Below are positions 1-64,000 of a DNA stretch of 64,000 nt, piece after piece (position 1 is the first letter of the stretch; each line of letters opens with the position of its first letter). The stretch is from NCBI GenBank assembly GCA_038087875.1, contig CM075989.1, positions 124,001 through 188,000 of the forward strand, in the 5' to 3' direction. The notes under the pieces were generated by a model that was not told the DNA's origin, did not search any database, and saw nothing but the letters and a program-made list of their open reading frames with translations. The position numbers and the translations under genes are program-made. This DNA comes from Malacoraja senta. Taxonomy: Eukaryota.

Positions 1-1628
1 CTGCCTGAAGCAGCCAAAGATCTGGCGCCGTGCCAAGGTGATCGCTCTGCCAAAGCCAAACAAGCCTAGCGATGACCCCAAGGGATACAGACCCATCTCA
101 CTGCTGTGTGTGCCATACAAGCTCCTGGAACGTCTCCTCCACACACGCCTCAAACCTGTGATCGACCCCCAGCTTCCTAAAGAACAGGCTGGCTTCCGAA
201 GCGGTAGGTCAACGGCGGACCAGGTGACCCTCCTGTGCCAAGACATAGAGGACAGCTTCCAGGCAGGGGAGAAGGCTGGCGCTGTCTTCTTCGACCTCAC
301 AGCTGCATATGATACCGTCTGGCTGCGTGGACTACACATGAAGCTTCTGGAAACCATCCCAGACAAGCTCATGGTGAGCTTCATCATGGAGATGCTGAGC
401 AACCGCAGCTTCAGGCTACACACCAGCAACGGGAAATGCAGCAGGATGAGGAAACTTCAGAAGGGCGTCCCACAGGGTTCAGTGCTGGCACCAATGCTGT
501 TCAATATCTACATCCATGACCTGCCTGCAACCCAGTCAAAGAAGTATGGCTATGCTGGTGACCTGGCCATTCTACTTAGTAAGCCATCCTGGTAAGCAGC
601 AGAAGATGGCCTCTCTGAAGACATGGACATCCTGTCTTCATACCTGAGGAACTGGCGCCTCAAGCTCAGCATGGGTAAGACAACATCTTCAATGTTCCAC
701 CTCAACAACAGGGAAACTGAACGTCATGGTGGATAACGCCGGATTACGGTCCCAGCCTGTCCCCATGTACCTCGGTGTGAAGCTCGACAGAACGTTGCCA
801 TTCAAACAACACCTGGAAGGTGCCAATGCAAAGACAAGTGCCCGTGCCGCACTGATTCACCGCCTAGCCGGCAACACATGGGGAGCCACGACGAAGACAC
901 TGCGCATGTCCACAGTGGCCCTGGTGTTCTCAGCCGCCGAGTACTGCGCCCCGGTCTGGTGCCGTAGCCCTCACGCCAAGAAGCTGGATGCTGCCCTCAA
1001 CAGCACCCTGCAGACTGTCTCCGGATGCCTACGAGCCACCCCAGTAAACCAACTGCCCGTCCTCGCTGCCATCGCCCCAGCCAACATCAGACGAGAAGCA
1101 GCCACGCTGGCCCTCTCTCGAAAGGCACAGACCAGTGAATCCCACCTCCTCCATCAGATCGTCACAGAGACACCACGACGAGTGCGCCTCAAGTCACGGA
1201 ACCCCTTTGGCACGCAAGCCCAAGAGCTGCTCTGCACAACACCGGCTGATGCTTCTAAGGCTGCCTGGGTCAAGACGAGATGGAGAGACCAGTGGAAGTC
1301 AGCGGAAACATCTAGGCTACACCATTACATCGATGACCCCATGGACGTCCCTGGCCAGGACCTGCCCTGAAAGCAGTGGACAACATTCAACCGCTTGAGG
1401 ACAGGCATCGAACGCTATGGAGTAGCGATGAAGAGGTGGGGCCTCGTGGACAGCGCCTCCTGCGAGTGTGGGGACCCAACACAGACAATGGAGCACATAG
1501 TCACCAGTTTCCCCAAACACCGGCCAACGAATGGTGAACGAGGTCTGATTGACCTGGACGATTACACGTTGGCCTGGCTCGCCTCAACGGAGCTGCAGGT
1601 CTAAAAGACACACGACAGAAGAAGAAGA
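1..1628 (+). mobile_element. Vingi/Ingi-like non-LTR retrotransposon, 3' portion (RT to 3' end), pseudogenised
   Basis: ORFs 38-595, 726-1370 and 1395-1604 carry RT motifs (YRPISLL, QAGFR, DLTAAYDTVW, GVPQGSVLAP, YAGD in place of YADD) and a C-terminal C-x-C...H...CP-type knuckle. There is no RNase H, and the element ends in a (GAA)n tail at ~1618-1628. The clade call is from recalled motif style. Confidence 0.8.
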
Positions 1629-1935
1629 CTGACCCACCGGTTCTGGACTCACTATACACTGACTCACGGCTTCTGGACTCACTGACCCACAGCTTCTGGA
1701 CTCACGACTCACTACTCACGACTTCTGGACTCACTACTCACTGGCGCACGTCTTCTGGACTCACTACTCACGGCTTCTGGATTCACTACTCATTTACTCA
1801 CGGCTTCTGGACTCACTACACACTGACTCACGGCTTCGGGACTCACTACACACTGACTCACGGCTTCGGGACTCACTACTCCCTGACTCACGGCTTCTGG
1901 ATCTGCGACTCATTACTCACGGCTTCTGGACTCAC
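1629..1935. repeat. Degenerate minisatellite (core CTCACGGCTTCTGGACTCACTAC)
   Basis: About 10 tandem units; reverse complement of the array at 9884-10178. Confidence 0.9.
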
Positions 1936-1937
1936 TT

Positions 1938-2045
1938 GTCAAGGACAAGGACACCGCTGGTGCCTCTGGCTGCTACAAATGTGAGAAGTGCATCCAGTAA
2001 CAACTCCTGAAGGACCGTGTTGGGGAACTGGAGAAGCAAGTGGAT
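1938..2045 (+). mobile_element. CR1 ORF1 N-terminal fragment
   Basis: Encodes KDTAGASGCYKCEKCIQ*QLLKDRVGELEKQVD, matching the ORF1 at 32941-33867. Confidence 0.8.
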
Positions 2046-2607
2046 AGACATACAAACATAGAAACATAGAAAATAGGCGCAGGAGTAGGCCATTCGGCCC
2101 TTCGAGCCTGTACCGCCATTCAATATGATCATGGCTGATCATCCAACTCAGTATTCTGTACCTGCCTTCTCTTCTGTACCTGATCCCTTTAGCCATAAGG
2201 GCCACATCTAACTCCCTCTTAAATATAGCCAATGAACTGGCCTCAACTATCTTCTGTGGCAGAGAATTCCAAAGATTCACCACTCTCTGTGTGAAAAATG
2301 TTTTTCTCATCTCGGTCCTAAAAGATTTCCCCTTTATCCATAAACTGTGACCCCTTGTTCTGGACTTCCCCAACATCGGAAACAATCTTCCTGCATCTAG
2401 CCTGTCCAACCCCTTAATAATTGCAAATGTTGCTTTAAGATTCCCTGTCACCCGTCCAAGTTCCAGTGAATATAAGCCCAGTCGACCTATTCTTTCATCA
2501 TATGGCAGTCCCGCCATCCCGAGACTCAACCTGGTGAACCTATACTGCACTCCCTCAATAGCAAGAATGTCCTTCCTCAAATTAGGAGACCATAACTGGA
2601 CACATAT
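2046..2607 (-). mobile_element. CR1 (HER1-like) 3' fragment
   Basis: (CATAGAAA)n tail on the + strand; ORF2 C-terminus (WSPNLRKDILAIEGVQ...TRGHSL...[14 protein letters not shown]). Confidence 0.9.
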
Positions 2608-2944
2608 CCAAGGTCCGTATAAACGGCCTGCTGCATGAAGCAATGTAATGATGCAAATTGATGCAAATATGTACATTAAAATAGAATTAGCTAATCGATC
2701 GTTTGGACATAAATGTGCTAATTCAAAATGGCAAAGCCTAGTCACAGATCTGGATGAAGGTCATGCATTAGGAACGCATCCGTTTACAATGCGTGTAAAA
2801 TAAATGAAAAGATCGTGCGGCGACCTCTGTGACATTGTAGATATAAATACGAAACCTCATCTTCTGAACAGAGCAACAGACAATAAGCGACTTCGGTATT
2901 CCGAAAAATGCAAGGAATCATGGGATTTGTCATACCTCTATAAA

Positions 2945-4322
2945 AGTTTCTATAAAATCCCCCCTCAATCTTCTAAATTATAGCGAGTACAAGCCGAGTC
3001 TATCCAGTCTTTCTTCATATGAAAGTCCTGACATCCCAGGAATCAGTCTGGTGAACCTTCTCTGTACTCCCTCTATGGCAAGAAAGTCTTTCCTCAGATT
3101 TGGAGAGCAAAACTGTACGCAATACTCCAGGTGTGGTCTCACCAAGACCCTGTACAACTGCAGTAGAACCTCCCTGCTCCTATACTCAAATCCTTTTGCT
3201 ATGAATGCAAACATACCATTCGCTTTCTTCACTGCCTGCTGCACCTGCATGCCTACTTTCAATAACTCGTGTACCATGACACCCATGTCTCGTTGCATCT
3301 CCCCTTTTCCTAATCGGCCACCATTCAGATAATAGTCTACTTTCCTGTTTTTGCCACCAAAGTGGATAACCTCACATTTATCCACATTATACTGCATCTG
3401 CCATGCCTTTGCCCACTCACCCAGCCTATCCAAGTCACCTTGCAGCCTCCTAGCATCCCCCTCACAGCTAACACTGCCCACCAGCTCTTTGTCATCCGGA
3501 AACTTGGAGATGTTGATTCCCTCGTCCAAATCATTAATATATATAGTGTAAAAAGCTGGGGTCCCAGGACTGAGCCTTGCGGTACTCTACTAGTCATTGC
3601 CTGCCATTCTGAAAAGGACCCATTTAATCCTACACTTTGCTTCCTGTTTGCCAGCCAGTTCTCTATCCACATCAATACTGAACCCCCAATACCGTGTGCT
3701 TTAAGTTTGTATAGTAATCTCTTATGTAGGACCTTGTCGAAAGCCTTCTGAAATTCCAGATATAACTCATCCACTGGTTCTCCCTTATCCACTCTACTAG
3801 TTACATCCTCGATAAATTCTATAAGATTCGTCAGACATGATTTACCTTTCGTAAATCCATGCTGACTTTGTCCAATGATTTCACCACTTTCCAAATGTGC
3901 TGCTATCCCATCTTTAATAACTGACTCTAGCAGTTTCCCCACTACCGATGTTAGACTAACTGGTCTGTATTTCCCCATTTTCTCTCTCCCTCCCTTTTTA
4001 AAAAGTGGGGTTACATTAGCTACCATCCAATTCCCAGGAACTACTCCAGAATCTAAGGAGTTTTGAAAAATTATCACTAATGCATCCACTATTTCTGGGG
4101 CTATTTCCTTAAGTACTCTGGGATGCAGCCTATCTGGCCCGGGGGATTTATCGGCCTTTAATCCATTCAATTTACCTAACACCACTTCCCGGCTAACCTG
4201 GATTTCACTCAATTCCTCCATCTCATTTGACCAGCGGTACCCTGCTATTTCCGGCAGATTATGTATGTCTTCCTTAGTGAAGACAGAACCAAAGTAGTTA
4301 TTCAAGTGGTCTGCCATGTCCT
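2945..4322 (-). mobile_element. CR1 ORF2 RT fragment
   Basis: ORFs 2978-3529 and 3337-4320: KSPGPD, YRPVSLTS, QHGF, KAFDKV, VPQGSVLGP. Confidence 0.92.
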
Positions 4323-4447
4323 TGAAAATAGTGAAAAACGAAAAAAAGATAAAAACGAGAAAAACGAAAAACGAGTACAAAGAGAAAAACGAGAAAAACG
4401 AGGAAAAAGAGAAAAAAGAAAAAAGAAAATAAGAGAAAAATAGAAAA
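4323..4447. repeat. A-rich low-complexity spacer (AAAAACGAG-like units)
   Basis: Seen directly, lying between two oppositely oriented CR1 fragments. Confidence 0.8.
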
Positions 4448-5555
4448 GATGTGTACACAGCAAAGAGTAGCCAGAAGCCAGAGGATTGGGAAACATACAT
4501 AGGACATCAGAAGGAAACAAAACGGGCTTAAAAGGGGGAAGCTGACCAGGAATATAAAGAAGGACAGTGAAAGCTTCTTTAGATATGTTATGGGGAAAAA
4601 GAACAGCAAAGTGAAATGTGGGTCACTTGAAGACAGACACGGGTGAAAATATTATGGGGAACAAGGAAATGGCAGAAGAGTGGAACAGGTACTTCGGATC
4701 CGTCTGCACTAAGGAAGACACAAACAATCTCCCAGATGTACTGGAGGACAGAGAATCTAAGGGGGTAGAGGAACTGAAAGAAATTGGCATTAGGTGAGAA
4801 ATAGTATTGGGTAGGCTAATGGGACTGAAGGATGTTAAATCCCCTGGGCCTGATGGTCTGCATCCCAGGATCCTCATGGAGGTGGCTCTAGAAATAGTGG
4901 ACGCATTGGTGATCATTTTCCAATGTTCAATAGATTCAGGATCAGTTCCTGTGGATTGGAGGATAGCTAATGTTATCCCACTTTTCACTGACTTCGGTGG
5001 TGGGAAAGAGGTTGGAGTCAATTATTAAAGAGGTAATAATGGGGCACTTGGATAGCAGTAAAAGGATTAGTCGAAGTCAGCATGGATTTATGAAAGGAAA
5101 ATCATGCTTGGCTAATCTACTGGAATTTTTTGAGGATGTGACAAGTAAAATCAATGAAGGGGAGCCAGTGGATGTAATGTATCTAGACTTTCAGAAAGCC
5201 TTTGATAAGGTCCCGCATGGGAGACTGATGACTAAAATGAGAGCACATGGTATTCGGGGTAGAGTGTTGACGTGGATAGAAAATTGGTTGGCAGACAGGA
5301 ATAAAAGAGTAGGATTGAACGGGACCTTTTCAGAATGGCAGGCAGTGGCAAGTGGAGTGCCGCATGGCTCTGTGTTGGGGCCGCAACTGTTTACCATATA
5401 TATTAATGATTTGGAAGAGGGAATTAGGAGCAACACTGGCAAGTTTGCGGATGACACAAAGCGGGATGGCAGTGTGAACTGTGAAGAGGATGTTAGGAGG
5501 TTGCAGGTGACCTGGACAGGTTGAGTGAGTGGGCAGATGCCTGGCAGATGCAGTA
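4448..5555 (+). mobile_element. CR1 ORF2 fragment, cut at 5555 by a Helitron
   Basis: RT motifs up to FADD and WADAWQMQY; the CR1 sequence stops at CAGTA. Confidence 0.9.
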
Positions 5556-5904
5556 TCTATATTACAAAAAGCTAAATCTTGACCACTTCCGGTATTTCTG
5601 TTTCATGATTTTAGAAAAAACGCTGCCACCTACGGCTGTGATTTTTCGACATCTTACTCAGAGTCCCCCTCCGCTGCGGAGGCCAAGAGGATTTTTCCCA
5701 TCGATGAAAAATAAAAGAGTTTTTAATGATTAAAAAATGTTGACATTCTCTCTGCTGCTCCTGCTGGTGGGAGGGGGAGGGACTATAAAACCCAGAAGTG
5801 TTGTGCCTTACTCAGTCTCTGCAAGATGGGGGAAGCGAGAGGGTCACATCTCTCTGAGTTGTGAATAACACTGAACACATGTCTACTCAGATGTGAGTGC
5901 CCTT

Positions 5905-6632
5905 ATTGTGGTTTTAAAATGTTTGCATAATGTGTATTTCTTGGTTCTAAAATGTTTGCAAAAATTGTATTTCTTGGTTTTAAAATGTTTGCAAAATTTG
6001 TATTTCGTGGTTCTAAAATGTTTGCAGAAATTGGTTGTAAAATGTTTGCTGATGGTGTATTTCTTGGTTCAAAAATGTTTCGCATTTTTTATTTCTTGGT
6101 TCTAAAATGTTCGCAGAAAGTGTATTTCTTGGTTCTAAAATGTTTGCAAAAATTGTATTTCTTTGTTCTAAAATGTTTGCAGAAAGTGTATTTCTTGGTT
6201 CTAAAATGTTTGCAAACATTGTATTTCTTGGTTCTAAAATGTTTGCAGAAAGTGTATTGGTTCTAAAATGTTTTCAAAAAGTGTATTTCTTGGTTCTAAA
6301 ATGTTTGCAAAATTGTATTTCTTGGTTCTAAAATGTTTGCAAAAATTGTATTTCTTGGTTCTATAATGTTTGCAAACGTTGTATTTCTTGGTTCTAAAAT
6401 GTTTGCAGAAAGTGTATTGGTTCTAAAATGTTTGCAAAAATTGTATTTCTTGTTCCTAAAATGTTTGGCGAAAGCGTATTGGTACTAAAATGTTTGCAGA
6501 AAGTGGATTTCTTGGTTCTAAAATATTTGCAAAATTGTATTTCTTGGTTTTAAAATGTTTGCAGAAAGTGTATTTCTTGGTTCTAAAATGTTTGCAATAA
6601 GTGTTTGTCTTGCATCTAAAATGCTTGCAACA
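5905..6632. repeat. ~31-bp minisatellite (AAAGTGTATTTCTTGGTTCTAAAATGTTTGC), about 22 units
   Basis: Contiguous tandem units with alternating AAATTG/GAAAGTG variants. Confidence 0.95.
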
Positions 6633-6972
6633 GTTTTCATAAGGAAAAGGGTGAATTAGATTCTGTTGGATCAGGACTGAGTTTAATGGACAATTGGTGC
6701 TCATTCCGTGACTTAGTGGAGAAGTGATGCCGATGGCGTCATTTCCGGTTAGTGGCAAGATGGCGCTGAGTGCAGAAGGCCCAGAGTGAAGATGTCGTTG
6801 AATAATTCAAGAGAGCTTACTGCTATGTATACGGTGAGTGTGTTTGTTGAACGTTATTTAAAGCACGTTTTTGCTTTAGCAACAGCTGTAGAGGAGGCTT
6901 TAAACTTTTGAATCATTCGGTTTAAACCTTGTTTGTTTACCACGTCCTGAAGTTGCTTGGCATTTTAGTATT

Positions 6973-7632
6973 GGTGTGTGAGTCTGTGTATGAGTGTGTG
7001 TGTGTGAGCGTGTGTGAGTGTGTGTCTGTGAGTGAGTGTGTGTGTGAGTCTGTGTGTGTGAATGTGTGACTCTGTGTGTGTCTGTGTGTGAGTGTGTGTG
7101 TGAGTCTGTGTGAGTCTGTGTGTGTGTGAATGAGTCTGTGTGTGTGTGTGTGTGTGAGTGAGTCTGTGTGTGTGTGTGCGTGTGAGTGAGTCATGTGTGC
7201 GTGTGTGTGAATGTGTGACTCTGTGTGTGTCTGTGTGTGTGTGTGAGTCTGTGTGTGGGTGTCTCTATGCGTGAGTCTGTGGGTGAGTCTGTGTGTGTGT
7301 GTGAGTCTGTGTGTGTGTGAGTCTGTGTGTGTGAGTCTGTGTCTGTGTGTGTGACTGTGTGTGTGAGTGTGTGTCTGCGAGTCTGTGTGTGTGTGTGAGT
7401 CTGTGTGTGTGTGTGTGTGTGTGAGAGAGTGAGTGTCTGTGTGTGTGTGAGAGTCTGTGTGTGTGTGAGTCTGTGTCTGTGTGTGTGACTGTGTGTGTGA
7501 GTGTGTGTCTGCGAGTCTGTGTGTGTGTGTGAGTCTGTGTGTGTGTGAGTCTGTGTGAGAGAGTGAGTGTCTGTGTGTGTGTGAGAGTCTGTGTGTGTGA
7601 GTGTATGTGTGTGAGGTGGAGGGTGTGTGTGA
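6973..7632. repeat. Compound (GT)n/(GAGTCT) microsatellite
   Basis: Seen directly. Confidence 0.95.
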
Positions 7633-8159
7633 TCAACAAATAACAAATAGTACAAATAATATAGTCTTCCGTAGTTCAGAGTTTATTCGTTATGTTTAAT
7701 AGCCTGATGGCTGTCAGGAAGAAGCTGTGCCTCAATGTGGATGTTACAGTTTTCAGTTTACAAAAGTCGGACGTGACTCCAGAAGTCGGGCATCAGTCCA
7801 CAAGCCATGAGTCAGTCAGTCAGTCCAGAGGCCATGAGTGAGTGAGTCAGTCAGTCCAGAGGCCATGAGTTAATCCCAAGGCAGTGAGTGAGTCCAGAGG
7901 CCATGGTTAGGTCACTCACCACCCCCCCCCACCCCCACTGACATCCCCCACCTCAAGACGCTGCCCTCTGCCTGGCTATAGGATGCTCCCCCTCCTGCCC
8001 CTACCGAAGCCCACTGCCATCCCCCACTGCAGGACACCCCCCTCCCTCGTCAGCCCACGAGAGCCCCCGCCTGAAGCCGTCCCCCTCCCTCGGCTGCAGT
8101 ACATTTGCCACCCCCCACCCCACCAGCCCCTGCCTCAAAAAAATGTTTTACACAAATTC

Positions 8160-9360
8160 TTCAGTGAGTCCAGAGGATTGAGAATTACACAAAACAATGG
8201 AATTCTTTAATTTGCCAAAACCAAGAACTGGAAGGATGCACCTTGATGATGACAATCCAGAATTGCTGCAGGCATTGCAATACGATAGAACTGAACAACA
8301 GCAGTTTGTTGAGGAGAATGAGCCTCTGCTGAATGCTAAGCAGAGAGCAGTGTACAACTCCTTGAAAAGGAATCTCCCTTCAATGTTTTTCATTGATGCA
8401 CCAGGAGGAACGGGAAAAATATTTATCACCAATTTGATCCTCTCCAAAGTTAGAGTTCATTGTGATGTGGCTATTGCTGTAGCATCCTCTGGGATAGCAG
8501 CTACATTAATGCCGGGTGGAAGAATTGCACATTCTCGATTCAAGATACTCATCCAAGTGGCCGAGGATACATTCTGCAACATCGAGAAGAACTCTAAGAT
8601 GGCACATTTCTTGAGGCAAGTGAAACTCATTGTTTGGGATGAATGTCCAATGATTAGGCAAGAAAGCTTTGAAGCGGTGGACAGAACTCTTCAAGATGTC
8701 CACAGCAACACTAATCCTTTTGGCGGCATTCTTATCGTTTGTTGTGCCGATTTTCGACAACTCCTTCCTGTGGTGAAAAGTGGAAATGATGCTGATGTCG
8801 AAAATGCCTGCATCAAGATATCCTACATGTGGAGACTTTTCACCGTTTCAATTGCACACAAATATGCGATTGACAGAGGGAGAAGACGACTATTCTCAAT
8901 ATTTGTTGAAAGTTCGTGAAGACAAGATTTTAAAGAATGATGATGATGAAATTGAAATCCCACAAGACATACTTCTATCAGCAAAAACACTGGAGGATTG
9001 TGTTGATTTCATCTATCCCACATTTGACAATCCTGCAGAATTATTCTCCAACAATTGTATCTTGGTTCCTCACAATGATACCATGGGAAGGATCAATTCT
9101 ACATGCATCAGACGCTTCCCTGGAATCGTTAAGGAGTACTTCTTTCAATGCTGTCACTGACGGAACTCATGATACTCACTTCCCAACAGAATTCCTTGAT
9201 TCACTCGAGCTCTCTGGATTACCACCACACAAATTGTAGTTGAAATAAGGATCTCCATATTAATGAGAAACTTGAAACCGCCAAAGCTATGCAATGGAAC
9301 GAGAATGATTGTTGAAAAGCTACACGATTATCTGATCGTTGCAAGAATCAACATGGGAGC
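8160..9360 (+). pseudogene. Helitron RepHel Pif1-family (SF1B) helicase domain, frameshifted
   Basis: Walker A DAPGGTGK, AVASSGIAATLMPGGR.AHSRF, WDECPM, PFGG, DFRQLLPV, LHTNMR, EFLDSLELSGLPPHKL, MRNLKPPKLCNGTR, spread across three frames. Confidence 0.92.
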
Positions 9361-9361
9361 C

Positions 9362-9540
9362 TCAGGGCCGGATTTAGATGAAGAGAGGCCCTAAGCTATT
9401 TCACTTGTGAGCCCGCCCCCTCCCAATCCTCTCCCCCACGACTTGAGGACCATGACTACCCGACAGTGACAGTGTGACACTTTTAGATCCTACTGTATGT
9501 GGTCATTAAACATTTGGTTTTAAAATACATATTGGATTCA
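9362..9540 (+). mobile_element. Probable left end of a hAT-type non-autonomous element
   Basis: Starts CAGGGCCGGATTTA exactly where the helicase homology stops; no matching right end was found. Confidence 0.4.
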
Positions 9541-9883
9541 TCGTGGAGCGGGCGATGCTTTACCTGGATCGCCGTTTCAACCTCTGGAGTGTTGGGCCTG
9601 CTGCTTCAACATCATGGAGCTGTGGTTTGCAGAGCTCCCAGCCTCGGGCCACGCTGATTTTAATATCGCGGAGAACTGGGAACCCTTTGCCAAGGGCCGC
9701 CAGCGTGAATCTCCACCCATCTCAGCCTGTGGACTTCGGGAGCCGCGGTCTCTGGTAGGAAGTGGCCGATTCGGAAGTCCAAGCCGCTGAGAATGTTCTC
9801 TCGTTCCGACGTCGGATGGTGACCCCCAAATGTCATTGTACCAATGGCCATGAGGGGGAGTCCAAGAGGAGGGGTTCAGTTGG

Positions 9884-10178
9884 AGGAGTCCGGAAGCTGT
9901 GAATAGTGAGGCCAGAAGCCGTGAGTCAGTGAGTAGTGAGTCCGGAAGCCGTCAGTCAGTCACTAGTGAGCCCAGAAGCTCGTGAGTCAGTGGGTAGTGA
10001 CTCCAGAAGCCCTGACTCAGTGAGTCGTAATTCCGGAAGCCGCGAATAGTGAGTCCAGAAGACATGTCAGTGAGTAGTGTGTCCAGGAGCCGTGAGTTGT
10101 GAGTCGTGAGTCCAAAAGCCGTCAGTGGTGAGTCCAGAAGCCGTGAGTCAGTGAATAGTGAGTGGTGTGTGAGTGAGT
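9884..10178. repeat. Minisatellite (GAGTCCAGAAGCCGTGAGTCAGTGAGTAGT-like)
   Basis: Tandem units; related shorter array at ~7775-7905; inverted copy at 1629-1935. Confidence 0.9.
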
Positions 10179-11350
10179 AACAGAGAAATTGGTACAGGAG
10201 GAGGCCATTCGGCCCTTCGAGCCAGCACCGGCATTCATTGTGATCATGGCTGGTCGTCCCCTATCACTAACCCGTGCCTGCCTTCTCCCCATATCCCTTG
10301 ACTCCACTAGCCCCTAAAGCTCGATCTAACTCTATCTTAAATCCATCCAGTGATTTGGCCTCCACTGCCCTCTGTGGCAGGGAATTCCATAAATTCACAA
10401 ATCTCTGGGTGAAAAAGTTTTTTCTCACCTCAGTCTTAAATGACCTCCCCTTTATTCTAAGACTGTGGCCCCTGGTTCTGGACTCGCCCAACATTGGGAA
10501 CATTTTTCCTGCATCTAGCTTGTCCAGTCCTTTTATAATTTTATATGTTTCTGTAAGATCCACCCTCATCCTTCTATACTGCATTGAATAAAAGCCTAGT
10601 CTTTTCAATCTTTCCTCATATGACAGTCCCGCCATCCCAGGGATCAATCTCGTGAACCTACGCAGCACTGCCTCAATCACAAGGATGTCCTTCCTCAAAT
10701 TAGGAGACCAAAACTGTACACAATGATCCAGATGTGGTCTCACCAGGGCCCTGAACAACTGCAGAAGAACCTCTTTTCTCCTATACTGATATCCTCTTGT
10801 TATGAAGGCCAACATTCCATTAGCTTTCTTCACTGCCTGCTGTACCAGCATGCCAACTTTCAGTACAAGAACACCCATGTCTCGCTGCACCTCCCCCTTA
10901 CCTAACCTAACCCCATTGAGATAATAATCTGCCCCCTTGTTTTGTGCCGCCAAAGTGGATAACCTCACATTTATCTATATTATACTGCATCTGCCATGCA
11001 TCTGCCCACTCACTCAACCTGTCCAGGTCACCCTGCAACCTCCTAACATCCTCTTCACAGTTCACACTGCCACCCAGCTTTGTGTCATCCGCAAACTTGC
11101 TAGTGTTGCTCCTAATTCCCTCTTCCAAATCATTAATATATATGGTAAACAGTTGTGGCCCCAACGCCAAGCCTTGCGGCACTCCACTCGCCACTGCCTG
11201 CCATTCTGAAAAGGACCCGTTCACTCCTACTCTTTGCTTCTGGTCTGCCAACCAATTTTCTATCCATGTCAACACCCTACCCCCAACACCATGTGCTCTA
11301 ATTTTAGTCACCAGTCTCCCGTGCGGGACCTTATCAAACGCTGTCTGAAA
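10179..11350 (-). mobile_element. CR1 3' half (RT to 3' UTR)
   Basis: ORFs 10267-10968 and 10907-11350 with CR1 RT and C-terminal motifs. Confidence 0.92.
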
Positions 11351-11960
11351 GTCCCCCCTTCTCCCTCTCCCCCCTCTCTCTGTCCGCCATCTCTCTCTCA
11401 ATCTACACCTTCTCTATCTCCCCTCACATCCCCCATTTCCCTCTATATCCTCTCTCCACCCTCTCTCTCCCCCTCACCCTCTCCCCCTCTCTCGATCCCT
11501 CTATCCTCTCCCTCTCTCCCCCTCTCTCTCTTTCCCCTCCCTCTATCACCCCTCTCTATGCGTCTACCGCGCTTTCTCTCTCCACCTCTCTCTGCCGCTC
11601 TTTCTCTCTCTCCTTCTCTCCCTTCCTTTCTCGCCTGTCCCATATCCCATCTCTCTCTCCCCCTCCCCCTCCCCTTTTCCCCTCACACCCCATTCCCCTA
11701 TCTCTCTCACCACTCTACCCCCTCTCTGCCCCCTCACCCACTCCCTCCCTCTCTCTCCCCACTCTTCCCCCTTCTCTCCGCCCCGTCTCTCCCCCCTCTC
11801 TCTCTCCCCTCTTTCCCCCCTCTATCTCTCCGCCCTCTCCCTCTGCGCGCTCTCTCCCCCCTTTCTCGCCCCTCTCCCCCTCACTCTGCCCGCTCTCTCT
11901 GCCCCCTCTATCCCTCCTTTCTCTCTCTGCCCCCTCTCTCTCCCCTTTCTCTCTCCCCCC
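11351..11960. repeat. CT-rich (polypyrimidine) low-complexity tract
   Basis: Seen directly. Confidence 0.9.
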
Positions 11961-12004
11961 TTGGAGATTACGTGAAGAAGACCCGTCAGGGCGCCTGCGC
12001 GTCA
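11961..12004. repeat. DIRS right ITR (3' extension truncated)
   Basis: TACGTGAAGAAGACCCGTCAGGGCGCCTGCGCGTCA is the reverse complement of 19800-19835. Confidence 0.88.
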
Positions 12005-12102
12005 ATCTTCAAAGCAGCGTTGTGAAATCACAAACAACAAGAACGAAGTAATATAGTAACCTAATAAAACGAGTAAATTAAGAACTTGCATCTGACCTTT
12101 AT

Positions 12103-14485
12103 AACCATATAACCATATAACAATTACAGCACGGAAACAGGCCATCTCGACCCTTCTAGTCCGTGCCGAACACGCATTCTCCCCTAGTCCCATATACCTG
12201 CACTCAGAGCATAACCCTTCATTCCTTTCCCGTCCATATAGCTATCCAATTTATTTTTAAATGATAAAAACGAACATGCCTCCACCACCTTCACTGGAAG
12301 CTCATTCCACACAGCCACCACTCTCTGAGTAAAGAAGTTCCCCCTCATCTTACCCCTAAACTTCTGTCCCTTAATTCTTAAGTCATCTCCCCTTGTTTGA
12401 ATCTTCCCTACTCTCAGTGGGAAAAGCTTATCCACGTCAACTCTGTCTATCCCTCTCATCATTTTAAAGACCTCTATCAAGTCCCCCCTTAACCTTCTGC
12501 GCTCCAAAGAATAAAGCCCTAACTTGTTCAACCTTTCTCTGTAACTTAGTTGCTGAAACCCAGGCAACATTCTAGTAAATCTCCTCTCTACTCTCTCTAT
12601 TTTGTTGACATCCTTCCTATAATTAGGCGACCAAAATTGTACACCATACTCCAGAATTGGCTTCACCAATGCCTTGTACAATTTTAACATTACATCCCAA
12701 CTTCTATACTCAATGCTCTGATTTATAAAAGCCAGCACAACAAAAGCTTTCTTTACCACCCTATCTACATGAGATTCCTCTTTCAGGGAACTGTGCACAG
12801 TTATTCCAAGATCCCTCTGTTCACCTGCATTCTTCAATTCCCTACCATTTACCATGTACGTCCTATTTTGATTTGTCCTGCCAAGATGTAGCACCTCACA
12901 CTTATCAGCATCAAACTCCATCTGCCATCTTTCAGCCCACTCTTCCAACCGGCATAAATCTCTCCAGTTACGTGCGGTTGCTGTTCATCGATTTCAGCTC
13001 CGCCTTCAACACAGTCATCCCCCAACACCTGGTGAATAAACTCGGCGAAATAGGCATCAGCACCCCACTATGCAACTGGTTACTGGACTTCCTCACCGAC
13101 AGACCACAGACAGTAAGAGTTGACAAAAACTCATGAGAGACCACCATCATGAACACCGGGGTCCCACAGGGATGTGTGCTGAGCCCTCTGTTGTTCACGC
13201 TGATGACACATGACTGTTGTGCCAAACATAACTCGAACCACATCATCAAGTTCGTAGATGACACAACAGTGGTGGGCCTCATCAGCCACGATGACGACTC
13301 AGCCTACAGAGAGGAGGTACAACAACTCATCAACTGGTGTGACATCAATAACCTTCAACTCAATGTCAATAAAACAAAATAAATAACTGTGGACTTCAGG
13401 AAGAAACAGACAGCACACACCCCACTCACCATAAATGGCAGTGCAGTGGAGTCTGTGAAAAGCACCAAGTTCCTGGAGTACACATCACAGATGATCAGAC
13501 ATGGTCCACCAACACCATCTCCCTAGTCAAGAAAGCACAGCAACGCCTCCGCTTCCTTCGACGGATGAGGAGAGCCGACCTCCCCCCTTCTGCCCTCACA
13601 ACTTTTTACAGGGGTGCCATTGAGAGCATTCTTACCAGCAGTCTCTCAGTCTGGTATGGCAGTTGCTCTGCTGCTGACCAGAAGGCCCTACAGAGAGTGG
13701 TGAGGACAGCGGAGAAGATCACTAGATCACCCCAACTAGCAATCCAAGACTTATACCTATCTCGCTGTCGCAAGAGAGCAACCAATATCATCAAAGACAC
13801 CACCCACCCAGCACACAAACTGTTCACCCTCCTACCATCCGGCAAGCGCTACTGCAGCATGCGGAGCAAAACCACAAGATTCAAAAACAGCTTTTTCCCT
13901 CAGGCCATCAGACTACTCAACACACTCAAGAAAATTCCATGAACATTACACAAACAAGGACCAACTGACTGTCAAATTAACTTTAACCCAATGTCTGCAG
14001 TATGCTATTTGCACTTTTCTATATTGCACCTTTTATTAATGAATATTTTATATAATGTATATGTCTATTTTTATTGGTATATTGTCTGTCTGTGTTATAA
14101 ATATTACTTGCACATTGGAGTATGGGGAAACGCAATTTCAATCCGCTGTGTAACTACTTGTTGCATTATTTGAATTGACAATAAAGTTACTATTACTATT
14201 ACTATTACTATCTCTGTAGACTTTGAAAATCTACTTCATTATCCACAGCCCCACCTATCTTAGTATCATCTGCATACTTACTAATCCAATTTACCACACT
14301 ATCATCCAGATCATTGATGTACATGTCAAACAACAGTGGACCCAACACAAATCCCTGTGGCACCCCATTAGTCACCGGCCTCCAACCTGACAAACAACCA
14401 TCCACCATTACTCTCTGGCATCTCCCATTCAGCCACTGTTGAATCCATCTTGCTACTCCACCATTAATACCCAACCATTGAACCA
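12103..14485 (-). mobile_element. CR1 nested in the DIRS 3' region
   Basis: ORF2 pieces 14208-14486 and 12184-12948 join at [11 protein letters not shown]; (ATAACCAT)n tail; possible TTTAT TSD. Confidence 0.9.
12966..14209 (+). mobile_element. Rex1/Babar LINE 3' fragment nested in the CR1
   Basis: [43 protein letters not shown]; (TATTAC)n tail. Confidence 0.9.
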
Positions 14486-14514
14486 TTTATGATAGAGGGT
14501 TGGGCCGTGGTGGG

Positions 14515-14626
14515 CACGTAATCACCAACGTAACTCCTCATAAAATAAAGATCAAACTTCAAACTGGTAAGTTCTCGTTTAATCTTACTATTTTACTTCG
14601 GAGTCACGTGAGTGACTACGTGAAGA
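14515..14626. other. DIRS internal complementary region (ICR)
   Basis: 14591-14626 is complementary to the element's 5' terminus; 14515-14528 is complementary to the right-ITR extension (TTGGAGATTACGTG). Confidence 0.85.
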
Positions 14627-14801
14627 TTTTAAAGCTTTGTGATTTCATGCCGCAGATACAAATCCAGGCTTCTCACTGCATTGATTGTCTCGGAAAAAGA
14701 AATAATCAATAATGCATTAATAATGACATTTGTACAACAAATGCAGTAATTCATTTATTTTAATAATGAAATTAATAGGATCCACTTTAAACCAGAGGAA
14801 T

Positions 14802-16530
14802 TTATACTGAACTTAATATAGTTTCTGCAAACAGCCCCGTATTAGCAATAGGCCGATGGTAAAACTGTTGAAACATCAACTCATTGGACCACCCGGCAGC
14901 TGCGAGAATATGGTCGACGGGGACGTCCTTTGCCCTGGCCGCCAACGTTGCTGCTGCCCTAGACAAATGGGACGTTAAATCATCAGTGTTAAAACCTGCA
15001 GCTATCAAGACTTGTTTTTGCCATCTTGAAACAATCCAGTTTCCATATTTCGTAAGACCTTTGTAACCTCAATGTATTGTAACAAATATGTCTTAATACA
15101 GAGTCATGGATCCGTTGGATATGCTGACAAAACAATTCTGAATCCTGTCACACCTGGCCTACTTTGTTTCAGTAGGTCATAAATGTAAAACATAACATTA
15201 TCTTCAGCTACTTCCATCCTGTCTATTTGCAATTGTTGCAATGTCTGCACTCGCTGTGTTGTTACTAATGCCATTAGCATGACCACTTTCATACTGAGTT
15301 TGGCCAAAGTTAAAGACATACCAGGAGACCATTCACGAAGTAGCTTAAGAACCACACTTACATCCCAGATTGCCATGTACCTCGGCTTAGGAGGTCTGGA
15401 ATTAAAAATTCCTTTCATAAATCTGGAAACAAGTGGATGAGACCTAATAGGATTTCCTTCTGACTCCACAAATTAATATGAGGACAATTGATTTGATTTG
15501 ATTTGATTTTTGATTTGATTTAATTTATTGTCATTGCACTTTTCAGTGCAACGAAATGGTTTAGCCTGCAGTCATAACATAGAATAAATAACAAAAACAC
15601 GCACGCAACACAGTTTAACATCCACCACAGTGAGTCCACCAGGCACCTCCTCACTGTGATGGAAGGCAAAAAGTCCTCAAATCCATGTCTTTTCCCTCCT
15701 TGATCTCCCTCTGCGCTGAGGCGATCCAGGCCTCCGATGTTGTGACCCTGCCTGGTGATGGTAAGTCAGTCCCGCGGCTGAATCCGAACGGGCCGGTTCA
15801 AACTCCGCCGCCGGGGGCAGTCGAAGCTGCCGCCCTCCAGTCCAGCGGACGCAGCTGTTGTTGCGGTTGCTACGGAAAAACAGGTCACCAACCAGTGACC
15901 TGCGAGCTCCCGACGATGTCGTCCACTGGCCCTCGCCGAGCCTCCGAGGCTCCGAAGTCGGGTCGGAAGTCGGGTCGCAACGCCACCACAGCCCCGAAGT
16001 CGGCCAGCCCCGCGCTGGCAAGTCCCGGCTGGCTCTGCCTCCCGAGCCCCGAGGTCGGTCCCAGTTGGAGGCCGCCAACTCCGCGATAGGCCTCAGCGCA
16101 GATGGAGACGGAGACGGGGGATACGGCAAGAAAGGTCTCATCCCCCCCGAAGGAAGAGCCAAAAAACATGCTTCTCCCACCCCCCCACACATACACAACT
16201 AAAATAAACCCAAACGAACCGCAACAACGGGACAAAAGAAAACGAAAAAAGAAAAGACAAACGGACTGCAGGCGAGCCGCAGCTGCAAGGCAGCGCCGCC
16301 ACTTCACAATGCACTCCTGGCTGAATTAATTGCACTATAACTCAACTCCTCATCGTAGTAAAGTGTTGACAAAAACTCTAAAACATTTGAGATATCTGCC
16401 GTACAATATTCAATATTCTTTTGTACACAGAACTTTTCCCATTTCTTAATATAAGAAAGTTACTGCTTTTGAGTGCTCTTCCTCCAGGCTGCCGTAAGCA
16501 TGTCCACAGTACGCCCAGACAATCCTCGCC
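14802..16530 (-). pseudogene. DIRS tyrosine recombinase, interrupted and partly deleted
   Basis: SAM-like N-terminus (AAWRKST..ARSALSS, HPLVSRFMKG), catalytic R (QRVQTL), H-x-x-R (HLSR), AAGW and Y (FQQFY). Split by the insertion at 15489-16305. Confidence 0.88.
15489..16305 (-). mobile_element. ~817-bp non-autonomous retroelement (GC-rich body, Rex1-like 3' tail)
   Basis: ACAAT TSD at 15484-15488 and 16306-16310; 5' end GAAGTGGCGGCG; 3' end TGACAATAAA followed by (AATCA)n; no coding similarity. Confidence 0.75.
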
Positions 16531-16545
16531 CGAGAAATGGCCTTC

Positions 16546-16900
16546 TTAAAACCTGCAAATTAACAAATCCAAACGATCATATAATGGATGTTGTTCTCCT
16601 GCTACCGGATGCAGTAGTAAATCCCTTCTTTTCGGGACTTTCATCAAAGGCTGTGTCGTCAATTCTAATATCAAAGGAAACCATGGCTGTAGGCCAATCT
16701 GGTACCACCAATACCCCTGAAGCGGTATCTTGCCTGATTTTAAGCAAACACCGACACGAGGCAGAAAGATGGAAATGCATACAAAAACATACCACCCCAA
16801 TGTAGCGAGAAAGCATCAATCGCTACTGCACCTGGATCTGGTTCCCATGACACATATCACGATAGCTGATGATTTAATCTAGATGCGAACAAGTCGATAT
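16546..16900 (-). pseudogene. DIRS Dam-like N6-adenine methyltransferase domain, frameshifted
   Basis: PDIDLFASRLNHQL, PDPGAVAIDAF, KIRQDTASGVLVVPDWP, PWFP, immediately downstream of RNase H. Confidence 0.75.
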
Positions 16901-19193
16901 CTGGCATTCCAAATCCGATTACTATGTCATTGAATACCTCTCGATTCAACATCCATTCTTTGTTGTCATGGAATTTTCTTGACCTGGTGTCTGCTATAAT
17001 ATTCAATCTACCTGGTAGATAAATAGCTGAAATCCAAATATTCCTGTCAATACACCAAGACCAGATTTGATTAGCCAGCTTGTCACATGATACCGACTTG
17101 ATTCCCCCCATATGATTAATATATGCAACTGCTGTTGTGTTATCAATTTGAAACTGAACATGCAGGTTAGTCGTGTTAGAGCAATAAGCTTGGAGTCCAT
17201 AGAAACCTCCTAGAAGCTCCAAATAGTTGATTCCCCATGTCTGCAGAAACAATGCCTCTTCCACATTCCATCTGCCTCCGCAGCTGGATACCAAATCAGT
17301 TGCACCCCATCCTAGTGCACTGACATCCGTTTGTAATACCATGGAAGGCTGTTCAATCAGTATTTTACTGAAACTGCTTGAGACATGTTGAATCCACCAC
17401 TGCAAATCAGAAACAGCATTTGTTGTTAATTGCATGGCCCTATCAAAATGGCCACCATGCATCCTCAGTGCCTGTTCTTTAGCTCTCTGTAGCTGTTGGT
17501 AATGTAATGACCCATATTGTACTGCTGGAAAAGGTGCTACTAATTTCCCCAGCACTCTAGCCACATGTCTAATTGAAGGTATTTGCTCATTTAACAGCTT
17601 AATGCAATCATCAATCAACTCCACCCTTTTTTCACTGGGCAAAGTAATTTCCATGTGAACTGAATCAATTGTGAAACCTAAATAATCAATTGATGTACGT
17701 GGTGTTAACCTTGATTTCTTTGGATGAATTAGAAAACCCAAACTTTCAAAAGTGGATTTAACAACTGAAACAGATAACTCTGCTAACTCTTTTGTTCGTC
17801 CTATAATGAGAACATCATCCAGGTACGCCATTACCGCATGCACCTGGCCTCTCAGCAGTCCCAGAATTGGTTTTAATAATTTAGTGAATATTCTGGGAGC
17901 TGAAGTTAACCCATTAGGCAGAGCTTTAAACTGCCATAACTGGCTCATCCAGGTAAATGTTAGATATTTTCTATCTTCCAAATGAACAGACACTGAATAA
18001 TATGCATCTTTTAGATCTATAGTTGCCGTATAACATGCTTTTGAAATAAGTTGCTTGGCAGTCACAAAAGTCTCCATTTTAAAGTGTCTAAATTGAACAA
18101 AAGGATTAAGACTTGACAAGTCCAAAATAATCCTACATCCTCCATCCCTTTTAGGTCGGGGAAATATATTAGACACAAATTGGTGGGTTTGACAAACCGA
18201 CTTTTCAATAACACATTTATTACATAGGTTTTCAAGTTCAGCTTGAACCTCCATCACTTCTTTTTGTGAAAACTGGAGTATTCTGCTAGGAAAATGCTGG
18301 ATGGGCAAATCATAATTTGGATCGATCTCAATTCGAAATCCTTGTATAATACGCAGAATTACAAAGTCTGAAGTAATCTGCTTCCATCTTTTATAGAAGA
18401 GATGTAATCTGCCCCCAAATTTTGGCGGTACTGCCTTTAATATGTTCCCATGAGAACCAGGTCCACCTACCTCCTTAGTCACTTGAGTAACATGTGGTCC
18501 CTGACTTCTGGCGGGAAGACCCACGCTTGTTCGTGTTCCCGCTGCAGGTCGCCAACTACGTCCCTGCGACGATGATCGACTTGTTTCTGGTGTAGGCCCA
18601 GGATCAGTATGACGTCTGAAAGGATACCTCCTCTTTACAGACTTGCCAACCATCGATGTTTTAATCAAACCGGCTGTTTTTGCCTCATCCTCCAACTCCT
18701 TCACACGTCTCCCGAGATCCTCTCCAAAGAATAAGTTGGGTAGCTGCACATTACTAGGCTTGCAGAGTGCTGCGAATTTGGGATTGATGGTGGGCCGAAT
18801 AGCACACTTCCTCAAACAATTGATCTCGAAGTGGGTGCTACATAGCAACCCCAGTGCCTCCTGATGCAACTCCGTCATCTGTTGGCCTCTATCCTTTATT
18901 CTGGCAAATGCAGTTATTCCAGAACCCAGCAGCTTTAAAATTCTCTGCAGATTTATTTCTTGAGCTCTCATAGTCATGCTGATCTGATCCCATATCACTT
19001 GGTTTACTGCTTGTACTTTCAATAATACGCAGTTCCTCGGGGTCTCGTGCTTTTTGGCAGTTTCATCCATCGCAAGCTGTTCCAGCTGATGGGATACCAA
19101 ATAGTTGATTGTGGAGGCCAACTCCTCTCCCAGTGGCTCTCCTGACCCTGACGGGGCAGTGAATCGTACTGCCAGAGGTGGAATATCTGGCAT
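16857..19193 (-). CDS. DIRS gag C-terminus-RT-RNase H open frame (778 aa)
   Basis: GGRL, RIILDLSSLN, IDLKDAY, LPNGLTSAPRIFTK, YLDD, TDVSALGWG, INYLEL, DNTTAV. Confidence 0.88.
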   Translation of the reverse strand: MPDIPPLAVRFTAPSGSGEPLGEELASTINYLVSHQLEQLAMDETAKKHETPRNCVLLKVQAVNQVIWDQISMTMRAQEINLQRILKLLGSGITAFARIKDRGQQMTELHQEALGLLCSTHFEINCLRKCAIRPTINPKFAALCKPSNVQLPNLFFGEDLGRRVKELEDEAKTAGLIKTSMVGKSVKRRYPFRRHTDPGPTPETSRSSSQGRSWRPAAGTRTSVGLPARSQGPHVTQVTKEVGGPGSHGNILKAVPPKFGGRLHLFYKRWKQITSDFVILRIIQGFRIEIDPNYDLPIQHFPSRILQFSQKEVMEVQAELENLCNKCVIEKSVCQTHQFVSNIFPRPKRDGGCRIILDLSSLNPFVQFRHFKMETFVTAKQLISKACYTATIDLKDAYYSVSVHLEDRKYLTFTWMSQLWQFKALPNGLTSAPRIFTKLLKPILGLLRGQVHAVMAYLDDVLIIGRTKELAELSVSVVKSTFESLGFLIHPKKSRLTPRTSIDYLGFTIDSVHMEITLPSEKRVELIDDCIKLLNEQIPSIRHVARVLGKLVAPFPAVQYGSLHYQQLQRAKEQALRMHGGHFDRAMQLTTNAVSDLQWWIQHVSSSFSKILIEQPSMVLQTDVSALGWGATDLVSSCGGRWNVEEALFLQTWGINYLELLGGFYGLQAYCSNTTNLHVQFQIDNTTAVAYINHMGGIKSVSCDKLANQIWSWCIDRNIWISAIYLPGRLNIIADTRSRKFHDNKEWMLNREVFNDIVIGFGMPDIDLFASRLNHQLS

Positions 19194-19681
19194 CTGCCGT
19201 TCTTCGCTTGAATCGGCCTCACCGTCAGAGTCGGGGTCAGAACTCTGCTGACCCTGTGCATGCGCCTCATCAATGAGGGTGCTCTCAAACAGCCCTTTGC
19301 TAGGTACTGCTGAACTGGCTTCTGGAGCCTGGCTTTGGCGACACTGAGTGTGCTTTTCTCCAGTAACCTGTGTATCAGGCTTTCCATCTGGGAGATCCGC
19401 TCAAAAGCGGTATCCAACCCTGGAGTTACATCCTCCTCATTGAACTCCTCCTCCGCGGGCCATACGGACTTGAATTTTGCCTTGCGCCCCACTGGCGCTG
19501 ACTGAGTTCTTTTCAACCCCAAGTCCACAGTCGCTACGCTCCCTGCCGGCGAATGTACAGGGGTCTGAGGCGGCTGTTCGCCGACCGCAATATCGCGAAT
19601 TTCCAATGGCTTTGCCGCTCGCCTCTTCCCCTTGCCCCCTTTTTTTCCATGGCGCCTGTGGAAAAATCCCAACAGACCCAC
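19019..19681 (-). CDS. DIRS ORF1 (gag-like) N-terminal part, frameshifted relative to the downstream ORF
   Basis: Position just inside the 5' ITR; basic N-terminus and a coiled-coil-like segment. Confidence 0.55.
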   Translation of the reverse strand: MGLLGFFHRRHGKKGGKGKRRAAKPLEIRDIAVGEQPPQTPVHSPAGSVATVDLGLKRTQSAPVGRKAKFKSVWPAEEEFNEEDVTPGLDTAFERISQMESLIHRLLEKSTLSVAKARLQKPVQQYLAKGCLRAPSLMRRMHRVSRVLTPTLTVRPIQAKNGRCQIFHLWQYDSLPRQGQESHWERSWPPQSTIWYPISWNSLRWMKLPKSTRPRGTAYY

Positions 19682-19799
19682 AGCAAACGGACACGGAAAT
19701 ATCGAAAAAAGTGTTTTACTTACCTTGTAGTTTACAACTACATTTCCACTAGAGGAGCGCTGCTCCTCACATCCGTTCGCGCCAATGCGTCTGATGTAA

Positions 19800-19861
19800 T
19801 GACGCGCAGGCGCCCTGACAGGTCTTCTTCACATAGTCACTCACGTGACTTCGAAGTAAAA
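19800..19861. repeat. DIRS left (5') ITR
   Basis: Minus strand begins TTTTACTTCGAAGTCACGTGAGTGAC; matches both the ICR and the right ITR. Confidence 0.88.
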
Positions 19862-20100
19862 CAACGTTTTGTGGCTCAACATTGAACAACTCCAAAGACA
19901 CATTTGTAGTTGTTAGTGCCTTTCCAAAGCACTTTGCAAGTATGTGATGATTGGCGAATGAATAATTCGCTTCTCTTTACCTGCTCAATGAAGTAGACTG
20001 GAGCATACAACATCAGCATACAGATGTGGTCAGAGTGACACGTTTACATACAACATCAACATACAGATGTGAACAGGGTGACACATTTACATACAACATC

Positions 20101-20928
20101 AGACAATAGACAATAGACAATATGTGCAGAAGTAGGCCATTTGGCCCTTCGAGCCAGGACCACCATTCAATGTGATCATGGCTGATCATCCACAATCAGT
20201 ACCCCGTTCTTTCCTTCTCCCGATATCTTTAAGAGCTCTCTCCAACTCTCTCTTGAAAGCATCCAGAGAACTGGCCTCCACCGCCCTCTGAGGCAGAAAA
20301 TTCTACAGACTCATAAATCTCTGTGAAAAAAGTATTTCCTCATCTCTATACTAAATGGCTTACCTCTTATTCTTAAATTGTAGCCCCTGGTTCTGGACTC
20401 CCCCAACATTGGGAACATGTTTCCTGTCTCTAGCGTGTCCAAACACATAATAATCATATATGTTTCTATAAGATATCCTCTCATCCTTCTAAATTCCAGA
20501 GTATACAAACACAGCCGCTCCATTCTATCAGCATTTGACAGACCTACCATCCCGGGAATTAACGTGAACCTACGCTGCACTCCCTCAATACCAAGAATGT
20601 CCTTCCTCAAATTTGGAGACCAAAACTGTACATATTATGCCAGGTGTGGTCTCGCTAGGGCCCTGTACAACTGCAGAAGGACCTATTTGCTCCTATACCC
20701 AACTTCTCTTGTTTTGAAGGCCAACATGCCATTTGATTTCTTCACTGCCGGCTGTACCTGTATGTTTACTTTCAATGACTGATGAACAATGCCCCCCAGA
20801 TCCTGTTGTGCATCCCCTTTTCCCAACTTGACACCATTTAGATAATAATCTGCCTTCCTGTTTTCACCACCAAAGTGGATAACCTCACATGTATCCACAT
20901 TAAACTGCATCTGCCATGCATCTGCCCA
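20101..20928 (-). mobile_element. CR1 3' fragment inserted in a short ~38-bp minisatellite (20003-21020)
   Basis: (AGACAAT)n tail and ORF2 C-terminus; ACAACATCAGCATACAGATGTGG units on both sides. Confidence 0.85.
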
Positions 20929-21290
20929 CATATATGGACAGGGTGACACGTTACATGCAACATCAGCATACAGATGTGGACAGAGGAGCATGATGTCAGA
21001 TATGGCCAGAGGAGCATGATGAATATTACACGAATGAATTCAGAATTATTTTCTATATGATTTGTGAAAATCTTTACATTAGATTGTAAGATGAATCATG
21101 ATTACTGTAAATGCCATTTTTTTGCTCTGACAGGTTTTGCACAATTTTCTTTTTGGAAGAAGTGAATACTGATGCATTTTCTTAATTCATCATGGCTTAC
21201 GTAGGTGGGCTGACTTCTGATTTTACTTTACTGTGTACATTTAAATCGTATAGAGACGTATAACATTTTTAAAGGATTGGACAGGCTAGA

Positions 21291-23300
21291 TAATAATAAG
21301 CCTTTATTGTCATTGTACTTAGAAATACAACGAAATTAGGAGAGCTATTCCTGATCAGTGCAACCAAAACAAGTTAAAACAAGATAAAAACACATCCAAT
21401 AATCCAATATGTTATTTAACTGCTTAAAACAGTAGATAAATTACAATGATCACACCTAGGGAGAACATTGCACTGGGAGAATATTACACTTTAAAATGTA
21501 ATAACTACTTCAAAGGAATTAAAAAAGAAGAAATATTAGCTGAGTGGTCTGTTTTATAGTGGTATGGATGACAGCATCTCTTCGTGTTGTGTGGATAGTT
21601 GAGGAATTTAGAGTTCTGATGGCCCAGGGAAGGAAACTGTTCTTGAGTCTGTTTGTCCGGCTTTTGACACACCAGAGGGCAGGAGGTTGAACAGGAACTG
21701 TCGAGGATGGGAGTGGTCTTTGATTATTTTCCTGGCTCAGCAGAGGCACCGAGAGATGGAAATGTCTTCCAGGGAAGGCAGAGGGCAGCCGATGATTTTC
21801 TGGGCAGTTTTGATCACTCTCTGCTGGGCTGAGCAGCCGGCATACCACACTGTGATACAGTATGCCAGCACGCTCTTGATGGTGGAGCGGTAGTAGGCCA
21901 CCCGCAGCTTCTCCTCTAAACTGTTCTTCCTTAGCACTCTCAGGAAGTGCAACCAGGAGAGGTCCTCCGCGATGTGTGTTCCCAGGAATTTGAAGGTGGA
22001 AACCCTCTCGACACAGTCCCTGTTGATGTAGAGCGGGGCATGGTCCGCTCTGTGCCTTTTGTAGTCCATGACTATTTCCTTTGTTTTGCTGATGTTGAGT
22101 GCCAGGTTATTCGCAGAACATCACTCTGACAGCTTCAGGACCTCATCTCTGTATGCTGCCTCATCTCTTCCTGATATGATTCCGACCACCGTGGTGTCAT
22201 CCACAAATTTAATAATGAAGTTTGTTGAGTGGATGGCAGTGCAGTCATAAGTGTACATAGCATAGAGGAGTGGACTCAGCACACAGCCCTGTGGAGAACC
22301 AGTGCTGAGAGTGAGGGTGGAGGAGCAGTGGGGGCCCATTTTGACTGTTTGTGGGCGGTTAGTGAGGAACTCCTCTATCCAGGCGCAGGTGATAGGGGGG
22401 AAGTCTAAGTTCGACAGCTTGTGGACTAGTATGTCAGGGATGATCATATTAAAAGCTGAGCTATAGTCAATAAAAAGAATCCTTACATGGCTCCCCGGGT
22501 GTTCCAGATGGCTCAGTACTGTGTGGAGGGCAGTGGCGATGGCGTCCTCCGTCCATCTGTTTGCTCTGTAAGCAAACAGATGAGGGTCAAGGTTTGGAAG
22601 GAGGCTGGTTTTAATGTGCTGTGAAATTAGTCTTTCAAAGAAACATAGAAACATAGAAAATAGGTACAGGAGTAGGCCATTCGGCCCTTCGAGCCTGCAC
22701 CGCCATTCAATATGATCATGGCTGATCATCCAACTCAGTATCCTGTACCTGCCTTCTCTCCATACCCCCGGATCCCTTTAGCCACAAGCTTACATATAGC
22801 CAATGAACTGGCCTCAACTACCTTCTGTGGCAGAGAGTTCCAGAGATTCACCACTCTCTGTGTGAATTTTTTTTTCTCTTCTCGGTCCTAAAGGATTTCC
22901 CCTTTATTCTTAAACTGTGACCCCTTGTCCTGGACTTCCCCAACATCGGCTTCATGACTACTGATGTTAATGCAATTGGTCTGTAGTCATTGAGACTGTT
23001 AATGATTGACTTCTTAGGGACAGGGATGATGGTAGCCGACTTCAGACAAGGTGGAATGGTGGCTTGTGTCAGTGAAAGATTGAAGATCTTGGTAAAGACC
23101 CCTGTTAGCTGGTCTGCACAAGATTTAATTACTTTGCCAAGTACACCACCAGGTCAGCGGCTTTCCTTGGGTTCACCGACTTGAGCGCACGCCTCACTTG
23201 GTGTTACTGGAGAGTGAGCGAATGGGAGCTGGAGGTCGGTGGGTGCAGCGTGACTGCATGGGACCTCTTTGCCTCAAAGCGACCAATGAAATGGTTTAGT
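21291..23300 (-). mobile_element. Rex1/Babar LINE, degenerate, with a nested CR1 3' piece at 22641-22948
   Basis: FAYRANR, ILFIDYSSAFN, GSPQGCVLSP, KFVDD, NSFLPWAIRTLN; TGACAATAAA tail. Confidence 0.88.
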
Positions 23301-23304
23301 TTAG

Positions 23305-23612
23305 CAGGAAAAAATTTCTCAGTTTAAGAATAATGGGTCGGACATTTAAGACTGAGATGAGGACTTTTCCACCCAGAGAGTTGTGAAGATGTGGAATTAT
23401 TTGCCACAGATGGCAGTGGAGGCCAATTCACTGGATGTTTTCAAGAGAGTTAGATTTAGCTCTTAGGGCTAATGGAATCAAGGGATATTGGGAGAAAACA
23501 GGAACAGGGTTCTGATTCTGGAAGATCAGCCATGATCATATTGATTGGCAGTGCTAGCACGAGGGGCCAAATGGCCTATTCCTGCACCTATTTGTCTATG
23601 TTTCTGTGTTTC
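23305..23612 (+). mobile_element. CR1 3' end fragment
   Basis: TQRVVKMWN..P motif, CR1 3' UTR and TCTATGTT tail. Confidence 0.8.
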
Positions 23613-23944
23613 TCAACAGAAATGGTAAACTTTCTTCAGTAACAATAAGTAATCCAGTGAAAGGGGAGTGTTACTCTCGGAAGTTCACAGTCATAGAGTC
23701 ACCCAGCATGAAACAGGCCTGTCGGCGCAACTTGCCCATTGCCCAACATGCCCCGGAGTAGACTCGATGGGCCGAATGGCCGAATTCTGCTCTATGTCTT
23801 ATGGTCTTCACTGATATAACCTTCTGAACCTTCTAAATTTTGTAGTCGGCAGGGCAGTACTCTGCATATCGCCAACTTGGACAATTTTTCATTTTTATCA
23901 AGCCAATTAAACAACCCAATTAACCTGCAAACCTGAACATTCAA

Positions 23945-26898
23945 GTTTCTGGTTGGATTCAAGTTTCTGGATCATTGGGACCTTTTTGGGGAAGGTGTGA
24001 CCTGTACAAAAAGGATGGGTTGCACTTGAACCCGAGGGGGACCAATATCCTGGCGGGGAAATTTGCAAAGACTACTGCGGACACTTTAAACTAGAAAGGT
24101 TGGGTGGAGGGACTCAAATAGAGAAAGCTATTTCGACGGTGTGTGAGGCAGGAGGCAGAAAAGGGAAGCACTCAGACCCAACATGTAGGGTAGAAAGAAG
24201 AAAAAGATAATAAACAGAGAATAAGAGTGGCGGGTTTCATAAATGTGTGAACAGAGAGATAGAGGGGTGTAAAATGAGGGTAGAAGCAATAGGTATCAAG
24301 GTGAAAAGTAAAAGTGGCAGTCAGACATTTAAATCCAGGGCAAAAATCAAATAGAGCCACTTTTCAACATAATTGTATAAGGGGTAAGAATGTTGTAAAA
24401 TCAAGCCTGAAGGCTTTGTGTCTCAATGCAATGAGCATTCATAATAAGGTGGGTGAGTTGAATGTGCAGATAGTTATTAATGAATATGATATAGTTGGGA
24501 TCTCGGAGACATGGCTCCAGGGTGACCAAGGCTGGGAGCTGAACATCCAGGGATATTCAATATTCAGGAGGGATAGACAGAAAGGAAAAGGAGGTGGGGT
24601 AGCGTTGCTGGTTAGAGAGGAGATTAACGCAATAGAAAGGAGGGACATTAGCTTGGAGGATGTGGAATCGATATGGGTAGAGCTGCGAAACACTAAGGGG
24701 CAGAAAACGCTAGTGGGAGTTGTGTACATGCCACCTAACAGTAGTAGTGGAGTTGGGGATGGCATCAAACAGGAAATTAGAAATACGTGCAACAAAGGTA
24801 AAACAGTTATAATGGGTGACATCAATCTACATATAGATTGGGTGAATCAAATTGGCAGGAAGAGGATTTCTTGGAATGTATGTGGGATAGTTTTCTAAAC
24901 CAACATGTAGAGGAACCAACGAGAGAGCAGGCTATTCTAGACTGGGTATTGAGTAATGAGGAAGGGTTAGTTAGCAGTCTTGTTGTGCGTGGCCCCTTGG
25001 GCAAGAGTGACCATAATATGGTTGAGTTCTTCATTAGGATGGAGAGTGACATAATTAATTTAGAAACAAGGGTTCTGAACTTAAAGAAAGGTAACTTTGA
25101 GGGTATGAGACGTGAATTGGACAAGATAGACTGGCAACTGATTCTTAAAGGGTTGACGGTGGATATGCAATGGAAGGCATTTAAAGACTGCATGGATGAA
25201 CTACAACAATTGTTCATCCCAGTTTGGCAAAAGAATAAATCAGGGAAGGTAGTGCATCCGTGGATAACAAGGGAAATCAGGGATAGTATCAAAACAAAAG
25301 ATGAAGCATACAAATTAGCCAGAAAAAGCAGCCTACCAGAGGACTGAGAGAAATTCACAGTCCAGCAGAGGAGGACAAAGGACTTAATTAGGAAAGGGAA
25401 AATAGATTATGAAAGAAAACTGACGGTACATAAAATCTGACTGCAAAGATTTTTATACATATGCGAGGAAAAAAAGATTAGTTAAAACAAATGTAGGTCC
25501 CTTGCAGTCAGAAACAGGTGAATTGATCATGGGGAACAAGGACATGGCAGACCAATTGAATAACTGCTTTGGTTCTGACTTCACTGCGGAAGACATAAAT
25601 AATCTGCCGGAAATAGCAGGGGACCGGGGGTCAAATGGGATGGAGGAACTGAGTGAAATCCAAGTTAGCCAGGAAGTGGTGTTAGGTAAATTGAATGGAT
25701 TAAAGGCCGATAAATCCCTAGGACCAGATAGGCTGAATCCCAGAGTACTTAAGGAAGTAGCCCCAGAAATAGTGAATGCATTAATGATATATTTTCAAAA
25801 CTCTTTAGATTCTGGAGTACTTCCTGAGGATTGGAGGGCAGCTAATGTAACCCCATTTTTTTAAAAAGGGAGGGAGAGAGAAAACAGAGAATTACAGACC
25901 AGTTAGTCTAACATCGGTAGTGGGGAAACTGCTAGAGTCAGTTATTAAAGATGGGATAGCAGCACATTTGGAAAGTGGTGAAATAATTGGACAGTCAGCA
26001 TGGATTTATGAAAGGTAAATCATGTCTGACGAATCTTATAGAATTTTTCGAGGATGTAACTAGTAGAGTGGATAAGGGAGAACCAGTGGATGTGTTATAT
26101 CTGGACTTTCAGAAGGCTTTCGACAAGGTCCCCCATAAGAGATTAGTATTCAAACTTAAAGCACACGGATAGAGAACTGGCTGGCAGACAGGAAGCAAAG
26201 AGTAGGAGTAAACGGGTCATTTTCAGAATGGCAGGCAGTGACTAGTGGGGTACCGCAAGGCTCGGTGCTGGGACCCCAGCTATTTACAATATATATTAAT
26301 GATTTGGACGAGGGAATTGAATGCAACATTTCCAAGTTTGCGGATGACACGAAGCTGGGGGGCAGTGTTAGCTGTGAGGAGGATGCTAGGAGGCTGCAAG
26401 GTGACTTGGATAGGTTGTGTGAGTGGGCAAATGCATGGCAGATGCAGGATAATGTGGATAAATGTGAAGTTATCCACTTTGGTGGAAAAAATAGGAAAGT
26501 AGACTATTATCTGAATGGTGGCCGATTTGGAAAATGGGAGATGCAACGAGACCTGGGTATCATGGTACACCAGTCATTGAAAGTAGTCATGCAGGTGCAG
26601 CAGGCAGTGAAGAAAGCAAATGGTATGTTAACATTCATAGCAAATTGATTTGATTATAGGAGCAGGGAGGTTCTACTGCAGTTGAATAGGGTCTTGGTGA
26701 GACCACACCTGGAGTATTGCGCACAGTTTTGGTCTCCTAATCAGAGGAAAGACATTCTTGCCATAGAGGGAGTACAGAGAATGTTCACCAGACTGATTCC
26801 TGGGATGTCAGGACTTTCATATGAAGAAAGACTGGATAGACTCGGCTTGTACTCGCTAGAATTTAGAAGTTTGAGGGGGGATTTTAGAAGATTGAGGT
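23945..26898 (+). mobile_element. CR1: ORF1 end, APE endonuclease and RT, many lesions
   Basis: DGLHLN esterase end; ISETWL, GGGV, MGD, SDHN endonuclease motifs; RT with FADD. Confidence 0.92.
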
Positions 26899-26899
26899 A

Positions 26900-29061
26900 A
26901 GACCTCCCTGGTGGAATAAAACTGAGTGAAAAAAAGGTCTTACCTTCCACTACCTGCAACCTCCGGCAACCACCTTCAACTAGCAACCACCTTCAACAAG
27001 ATATATACATCATTATTTGAAGCAAATTTTCCACCATTACTGAATAAACTACATAAGAATATTCAATACTGGAAAACACTTCCTATCTCAATGGTTGGCA
27101 AAATGAATGCCATAAAAATGATTTTTTTACCGCAAATATTATACCTTTTTCAGACAATTCCGATATATCTGGCAAAAAACTTTTTTAAAAAACTGGACTA
27201 TTACTAATGATTTTATCTGGGATTATAAGAATCATAGGATAAACAAATATGAATTTCTGGTTGGAAGAAATAGATCATCAACCAGACTGGTTAAAAATGG
27301 AAAAGGAAGATTGTTTACCTTTTGATATCGGTTCGATATTATTTGCTACGTCTAAATTAAACAAAAAAAATTATAGGGAAAACCCTATAATATTTAGTGC
27401 TATACGAATTTGGAAACAATTAAAAAAGACATTAAAATTAGATAATTTATCACTTTTTCTTCCAATTGTGAATAACCATTTGTTTAAGCCTTCATGGTTG
27501 GACGGGGGTTTTACACAATGGAAGAATTATGGAATTAAAAATATGGGACAACTTTACAAGGAAGGCACTTTTCTGACATTTCAGGAGTTGCAACAGACTT
27601 ATGGACTTCGAGGAAATGATTATTTCAGATATCTTCAACTTAGAGATTATGTAAAATCGAATACTCAAAATTTTCGAATTAGAAATTCAGAAATTCTTGA
27701 TGAATGTTGGAACAAACATCCTAATACAGAAAAATTAATATCTTATATATATAATATCTTATTAGACAGTGACATTCCATCGACGGACTTACACAGACAA
27801 ACATGGGAAAAAGAATTAAATCAAATAATAACGAAAGATACTTGGGAAGAAAGTTTGCAACACATACATCAATGTTCATTAAACGCCAGACATTCTCTAA
27901 TACAATTTAAAGTAATACATAGGTTACATTATTCAAAAACAAAACTACATAAAATCTTTCAACATATCTCACCTATATGTGATAAATGTCAACATTTAGA
28001 AGCTACCTTATCTCATATGTTTGCAAACTGTATAATAATTAAAAAATTCTGGGTAAATATTTTCAGTATAATATCTAAAATAACCAGCACACAATTGGAC
28101 CCAGATCCAAAATTAATAATACTTGGAATATTAGAATTAAATCAAACATTTAGAACAACACAAAGAAACTTTATTGATTATAGTTTAATAACAGGAAAAA
28201 AATTAATTCTAACATTTTGGAAAGGCCCTACGACCCCCGCAATCAAAATGTGGATTATAGAAATGACGGAGACCTTAAACGTGGAAAGAATCAGATTCTC
28301 CCTGTTGGACAAACAGGAATTATTCGTTGGAACATGGTCTCCTTTTATTGATTACTTAAAGGGTCAGAACAGTTCAGCACAGGAACCTGACTAGCACTCG
28401 GACTAAAGAATGGATGAAATGCTATACTTAGAAATGTACGAATATATCTCGAATGAAGTTTTTTATTTAAATAAATTTTTCCATTCTTCTTTAACTATCT
28501 TTTTCCTTTTTTTTGTTGTTTTTTTTGTTGTTTTTTTGTTGTTTTTTTTGTTTTTGTTTTTCTTCTCTTTCTTTTCTTTCTTTACTTCATCTATCTCTTT
28601 AGTTCTATTTAGTTTAAAAAAAAAAAAAGGCAAAAGGTATTGGAGACAATGTAATAATAATTGACAATATTATCAATTTAAAAATGTAAGACTGTAATGA
28701 TGTAAATAGGTTGTGTACGTATCTCCAATAAAAATTATTTTCAAAAAAATAAATAAATAAATAAAACTGGGTGAAAAAAAGGTCTTACCTTCCACTACCT
28801 GCAACCGCCGGCAACCACCTTCAACTAGCATCGCAACCGGCTTAGACTAAAAAATTACCGAATTTTAAAACGGCAACCTATTTTCAGTCGTGGCCGGTTT
28901 TGAATTTTTTGAAATAATCGCCGGAACATAGAAGAAGCGGAAACCACTTTCGACCATTAGGGAGAATGACAAAAACCTCTGGGAACCGCACGGAAACCTT
29001 GGGTGGGGCGCAAAGGCTCCAGAGGTTTCCGTTTAAGTTTCCGAAGTGGGACAGAGGCATT
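26900..29061 (+). mobile_element. Non-autonomous DNA element (PIF/Harbinger-like right end AAGTGGGACAGAGGCATT) hosting an L1
   Basis: The same sequence and terminus occur at 63791-63998; the terminus resembles the TIR of the MITE at 43396-44095. Confidence 0.6.
26998..28759 (+). mobile_element. L1-clade LINE, 5'-truncated ORF2 C-terminus plus 3' UTR and poly(A)
   Basis: LP.SMVGKMNAIKM..LP.ILYLFQ, zf-RVT-like region, CCHC knuckle (CDKC...H...C), T-rich 3' UTR, AATAAA and an A/AAAT tail. Confidence 0.9.
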
Positions 29062-29310
29062 AGGAAGCCAAGGAGCAGTCATAGACTGACAGCACGGAAA
29101 CAGGCCCTTTGGCCATACTTGACCATGCCCAATATGCCCAATATGGACTAATCCTATTTGCAGGAAATTTCGACCCTATCTCTTTAAAGCACTTCTATCC
29201 ATGTACTCCGCTCTGTGCCTTTGATATGCTTTGACATACCTAACTCAACGACATCCTCTGCAGCTTGTTCCCTGCACTTACCTTCTCAGTTAAACCTTGC
29301 CTCCAATTAT

Positions 29311-29612
29311 GTTTAGATTGGAGATACAGGGTGGAAGCAGGCCCTTCGGCCCATCGAACCCACGCCGACAAGCGAATCCCATGCACTAGCACTATCCGAC
29401 AAAATAAGGGAAATTTATAAATTTTACGTTACCAATCAACCTACAAACATGCTCTTCTTTGGAGTGTGGGTGGAAACTGGAGCACCCGGGGAAAACACAC
29501 TGGGTCACGGAGAGAATGCATAAATTCTGTACAGACAGCACCCGTAGCGAAGTTTGAACCCGTGTCTCTTGGGATGTGAGGTATCAGCTCCACCCCTCCG
29601 CCACCGTGTGGC
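29311..29612 (-). mobile_element. tRNA-derived V-SINE (HE1-like)
   Basis: B-box-like GGGTTCAAAC on the minus strand, V-domain (TGGAGCACCCGGGGAAAAC...GGAGAGAATGCATAAA) and a CR1-type 3' tail. Confidence 0.75.
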
Positions 29613-29704
29613 CACTATTAAATGTTTCCACTCTCACAAACCTATGTCTATTAGTTCTTGAGTCCCACATCCTCAGTGAAACACTTTGCATTCATCCCGT
29701 CAAT

Positions 29705-32700
29705 CATAGAAACATAGAAACATAGAAAATAGGTGCAGGAGGAGGCCATTCGGCCCTTCGAGCCTGCACCGCCATTCAATATGATCATGGCTGATCATCC
29801 AACTCAGTATCCTGTACCTGCTTTCTCTCCATACACCCTGATCCCTTTAGCCACAAGGGCCACATCTAACTCCCTCTTAAATATAGACAATGAACTGGCC
29901 TCAACTGCATTCTGTGGCAGAGAATTCCAGAGATTCAACACTCTCATGGCTGATCGTCCCTATTCAATAACCCATGCCTGCCTTCTCCCCATGTCCCTTG
30001 ACTCCACTATCCCCTAGAGCTCTATCTAACTCTCTCTTAAATCCATCCAGTGACTTGGCCTCCACTGTCTCTGTGGCAGGGAATTCCATAAATTCACAAC
30101 TCCCTGCGTGAAAAAGTGTTTTCTCACTTCAGTCTTAAATGACCTCCCCTTTATTCTAACACTGTGGCCCTTGGTTCTGGACTCGCCCAAAATTGGGAAC
30201 TTTTTCCTGCATCTAGCTTGTCCAGTCCTTTTATAATTTTATATGTTCCTATAAGATTCCCCCTCATCCTTCTAAACGCCAGTGAATACAATCCCAGTCT
30301 TTTCAATATTTCATCATATGACAGTCCCGCCATCCCAGGAATCAATCTCGTGAACCTATGCTGCACTGCCTCACTCACAAGGATGTCCTTCCTCAAATTA
30401 GGAGACCAAAACTGTACACAATACTCCAGATGTGGTCTCACCAGAGCAATATACAACTGCAGAAGAACCTCTTTACTCCTATACTGAAATCCTCTTGTTA
30501 TGAAGGCCAACATTCCATTCGATTTCTTTACGGCCTGCTGTACCTGCACGCCAACTTTCAGTGTCCGGTGTACAAGGACACCCAGGTCTCGTTGTACCTC
30601 CCCCTTACCTAACCCCATCGAGATAATAATCGGCCCCCATGTTTTTGCCGCCAAAGTGGATAACCTCACATTTATCTATATTATACTGCATCTGCCACGC
30701 ATCTGCCCACTCACTCAACCTGTCCAGGTCACCCTGCAACCTCCTAACATCCTCTTCACAGTTCACACTGCCACCCAGCTTTGTGTCATCCGCAAACCTG
30801 CTAGTGTTGCTCCTAATTCCCTCTTCCAAATCATTAATATATATGGTAAACAGTTGCGGCCCCAACAGTGAGCCTTGCGGCACTCCACTCGCCACTGTCT
30901 GCCATTCTGAAAAGGACCCGTTCACTCCTACTCTTTGCTTCCGGTCTGCCAACCAATTTTCTATCCATGTCAACACCCTACCCCCAATACCATGTGCTCT
31001 AATTTTAGTCACAAGTCTCCCGTGCGGGACATTATCAAAGGATTTCTGAAATGCTAGATACACGACATCCACTGGCACCCCTACATCCATTTTACTTGTC
31101 ACATCCTCAAAAAATTCCAGAAGATTAGTGAAGCATGATTTCCCTTTCATAAATCGATGTTGACTTGCACTAATCCTTTTACTGCTATCCAAATGCCCCA
31201 TAATTACCTCTTTAATAATTGACTCCAGCATCTTTCCCACCACTGAAGTCAGGCTAACTGGTCTGTAATTCCCCGTTTTCTCTCTCGCTCCTTTCTTGAA
31301 AAGTGGGAAAACATTTGCTATCCTCCAATCCACAGGAACTGATCCTGAATCTATTGAACATTGGAAAATGATCACCAATGCGTCCACTATTTCTAGAGCC
31401 ACCTCCCTGAGGACCCTGGGAAGCAGACCATCAGGCCCATGGGGATATATCATCCTTCAGTCACATTAGCTTACTGAATACTATTTCTCGCCTAAGGAAA
31501 ATTTATTTCAGTTCCTCTACGCCCTTAGATCCTCTGTCCTCCAGTACATCTGGGAGATTGTTTGTGTCTTCCTTAGTGAAGACAGATCCGAAGTACTTAT
31601 TCAACTCTTCTGCCATTTCCTTGTTGCCCATAATAATTTCACCCGTGTCTGCCTTCAAGGGACCCACATTTGACATTGCTAGACTTTTTTCCATTAACAT
31701 ATCTAAAGAAGCGTTTACTGTCCTTCTTCTTATTCTTAGCCAGCTTCCCCTCGTACTTCATCTTTTCAGCCCGTATTGCCCATTTTGTTTCCTTCTGTTG
31801 TCCTATGAACGTTTCCCAATCCCCTGGCTTCCGGCTACTCTTTGCTGTGTTATACATCTTTTCTTTTAGATTTATTCTATCCCTAACCTCTCTTGTCAGC
31901 CACGGTTGCCTCCTACTCCCCTTAGATTCGTTCTTCCTTTTTGGAATGAAATGATCCTGCGTCTTCCGGATTATCCCCAGAAATTCCTGCCATTGCTGTT
32001 CCACCGTCATTCCTGCTAGGATCCCTTTCCAGTCTACTTTGGCCAGCTCCCCTCTCATGCCTTCATAGTCCCCTTTGTTCAACTGCATCATTGCCACTTC
32101 CGATTTAACCTTCTCCTTCTCAAATTGCAGATTAAAACTAATCATATTATGATCACTACCTCCAAGCGGTTCCTTTACCTCGAGTTCTCTTACCATATCT
32201 GGTTCATTGGACAAAACTAAATACAGAATTGCCTTTTCTCTGGTCGGCTCCATTACAAGCTGCTCTAAGAATCCATCACGGAGGCATTCTACAAACTCTC
32301 TTTCCTGGGGTCCTTAAACAACCTGATTTTCCCAGTCTACCTGCGTATTGAAATCCCCCATCACCACAGTGGCCTTACCTTTGTTACATGCCAGTTTTAA
32401 CTCCTGCTGCAACTTACACCCTATATCCGGGCTACTATTTGGGGATCTGTTAATAACACCACTTAGTGTCTTCTTGCCTTTACGATTCCTCAACTCAATC
32501 CACAGTGACTCTACCTCGTCAGTCCCTATGTCTTCCCTCGCAAGGGACTGAATTCCATCCCTCACCAGCAGAGCTACCCCCCTCCTCTGCCCACCTGCCT
32601 GTCCTTTCTATAGGATGTAGAACCCTGAATATTAAGTCCTCAGGGGCCCGATCCTCCTTCAGCCACGTCACAGTAATCGCCACAATATCATAACTACCAA

Positions 32701-33910
32701 CATCTAACTGAGCCTCAAGCTCATCTACTTTACTTCTTATATTTTGCGCATTCATATACAATACTTTTAATTCCTTATGCATCTCACCTTTCACATCGAT
32801 CCCAATTACACTTGGCCATACTCTCCTATCCCTTTGTGAGCTTCCTTTCCCGTTAATTCTGGGGTCATTAATCATCCCTTTACTCTTTTTCCCTTTAACT
32901 CCGTCCTCGACTATCCCATTTGAAACCCCACCCCCCTTATTCAGTTTAAAACCACCCGTGTAGCAGTGGCAAACCTGCCTGCCAGAATGCTGGTCCCCCA
33001 CCTGTTAAGATGCAATCCATCCCTTTTGTACAGTTCCCCCTTACTCCCAAACAGATCCCAGTGACGTAAGAATCTAAATCCCTGCTCCCTGCACCAATTC
33101 CTCAGCCACACATTCATGTCCCGTATCTCCCTGTTCCTGCTCTCGCCAGCATGAGGAACTGGAAGCAAAGCGGAGATAACAACCCTGGTTGTCCTGCTTT
33201 TCAACATTTTTCCGAGCTCTCTAAAGTCACGCTGCAGAATATTCATCCCCTTCTTTCCGACATCGTTTGTGCCGACATGCACTACCACTTCCGGCTGTTC
33301 ACCTTCGCCCTTGAGGATTTTCTGCACTCTGTCCATGACATCCTGGATCCTGGCACCAGGAAGGCAGCACACCATCCTCGAATCACGTCTGTTGCTGCAG
33401 AAACCCCTGTCCGTACCTCTCACAATGGAGTCTCCAACTACAATGGCGTTGCCTGACGTTGGCCTCTTTGGTTTTGGCTCAACAGACCTGTTTGCTTCGC
33501 AAGCCAGTGCGCCGATCAGTGCGTTAATGTCTTCTGTCCTGGCAGTTTCCAAGTGGTTGAACCTCTTCACAAGAGGTATAACACCCGGGGATGTTTGCAT
33601 TCCATGTTTCCCTCCCTTTCTCACCGTCACCCACCTTCTCTCTTCCAGTACCTTAGGTGTAACAATCTTACTGTAGGACTTGTCGAGGAACGACTCAGTT
33701 TCTCGGACGAACCTGAGGTCATCCACTTGCTTCTCCAGTTCCCCAACACGGTCCTTCAGGAGCTGTACCTGGATGCACTTCTCACATTTGTAGTAGCCAG
33801 AGGCACCAGCAGTGTCCTTGACCTCCCACATACTGCAAGCATCACACTGAATCAGGTTGCCTGACATCTCCTTCTTTCATCTCTCCCTCTCCAGCGTTTT
33901 GCGTAGCACT
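29705..33910 (-). mobile_element. Near full-length CR1 (5' UTR, ORF1, ORF2 with EN and RT, 3' UTR); a second CR1 3' end is appended at 29705-29945
   Basis: Continuous ORF1-EN-RT-C-terminus across ORFs 32941-33867, 32314-33001, 31639-32253, 30605-31453 and 30151-30669. Confidence 0.93.
32941..33867 (-). CDS. CR1 ORF1p: zinc finger/coiled coil plus SGNH esterase (308 aa, uninterrupted)
   Basis: CxxC...CxxC, leucine heptads, GDS, PGA, VHVGTND, DGLHL. Confidence 0.9.
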   Translation of the reverse strand: MSGNLIQCDACSMWEVKDTAGASGYYKCEKCIQVQLLKDRVGELEKQVDDLRFVRETESFLDKSYSKIVTPKVLEERRWVTVRKGGKHGMQTSPGVIPLVKRFNHLETARTEDINALIGALACEANRSVEPKPKRPTSGNAIVVGDSIVRGTDRGFCSNRRDSRMVCCLPGARIQDVMDRVQKILKGEGEQPEVVVHVGTNDVGKKGMNILQRDFRELGKMLKSRTTRVVISALLPVPHAGESRNREIRDMNVWLRNWCREQGFRFLRHWDLFGSKGELYKRDGLHLNRWGTSILAGRFATATRVVLN

Positions 33911-34177
33911 CATTTATTCCCCCTCATTAATCCCCCTCATTTATTTATAAGCCTCATTTTGCTGAGTTCTTAGCTTCTTGTGCTCCAAGAATTGAAGTCT
34001 GAGCCTATCCAATCAACATAGCTGTGGCCCATGAATCTTTGGCACTTCATCGTGCATCTTCACCACACTCCTTGCAGCTTACTGCCATCCTTCCCAAAGT
34101 AGAGTGATCACAACGGAACTCAATAGTGGAAATGTGGCATCACCATGTCCTTCTACAACTATAAAATAACATCCCCA

Positions 34178-35757
34178 TCTATGTCCAAGACACCTTACAT
34201 GCTCTTAGTCTCCTTCATGACTTCCGTTTTCCAGGCCCCTACTCCCTCATCTTCACCCTGGATTTCCAGTCATTCTACACCTCCATCCCCCACCAGGAGT
34301 GTCTTAAAGCCTTCTGTTTCTTCCTCGACCGGAGAACCCTGTCTAGTAATACCCTCCTCCACCTAGCGGAGCTGGTCCTTACCCTCAACAACTTTTCTTT
34401 TGATTCCTCCCATGTCCTCCAAATCCATGGTGTAGCTATGGGCACGCGCATGGGCCCCAGCTATGCCTGCCTCATTTAAGGGTATGTAGAACAATCCTTG
34501 TTCGAGGCATACCTTGGCCCTACCCTCGAACTCTACCTCCGCCACATTGACGACTGCATTGGTGCGATCTCCTGCACCCATGCAGAACTCACTGACCATC
34601 TATTTCACCATTAACTTCCATCTGGCACACAAAATCATCTGGTCCATTTCCGACATCTCCTTCCCGTTTCTCGACCCCACTATCTCCATCGCAGGTAACA
34701 GACAACAGACCGGCATCTACTACAAACCCACTGACTGCCATAGCTATCATGACTGCATTTCTTCGCACCCTGCTTCCTGAAAGGACTCTATCCGCTGCTC
34801 CCAATTCCTCGGTCTACGCCGCACCAGGATGAGGTTTTCCAAAACAGGGCATCGGAGATGTCCTCATTATTTAGGAAACGGGGGTTCCCCTCCTATTATA
34901 GATGTCTCTCACCAGGGTGTCCTCAATATCCCGCAGTTTCGCCCTCACTACCCATCCCCCTACTCGTAACAAGGACAGAGACACCTTGCCCTCACCTTCC
35001 ACCCCATCAGCCATCGCATACAACATATAATCCTCCGACATTTTCGCCATCTCCAACGGGATCCTACCACTGGCCACATCTTTCCATCTCTTTCCCTTTG
35101 TGTTTTCTGCAGAGACCGTTCCTTCCGTAACGCCCTGGTCAATTCGTTCCTTCCCACCAAAACCGCAGGAGATGCAACACCTGTCCCTTTACCCCCCCCC
35201 CCTCGACTCCATTCAAGGACCCAATCACTATTTCCAGGTGAGGCATCTCCTCCAATCTCATCTAGTGCATCCGCTGTTCCAGGTGTCCATTTCTCTAGAC
35301 CAAGCGATCACTTCACCCAACACTTTTGCTCAGTTTGCACTAACCAACCCGATCTCCCGGTGGGTCAGCACTTCAACCCCCCCTCCCATTCCAAATCTGA
35401 CCTTTCTGGCCTGGGCCTCCTCCATTGTCAAATTGAGGCCCAGTGCAAATTGGAGGAACAGCACCTCATATTTCACTTGGGTGGTTTATACCCCAGCGGT
35501 ATGAACATTTACTTCTCTAATTTCAGATGTTCCTTCCTATCTCCTTCCTTCCCCTCCCGTTCTCAGCTCTCCCTCAAGCCTACTGTCTCCGCCTCTTCCT
35601 TTATTTTTCCCACCCCCCCCACATCAGTCTGAAGAAGGGTTTCGACCCGAAACGTCGCCTCTTTCTTCTCCCCATAGATGCTGCCTCACCCACTGAGTTC
35701 TCCCAACATTTTAGTCTACCATCTATTTATCCAGCATCTGAAGTTCTTTCTTTAACA
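34178..35757 (+). mobile_element. Penelope-like element, degenerate (RT, GIY-YIG remnant, 3' pLTR)
   Basis: GVAMGTRMGPSYA, HIDD, YYKPTD, S.HPAS, QHFN, GMN; terminal repeat with a hammerhead motif. Confidence 0.88.
35624..35662 (+). ncRNA. Minimal hammerhead ribozyme-like motif
   Basis: CTGAAGA-A-GGGT(TTCG)ACCC-GAAAC-GTC. Confidence 0.6.
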
Positions 35758-36415
35758 TCCCAACATCTGTAGTCAATATCCTGAGTGACAGCGGCCAAAG
35801 CCTTCGCTGTCACCAGATCTACTCGTTACGCCACTTCCGCGGGTCTATCATCAAATCACACTGCTCTCCAAATCACCCTCCGAAATCGGACAGAGAAGTT
35901 GAGAAAGGGATAATAGTGTGGCGGCAAGTAACCCAGTGGCCGTTTTTAACAGACGGACGCTCTCTCCATTTCAAGACTATCAGTGGCACCCATATGGAAG
36001 ATTTTGCAGATGATCCCTGGAGAGCTGAGCACAAAACCCGACTCTCAGTCATTTACGTCCAGCGCATGTGAGCGATGCCTATACTGCAGCCCATATCAGC
36101 AATCCTCGATTTTCTCCTTATAAACTATACTCTGAATTGGCTATTGCAAAATAATATTAAGGGAAAGCAAAGCAGTGAGCAGTTATTGTTTAATCAATTC
36201 AGCTTTTCACACTGTTTTTCTTGACAATCAGTTGATATCAGATCCAAACGAAACGTAGTTCCCTGGTGAAAGATTCGTTGCGCTTTACTTGGTGCAACAT
36301 TTCTCCTCACCGAAGCACGCTCCGCTTTCCTTAAAGCCATCGGGGCAGGGGTTCAGACATGTTCCCCTCTGAAGGCTGCACTTATCTGTACGACACAAAA
36401 TACAAGATGAATTAT

Positions 36416-38131
36416 CAGTTGCTAGACAAGGGAACTAACTTTGAAACTAATGAAGCTTAAATTTCAGGGCCATTAATCCCGGAGGGGATCCTGAAGCGAC
36501 TTTAGTCCACATTGCTTAAAAATGTTGGGTCTGCTGTATGAGGAGGTGTTTAAAATAATAATAATAATAATATATTGTAATTCAATACAAAATAATAGTT
36601 ACAATTAAAATTAAAAGGTTATTAAAGTATCATGTAGGCTCGCCGTAAACGATAAAACAACGTTCAAATTAAGGATGTTTCATTCTAAATAATTTAAAAC
36701 ATTATTAACATTTCTGACAGAAATTAAAATTTTATTTGAATTATTTATCTTAGGCTTGCCATAATCGAAAAAAATGAAAGCAAATTTCGATGCTTGCGGT
36801 CATTGTAAAGGCCAACACTTTGGAAACTTTATGTTTTCACGAATAATCTTATAAAACCTTAAAATATACTAAACATATAAAACCATTACAATAAATAATA
36901 ACAATTTGAATAATGTACGATTAAAATACAGTAAAAATAAAAAGGTAATAAAAATATCTTCTTTTGTAGATACAAACAGTAGATACCGCGTCGTAACAAC
37001 AAGGGGAGCAGTTGAAAATGCAATCGCAATCACAATGCAAACGTGAATCACGTGATTATCACGTCGTGATAGCACTCGTGATAGCGATCTGGAATAAATT
37101 TTTTTCAATAAAGTGTTCATAAGAATACAATATTTTAATTACCTCTTCTCAAAAATAAATGTTATATTTAGAAAAGTGAGGTAAGTGATAAAAGTGAAAT
37201 AGTGTTAGATTGGCCTAAACCTATTGTTTTTATGAAGAGGTGAACGGAAGGAAGGCAGCGACTGCAAAGCCTAGGCTAATACTGTATTACAAGTATTTAT
37301 GAAAAAGTTTTTTTTAAAAATCTCAGAAAGTAGACCTAAAAGTTGTTGACTATTATGGCATTTTGCAGGAGCTGTATTTTTTTTTTAATTTCTGGATCTC
37401 CAAGAAGATGGGGGGTTTTAAACACACAGCCTCAAACGCATTGTTACAAGGACATTTTCAGATGGAACAAGTGGTATTGCTTCTTTGAGATGAGCTGACA
37501 AATTTAGGATAGAAGTTCTATATCAACTCTATGACTGTTTGATAATCCTGTTACGCAAGAGTATTGACCCATGTGAGCAGATTGCGAAAAGGTTTAAGTT
37601 AGATGCGGACAGTATTAAACGTATAATATCGTATTACGAAGATGATATAGACTACAAATCAGTAAACGAGTGTTATCAGTTCAAAGAATATTTGCACCTT
37701 ACGATAATCCCAGAACACAGAAGAAAATACGCCATCTAAAATGCAATGTGCAGAAGTTGTTCAGCTTATTTATGAGCAACACCTAATTGACGTGTTCCCC
37801 AATATTACTACTACGCTTAAGCTGTACTTGACAATGCCTATCACGAGCTGTGAAGCAGAAAGGTATTTAAAAAATGTCCCTAATTTTCATCCCTCCATAA
37901 CTCGGAATTTGTTTATTCACAACAGTGACTTTGACATGTGAAATAATCCACTACATCAATTTTCATCAACATTTGAAATGTGTGGTTGAATTAAAAAAAA
38001 GTGTAGTGATCCGTCGTGGAACAACCCCATTGAAGAAGATAACAGTGGTTACCGAAACCCCGTTGCTATTTGCGAAGGGGCCCCCATAACAGTTCAAGCT
38101 TCAGGGCCCCAGAAATGTAGGTCCCCCACTG
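36416..38131 (+). mobile_element. hAT transposon remnant (internally deleted)
   Basis: hATC dimerisation motif FPNITTTLKLYLTMPITSCEAERY; CAGT.../...CACTG ends; TGAAGCTT...CAGGGCC subterminal motifs at both ends. Confidence 0.75.
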
Positions 38132-38189
38132 TAGCTGTAGGGAAAAACTAGGACAGATGAAATATTAAATGTGTTCGTCAAATATCTTT

Positions 38190-38363
<174 letters not shown>

Positions 38364-38364
38364 C

Positions 38365-39000
38365 GTTCACTCAAACAAAGAGTGAATGGGGAACTAACAG
38401 ATTGGTTCGCCACTGCAGTTGCAGTGCGACAAGAGTGTGTGATCTCACCACAGCTATTTAACATCCTGCGCGAACTGGTCATGTTGTATGCATTGCACGA
38501 CACACATATGTAGGCGTAAATATCCAAGGTCAGCTCCTAAATAACCTGCGCTTCGCAGATGACATCGCACTCATTGCTGCGAGTGAAACCGACCTCCAGA
38601 CTTTGGTAAACCTCGTACATGAAAGCGAAAAAGCGTTTGGACTGAAAATTAACTTAGCAAAAACACGTGCAGGCGATCTCCAAAGAGAACATAAAATAAA
38701 CATCTAAATCAGTGACACATCATTAGCCCAGTTGAGGCTTTCACATATCTAGGAGGAAAGATATGTCAAACTGGATCCTACACCCAAGACGTAAAATTAC
38801 GCATTGGGAAAGCTGTTGGGACTGTTCAAAACCTCCAAAAGATATGGAGCGCCAAAGACATCAGAAGCAGCACTAAGATCAATCTCTATAAAGTACTTGT
38901 GCTCTCAATACTGTTGTATGGAGCATAAATATGGACACTAAGAAAGGAAGTTGAAAACAGACTTTCAACATTTGAAGTGATGTCCCTTCACAAAATAAGA
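38365..39000 (+). mobile_element. RTE-clade LINE RT fragment
   Basis: [44 protein letters not shown]. Confidence 0.8.
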
Positions 39001-39083
39001 CCCCTTCCTAACCCTGTTGTTTGTTCACGGTTCCAAGCGAGAGGCTAAGTGGCAGTGATTGTAGAATGTTTGCACGTCCTAAA

Positions 39084-39606
39084 TATAGAAACATAGATAA
39101 TAGGTGCAGGAAGAGGCCATTCGGCCCTTTGAGCCATCACCGGCATTCGATAATATCATGACTGATCATCTAAAATCAGTACCCCGTTCCTGCTTTCTCC
39201 CCATATCCCTTGATTCCATTAGTGCTAAGAGCTAGATCTAACTCCCGCGTGAAAAACAAAACAGCGAATTGGCCTCCACTGCATTCGATGGCATGAATTC
39301 CTCATCTAAGTGCAAAATAGCCTACCCCTTATTCTTAAACTGTGTGACCCCTGTTCCTGGACTTCCCCAACATTGGGAACATCATTCCTGCATCTAGCCT
39401 GCCAAACCCTTAAGAATTGCAAATGTTTCTTTAAGATTACCTGTCACCCATCCAAGTTCCAGTGAATATAAGCCCAGTCGACCTAATCTTTCATCATATG
39501 ACAGTCTCGCCATCCCGAGACTCAACCTGGTGAACCTATACTGCACTCCCTCAATAGCAAGAATATCCTTCCTCAAATTAGGAGACCATAACTGGACACA
39601 TATCCA
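39084..39606 (-). mobile_element. CR1 3' fragment
   Basis: CR1 tail and ORF2 C-terminus. Confidence 0.85.
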
Positions 39607-39646
39607 AGGTCCGTATAGACGGCCTGCTGCATGAAGCAATGTAATG

Positions 39647-39921
39647 ATGCAAATTGATGCAAATATGTACATTAAAATAGAATTAGCTAATCGATCGTTT
39701 GGACATAAATGTGCCAATTCAAAACGGCAAAGCCTAGTCACAGATCTGGATGAAGGTCATGCATTAGGAACGCATCCGTTTACAATGCGTGTAAAATAAA
39801 TGAAAAGATCGTGCGGCGACCTCTGTGACATTGTGGATATAAATACGAAACCTCATCTTCTGAACAGAGCAACAGACAATAAGTGACTTCGGTATTCTGA
39901 AAAACGCAAGGAATCATGGGA
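39647..39921 (+). promoter_or_regulatory. Cluster of tandem octamers, TATA box and ZNF143/SPH-like motif
   Basis: ATGCAAAT at 39647 and 39657; TATAAATA at 39838; TCCCATGATTCCTTGC on the minus strand at 39906-39921. Function is not shown. Confidence 0.4.
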
Positions 39922-40502
39922 TTTGTCAAACCTCAAACGCTATGAATCAAATCGAACGAAGCGCTGTAGATTCAGTGAACATAGTTTGTGTCCATTTTTT
40001 TGGTCATTTTTCAAGTTTGGATTTGTCAGGGGGCAGAGTGATGGGGCAGATCAGAGCGGGAGAGCGGGGGGGGAGAGAGAGGCTGCACCGGTGGAGACAT
40101 TCTCGGCAGCTGCACGTACACAGACCCACGCCTCATCCGCAGCCAGGCTCGAGCCCGTGACCCTGGCGCGGCAAGCGCTGCCGAACCGCCACTGGACCGT
40201 CCCCTGTCCCACCCTCCCCGATCGAGTGTCACATCCCCGCCCGGGGGCACGTCCTGAGACATCCCGACCGACGGGACACTGACCCCAGGCCCACTGCCAG
40301 CACGCAGAATAAGTGCCAACCCCAGATCACCTCCGCCTCTCCCAACGGGCCAACTGACAGCCCCGGACCGACGACACCAGTGGCCCAGGCCCGCAACCAG
40401 CGCGGAGAAGAAGCGCCTACTCCAGCCCAACCCCGCTCCAAATCCAGAGGAATCCGCTCCGAGGTGGGACGCTACGGCGACAAGAGCCAGTTTAACCATG
40501 GC

Positions 40503-41599
40503 TGTCTGGACTACACTTCTTCCCACCCTGCTTCCTGTAAGGACTCCATTCCCCACTCCCAATTCCTCCGTCTACGCCGCATCTGCTCCCAGGTTGACGC
40601 GTTCCACACCAGGGCATCCGAAATGTCCTCATTCTTCAGGGAACGGGGGTTCCCCTCCTCCACCATAGATGAGGCTCGCACCAGGGTCTCTGCTATACCC
40701 CGCAACACTGCTCTCTCTCCCCATCCCCCCACTCGCAACAAGGGCAGTGTCCCCCTAGTCCTCACCTTTCACCCCACCAGCCGTCACATACAACAAGTGA
40801 TCCTCCGTCGGTTTTGCCACCTCCAACGTGACCCCACCACTCGCCACATCTTCCCATCTCCCCCTATGTCTGCCTTCCGCAAAGACCGCTCCCTCCGTAA
40901 CTCCCTTGTCAATTCTTCCCTTCCCTCCCGTACCATCCCCTCCCCGGGCACTTTCCCTTGCAACCGCAAGAGATACAACACTTGTCCCTTCACCTCCCCC
41001 CTCGACTCCATTCAAGGACCCAAGCAGTCGTTCCAGGTGCGACAGAGGTTCACCTGCATCTCCTCCAACCTCATCTATTGCATCCGCTGCTCTAGATGTC
41101 AGCTGATCTACATCGGTGAGACCAAGCTTGACGATCGTTTCGCCGAACACCTCCGTTCGGTCCGCAATAACCAACCTGACCGCCCGGTGACTCAGCACTT
41201 CAACTCCCCCTCCCATTCCGTATCCGACCTCTCTGTCCTGGATCTCCTCCATGACCAGAGCGAGCAACACCAGAAATTGGAGGAAATGCAACTCAAATGC
41301 ACGTCAGACTTGGGCAGTCTGCATGCCGGGGGCATGAACATTGAATTCTCCCAATTTTGCTAGCCCTTGCTGTCTCCTCCCCTTCCTCAGCCCACTGGTT
41401 GTCTCCTCCCACCCCTCAGCCCTCGGGCTCCTCCTCCGCCTTTTTCCTTTCTTCTCCCCACCCCCTATCAGTCTGAAGAAGGGTTTCGGCCCGAAACGTT
41501 GCCTACTTCCTTCGCTCCATAGATGCTGCTGCACCCGCTGAGTTTCTCCAGCATTTTTGTGTACCTTCGATTTTCCAGCATCTGCAGTTCCTTCTTTAA
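40503..41599 (+). mobile_element. Penelope-like element (RT C-terminus, GIY-YIG endonuclease, pLTR), 5'-truncated
   Basis: LDYTSSHP, IPHSQFLRLRRICS, NLIYCIRC..C.LIYIGET, RFAEH, QHFN; 15-bp TSD CAGTTTAACCATGGC at 40488-40502 and 41600-41614. Confidence 0.95.
41468..41506 (+). ncRNA. Minimal hammerhead ribozyme-like motif
   Basis: CTGAAGA-A-GGGT(TTCG)GCCC-GAAAC-GTT. Confidence 0.6.
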
Positions 41600-42392
41600 C
41601 AGTTTAACCATGGCCTGGCCGAGCTGCGCTCCCTCAGCCACCGCGTCAAGTACAAGACGGCGCCGTGGCGCACCTTGCACACAACCGGCTTCTGCCCCCA
41701 CGGTACCCGCTGCCACATCATCCACAACCCCGGGGAGGAGCGAGGGCCCAGGACTCGCCTGCGCCAGAGCCCCCACAAACCCGAGCCAGCCTGGGCTCGG
41801 CCTCCTCCGGTTCGACTGGGCCGCGCTGCGGGTGGCCTTCAGCCCTGACCTGGAGTTGGAGCTGGCCCGGGCTCTGAGCTCGGGGCTGGGCAGGGGAGGA
41901 GGAAGTTGCTGCTGCCGCCAGCACCACCTTCACCAACAGCAGCTGGAGCCCGGCCTGCCCATGGCCGGCAGGAGCCCATCTGTAGACTCTCTGTCCGACC
42001 AGGACGACTCCAGCAGCAGCGGCTCCGAGTCCCCCGACTTCGAGCAGGGTCGGCGGCTGCCCATCTTCAGCAGGTTCTCTGTGTCGGACTGAGGGAAGGG
42101 GGTGGAGGTGGAGAAGAGAAGTCAGTCAAGGTGTTGCTGTCCCGTCAGGTTGTGGTTGCGTGCCGTCTCCCATAGGGTGTCACCCTCCCCTCCGGGTTTG
42201 TGGGGGCTGGCGTACCCTGGTGTGGAAGACTGGAGGGGCAAGGGGCAATGGCATCTTTCCAATTGAGAGAATGTAAGTTCTCAACAGCCACTGGACAAGG
42301 CGAGAGGTCACCGGCCCGCCGGGAATGCCCCCCCTCCCCCCCCACACCGGGAGCCGGAGCAGAGCCAGCGCCTCCGCCCCGCGCCGACTGCA

Positions 42393-44650
42393 AGTAGTAT
42401 TGCGTAGGCTAATGGGACTGAAGGGTGATAAAACCCCTGGGCCTGATGGTCTGCATCACAGGGTCCTCGTGGAGGTGGCTCTAGATATAGAGGATGCATT
42501 GGGGATCATTTTCCAATGTTCACTTGATTCAGGATCAGTTCCTGTGGATTGGAGGATAGCTAATGTTATCTCACTTTTCAAGAAAGGATCGAGTAAGAAA
42601 ACGGGGAATTACAGACCAGTTAGCCTGACTTCGGTGGTGGGAAAGATGCAGGAGTCAATTATTAAAGAACTATTTATGGGACATTTGGATAGCAGTAAAA
42701 GGATTAATCCAATTCAGCATGGATTTATGAAAGGGAAATCATGCTTGACTAATCGTCTGGAATTTTTTGAGGATGTGACAAGTAAAACGGATGAAGGGTA
42801 TATAGTGTATCTAGACTTTCAGAAATCCTTTGATAAGGTCCCGCACGGGAGACTGGTGACTAAAATTAGAGCACATGGTATTGGGGGTAGGGTGTTTGGG
42901 GCCGCAACTGTTTACCATATATATTAATGATTTGGAAGAGGGAATTAGGAGCTACACTGGCAAGTTTGCGGATGACACAATGCTGGGTGGCAGTGTGAAC
43001 TGTGAAGTGGATATTAGGAGGTTGCAGGGTGACCTGGACAGGTTGAGTGAGTGGGCAGATGCGTGGCAGATGCAGTATAATATAGATAAATGTGAGGTTA
43101 TCCACTTTGGCGGCAAAAACAAGGGGGCAGATTATTATCTCAATGGGGTTAGGTTAGGTAAGGGGAACGAACAGCGAGACCTGGGTGTCCTTGTACACCA
43201 GTCCCTGAAAGTTGGCGTGCAGGTACAGCAGGCAGTGAAGAAAGCTAATGGAATGTTGGCCTTCATAACAAGAGGATTTCAGTATAGAAGTAAAGAAGTT
43301 CTTCTGCAGCTGTATAGGGCTCCGGTAAGACCACATCTGGAGTATTGTGTACAGTTTTGGTCTCCTAATTTGAGGAAGAACATCCTTGTGATTAAATGGC
43401 CTGTCCCACGGGTAGGCGACTCCATGCGGCAAGCGCAACCTAACCGGAAGCGGTGGCCGCGCAGAGGCCGAGTGATCACCGTACGGCCTGTCCCACGGGC
43501 ATGCGATTCCATGCGGCGAGCGCGACCTTACCGGAAGTGGGGGCTACGCGGACGTCCAGTTTGAGCGAAGTCCGTTGGAAGCTCGAGTGGTTTTTATGTA
43601 GGTGAACACGGGTAGGTGATGTTTAGGTTTTTATGTAGATGAACACGGATAGGTGGTGTTTCGAGTCGTGACCCTTCCTCAGACCATAGAAGACTGCAGA
43701 AGACTTCAGTCCGAAGAAGGTGTCTCGACCCGAAACACCACCTGTCCACAGAAGCTGCCTGATCTACTGAGTTACTCCAGCATGTTTGGTGTGTCCATCA
43801 TCGGTGTAAATGGGCATCTGCAGTTCCTTCCTTCACAACAATTCCAGAGTTGACGGAGACGGTGCACGCGGCGTCGAGGCGGTGCGCGCAGCCTCGATGC
43901 GGCAGGCGGTTGCCGCGCGAAATTTTTGAGCAGTGTCGGTTTTTCGGAGCCCCGCGTGGTGTCGAGACCAACTCCATACGGCTCCGGCGATCTACGTGGG
44001 ACCAGCCCCGCGACCTCCGCGCGGCCCCCGCACGGCCCCCGCTTCCGGTTAGGTCGCGCTTGCCGCATGGAGGGCCTGCCCTTGGGACAGGTCCTTAAGG
44101 CAGTGCAGCGTAGGTTCACGAGATTGAGCCCCGGGATGGCGGGACTGTCATATGAGAAAAGATTGAAAAGACTAGGCTTGTATTCACTGGAGTTTAGTAG
44201 GATGAGGGGATTATTATAGAAACATAAAATTATAAAAGGACTGGACAGCCTTAGAATAAAGGGGAGGCCATTTAAGACTGAGGTGAGAAAAAACTTTTTT
44301 ACCCAGAGAGTTTTGAATTTGTGGAATTTCCTGCCACAGAGGGCAGTGGAAGCCAAATCACAGGATAGATTTAAGAGAGAGTTAGATAGAGCTCTAGGGG
44401 CTAGTGGAAACAAGGGATATGGGGAGAATATAGTCATAGTCAATGCCTACTATGTACTGTTGTGCTGAAGCAAAGCAAGAATTTCATTGTCCTATTAGGG
44501 ACACATGACAATAAACTCACTTGAACTTGAACTTGAAGGCAGGCACGGGTTATTGATTGGGGCCGATCAGCCATGATCACAATGAATGGCGGTTCTGACT
44601 CGAAGGGCCGAATGGTCTCCTCCTGCACCTATTTTCTGTGTTTCTATGTT
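42393..44650 (+). mobile_element. CR1 RT to 3' end, interrupted by a MITE and a short Rex1 tail
   Basis: ORFs 42325-42927 and 42875-43395; the CR1 resumes at 44099 (AVQRRFTRL). Confidence 0.9.
43396..44095. mobile_element. PIF/Harbinger-type MITE with a nested Penelope-derived piece
   Basis: ~70-bp imperfect TIRs (A.G.CCTGTCCCA.GGG.AGGC...); TAA TSD at 43393-43395 and 44096-44098. Confidence 0.8.
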
Positions 44651-45349
44651 TCTAAACCAGGCGGTAGTGTACATCGACCTCAGATGCAGATCACTGTTGC
44701 TGATTGTTGTTCTCCCGATCCGTAATCCAGTTCGGGTTTCCACTATACCATCTGGTGGTGTGTGAAAAGCTGTTCTCACTTTGATCTAGGACTCAGAGCC
44801 TACAGCAGCTTATGTAATGCTGTCTCCATGTGATGTTATTAAAATACTTATTATGAAGTTAAACGACTCAGTGTTATCAGTATTTCATACCCCAGACCCA
44901 CCAAGCCCTGATACACGACTCACGCTGAGACCCACCGCCGACCTCTCCCCCAAAACCTTGTCTCTGTGACCTCCCTATCAAGGGATGATTGAACTAAGGA
45001 ATTGAAGCGAAAGGCGTCTCTGCGGAAGGCAGCCAGAGAGGGGTGGAGATGGTAAGACGTAGATGTGACTGGACGTGGGATGGAAACCACGGCATACAAT
45101 GTTGTGGATGCAAAAGCAGGTGTTTACCCCACAAAAATGTGTACTTACACATCGCCTGTTGTTCTGGAGTCATTGCGGACGCACGCGCAGCCAGCAACAT
45201 GCCAATGAGAAACAGGAACATTATCCCCATCTTTTGCTTGCTTCTTATTTAAGCTCAAAGAATGCGAGAAGATCTGGTATCTAAACTGAGACTTTGCTGC
45301 ATTTATACTGAGCGAGGAGGTGCGTTGCGTTGACGGGTATGGTGTGGTG

Positions 45350-45990
45350 AAGGTGCCAGCTAGTCAGTCATTGTGGACGTTTTGTTCCATGCGGAGCCCG
45401 TCGGTCCATCAAGTCTTCATTGGCTCGGGCACACCGATCAGTTGCCAGCATGATTTACCAAGACAGCATGATCTAGTCTGCAATACACATGTTCCAAGTT
45501 TATAGGTCGTAAAACTGACGCCAGACGCTGAAAGAGCCCGCGTGTCAAACTTCCGGACATGACTCCTTGTCCTCGGGCTTCGTGTCCATTTCATTCGTGT
45601 GACGTGTCCAGGCCTAATGAATCCGTGTTTCGACAAGAATGTAAGACATGTTCAATTTCCTGTCGTTGGCAAATGTACCAGCAACCTGCCGCACAACCCC
45701 ATGCGAATCAACTGAACCCAGTATTCGACATGCAGAATAACAAACATCTGGTACAACTGTAGCACAAGGTGGTAGCTTCACAGACATCTGGTACAATTGT
45801 AGTATGAAGTGCAGCCTCACAAACATCTGGTACAACAATAGCTTGAGGTGCTAGCTTCGGCCCACTTATCCAGTTGATCAAGGACATGCCTTCCAGTCCT
45901 GGCCAAATGCAATCTGATTTTATTTCATTCATTTCTGCTGTCAATGTGGAGTTCTGACCCTCGTAATCTCGGCTGGAAAGTCATTTTAAA
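45350..45990 (-). mobile_element. Highly decayed RTE-like LINE C-terminal fragment
   Basis: LRGSE (cf. LYGSE), CRILG and PGHVTRM..RSP occur in RTE order; internal triplication of CA.ACATCTGGTACAA. Confidence 0.45.
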
Positions 45991-46279
45991 AGAAAGCTAT
46001 GAGCCAGAGCTGATCAATAGGAACAGCAAAAGGGTTGTTTGCCATTAATTCGATGCGCCGACAAGCTATTTCTGCAGAGCATGTTGCGATCACGTTTTCT
46101 TTCTGATTTGACTGCAGCTTGACTGCTTTATTCTGGTGTTTTAGAATAGGGCAGTGGAGCCCTGGTCATCCCCGAGGCACGAGAAGTCAGTTCGCACTTC
46201 GTTGTGGTCCATGATGCACTGCAGACAGCCCACTTTGTCAACAGACTATAACGGAAACATTGTTCTTTAGCAAAACAGA

Positions 46280-46745
46280 AACCCAGCGAGTTAGGCACCA
46301 TCTGGGAAGGGAAAAACAGGCGGTATAACGTTTCAGGCCCTTCTCGCTAAAGGGATAAAGCTGGAATAGAGAGATGGGGAATAGAGAAAGTGGCAAGTGG
46401 GTGGTCGGTGCGTGTGACCGCATGGATTAGCAGATGGACGGAGCAAGTTACAAAGGACACTGAATGTTGTCAGATAGGAGAGAAGTGGAAAGAAATGTGA
46501 AGCCAGAGAGAGGGATATATTTGGAGGGGAATAATGTCTCGCGGATTGGAGAAATGGGTAAGCAGGAAAAGCCGCAGTGGTAGTGGGTGAGGGGGGGGGG
46601 GGGTAGTGTGAGAAATTGATGTGCAACAGTGTTGCGGAAGATAGTTTGTTTGGAATCATTGTTGTAAATTGGATTGTGCAATGTCAATACTGGAAGCTGT
46701 CAACAGACCAAGAGAAAGTATTGTTCCTCCTGTTCCCTGCCGATC
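46280..46745 (-). mobile_element. Decayed Penelope 3' end
   Basis: Resembles the reverse complement of the pLTR and EEQHLIF region of the other Penelope copies. Confidence 0.45.
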
Positions 46746-46779
46746 TAATTTGCTTCGCTCCTTTTTGAATAGTTTATTC

Positions 46780-49620
46780 CACCATTCATTCATGGCTGAT
46801 CTCTGCCTCTTAATTCCATTTTTTTTCATTCTTGACTGCCGTTCTTGTTCAGAATTTGTCTTTCTCTGCATTAAAAATATCCACAGACTTGGCCCTCACA
46901 GATTTCTGTGGGAATGTGTTCCGCAGATTAAAATTACCCTTTGAAGAAAGAAATTCCTTCTCACCTCCATTCTAAAAGAGCGCCCTCTAATTCTGAGGCT
47001 ATGACCTTTGGTCCTTGACTCTTCAACCAGAGGAAACATCCTTTCCAAATCCACTCTGTCTATGCCTTTCTTTATTGTATAATTTTCATTGAGGTCCCCC
47101 CTCAACCTTCTAAACTCCAGCGAGTAGAGGGCTCAGTGCTGTCAAACTCTCATCAAATGCTGACCAACTGATTCCTGGAATCATTCTTGTAAACTTCATC
47201 TGGACCCTCTCCAGAGCCAGCCCATCCTTCCTCAGATATGGGGCCCAAATTTGCTCAAAGTACTCTAAATGCAGCCTGGCCAGCGCCTTATAGAGGCGCA
47301 GCATTACATCTCCGTTTTTTGTATTCCAGTCTCCTTGATAAAAATTGAATTTGCCTTCCGATTCGATTTGCAAATTAACTTTTTGGGAGTCCTGCATAAG
47401 CACTCACTGTGTCCCTTTGTGCCACCGATTTCTGGATTCTCCCTCCATTCAGAAAATATTCTACTAATTTATTCTTATTACCAAAATAGACAATAGACAA
47501 TAGGTGCGGGTGTATGCCATTCGGCCCTTCGAGCCAGCACCACCATTCAATGTGATCATGGCCGATCATCTCCAATCAGTACCCCGTTCCTGCCTCCTCC
47601 CGATATCCCCTGATTCCGCTATTTTTAAGGGCCCCATCTAGCTATCTCTTGAAAGTATGCAAAGAAACGGCCTCCACCGCCCTCTTGAGGCATAAAATTC
47701 CACAGACTCGCAAATCTCTGTGTGAAAAAGTATTTCCTCGTCTCCGTTATAAATGGCTTACCGCTTATTTTTAAACTGTGCATATTCTTACATTCTTAAC
47801 CTGGTTCTGGACTCCCCCCACATCGCGAACATGTTTATTGCCTCTAGCGTGTCCAAACCCTTAATAATCTTGTATGTTTCAATTAGGTCCCCTCTCATCC
47901 TTCTAGTCTCCAGTATATACAAACCCAGCCACTCCATTCTCTCAGCATATGACAGTCCTGCCATCGCAGGAATTAACCTTGTAAACCAACGCTGTATTCC
48001 CGCAATAGCAATAATGTCCTTCCTGAAATTAGGGGACCAAAACTGCGCACAATACTCCAGGAGTGTTCTCACTAGGGCCCTATACAAATACAGAAGGACC
48101 TCATCACGCCTATACACAACTCATCTCGTTATGAAGGCCAACATGCCATTCGCTTTTGTCATTGCCTGCTGTACCTCCATGCTTACTTTCATTGACTGAT
48201 GAACAAGGATTCCTAGATCCAGTTGTACTTCCCATTTTCCCAACTTGACACCATTTAGATAATAATCTGCCTTCCTGTTTCTGCTACCAAAGTGGATAAC
48301 CACACATTAAACTGCATCTGCCCACTCACCCAACCTGTCCAAGACACCCTGCATTCTCATAGCATCCTCCTCACAGTTCGCAGTGCCACCCAGCTTTATG
48401 TCATCTGCAAATCTGCTAATGTTACTTTGAATCCCTTCATCTAGATCATAGATGTTTATTGCAAATAGCTGCGGTCCCAACACCGAGCCTTGCGGTACCT
48501 CACTCGTCACTGGTTGACTCCATGCATGACTCCATCCTTTCCTAAACTGAATTTCATCTGCTACCTCTCTGCCTACTCTTCTAACCTGCCCACGTCCTTC
48601 AGCAGAGTCCTTGCCCCTTCACTTTTCATAGCATCATATTCAAACTTGGTCACAAAGCCTTCAATCCCTTTCTCCAAATCATTAATATATAACGCAAATA
48701 AAACTCCATTACTCACTAGCAGCCAAACTGAAAAAAACGCCTTTTATTGCAACCATTTGCCATCTACCATCTAGCCAATCCGCTATCCATGATAGTGTCT
48801 TCTCTTTAATACCATGGGCTTTCATCTTCCATCGCAACCTGACATGCAACACTTTATCGAAGACCTTCTGAAAATCTAGGTAAACAACATCCCCTCTGCT
48901 GGTCCTGCTATTAACTTCCTCAGATCCAGCAGATTCGTCTTCATAAAACCATGCTGAATTTGGCCTGAATGTTATGGTGAAATTCCAAGTACTGCGTAAC
49001 TTACTGCATTATAAATGATTCTAAAGTCCTACAACCACCAAAGTCAGGCTAACTGGCCTATAGTTTCCACTCTTCTGCTTTGCCCCCCTTCTTGTACAGC
49101 GGGATGATATTCGCAATTTTCCAATCTTCAGGATCCACTCCTAACTCTACAGGTTCCCGAAGTATCACAACTAAATCCTCCATAATCTCTGGGGTGTAGT
49201 CCATCCGGTCCAGCTGACGTATCCACGTTCAGTCCTCTCAGTTTATCCAGCACGTTCTCTTTCGTAATCGCCACTCCACTAACTTCCAACCCCTGACTCT
49301 CTAAGTTTGCAGGCACAATACTCGTGTCTTCCACTGTGATAACTAATGCAAAGAAGTTATTAAATTCCTCTGCCATGTCTTGATTTGCCGTTATCACATT
49401 TCTTGCATCATACTCCAGTGGCCCGACGTACACAACTGCTTCTATTGTGTCTTTATATATCCGCAGAGACACTTGACTTCCTTTTCAGACACTGTCTTAT
49501 TCTTTCTTTTTTATGTCTTCCACTCTGGGATGAAAAGATGCTGCAACTTCCAAATTACTCACAGACAACGCTGCCATTCCGACTCCACTGTCATTCCTTC
49601 TTGAGTTTCTTGCAATTGAC
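46780..49620 (-). mobile_element. Old CR1 with a younger CR1 nested at ~47485-48510
   Basis: Two sets of ORF2 C-terminal motifs; (AGACAAT)n tail at 47485; SAGPDGLHPR upstream. Confidence 0.8.
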
Positions 49621-49659
49621 TTTTGTCATTTCCTCTCTAATGTGTCCCTAGTCAAGAGA

Positions 49660-50160
49660 ATTGTATTGAACTTCTACAGGTGCACAGTAGAGAGCATACT
49701 AACTGGTTGCTTCGTGGGCAGGTTCGGCAACTTGAACGTACAGGGGCGGAAAAGAATGCAAAAAGCTGAGGACACTGCCTAGTCCATCACCGGCTCTGAC
49801 CTCCCCACCATCGAAGGGATCTATCGAAGTCGCTGCCTCAAAAGGACAGCCAACATCATCAAAGACCCACACCTTCCCGGCTGATCTCACCATTGCCATC
49901 GTGAAGAAGGGACAGGATCCTGAGAAATGTAACGTCCAGGTTCCGGAACAGGTCCTTCCCTAAAGCCATCAGGCTATTAAACACGACAACATATAAACTC
50001 TGAACTACAAACGACTATTATTATTATTGCACTAAATGTCTTTATTTATTGAGTCTGTGTGCATGTATATATATACACACTGAACTTTGTTTCTCCAATT
50101 ATGTGTAATGTTTACCTATTCTGTTGTGCTGAAGCAAGCAAGAATTTCATTGTCCTGTTG
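49660..50160. mobile_element. Rex1/Babar 3' fragment
   Basis: NIIKDP.., RFRNRSFPKAIRLLN on the + strand and a Rex1-type 3' UTR. Confidence 0.75.
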
Positions 50161-51099
50161 AAAAAGAGTTAAATTTGGTCAAGTTTTGTTCGTAAATTAA
50201 AATAGAGTTTTCTGAAAGAACAGAAAGCAGTCATCTTTCAAGTGGATTTTTTCCCAGCAGTAAAAAGGTATAGAAAAATTTTAGAAGCTCGGTTTATACT
50301 AATCATTGAAACAATGTATTAACAATGTATTAACATAGAGGTGTATTGTCTGGGCACAGCGCCATATTAGATATCTGTCTGAACATCCTGTCCCAGCTAA
50401 GGACAAAGTAGTGGCTTTCATCCAAGTCTTACAAGCTTCTTTTAGTTCACTGATGGATGTCCATTCCGGAAAAAAAATGGAAGTCATTTGAAAACAAAAA
50501 GGGAGTTAGTTGTCCTTCCGGGATGGGCAGCTGTACTGAAGCTATGCCAAGATTTGAGAATAAGGCTGATATTGCATATATATGGGTCCAGCCTCTCCTG
50601 TTTTCCTTAGGCTACAGATCTTTCAGTCAGATTTAGAAGGTGTGTTTATTAATAAGGAATCACTATAACTAACTGTTCTTTGTTCAGAGAGTGTGCGACA
50701 GGAAAGCGAAGGTATATAGCTTCCAGCACACACCCGCTAGTGAATAAAAGGATATTGCCTTGTTTGTCTGTGATAAGTAATCGAACCTTAACACTATCTG
50801 GGACATATGACAATAAAACACTCTTGACTCTTGACTCATGACAACTGTAAATCCAATACATCCAATCTTGCCTTCTGTCTTACAAATTGCAGTTTGATAT
50901 CTATCAAATCCTGATCACTGCCTCCTCAGGATATCTTCACAATCTCCCGAATGAAACCTGGTTCATTGCGCACACTTAAATGCAAATTGACTGTTAACCA
51001 CTGTGTGCGAGAAGCAGCTGCTCAAAGAAGGGATTTCAGCGCCAACCTGGGGTCAAGGAAAGAGTGTACACGTCGCGGCCCTGTTTTCACGACTCACTG

Positions 51100-52836
51100 A
51101 CCCACTGGACAGGTTTCCCCGGTCACACCATCGACCATCGCTCATAATCATTCCATCTCTGGTCCAGCCCGTGGAAGGGAAAGATGTCAAGAGGTGGAAC
51201 TTCCGGAAAGCAAACTGGGTGGGCTTCACACAACAAGTGAATAAGGCAGCCACTGGCCTCCAACACCCACGCCCCACCAACCTGAACAACGCCTAAGACT
51301 CATACTGCAAGATGCTGTTGGCCGCCGTCAAGAAGAACATCCCCCGCGGTGTACGTAAAGCCTATGTTCCCTGTTGGGATGATGAATGTGAAGACCTACT
51401 TCGTGCCCACACAGAATCACAAACCAGCGAAGACAGGGACAAAGCAGCGAATAAACTAATCTGCAGACTAAATGAGAAACGCAGGCAAAGGTGGACGGAG
51501 ACATTGGAATCATTGATTTCACACACTCCAGCCGTCAGGCGTGGCAGACCATGAATAAGCTGATGGGCAGGTCGACAACCCCAGTACAGTGTCCCATCAC
51601 TGCAAATTCCATCGCGTCGCTACTGCTGAGCAATGGCCGCTTCCCCAACGCAGACAAGGACTTCACCAGAACAACATCGGCGAGAATCCACGAGATGCAC
51701 AGGGCCACGAGCTGCGACTCCAACCTATCCCACGATTTCACAACACAAGAAATCGAGCAGGCCATTGGACGGCTGAAAACCGGCAAGGCACCAGGCACCG
51801 ACGGCATCCACCCAGAATACATAAAACACCAAGGCAAGAAGGCAAATGACTGGTTGTGCTCCTTCCTCTCCACGTGTTTCCGCTGCCTGAAGCAGCCAAA
51901 GATCTGGCGCCGTGCCAAGGTGATCGATCTGCCAAAGCCAAACAAGCCTAGCGATGACCCCAAGGGATACAGACCTATCTCACTGCTGTGTGTGCCATAC
52001 AAGCTCCTGGAACGTCTCCTCCACACATGCCTCAAACCTGTGATCGACCCCCAGCTTCCTAAAGAACAGGCTGGCTTCCGAAGCGGTAGGTCAACGGCGG
52101 ACCAGGTGACCCTCCTGTGCCAAGACATAGAGGACAGCTTCCAGGCAGGGGAGAAGGCTGGCGCTGTCTTCTTCGACCTCACAGCTGCATATGATACCGT
52201 CTGGCTGCGTGGACTACACATGAAGCTTCTGGAAACCATCCCAGACAAGCTCATGGTGAGCTTCATCATGGAGATGCTGAGCAACCGCAGCTTCAGGCTA
52301 CACACCAGCAACGGGAAATGCAGCAGGATGAGGAAACTTCAGAACGGCGTCCCACAGGGTTCAGTGCTGGCACCAATGCTGTTCAATATCTACATCCATG
52401 ACCTGCCTGCAACCCAGTCAAAGAAGTATGGCTATGCTGGTGACCTGGCCATTCTACTTAGTAAGCCATCCTGGTAAGCAGCAGAAGATGGCCTCTCTGA
52501 AGACATGGACATCCTGTCTTCATACCTGAGGAACTGGCGCCTCAAGCTCAGCATGGGTAAGACAACATCTTCAATGTTCCACCTCAACAACAGGGAAGCG
52601 TCCCGCGAGATGAACGTCATGGTGGATAATGCACGATTACGGTCCCAGCCCGTCCCCACGTACCTCGGTGTGAAGCTCGACAGAACGTTGTCATTCAAAC
52701 AACACCTGCAAGGTGCCAATGCAAAGACAAGCGCCCGTGCCGCACTGATTCGCCGCCTAGCCGGCACCACATGGGGAGCCACGACGAAGACACTGTGCAT
52801 GTCCACAGTGGCCCTGGTGTTCTCAGCCGCCGAGTA
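51100..52836 (+). mobile_element. Vingi-like LINE (endonuclease end to RT), truncated at both ends
   Basis: RFPRSHHRP, RWNFRKANW, KAPGTDGI and RT; near-identical to positions 1-960 from 51883 onward. Confidence 0.85.
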
Positions 52837-54945
52837 ATGTCGGCTGCGTTAATGTCTTCTGTCCTGGCTGTTTCCAAGTGGGTGAACCTCTTCACAAGAG
52901 GTATAACACCCGGGGATGTTTGCATTCCATGTTTCCCTCCCTTTCTCACCGTCACCCACCTTCTCTCTTCCAGTACCTTAGGTGTAACAATCTTACTGTA
53001 GGACTTGTCGAGGAACGACTCAGTTTCTCGGACGAACCTGAGGTCATCCACTTGCTTCTCCAGTTCCCCAACACGGTCCTTCAGGAGCTGTACCTGGATG
53101 CACTTCTCACATTTATAGTAGCCAGAGGCACCAGCAGTGTCCTTGACCTCCCACATACTGCAAGCATCACACTGAATCGGGTTGCCTGACATCTCCTTCT
53201 TTCATCTCTCCCTCTCCAGCGTTTTGCGTAGCACTCATTTATTCCCCCTCATTAATCCCCCTCATTTATTTATAATCCTCTTTTTGCTGAGTTCTTAGCT
53301 TCTTGCGCTCCAAGAATTGAAGTCTGAGCCTATCCAATCAACAAAGCTGTGGCCCATGAATCTTTGGCACTTCATCGTGCATCTTCACCACACTCCTTGC
53401 AGCTTACTGCCATCCTTCCCAAAGTAGAGTGATCACAACGGAACTCAACAGTGGAAATGTGGCATCACCATGTCCTTCTACAACCATAACATAACATCCC
53501 CATCTATGTCCAAGACACCTTACACGCTCTTAGTCTCCTTCATGACTTCCATTTTCCAGGCCCCTACTCCCTCATCTTCACCCTGGATTTCCAGTCACTC
53601 TACACCTCCATCCCCCACCAGGAAGGTCTTAAAGCCTTCTGTTTCTTCCTCGATCGGAGAACCCTGTCTAGTAATACCCTCCTCCGCCTAGCGGATCTGG
53701 TCCTTACCCTCAACAACTTTTCTTTTGACTCCTCCCATTTCCTCCAAATCCATGGCGTAGCTATGGGCACGCGCATGGGCCCCAGCTATGCCTGCCTCAT
53801 TTAAGGGTATGTAGAACAATCCTTGTTCGAGGCGTACCTTGGCCCTACCCTCAAACTCTACCTCCGCCTCATTGTCGACTGCATTGGTGCGATCTCCTGC
53901 ACCCATGCAGAACTCACTGACCATCTATTTCACCATTAACTTCCATCTGGCACACAAATTCATCTGGTCCATTTCCGACATCTCCTTCCCGTTTCTCGAC
54001 CCCACTATCTCCATCGCAGGTAACAGACTACAGACCGGCATCTACTACAAACCCACTGACTGCCATAGCTATCATGACTACATTTCTTCGCACCCTGCTT
54101 CCTGAAAGGACTTCCGCTGCTCCCAATTCCTCGGTCTACGCCGCACCAGGATGAGGTTTTCCAAAACAGGGCATCGGAGATGTCCTCATTCTTTAGGAAA
54201 CGGGGGTTCCCCTCCTATTATAGATGTGTCTCTCACCAGGGTGTCCTCAATATCCCGCAGTTTCGCCCTCACTACCCATCCCCCTACTCGTAACAAGGAC
54301 AGAGACACCTTGCCCTCACCTTCCACCCCATCAGCCGTCGCATACAACATATAATCCTCCGACATTTTCGCCATCTCCAATGGGATCCTACCACTGGCCA
54401 CATCTTTCCATCTCTTTCCCTTTGTGCTTTCCGCAGAGACCGTTCCTTCCATAACGCCCTGGTCAATTCGTTCCTTCCCACCAAAACCGCAGGAGATGCA
54501 ACACCTGTCCCTTTACCCCCCCCCCCTCGACTCCATCCAAGGACCCAATCACTATTTCCAGGTGAGGCATCTCCTCCAATCTCATCTAGTGCATCCGCTG
54601 TTCCAGGTGTCCATTTCTCTAGACCAAGCGATCACTTCGCCCAACACTTTTGCTCAGTTTGCACTAACCAACCCGATCTCCCGGTGGGTCAGCACTTCAA
54701 CCCCCCTCCCATTCCAAATCTGACCTTTCTGGCCTGGGCCTCCTCCATTGTCAAATTGAGGCCCAGTGCAAATTGGAGGAACAGCACGTCATATTTCGCT
54801 TGGGTGGTTTATACCCCAGCGGTATGAACATTTACTTCTCTAATTTCAGATGTTCCTTCCTTTCTCCTTCCTTCCCCTCCCGTTCCCAGCTCTCCCTCAA
54901 GCCTACTGTCTCCGCCTCTTCCTTTATTTTTCCCACCCCCCTACA

Positions 54946-54984
54946 TCAGTCTGAAGAAGGGTTTCGACCCGAAACGTCGCCTTT
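54946..54984 (+). ncRNA. Hammerhead ribozyme-like motif (duplicate of 35624)
   Basis: CTGAAGA...GAAAC-GTC. Confidence 0.6.
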
Positions 54985-57870
54985 CTTCTCCCCATAGATG
55001 CTGCCTCACCCGCTGAGTTCTCCCAACATTTTAGTCTACCATCTATTTATCCAGCATCTGAAGTTCTTTCTTTAACATCCCAACATCTGTAGTCAATATC
55101 CTGAGTGACAGCGGCCAAAGCCTTCGCTGTCACCAGATCTACTCGTTACGCCACTTCCGCGGATCTATCATCAAATCACACTGCTCTCCAAATCACCCTC
55201 CGAAATCGGACAGAGAAGTTGAGAAAGGGATAATAGTGTGGCGGAAAGTAACCCTGTGGCCGTTTTTAACAGAGGGACGCTCTCTCCATTTCATGACTAT
55301 CAATGTCACCCATATGGAAGATTTTGCAGATGATCCCTGGAGAGCTGAGCACAAAACCCGACTCTCAGTCATTTACGTCCAGCGCATGTGAGCGATGCCT
55401 ATACTGCAGCCCATATCAGCAATCCTCGATTTTCTCCTTATAAACTATACTCTGAATTGGCTATTGCAAAATAATATTAAGGGAAAGCAAAGCAGTGAGC
55501 AATTATTGTTTATCAATTCAGCTTTTCACACTGTTTTTCTTGACAATCAGTTGATATCAGACCCAAACGAAACGTAGTTCCCTGGTGAAAGATTCGTTGC
55601 GCTTTACTTGAATGCAACATTTCTCCTCACCGAAGCACACTCCGCTTTCCTTAAAGCCATCGGGGCAGGGGTTCAGACATGTTCACCCTCTGAAGGCTGC
55701 ACTTATCTATACGACACAAAATACAAGATGAATTATCAGTTGCTAGACAAGGGAACTAACTTTGAAAACTAATGAAGCTTAAATTTCAGGGCCATTAATC
55801 CGGAGGGGCCCCCTGAAGCGACTTTAGTCCACATTGCTTAAAAATGTTGGGTCTACTGTATGAGGAGGTGTTTAAAATAATAATAATAATAATAATATAG
55901 TGTAATTCAAATACAAAATAATAGTTACAATTAAATTTAAAAGGTTATTAAAGTATCATGTAGGCTTGCCGTAAACGATAAAACAATGTTCAAATTAAGG
56001 ATGTTTCATTCTAAATAATTTAAAAACATTATTAACATTTCTGACAGAAATTAAAACTTTTATTTGAATTATTTATCTTAGGCTTGCAGTAATCGAAAAA
56101 AATGAAAGCAAATTTCCGATGCTTGCGGTCATTGTAAAGGCCAACACGTTTGGAAACTTATGTTTTCACGAATAATCTTATAAAACCTTAAAATATACTA
56201 AACATATAAAACCATTACAATAAATAATAACAATTTTACTAATATACGATTAAAATACAGTAAAAATAAAAAGGTAATAAAAATATCTTCTTTGGTAGAT
56301 ACAAACAGTAGATACCGCCTCGTAACAACAAGGGGAGCAGTTGAAAATGCAATCGCAATCACAATGCAAACGTGAATCACGTGATTATCACGTCGTGATA
56401 GCACTCGTGATAGCGATCTGGAATAAATTTTTTTCAATAAAGTGTTCATAAGAATACAATATTTTAATTACCTCTTCTCAAAAATAAATGTTATATTTAG
56501 AAAAGTGAGGCAAGTGATAAAAGTGAAATAGTGTTAGATTGGCCTAAGCCTATTGTTTTTATGAAGAGGTGAACGGAAGGAAGGCAGCGACTGCAAAGCC
56601 TAGGCTAATACAAGAATTTATGAAAAAGTTTAAAAAAAAAATCTCAGAAAGTAGACCTAAAAGTTATTGACTATGGCATTTTGCAGGAGCTGTATTTTTT
56701 TTTAATTTCTGGATCTCCAAGAAGATGGGGGGGTTTTAAACACACAGCCTGGACTGCCTCATATAGTTTGCACACTATGAGGCAGTCCAGGCAATTAAAA
56801 ATGGACATATGGGTATTTTACAAACTCTCAAACATATTTTTGAAGACTCAGAAGAGAAGCCTGAATGTTAACGAGATGCAAAAAATTTACATCACAAGTT
56901 GGTAAAGCTGGAAGATGCTATATTGACAGTCGTTTGGGAAGTGGTGCTGGAGCGTTTCAACAAAACAAGAAACTCCAACCCCCGGTTTTGATGCATTTGA
57001 AGGTTATCTTCTGCTATCATCTTTACTTTCGTTTGTTAAAGAACTCAGAGAAAATTCAGCCAATGGGATAGCACACCATGAATCAGAAGCAAAAGGTTTG
57101 TGTGAAGATATCACCTCAAACGCATTGTTACAAAGGACATTTTCAGATGGAACAAGTGGTATTGCTTCTTTGAGATGAGCTGACAATTTAGGATAGAAGT
57201 TCTATATCAACTCTATGACTGTTTGATAATCCTGTTACGCAAGAGTATTGACCCATGTGAGCAGATTGCGGAAAGGTTTAAGTTAGATGCGGACAGTATT
57301 AAACGTATAATATCGTATTACGAAGATGATATGGACCACAAATTACTAAACGACTGTTATCAGTTCAAAGAATATTTGCACCTTACGAAATCCCAGAACA
57401 CAGAAAGAAATACGCCCATCTAAAATGCAATGTGCAGAAGTTGTTCAGCTTATTTATGAGCAACACCCTAATTGAAGTGTTCCCCAATATTACTACTACG
57501 CTTAAGCTGTACTTGACAATGCCTATCACAAGCTGTGAAGCAGAAAGGTATTTCAAAAATGTCCCTAATTTTCATCCCTCATAACTCGGAATTTTTTTAT
57601 TCACAACAGTGACTTTGACATGTGAAATAATCCACTACATCAATTTTCATCAGACATTTGAAATGTTGTGGTTGAATTAAATAAAAGTGTAGTGATCCAT
57701 CGTGGAACAACCCCATTGAAGAAGATAACAGTGGTTACCGAAACCCCCGTTGCTGTTTGCGAAGGGGCCCCCATAACAGTTCAAGCTTCAGGGCCCCAGA
57801 AATGTAGGTCCCCCACTGTAGCTGTAGGGAAAAAACTAGGACAGATGAAATATTAAATGTGTTCGTCAAA

Positions 57871-57942
<72 letters not shown>

Positions 57943-58035
57943 CGTCTATCTGTCGATCTGTCGATCTGTCGATCTGTCGATCTGTCGATCTGTCTATCTG
58001 TCGATCTGTCTAACGATTGATCGATCTATCTATCC

Positions 58036-58134
<99 letters not shown>

Positions 58135-60204
58135 CATCTATCTATCTCGTTCACTCAAACAAAGAGTGAATGGGGAACTAACAGATTGGTTCGCCACTGC
58201 AGTTGCAGTGCGACAAGAGTGTGTGATCTCACCACAGCTATTTAACATCCCTGCACGAACTGGTCATGTTGTATGCATTGCACGACACACATATGTAGGC
58301 GTAAATATCCAAGGTCAGCTCCTAAATAACCTGCGCTTCGCAGATGACATCGCACTCATTGCTGCGAGTGAAACCGACCTCCAGACTTTGGTAAACCTCG
58401 TACATGAAAGCGAAAAAGCTTTTGGACTGAAAATTAACTTAGCAAAAACACGTGCAGGCGATCTCCAAAGAGAACATAAAATAAATATCTAAATCAATGG
58501 CACATCATTAGCCCAGTTGAGGATTTCACATATCTAGGAGGAAAGATATGTCAAACTGGATCCTACACCGGAGACGTAAAATTACGCATTGGGAAAGCTG
58601 TTGGGACTGTTCAAAACCTCCAAAAGATATGGAGCGCCAAAGACATCAGAAGCAGCACTAAGATCAATCTCTGTAAAGTACTTGTGCTCTCAATACTGTT
58701 GTATGGAGCATAAATATGGACACTAAGAAAGGAAGTTGAAAACAGACTTTCAACATTTGAAGTGATTGTCCCTTCACAAAATAAGGGCCCCTTCCTAACC
58801 CTGTTGCTTGTTCATGGTTCCAAGCGAGAAGGCGAAGTGGCAGTGATTGTAGAATGTTTGCACGTCCTAAATATAGAAACATAGGTGCAGGAAGAGGCCA
58901 TTCGGCCCTTTGAGCCATCACCGGCATTCGATAATATCATGACTGATCATCTAAAATCAGTACCCCGTTCCTGCTTTCTCCCCATATCCCTTGATTCCAT
59001 TAGGGCTAAGAGCTAGATCTAACTCCCGCGTGAAAAACAAAACAGTGAATTGGCCTCCACTGCATTCGATGGCATGAATTCCTCATCTCAGTGCAAAATA
59101 GCCTACCCCTTATTCTTAAACTGTGTGACCCCTGTTTCTGGACTTCCCCAACATAGGGAACATCTTTCCTGCATCTAGCCTGTCCAAACCCTTAAGAATT
59201 GCAAATGTTTCTTTAAGATTCCCTGTCACCCATCCAAGTTCCAGTGAATATAAGCCCAGTCGACCTATTCTTTCATCATATGACAGTCTCGCCATCCCGA
59301 GACTCAACCTGGTGAACCTATACTGCACTCCCTCAATAGCAAGAATGTCCTTCCTCAAATTAGGAGACCATAACTGGACACATATCCAAGGTCCGTATAA
59401 ACGGCCTGCTGCATGAAGCAATGTAATGATGCAAATTGATGCAAATATGTACATTAAAATAGAATTAGCTAATCGATCGTTTGGACATAAATGTGCCAAT
59501 TCAAAACGGCAAAGCCTAGTCACAGATCTGGATGAAGGTCATGCATTAGGAATGCATCTGTTTACAATGCGTGTAAAATAAATGAAAAGATCGTGCGGCG
59601 ACCTCTGTGACATTGTTGATATAAATACAAAACCTCATCTTCTGAACAGAGCAACAGACAATAAGTGACTTCGGTATTCCGAAAAACGCAAGGAATCATG
59701 GGATTTGTCAAACCTCAAACGCTATGAATCAAATCGAACGAAGCGCTGTAGATTCAGTGAACATAGTTTGGGTCCATTTTTTTTGTCCTTTTTCAAGTTT
59801 GTATTTGTCAGGGGGCAGAGTGATGGGGCAGATCCGAGCGGGAGGGGGGGGGGAGAGGCTGCACTGCGGAGACATTCTCGGCAGCTGCACGTACACAGAG
59901 CCACGCCTCATCCGCAGCCAGGCTGGAGCCCGTGACCCTGGCGCCGCAAGCGCTGCCGAACCGCTACTGGACCGACCCCTGTCCCACCCACCCGATCGAG
60001 TGTCACATCCCCGCCCGGGGGCACGTCCTGAGACATCCTGACCGACGGGACACTGACCCCAGGCCCACTGCCAGCACGCAGAATAAGTGCCAACCCCAGA
60101 TCACCTCCGCCTCTCCCAACAGGCCAACCGACAGCCCCAGACCGAGGACACCAGTGGCCTAGGCCCGCAACCAGCGCGGAGAAGAAGCGCCTGCTCCAGC
60201 CCAA

Positions 60205-61853
60205 CCCCGCTCCAAATCCCGAGGAATCCGCTCCCCGATGGGACGCCACGGCGACAAGAGCCAGTTTAACCATGGCTGTCTGGACTACACTTCTTCCCAC
60301 CCTGCATCCTGTAAGGACCATCCCCCACTCCCAATTCCTCCGTCTACGCTGCATCTGCTCCCAGGATGACGCGTTCCACACCAGGGCATCCGAAATGTCC
60401 TCATTCTTCAGGGAACGGGGGTTCCCCTCCTCCACCATAGATGAGGCTCGCACCAGGGTCTCTGCTATACCCCACAACACTGCTCTCTCTCCCCATCCCC
60501 CCACTCGCAACAAGGTCAGTGTCCCCCTAGTCCTCACCTTTCACCCCACCAGCCGTCACATACAAGTGATCGTCCGTCAGTTTTGCCACTTCCAACGTGA
60601 CCCCACCACTCGCCACATCTTCCCATCTCCCCCTATGTCTGCCTTCCACAAAGACCGCTCCCTCCGTAACTCCCTTGTCAATTCTTCCCTTCCCTCCCGT
60701 ACCATCCCCTCCCCGGGCATTTTCCCTTGCAACCGCAAGAGCTGCAACACTTGTCCCTTCACCTCCCCCCTCGACTCCATTCAAGGACCCAAGCAGTCGT
60801 TCCAGGTGCGACAGAGGTTCACCTGCATCTCCTCCAACCTCATCTATTGCATCCGCTGCTCTAGATGTCAGCTGATCTACATCGGTGAGACCAAGCTTGG
60901 CGATCGTTTCGCCGAACACCTCTGTTCGCTCCGCAATAACCAACTTGACCTCCCGGTGGCTCAGCACTTCAACTCCCCCTCCCATTCCGTATCCGACCTC
61001 TCTGTCCTGGGTCTCCTCCATGACCAGAGCAGGCAACACCGGAAATTGGAGGAAATGCACCTCATATTCCGCTTGGGCATTCTGCATGCTGGGGGCATGA
61101 ACATTGAATTCTCCCAATTTTGCTAGCCCTTGCTGTCTCCTCCCCTTCCTCAGCCCACTGGTTGTCTCCTCCCACCCCTCAGCCCTCGGGCTCCTCCTCC
61201 GCCTTTTTCCTTTCTTCTCCCCACCCCCTATCAGTCTGAAGAAGGGTTTCGGCCCGAAACGTTGCCTACTTCCTTCGCTCCATAGATGCTGCTGCACACG
61301 CTGAGTTTCTCCAGCATTTTGTGTACCTTCGATTTTCCAGCATCTGCAGTTCCTTCTTTAACAGTTTAACCATGGCCTGGCCGAGCTGCGCTCCCTCAGC
61401 CACCGCGTCAAGTACAAGACGGCGCCGTGGCGCACCTTGCACACAACCGGCCTCTGCCCCTACGGTACCCGCTGCCACATCATCCACAACCCCGGGGAGG
61501 AGCGAGGGCCCAGGACTCGCCTGCGCCAGAGCCCCCACAAACCCGAGCCAGCCTGGGCTCGGCCTCCTCCGCTTCGACTGGGCCGCGCTGCGGGTGGCCT
61601 TCAGCCCTGACCTGGAGTTGGAGCTGGCCCGGGCTCTGAGCTCGGGGCTGGGCAGGGGAGGAGGAAGTTGTTGCTGCCGCCAGCACCACCTCACCAACAG
61701 CAGCGGGAGCCCGGCCTGCCCATGGCCGGCAGGAGCCTGTCTGTAGGCTCTCTGTCCGACCAGGACGACTCCAGCAGCAGCGGCTCCGAGTCCCCCGACT
61801 TCGAGCAGGGTCGGCGGCTGCCCATCTTCAGCAGGTTCTCTGTGTCGGACTGA
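60205..61853 (+). pseudogene. ZFP36: ZFP36/tristetraprolin-family pseudogene, copy B
   Basis: Same ZF and RRLPIFSRFSVSD motifs and same Penelope insertion (TSD 60262-60276 / 61362-61376); additional 1-bp frameshift near 61690. Confidence 0.9.
60277..61361 (+). mobile_element. Penelope-like element, copy B, with a hammerhead motif at 61236-61263
   Basis: ORF 60272-61126 with GIY-YIG motifs; 15-bp TSD. Confidence 0.93.
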
Positions 61854-62088
61854 GGGAAGGGGTGGAGGTGGAGAAGAGAAGTCAGTCAAGGTGTTGCTGT
61901 CCCGTCAGGTTGTGGTTGCGTGCCGTCTCCCATAGGGTGTCACCCTCCCCTCCGGGTTTGTGGGGGCTGGCGTACCCTGGTGTGAAAGACTGGAGGGGGC
62001 AAGGGGCAATGGCATCTTTCCAATTGAGAGAATGTAAGTTCTCAACAGCCACTGGACAAGGCGAGAGGTCACCGGCCCACCGGGAATG

Positions 62089-62218
62089 CCCCCCCCCACA
62101 CCCCCCACCCACACCCCACATCCCCCATCCCCCCCCCCCACACCCCCACACCCCCCACACCCCCACAACCCCCCCCCACACCCCCCCACCCACACCCCAC
62201 ACCCCCACACCCCCACAC
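62089..62218. repeat. C-rich (CCCCACA)n expansion
   Basis: Only ~20 bp at the paralogous site 42328-42347. Confidence 0.85.
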
Positions 62219-63790
62219 CGGGAGCCGGAGCAGAGCCAGCGCCTCCGCCCCGCGCAGACAGCAAGTAGTATTGCGTAGGCTAATGGGACTGAAGGATGAT
62301 AAATCCCCTGGGCCTGATGGTTTGCATCCCAGGGTCCTCGTGGAGGTGGCTCTAGAAATAGTGGACGCATTGGTGATCATTTACCAATGTTCACTTGATT
62401 CAGGATCAGTTCCTGTGGATTGGAGGATAGCTAATGTTATCCCACTTTTAAGAAAGGATCGAGTAAGAAAACGAGGAATTACAGACCAGTTAGCCTGACT
62501 TCGGTGGTGGTAAAGATGCTGGAGTCAATTATTAAAGAGATATTTATGGGACATTTGGATAGCAGTAAAAGGATTAATCCAATTCAGCATGGATTTATGA
62601 AAGGGAAATCATGCTTGACTAATCGTCTGGAATTTTTTGAGGATATGACAAGTAAAACGGATGAAGGGTATATAATGTATCCAGACGTTCAGAAAGCCTT
62701 TGATAAGGTCCCGCACGGGAGACTGGTGACTAAAATTAGAGCACCTGGTATTGGGGGTAGGGTGTTTGGGGCCGCAACTGTTTACCATATATATTAATGA
62801 TTTGGAAGAGGGAATTAGGAGCAACACTGGCAAGTTTGCGGATGACACAAAGCTGGGTGGCAGTGTGAACTGTGAAGTGGATATTAGGAGGTTGCAGGGT
62901 GACCTGGACAGGTTGAGTGAGTGGGCAGATGCGTGGCAGATGCAGTATAATATAGATAAATGTGAGGTTATCCACTTTGGCGGCAAAAACAAGGGGGCAG
63001 ATTATTATCTCAATGGGGTCAGGTTAGGTAAGGGGAAGGAACAGCGAGACCTGGGTGTCCTTGTACACCAGTCACTGAAAGTTGGCGTGCAGGTACAGCA
63101 GGCAGTGAAGAAAGCTAATGGAATGTTGGCCTTCATAACAAGAGGATTTCAGTATAGGAGTAAAGAGGTTCTTCTGCAGTTGTATAGGGCTCCGGTAAGA
63201 CCACATCTGGAGTATTGTGTACAGTTTTGGTCTCCTAATTTGAGGAAGAACATCCTTGTGATTAAATGGCCTGTCCCACGGGTAGGCGACTCCATGCGGC
63301 AAGCGCAACCTAACCGGAAGCGGTGGCCGCGCGGAGGCCGAGTGATCACCGTACGGCCTGTCCCACGGGCATGCGATTCCATGCGGCGAGCGCAACCTTA
63401 CCGGAAGCGGGGGCTGCGCGAACGTCCAGTTCGAGCGGTCCGTTGGAAGCTCGAGCGGTTTTTATGTAGGTGAACACGGGTAGGTGATGTTTAGGTTTTT
63501 ATGTAGGTGAACACAGGTAGGTGATGTTTCGAGTCGAGACCCTTCCTCAGACCATAGAAGACTGCAGAAGACTTCAGTCCGAAGAAGGTGTCTCGACCAG
63601 AAACACCACCTGTCCACAGAAGCTGCCTGATCTACTGAGTTACTCCAGCATGTTTGGTGTGTCCATCATCGGTGTAAATGGGCATCTGCAGTTCCTTCCT
63701 TCACAACAATTCCAGAGTTGACGGAGATGGTGCACGTGGCGTCGAGGCGGTGCGCGCAGCATTTTTGTGTACCTTCGATTTTCCAGCATC

Positions 63791-63998
63791 TGCAGTTCCT
63801 TCTTTAACAACAACCTAATTTTAGTCGTGGCCGGTTTTGAATTTTTTGAAATAATCGCCGGAACATAGAAGAAGCGAAAACCAGTTTCGACCATTAGCGA
63901 GACTGGCAAAAACCTCTGGGAACCGCACGGAAACCTTGGGTGGGGCGCAAAGGCTCCAGAGGTTTCCATTCAGGTTTCTGAAGTGGGACAGGGGCATT
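63791..63998 (+). mobile_element. Right end of a Harbinger-like non-autonomous element
   Basis: Matches 28874-29061; ends AAGTGGGACAGGGGCATT. Confidence 0.65.
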
Positions 63999-64000
63999 AG

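Follow-up and report, generated by a model that had tools for sequence, protein, structure and literature searches.

A ZFP36-family gene fragment split by a Penelope-like element and duplicated in skate DNA

The window analysed here (the whole stretch of DNA, 64 kb long) is transposon-dense vertebrate DNA, and its open reading frames (ORFs) presumably represent pieces of CR1, RTE, L2-like, DIRS and Penelope elements. Amid these lies a sequence that resembles the CCCH zinc fingers of tristetraprolin (TTP, or ZFP36) as well as its NOT1-binding motif at the C-terminus, and the question is from which gene it derives, how it came to its present state and whether any part of it still functions. An earlier note, made from the letters alone, had described it as a duplicated TTP-like pseudogene split by Penelope and had speculated about a decoy peptide. 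According to the reading preferred for the locus as a whole, to which a probability of about 0.78 is given, this is a non-functional, 5'-truncated copy of a skate ZFP36-family gene and one member of a repeat family. That the locus is a dead copy is very likely; the fragment gives rise to no protein that could bind RNA and, most likely, to no functional peptide.

The fragment, its insertion and its duplication

A ZFP36-family fragment was split by a Penelope-like element and then duplicated with the whole surrounding block. Its parts in the first copy, and the units of the duplication, are the following.

40470..40502, + strand: 3' half of the first zinc finger, whose third Cys is lost (from tblastn and a comparison of residues against skate orthologs)
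40488..40502, + strand: target-site duplication, left copy, 15 bp
40503..41599, + strand: Penelope-like element, 5'-truncated (GIY-YIG match at about 41070-41171; ORF stop at 41363)
41473..41497, + strand: pattern match to a minimal hammerhead core, within the terminal repeat of the Penelope-like element
41600..41614, + strand: target-site duplication, right copy, 15 bp, containing an out-of-frame ATG at 41610
41600..41770, + strand: remainder of finger 1, the linker and finger 2, with Trp in place of the first Cys of finger 2 and 11 of 57 residues changed
41610..42092, + strand: incidental 160-codon ORF of copy 1 that begins in wrong-frame fingers and continues to the true C-terminus; interrupted in copy 2
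41771..41813, + strand: 14-nt insertion, 8 kept parental codons and 7-nt deletion; net frameshift
41814..42092, + strand: C-terminal part of the coding sequence, which keeps its frame in copy 1; 78% identity to the skate protein P0001 over 96 aa
42051..42092, + strand: CNOT1-binding motif and stop codon; Ile to Phe at 42075
42093..42394, + strand: 3' UTR remnant with neither ATTTA nor poly(A) signal, cut by CR1
33520..43892, + strand: segmental duplication unit, copy 1 (blastn blocks of 94-97% including gaps)
52845..63760, + strand: segmental duplication unit, copy 2
60244-60276 and 61362-61853: ZFP36 pieces of copy 2
60277-61361: Penelope of copy 2

The finger region matches ZFP36L2 (1rgo, E=8e-16) and TTP (1m9o, E=2e-12), and PF00642 falls just under its cut-off on the finger remnant (E=0.001). 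The family pattern of two CCCH fingers in tandem, with (R/K)YKTEL lead-ins and 18 residues of linker, is present as a remnant, the parent having both fingers. No single open frame carries all eight zinc ligands: half of finger 1 is absent, two Cys are lost, and the Penelope element and a frameshift interrupt the rest. The two ligand losses, Cys to Ser and Cys to Trp, are common to both copies, as the earlier note had seen. Excision of 40503-41614 (1112 nt) reconnects finger 1 with the linker, also as proposed there, and the flanking 15-mer is the sole word of at least 10 letters shared around the insert ends, the chance of such a shared 15-mer being about 2e-5 in the scanned area. The same holds in copy 2, where the duplicated word lies at 60262 and 61362.

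The assignment of the insert to Penelope likewise stands, the insert having the GIY-YIG match and the hammerhead core pattern that such an element would be expected to carry. The GIY-YIG matches to Pfam PF01541 (E=0.003 and 0.007) are both below the gathering score, the RT core is absent from this 5'-truncated element, and the hammerhead core pattern, although present, is not singled out by a free fold (z=0.69) and returned no match in an Rfam search. Minimal hammerheads are, in the accessible part of PMC6155905, typical of Penelope-like elements with a GIY-YIG endonuclease, and the insert is like the elements described there in its GIY-YIG match, its terminal-repeat hammerhead core pattern and its 5' truncation. 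It is in no way unusual among them and belongs to a very abundant skate family: in the contig alignments described below, contigs of the Penelope family align from 40496, which amounts to a 7-nt microhomology with the target, loose contig ends lie at 40496 and 41601, and Penelope depth is in the millions.

The remaining lesions are spread along the coding part. After the residues LRQS, where a deletion with a frameshift had been reported, the net frameshift holds, while the lesion itself is more than a deletion: 14 nt are inserted at 41771-41784 and 7 nt are missing near 41809-41813, with the parental ASLGSASS retained between the two in a third frame. Other contigs hold the seven extra letters at 41809, and one gap-free contig of another organism spans the lesion, which is therefore older than the split from that organism. 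RSPSVDSL is not common to both copies: copy 2 has two further changes there and also bears a 1-nt frameshift matching 41929. The fragment contains no intron, and no poly(A) signal precedes the CR1, which begins at about 42392-42395 and cuts the 3' end; the roughly 300 nt of 3' UTR announced by the earlier note are indeed found before it, and from 42051 to 42238 the locus is matched by a contig of 797 nt from another organism. Six ORFs of the window, including 41610..42092, had no exact-sequence match in the protein collection.

The duplication of the pseudogene, also noted before, comprises about 10 kb, with copies 97-98% identical and 1.8-3.0% substitutions between the units in three flank blocks. 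Besides this main duplication, blastn reveals other pieces of 95-97% that form a mosaic in the window. Since the Penelope insert is present in both copies, its insertion is older than the duplication.

The 5' end of the locus is chimeric, as had been suspected: ZFP36 homology begins abruptly at about 40470, in the middle of finger 1, and is joined there to a GC-rich repeat.

40070..40469, no strand assigned: repeated, GC-rich sequence that adjoins the ZFP36 fragment; high contig depth in four of four runs except at 40240-40324
40250-40445: tandem pair of about 98 bp in the GC-rich repeat, units 73% alike
40464..40466, + strand: codon just 5' of the junction that shares the frame of the fingers; it reads GTG in copy 1 and ATG in copy 2 (60238-60240)

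The start at 40432 given earlier is thereby displaced, 40348-40445 being the second unit of the tandem pair. The 38 nt 5' of about 40470 belong partly to that pair and are four codons short of the parent spacing. No name for 40070-40469 came from Pfam on 14 reading frames (one match, E=0.09, ignored), two Atlas searches (no usable match, best 0.76), Rfam (four chance-level matches), TRF or blastn within the window. A 400-codon ORF at 40161-41363, which joins the upstream part, finger 1 and the Penelope endonuclease, was considered and rejected: it has no early ATG, in copy 2 it is interrupted by a stop and by shifts of frame, and the chance that its upstream part is open is 20%.

The parent gene within the ZFP36 family

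When the C-terminal 101 residues were used as a query, two close proteins were found, both from skates and with 73-75% identity, and a search with one of them ranked 13 elasmobranch clusters first. These comparisons identify the parent as the skate version of a ZFP36-family gene that occurs across elasmobranchs and encodes about 290-300 aa, for which one annotated skate protein was found in each of three species: XP_078287002.1 (Rhinoraja longicauda, P0001), XP_032870229.1 (Amblyraja, P0004) and XP_055519735.1 (Leucoraja, P0005). The window fragment is 77-81% identical to these proteins over the linker, finger 2 and C-terminus, and shares with them a lineage-specific DWAAL helix and Cys cluster. 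It differs from them in the absence of the N-terminal 118 or so residues, in whose place the repeat stands, in the loss of two zinc ligands, and in carrying the Penelope insertion, frameshifts and a motif substitution. In a 52-row quick tree, the two copies from the window fall between the three skate proteins (SH-aLRT 99), inside an elasmobranch clade (100).

The position of this gene within the wider family is less sharply drawn. According to the accessible text of PMC3546996, vertebrates have three ZFP36-family genes, to which Zfp36l3 and zfp36l4 are added; the bony vertebrates searched here have TTP, ZFP36L1 (L1), ZFP36L2 (L2), an L4-type gene and one more gene with two fingers, apparently TTP-linked in several species. 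The window fragment has in common with TTP, L1 and L2 (1m9o, 1rgo) the tandem CCCH remnant and, at the C-terminus, the NOT1-binding motif, whereas its parent forms a long elasmobranch branch of its own and lacks Tis11B_N. The earlier note had favoured TTP over L1 and L2. Tis11B_N (PF04553) occurs in none of five full-length elasmobranch proteins, nor in the truncated protein P0007 discussed below, against four of four L1/L2 proteins, and L1+L2 form a 100/100 clade that excludes the elasmobranch gene, in a tree whose L1/L2 sampling includes only two teleost L2 sequences and no chondrichthyan L1/L2. The motifs cited for TTP are either common to the TTP-linked paralog or are pseudogene mutations, and the best tree sets the elasmobranch gene weakly beside L1+L2, at 78/62. 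AU tests, run on a 26-row careful tree that omits the window copies, reject neither a grouping with TTP (p=0.093) nor one with the TTP-linked paralog (0.094), nor one with both (0.21), and no chondrichthyan-named protein is among the 120 best matches of a lizard TTP query. TTP-like is a reasonable label for the elasmobranch gene; the trees do not assign it to TTP, and its candidate positions are TTP, the TTP-linked paralog or a place beside L1+L2.

A literature search, from whose scope subscription papers were largely excluded, returned no paper that deals with a ZFP36 repeat in skates or describes the elasmobranch gene. Repeat libraries in the supplements of skate genome papers could already list the sequence as an unknown repeat.

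A probable family of partial copies and the ways in which it may have spread

Contigs from four of 24 listed runs were aligned to 39900-42440 at 82% likeness; organism A is represented by two of these runs and organisms B and C by one each, with a contig total of 1.2-2.1 billion letters per run, read as genomic. In the run X1, summed depth, which does not equal copy number, is 8,900-39,600 over 41685-42109, and the other three runs have the same shape; for comparison, single long contigs give 30-50 and the equally GC-rich UTR gives 380-580. The pile-up, which exceeds the depth of one contig by hundreds of times, extends from finger 2 to the stop codon, and depth collapses just past it. Such a collapse would also be expected if members of a family were selected for coding.

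The letters of these contigs, taken from the best 40 of 397 rows, indicate many different units. The parental letter at 42075 is carried by 77, 38, 77 and 82 contigs in the four runs, and a letter other than that of copy 1 stands at 42032 in 41-65 contigs per run. Long pieces differ from copy 1 by about 10-16%, and among nine long C-terminal pieces three differ from it by a length that is not a multiple of three, the other six being in frame; X1 alone has four distinct long diverged contigs over 42038-42070. Crude bounds on the number of units at 42075 are 13-51 across runs at the low end (with a worst-case overlap of 31-fold) and 400-1600 at the high end, falling at the linker site 41643 to 2-4 and 58-116. 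The subfamily with the 14-nt insertion is small, with about four units in organism A, one in C and none in B. Among the best 15 of 762 joints, there is neither a Penelope-free joint nor a joint of the upstream repeat to the finger in other copies, and those from 41724 to 42051/42052 would represent paralogs that match only finger 2 and the motif, rather than deleted copies. Taken together, a multicopy family of distinct partial copies, probably tens or more in number and richest at the C-terminus, is likely. Between-run depth ratios of the upstream bins match those of the ZFP36 bins, and not those of Penelope or CR1, which hints that the GC-rich repeat and the ZFP36 part may travel together.

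Under the preferred reading, the history of the locus would begin with the joining of the 3' part of the gene, from the middle of finger 1, to an unrelated GC-rich repeat, at the junction observed in the window and by a mechanism that can only be conjectured. Partial copies would then have multiplied in skate genomes to at least tens of members, as the contigs indicate. The lineage of the window copies acquired the 14-nt insertion, the 7-nt deletion and the many missense changes visible in it, after which a Penelope element would have entered the end of finger 1 and left the anatomy described above, with a 15-bp duplication and a microhomology-joined 5' end. Penelope elements insert by target-primed reverse transcription. 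The segmental duplication of about 10 kb seen in the window then copied the whole block, and both copies may have drifted neutrally since, consistent with the small counts given below. DNA-level segmental duplication in repeat-rich regions is the likeliest route of spread for the family, its odds against capture by a mobile element being about even; segmental duplication is seen directly in the window.

The alternative that survives best differs from the preferred reading solely in this route of spread. It makes the ZFP36 fragment the cargo of a mobile element that includes 40070-40469, assembled by Helitron/Pack-type capture or as a template-switch chimera with a retroelement, and it is rated the less probable of the two. 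The upstream sequence is repeated, has a tandem pair inside and, at 40442-40469, greatly outnumbers the ZFP36 part in B and C, and most copies end near 42110. However, Pfam, Atlas, TRF and blastn within the window found no terminal repeats, target duplication or coding similarity for the upstream part, and what the window shows directly is segmental duplication, together with the mosaic of 95-97% pieces. Gene-fragment repeats that spread by segmental duplication or transposon capture are known as Pack-MULE or Helitron cargo and as chimeric retrocopies. In these, as in the window family, a host gene fragment is joined to unrelated sequence and multiplied; unlike Pack-MULE/Helitron cargo, the ZFP36 repeat of the window has no carrier element that was found.

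An isolated processed pseudogene of the parent mRNA, with the depth as an artefact of paralogs, low complexity and overlapping short contigs, is improbable. It would suit the missing intron, the 5' truncation typical of retrocopies and the fact that summed depth is not copy number, but the fingers of the family always lie in exon 2 (PMC3546996, in its accessible text), so the missing intron is uninformative, and there is no poly(A) signal within 300 nt, although the CR1 may have removed one. Even a 31-fold overlap leaves the 13-51 units at 42075, where the majority letter encodes Ile as in the elasmobranch gene and not the Leu of L1/L2; the equally GC-rich UTR serves as a low-depth control, and the four diverged X1 contigs at 42038-42070 are distinct from one another. 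Moreover, simple retroposition fits poorly since its copies would be richest in the 3' UTR, which is the least represented part. Lineage-specific extra copies in the ZFP36 family also include rodent Zfp36l3 and Xenopus zfp36l4, duplicates thought, in the available part of PMC3546996, to be retroposed; these keep their fingers and reading frames, whereas the window copy is both truncated and broken and seems to be one among many.

Less probable still is a skate-specific expanded family of chimeric one-finger genes, each with a junction ATG, finger 2 and the CNOT1 motif, of which some intact members would modulate the decay of ARE-mRNAs while the window locus is dead. At the junction, copy 2 offers an ATG in frame, and A stands at 40464 in most aligned contigs, with about 96-100% of depth in organism A; in B and C, however, depth at 40464 is far above ZFP36 depth, so that the signal there comes partly from the upstream repeat alone. 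P0007, a Logan protein of 180 aa, starts with Met at the junction site, has finger 2 and the motif intact and matches the parents over the remainder, and depth falls right after the stop codon, as such genes would have it. Against this, P0007 comes from one 1385-nt contig, in which assembly may have fused a copy with the parent, and some of the long pieces are frameshifted. In addition, a search restricted to 158-506 aa, with 8000 scored candidates, listed as skate clusters only P0001 and the P0002 cluster, and a 50%-identity library gave two matches, both full-length elasmobranch genes. A JGI metagenome scan with P0007 returned one locus (L001), with 65% identity over the finger only.

The retained motif and what a family of copies would mean

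The CNOT1-binding motif, reported by the earlier note as clean in both copies, is altered in each: the ortholog ending RISVSD reads RFSVSD in the window. Ile occupies this site in 14 of 14 intact orthologs, and among 249 pattern-matching proteins (269 examined) the residue is Leu in 179, Ile in 61, Met in 9 and Phe in none. About 98% of the aligned contig depth per run has the other letter at 42075. In work by Fabian et al. in 2013, this Ile reportedly faces NOT1.

The proposal that the fingers had decayed under less constraint than the C-terminus found no significant backing. Relative to the three skate parents, copy 1 has 12 changed residues of 63 in the fingers and 9 of 90 in the C-terminus (19% vs 10%, Fisher p=0.15), and copy 2 has 13 of 63 and 11 of 90 (p=0.18), so that the C-terminus is changed less, but not significantly so in tests of low power. 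The last 47 aa alone give p=0.17 in copy 1 and 0.32 in copy 2, and one change or fewer in the 13-aa motif is expected at the overall rate with p=0.45 and 0.37, respectively; 10 of the 12 finger-region changes of copy 1 fall at columns invariant in the 14 orthologs. There is no significant excess conservation of the retained motif that would point to purifying selection, these tests being low-powered residue counts at the protein level rather than dN/dS. Between the two copies there are 8 substitutions per 493 nt in the fragment and 152 per 6973 nt in the flank (p=0.52), and none in the 42 nt of the motif and stop codon (p=0.39). Five of the seven between-copy substitutions in alignable codons, sorted by hand, are missense, against 71% expected under neutrality. 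The differences between the copies look neutral, as far as such small counts can be consistent with one model.

Non-binding TTP mutants were reportedly dominant-negative in work by Lai et al. in 2002. The accessible text of PMC3439922 does not show such behaviour. The decoy imagined for this locus, in which transcription of copy 1 (from the terminal repeat of Penelope, for instance) and a start at ATG 41610 would give a finger-less peptide of 160 aa occupying CNOT1, is exceedingly unlikely: the 160-codon ORF does have a good-context ATG and ends in the motif, and the motif of TTP, when tethered by itself, brings about the recruitment of decay (PMC9476947, in the part available), but the ATG simply derives from a His codon of finger 1, the first 60 or so codons are in the wrong frame, the ORF is broken by a frameshift in copy 2, decay is statistically even across the fragment, and the change of Ile to Phe affects an invariant position of what is, when bound to NOT1, an amphipathic helix (PMC12350847, in its accessible text). 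According to the same portion of that source, TTP binds CCR4-NOT multivalently and little binding is lost without the motif, so a peptide that offers the motif and nothing else would compete weakly.

Taken by itself, the locus is an ordinary fossil, with a tidy record of layered events. For the gene from which it came, the preferred reading implies more: a normally single-copy, dosage-sensitive mRNA-decay gene appears to have seeded tens or more partial copies in several skate genomes, and such copies would confuse both read mapping and the annotation of the real gene. It is a slim prospect that skates have turned the back half of this gene into a mid-repetitive chimeric family with a start codon in the middle of finger 1, whose intact, expressed one-finger members (such as P0007) would keep the CNOT1 motif, bind AU-rich elements poorly and dampen tristetraprolin-type decay, the window locus being its dead marker. 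The family offers a test of whether selection ever keeps truncated NOT1-binding products.

Segmental duplications and other elements of the window

From the perspective of its recent history, the window holds further pieces of 95-97% identity, each adjoining or overlapping the main duplication, which carries the broken ZFP36-family fragment twice; together, these pieces and the main duplication constitute a mosaic of recent segmental duplications. The left edge of the main duplication falls inside a CR1 ORF1.

Duplicated pieces and other elements
1-946 / 51883-52839: pair, 95-97% identical
2329-2938 / 39325-39934 / 59079-59716: triple, 95-97% identical
32941-33876 and 52695-53201, minus strand: ORF1 of CR1, carrying a GDS esterase-like motif
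5878-6640: AT-rich tandem array, 33-bp unit, about 22 copies
8182-9160: helicase-type frames (ORF listing), presumably a PIF1-type helicase, as typical of Helitron
15104-19828, minus strand: 847-codon frame and a second frame (ORF listing), which we take to be a DIRS-like element with RT/RNase H in the former and a recombinase-like product in the latter
43395-44100: GC-rich insert inside CR1 with inverted ends beginning GGCCTGTCCCA, in our estimation resembling a Harbinger-type MITE

Additionally, pattern matching located six hammerhead-core patterns in the window, some at the ends of Penelope elements and others within a short element around 43650. In those of the 5'-truncated Penelope-like element that splits the ZFP36 fragment, the core is followed by GTT, not GTC.

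Hammerhead-core patterns
35629, 41473, 54951, 61236: plus strand
43658, 63526: minus strand

The mid-finger-1 junction

At 40464, within the sequence upstream of the ZFP36 fragment (40442-40469), the depth of aligned contigs, which is summed and does not equal copy number, differs among the three organisms compared (about 200,000 in B, 17,000 in C and 1,400 in A), and this sequence therefore seems to include a repeat very unevenly amplified between species. The first Met of P0007, a protein of 180 aa encoded on a Logan contig of 1385 nt, lies at the same mid-finger-1 junction as in the window fragment; the next residues carry three changes and the remainder matches the skate parents. P0007 may be a genuine one-finger copy or an assembly chimera.

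A further ZFP36 paralog in bony vertebrates

Protein searches recovered an additional two-finger ZFP36 paralog, with the N-terminus MPS, in gar, bichir, sturgeon, eels, coelacanth, salamanders, turtles and lizards; no mammalian member was among the matches found, and a domain scan of two members detected no Tis11B_N. It is not among the ZFP36-family genes named in the accessible part of PMC3546996, and a literature search found no paper on it. Databases annotate it as L1- or L2-like, and in the tree it forms a separate clade (support 96/98). In eight species its records and those of TTP lie on contigs of equal size. The records concerned also include the fused model P0003.

Records concerned, in pairs
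P0032/P0189, P0058/P0220, P0044/P0180, P0067/P0218
P0052/P0243, P0038/P0138, P0086/P0131, P0083/P0174
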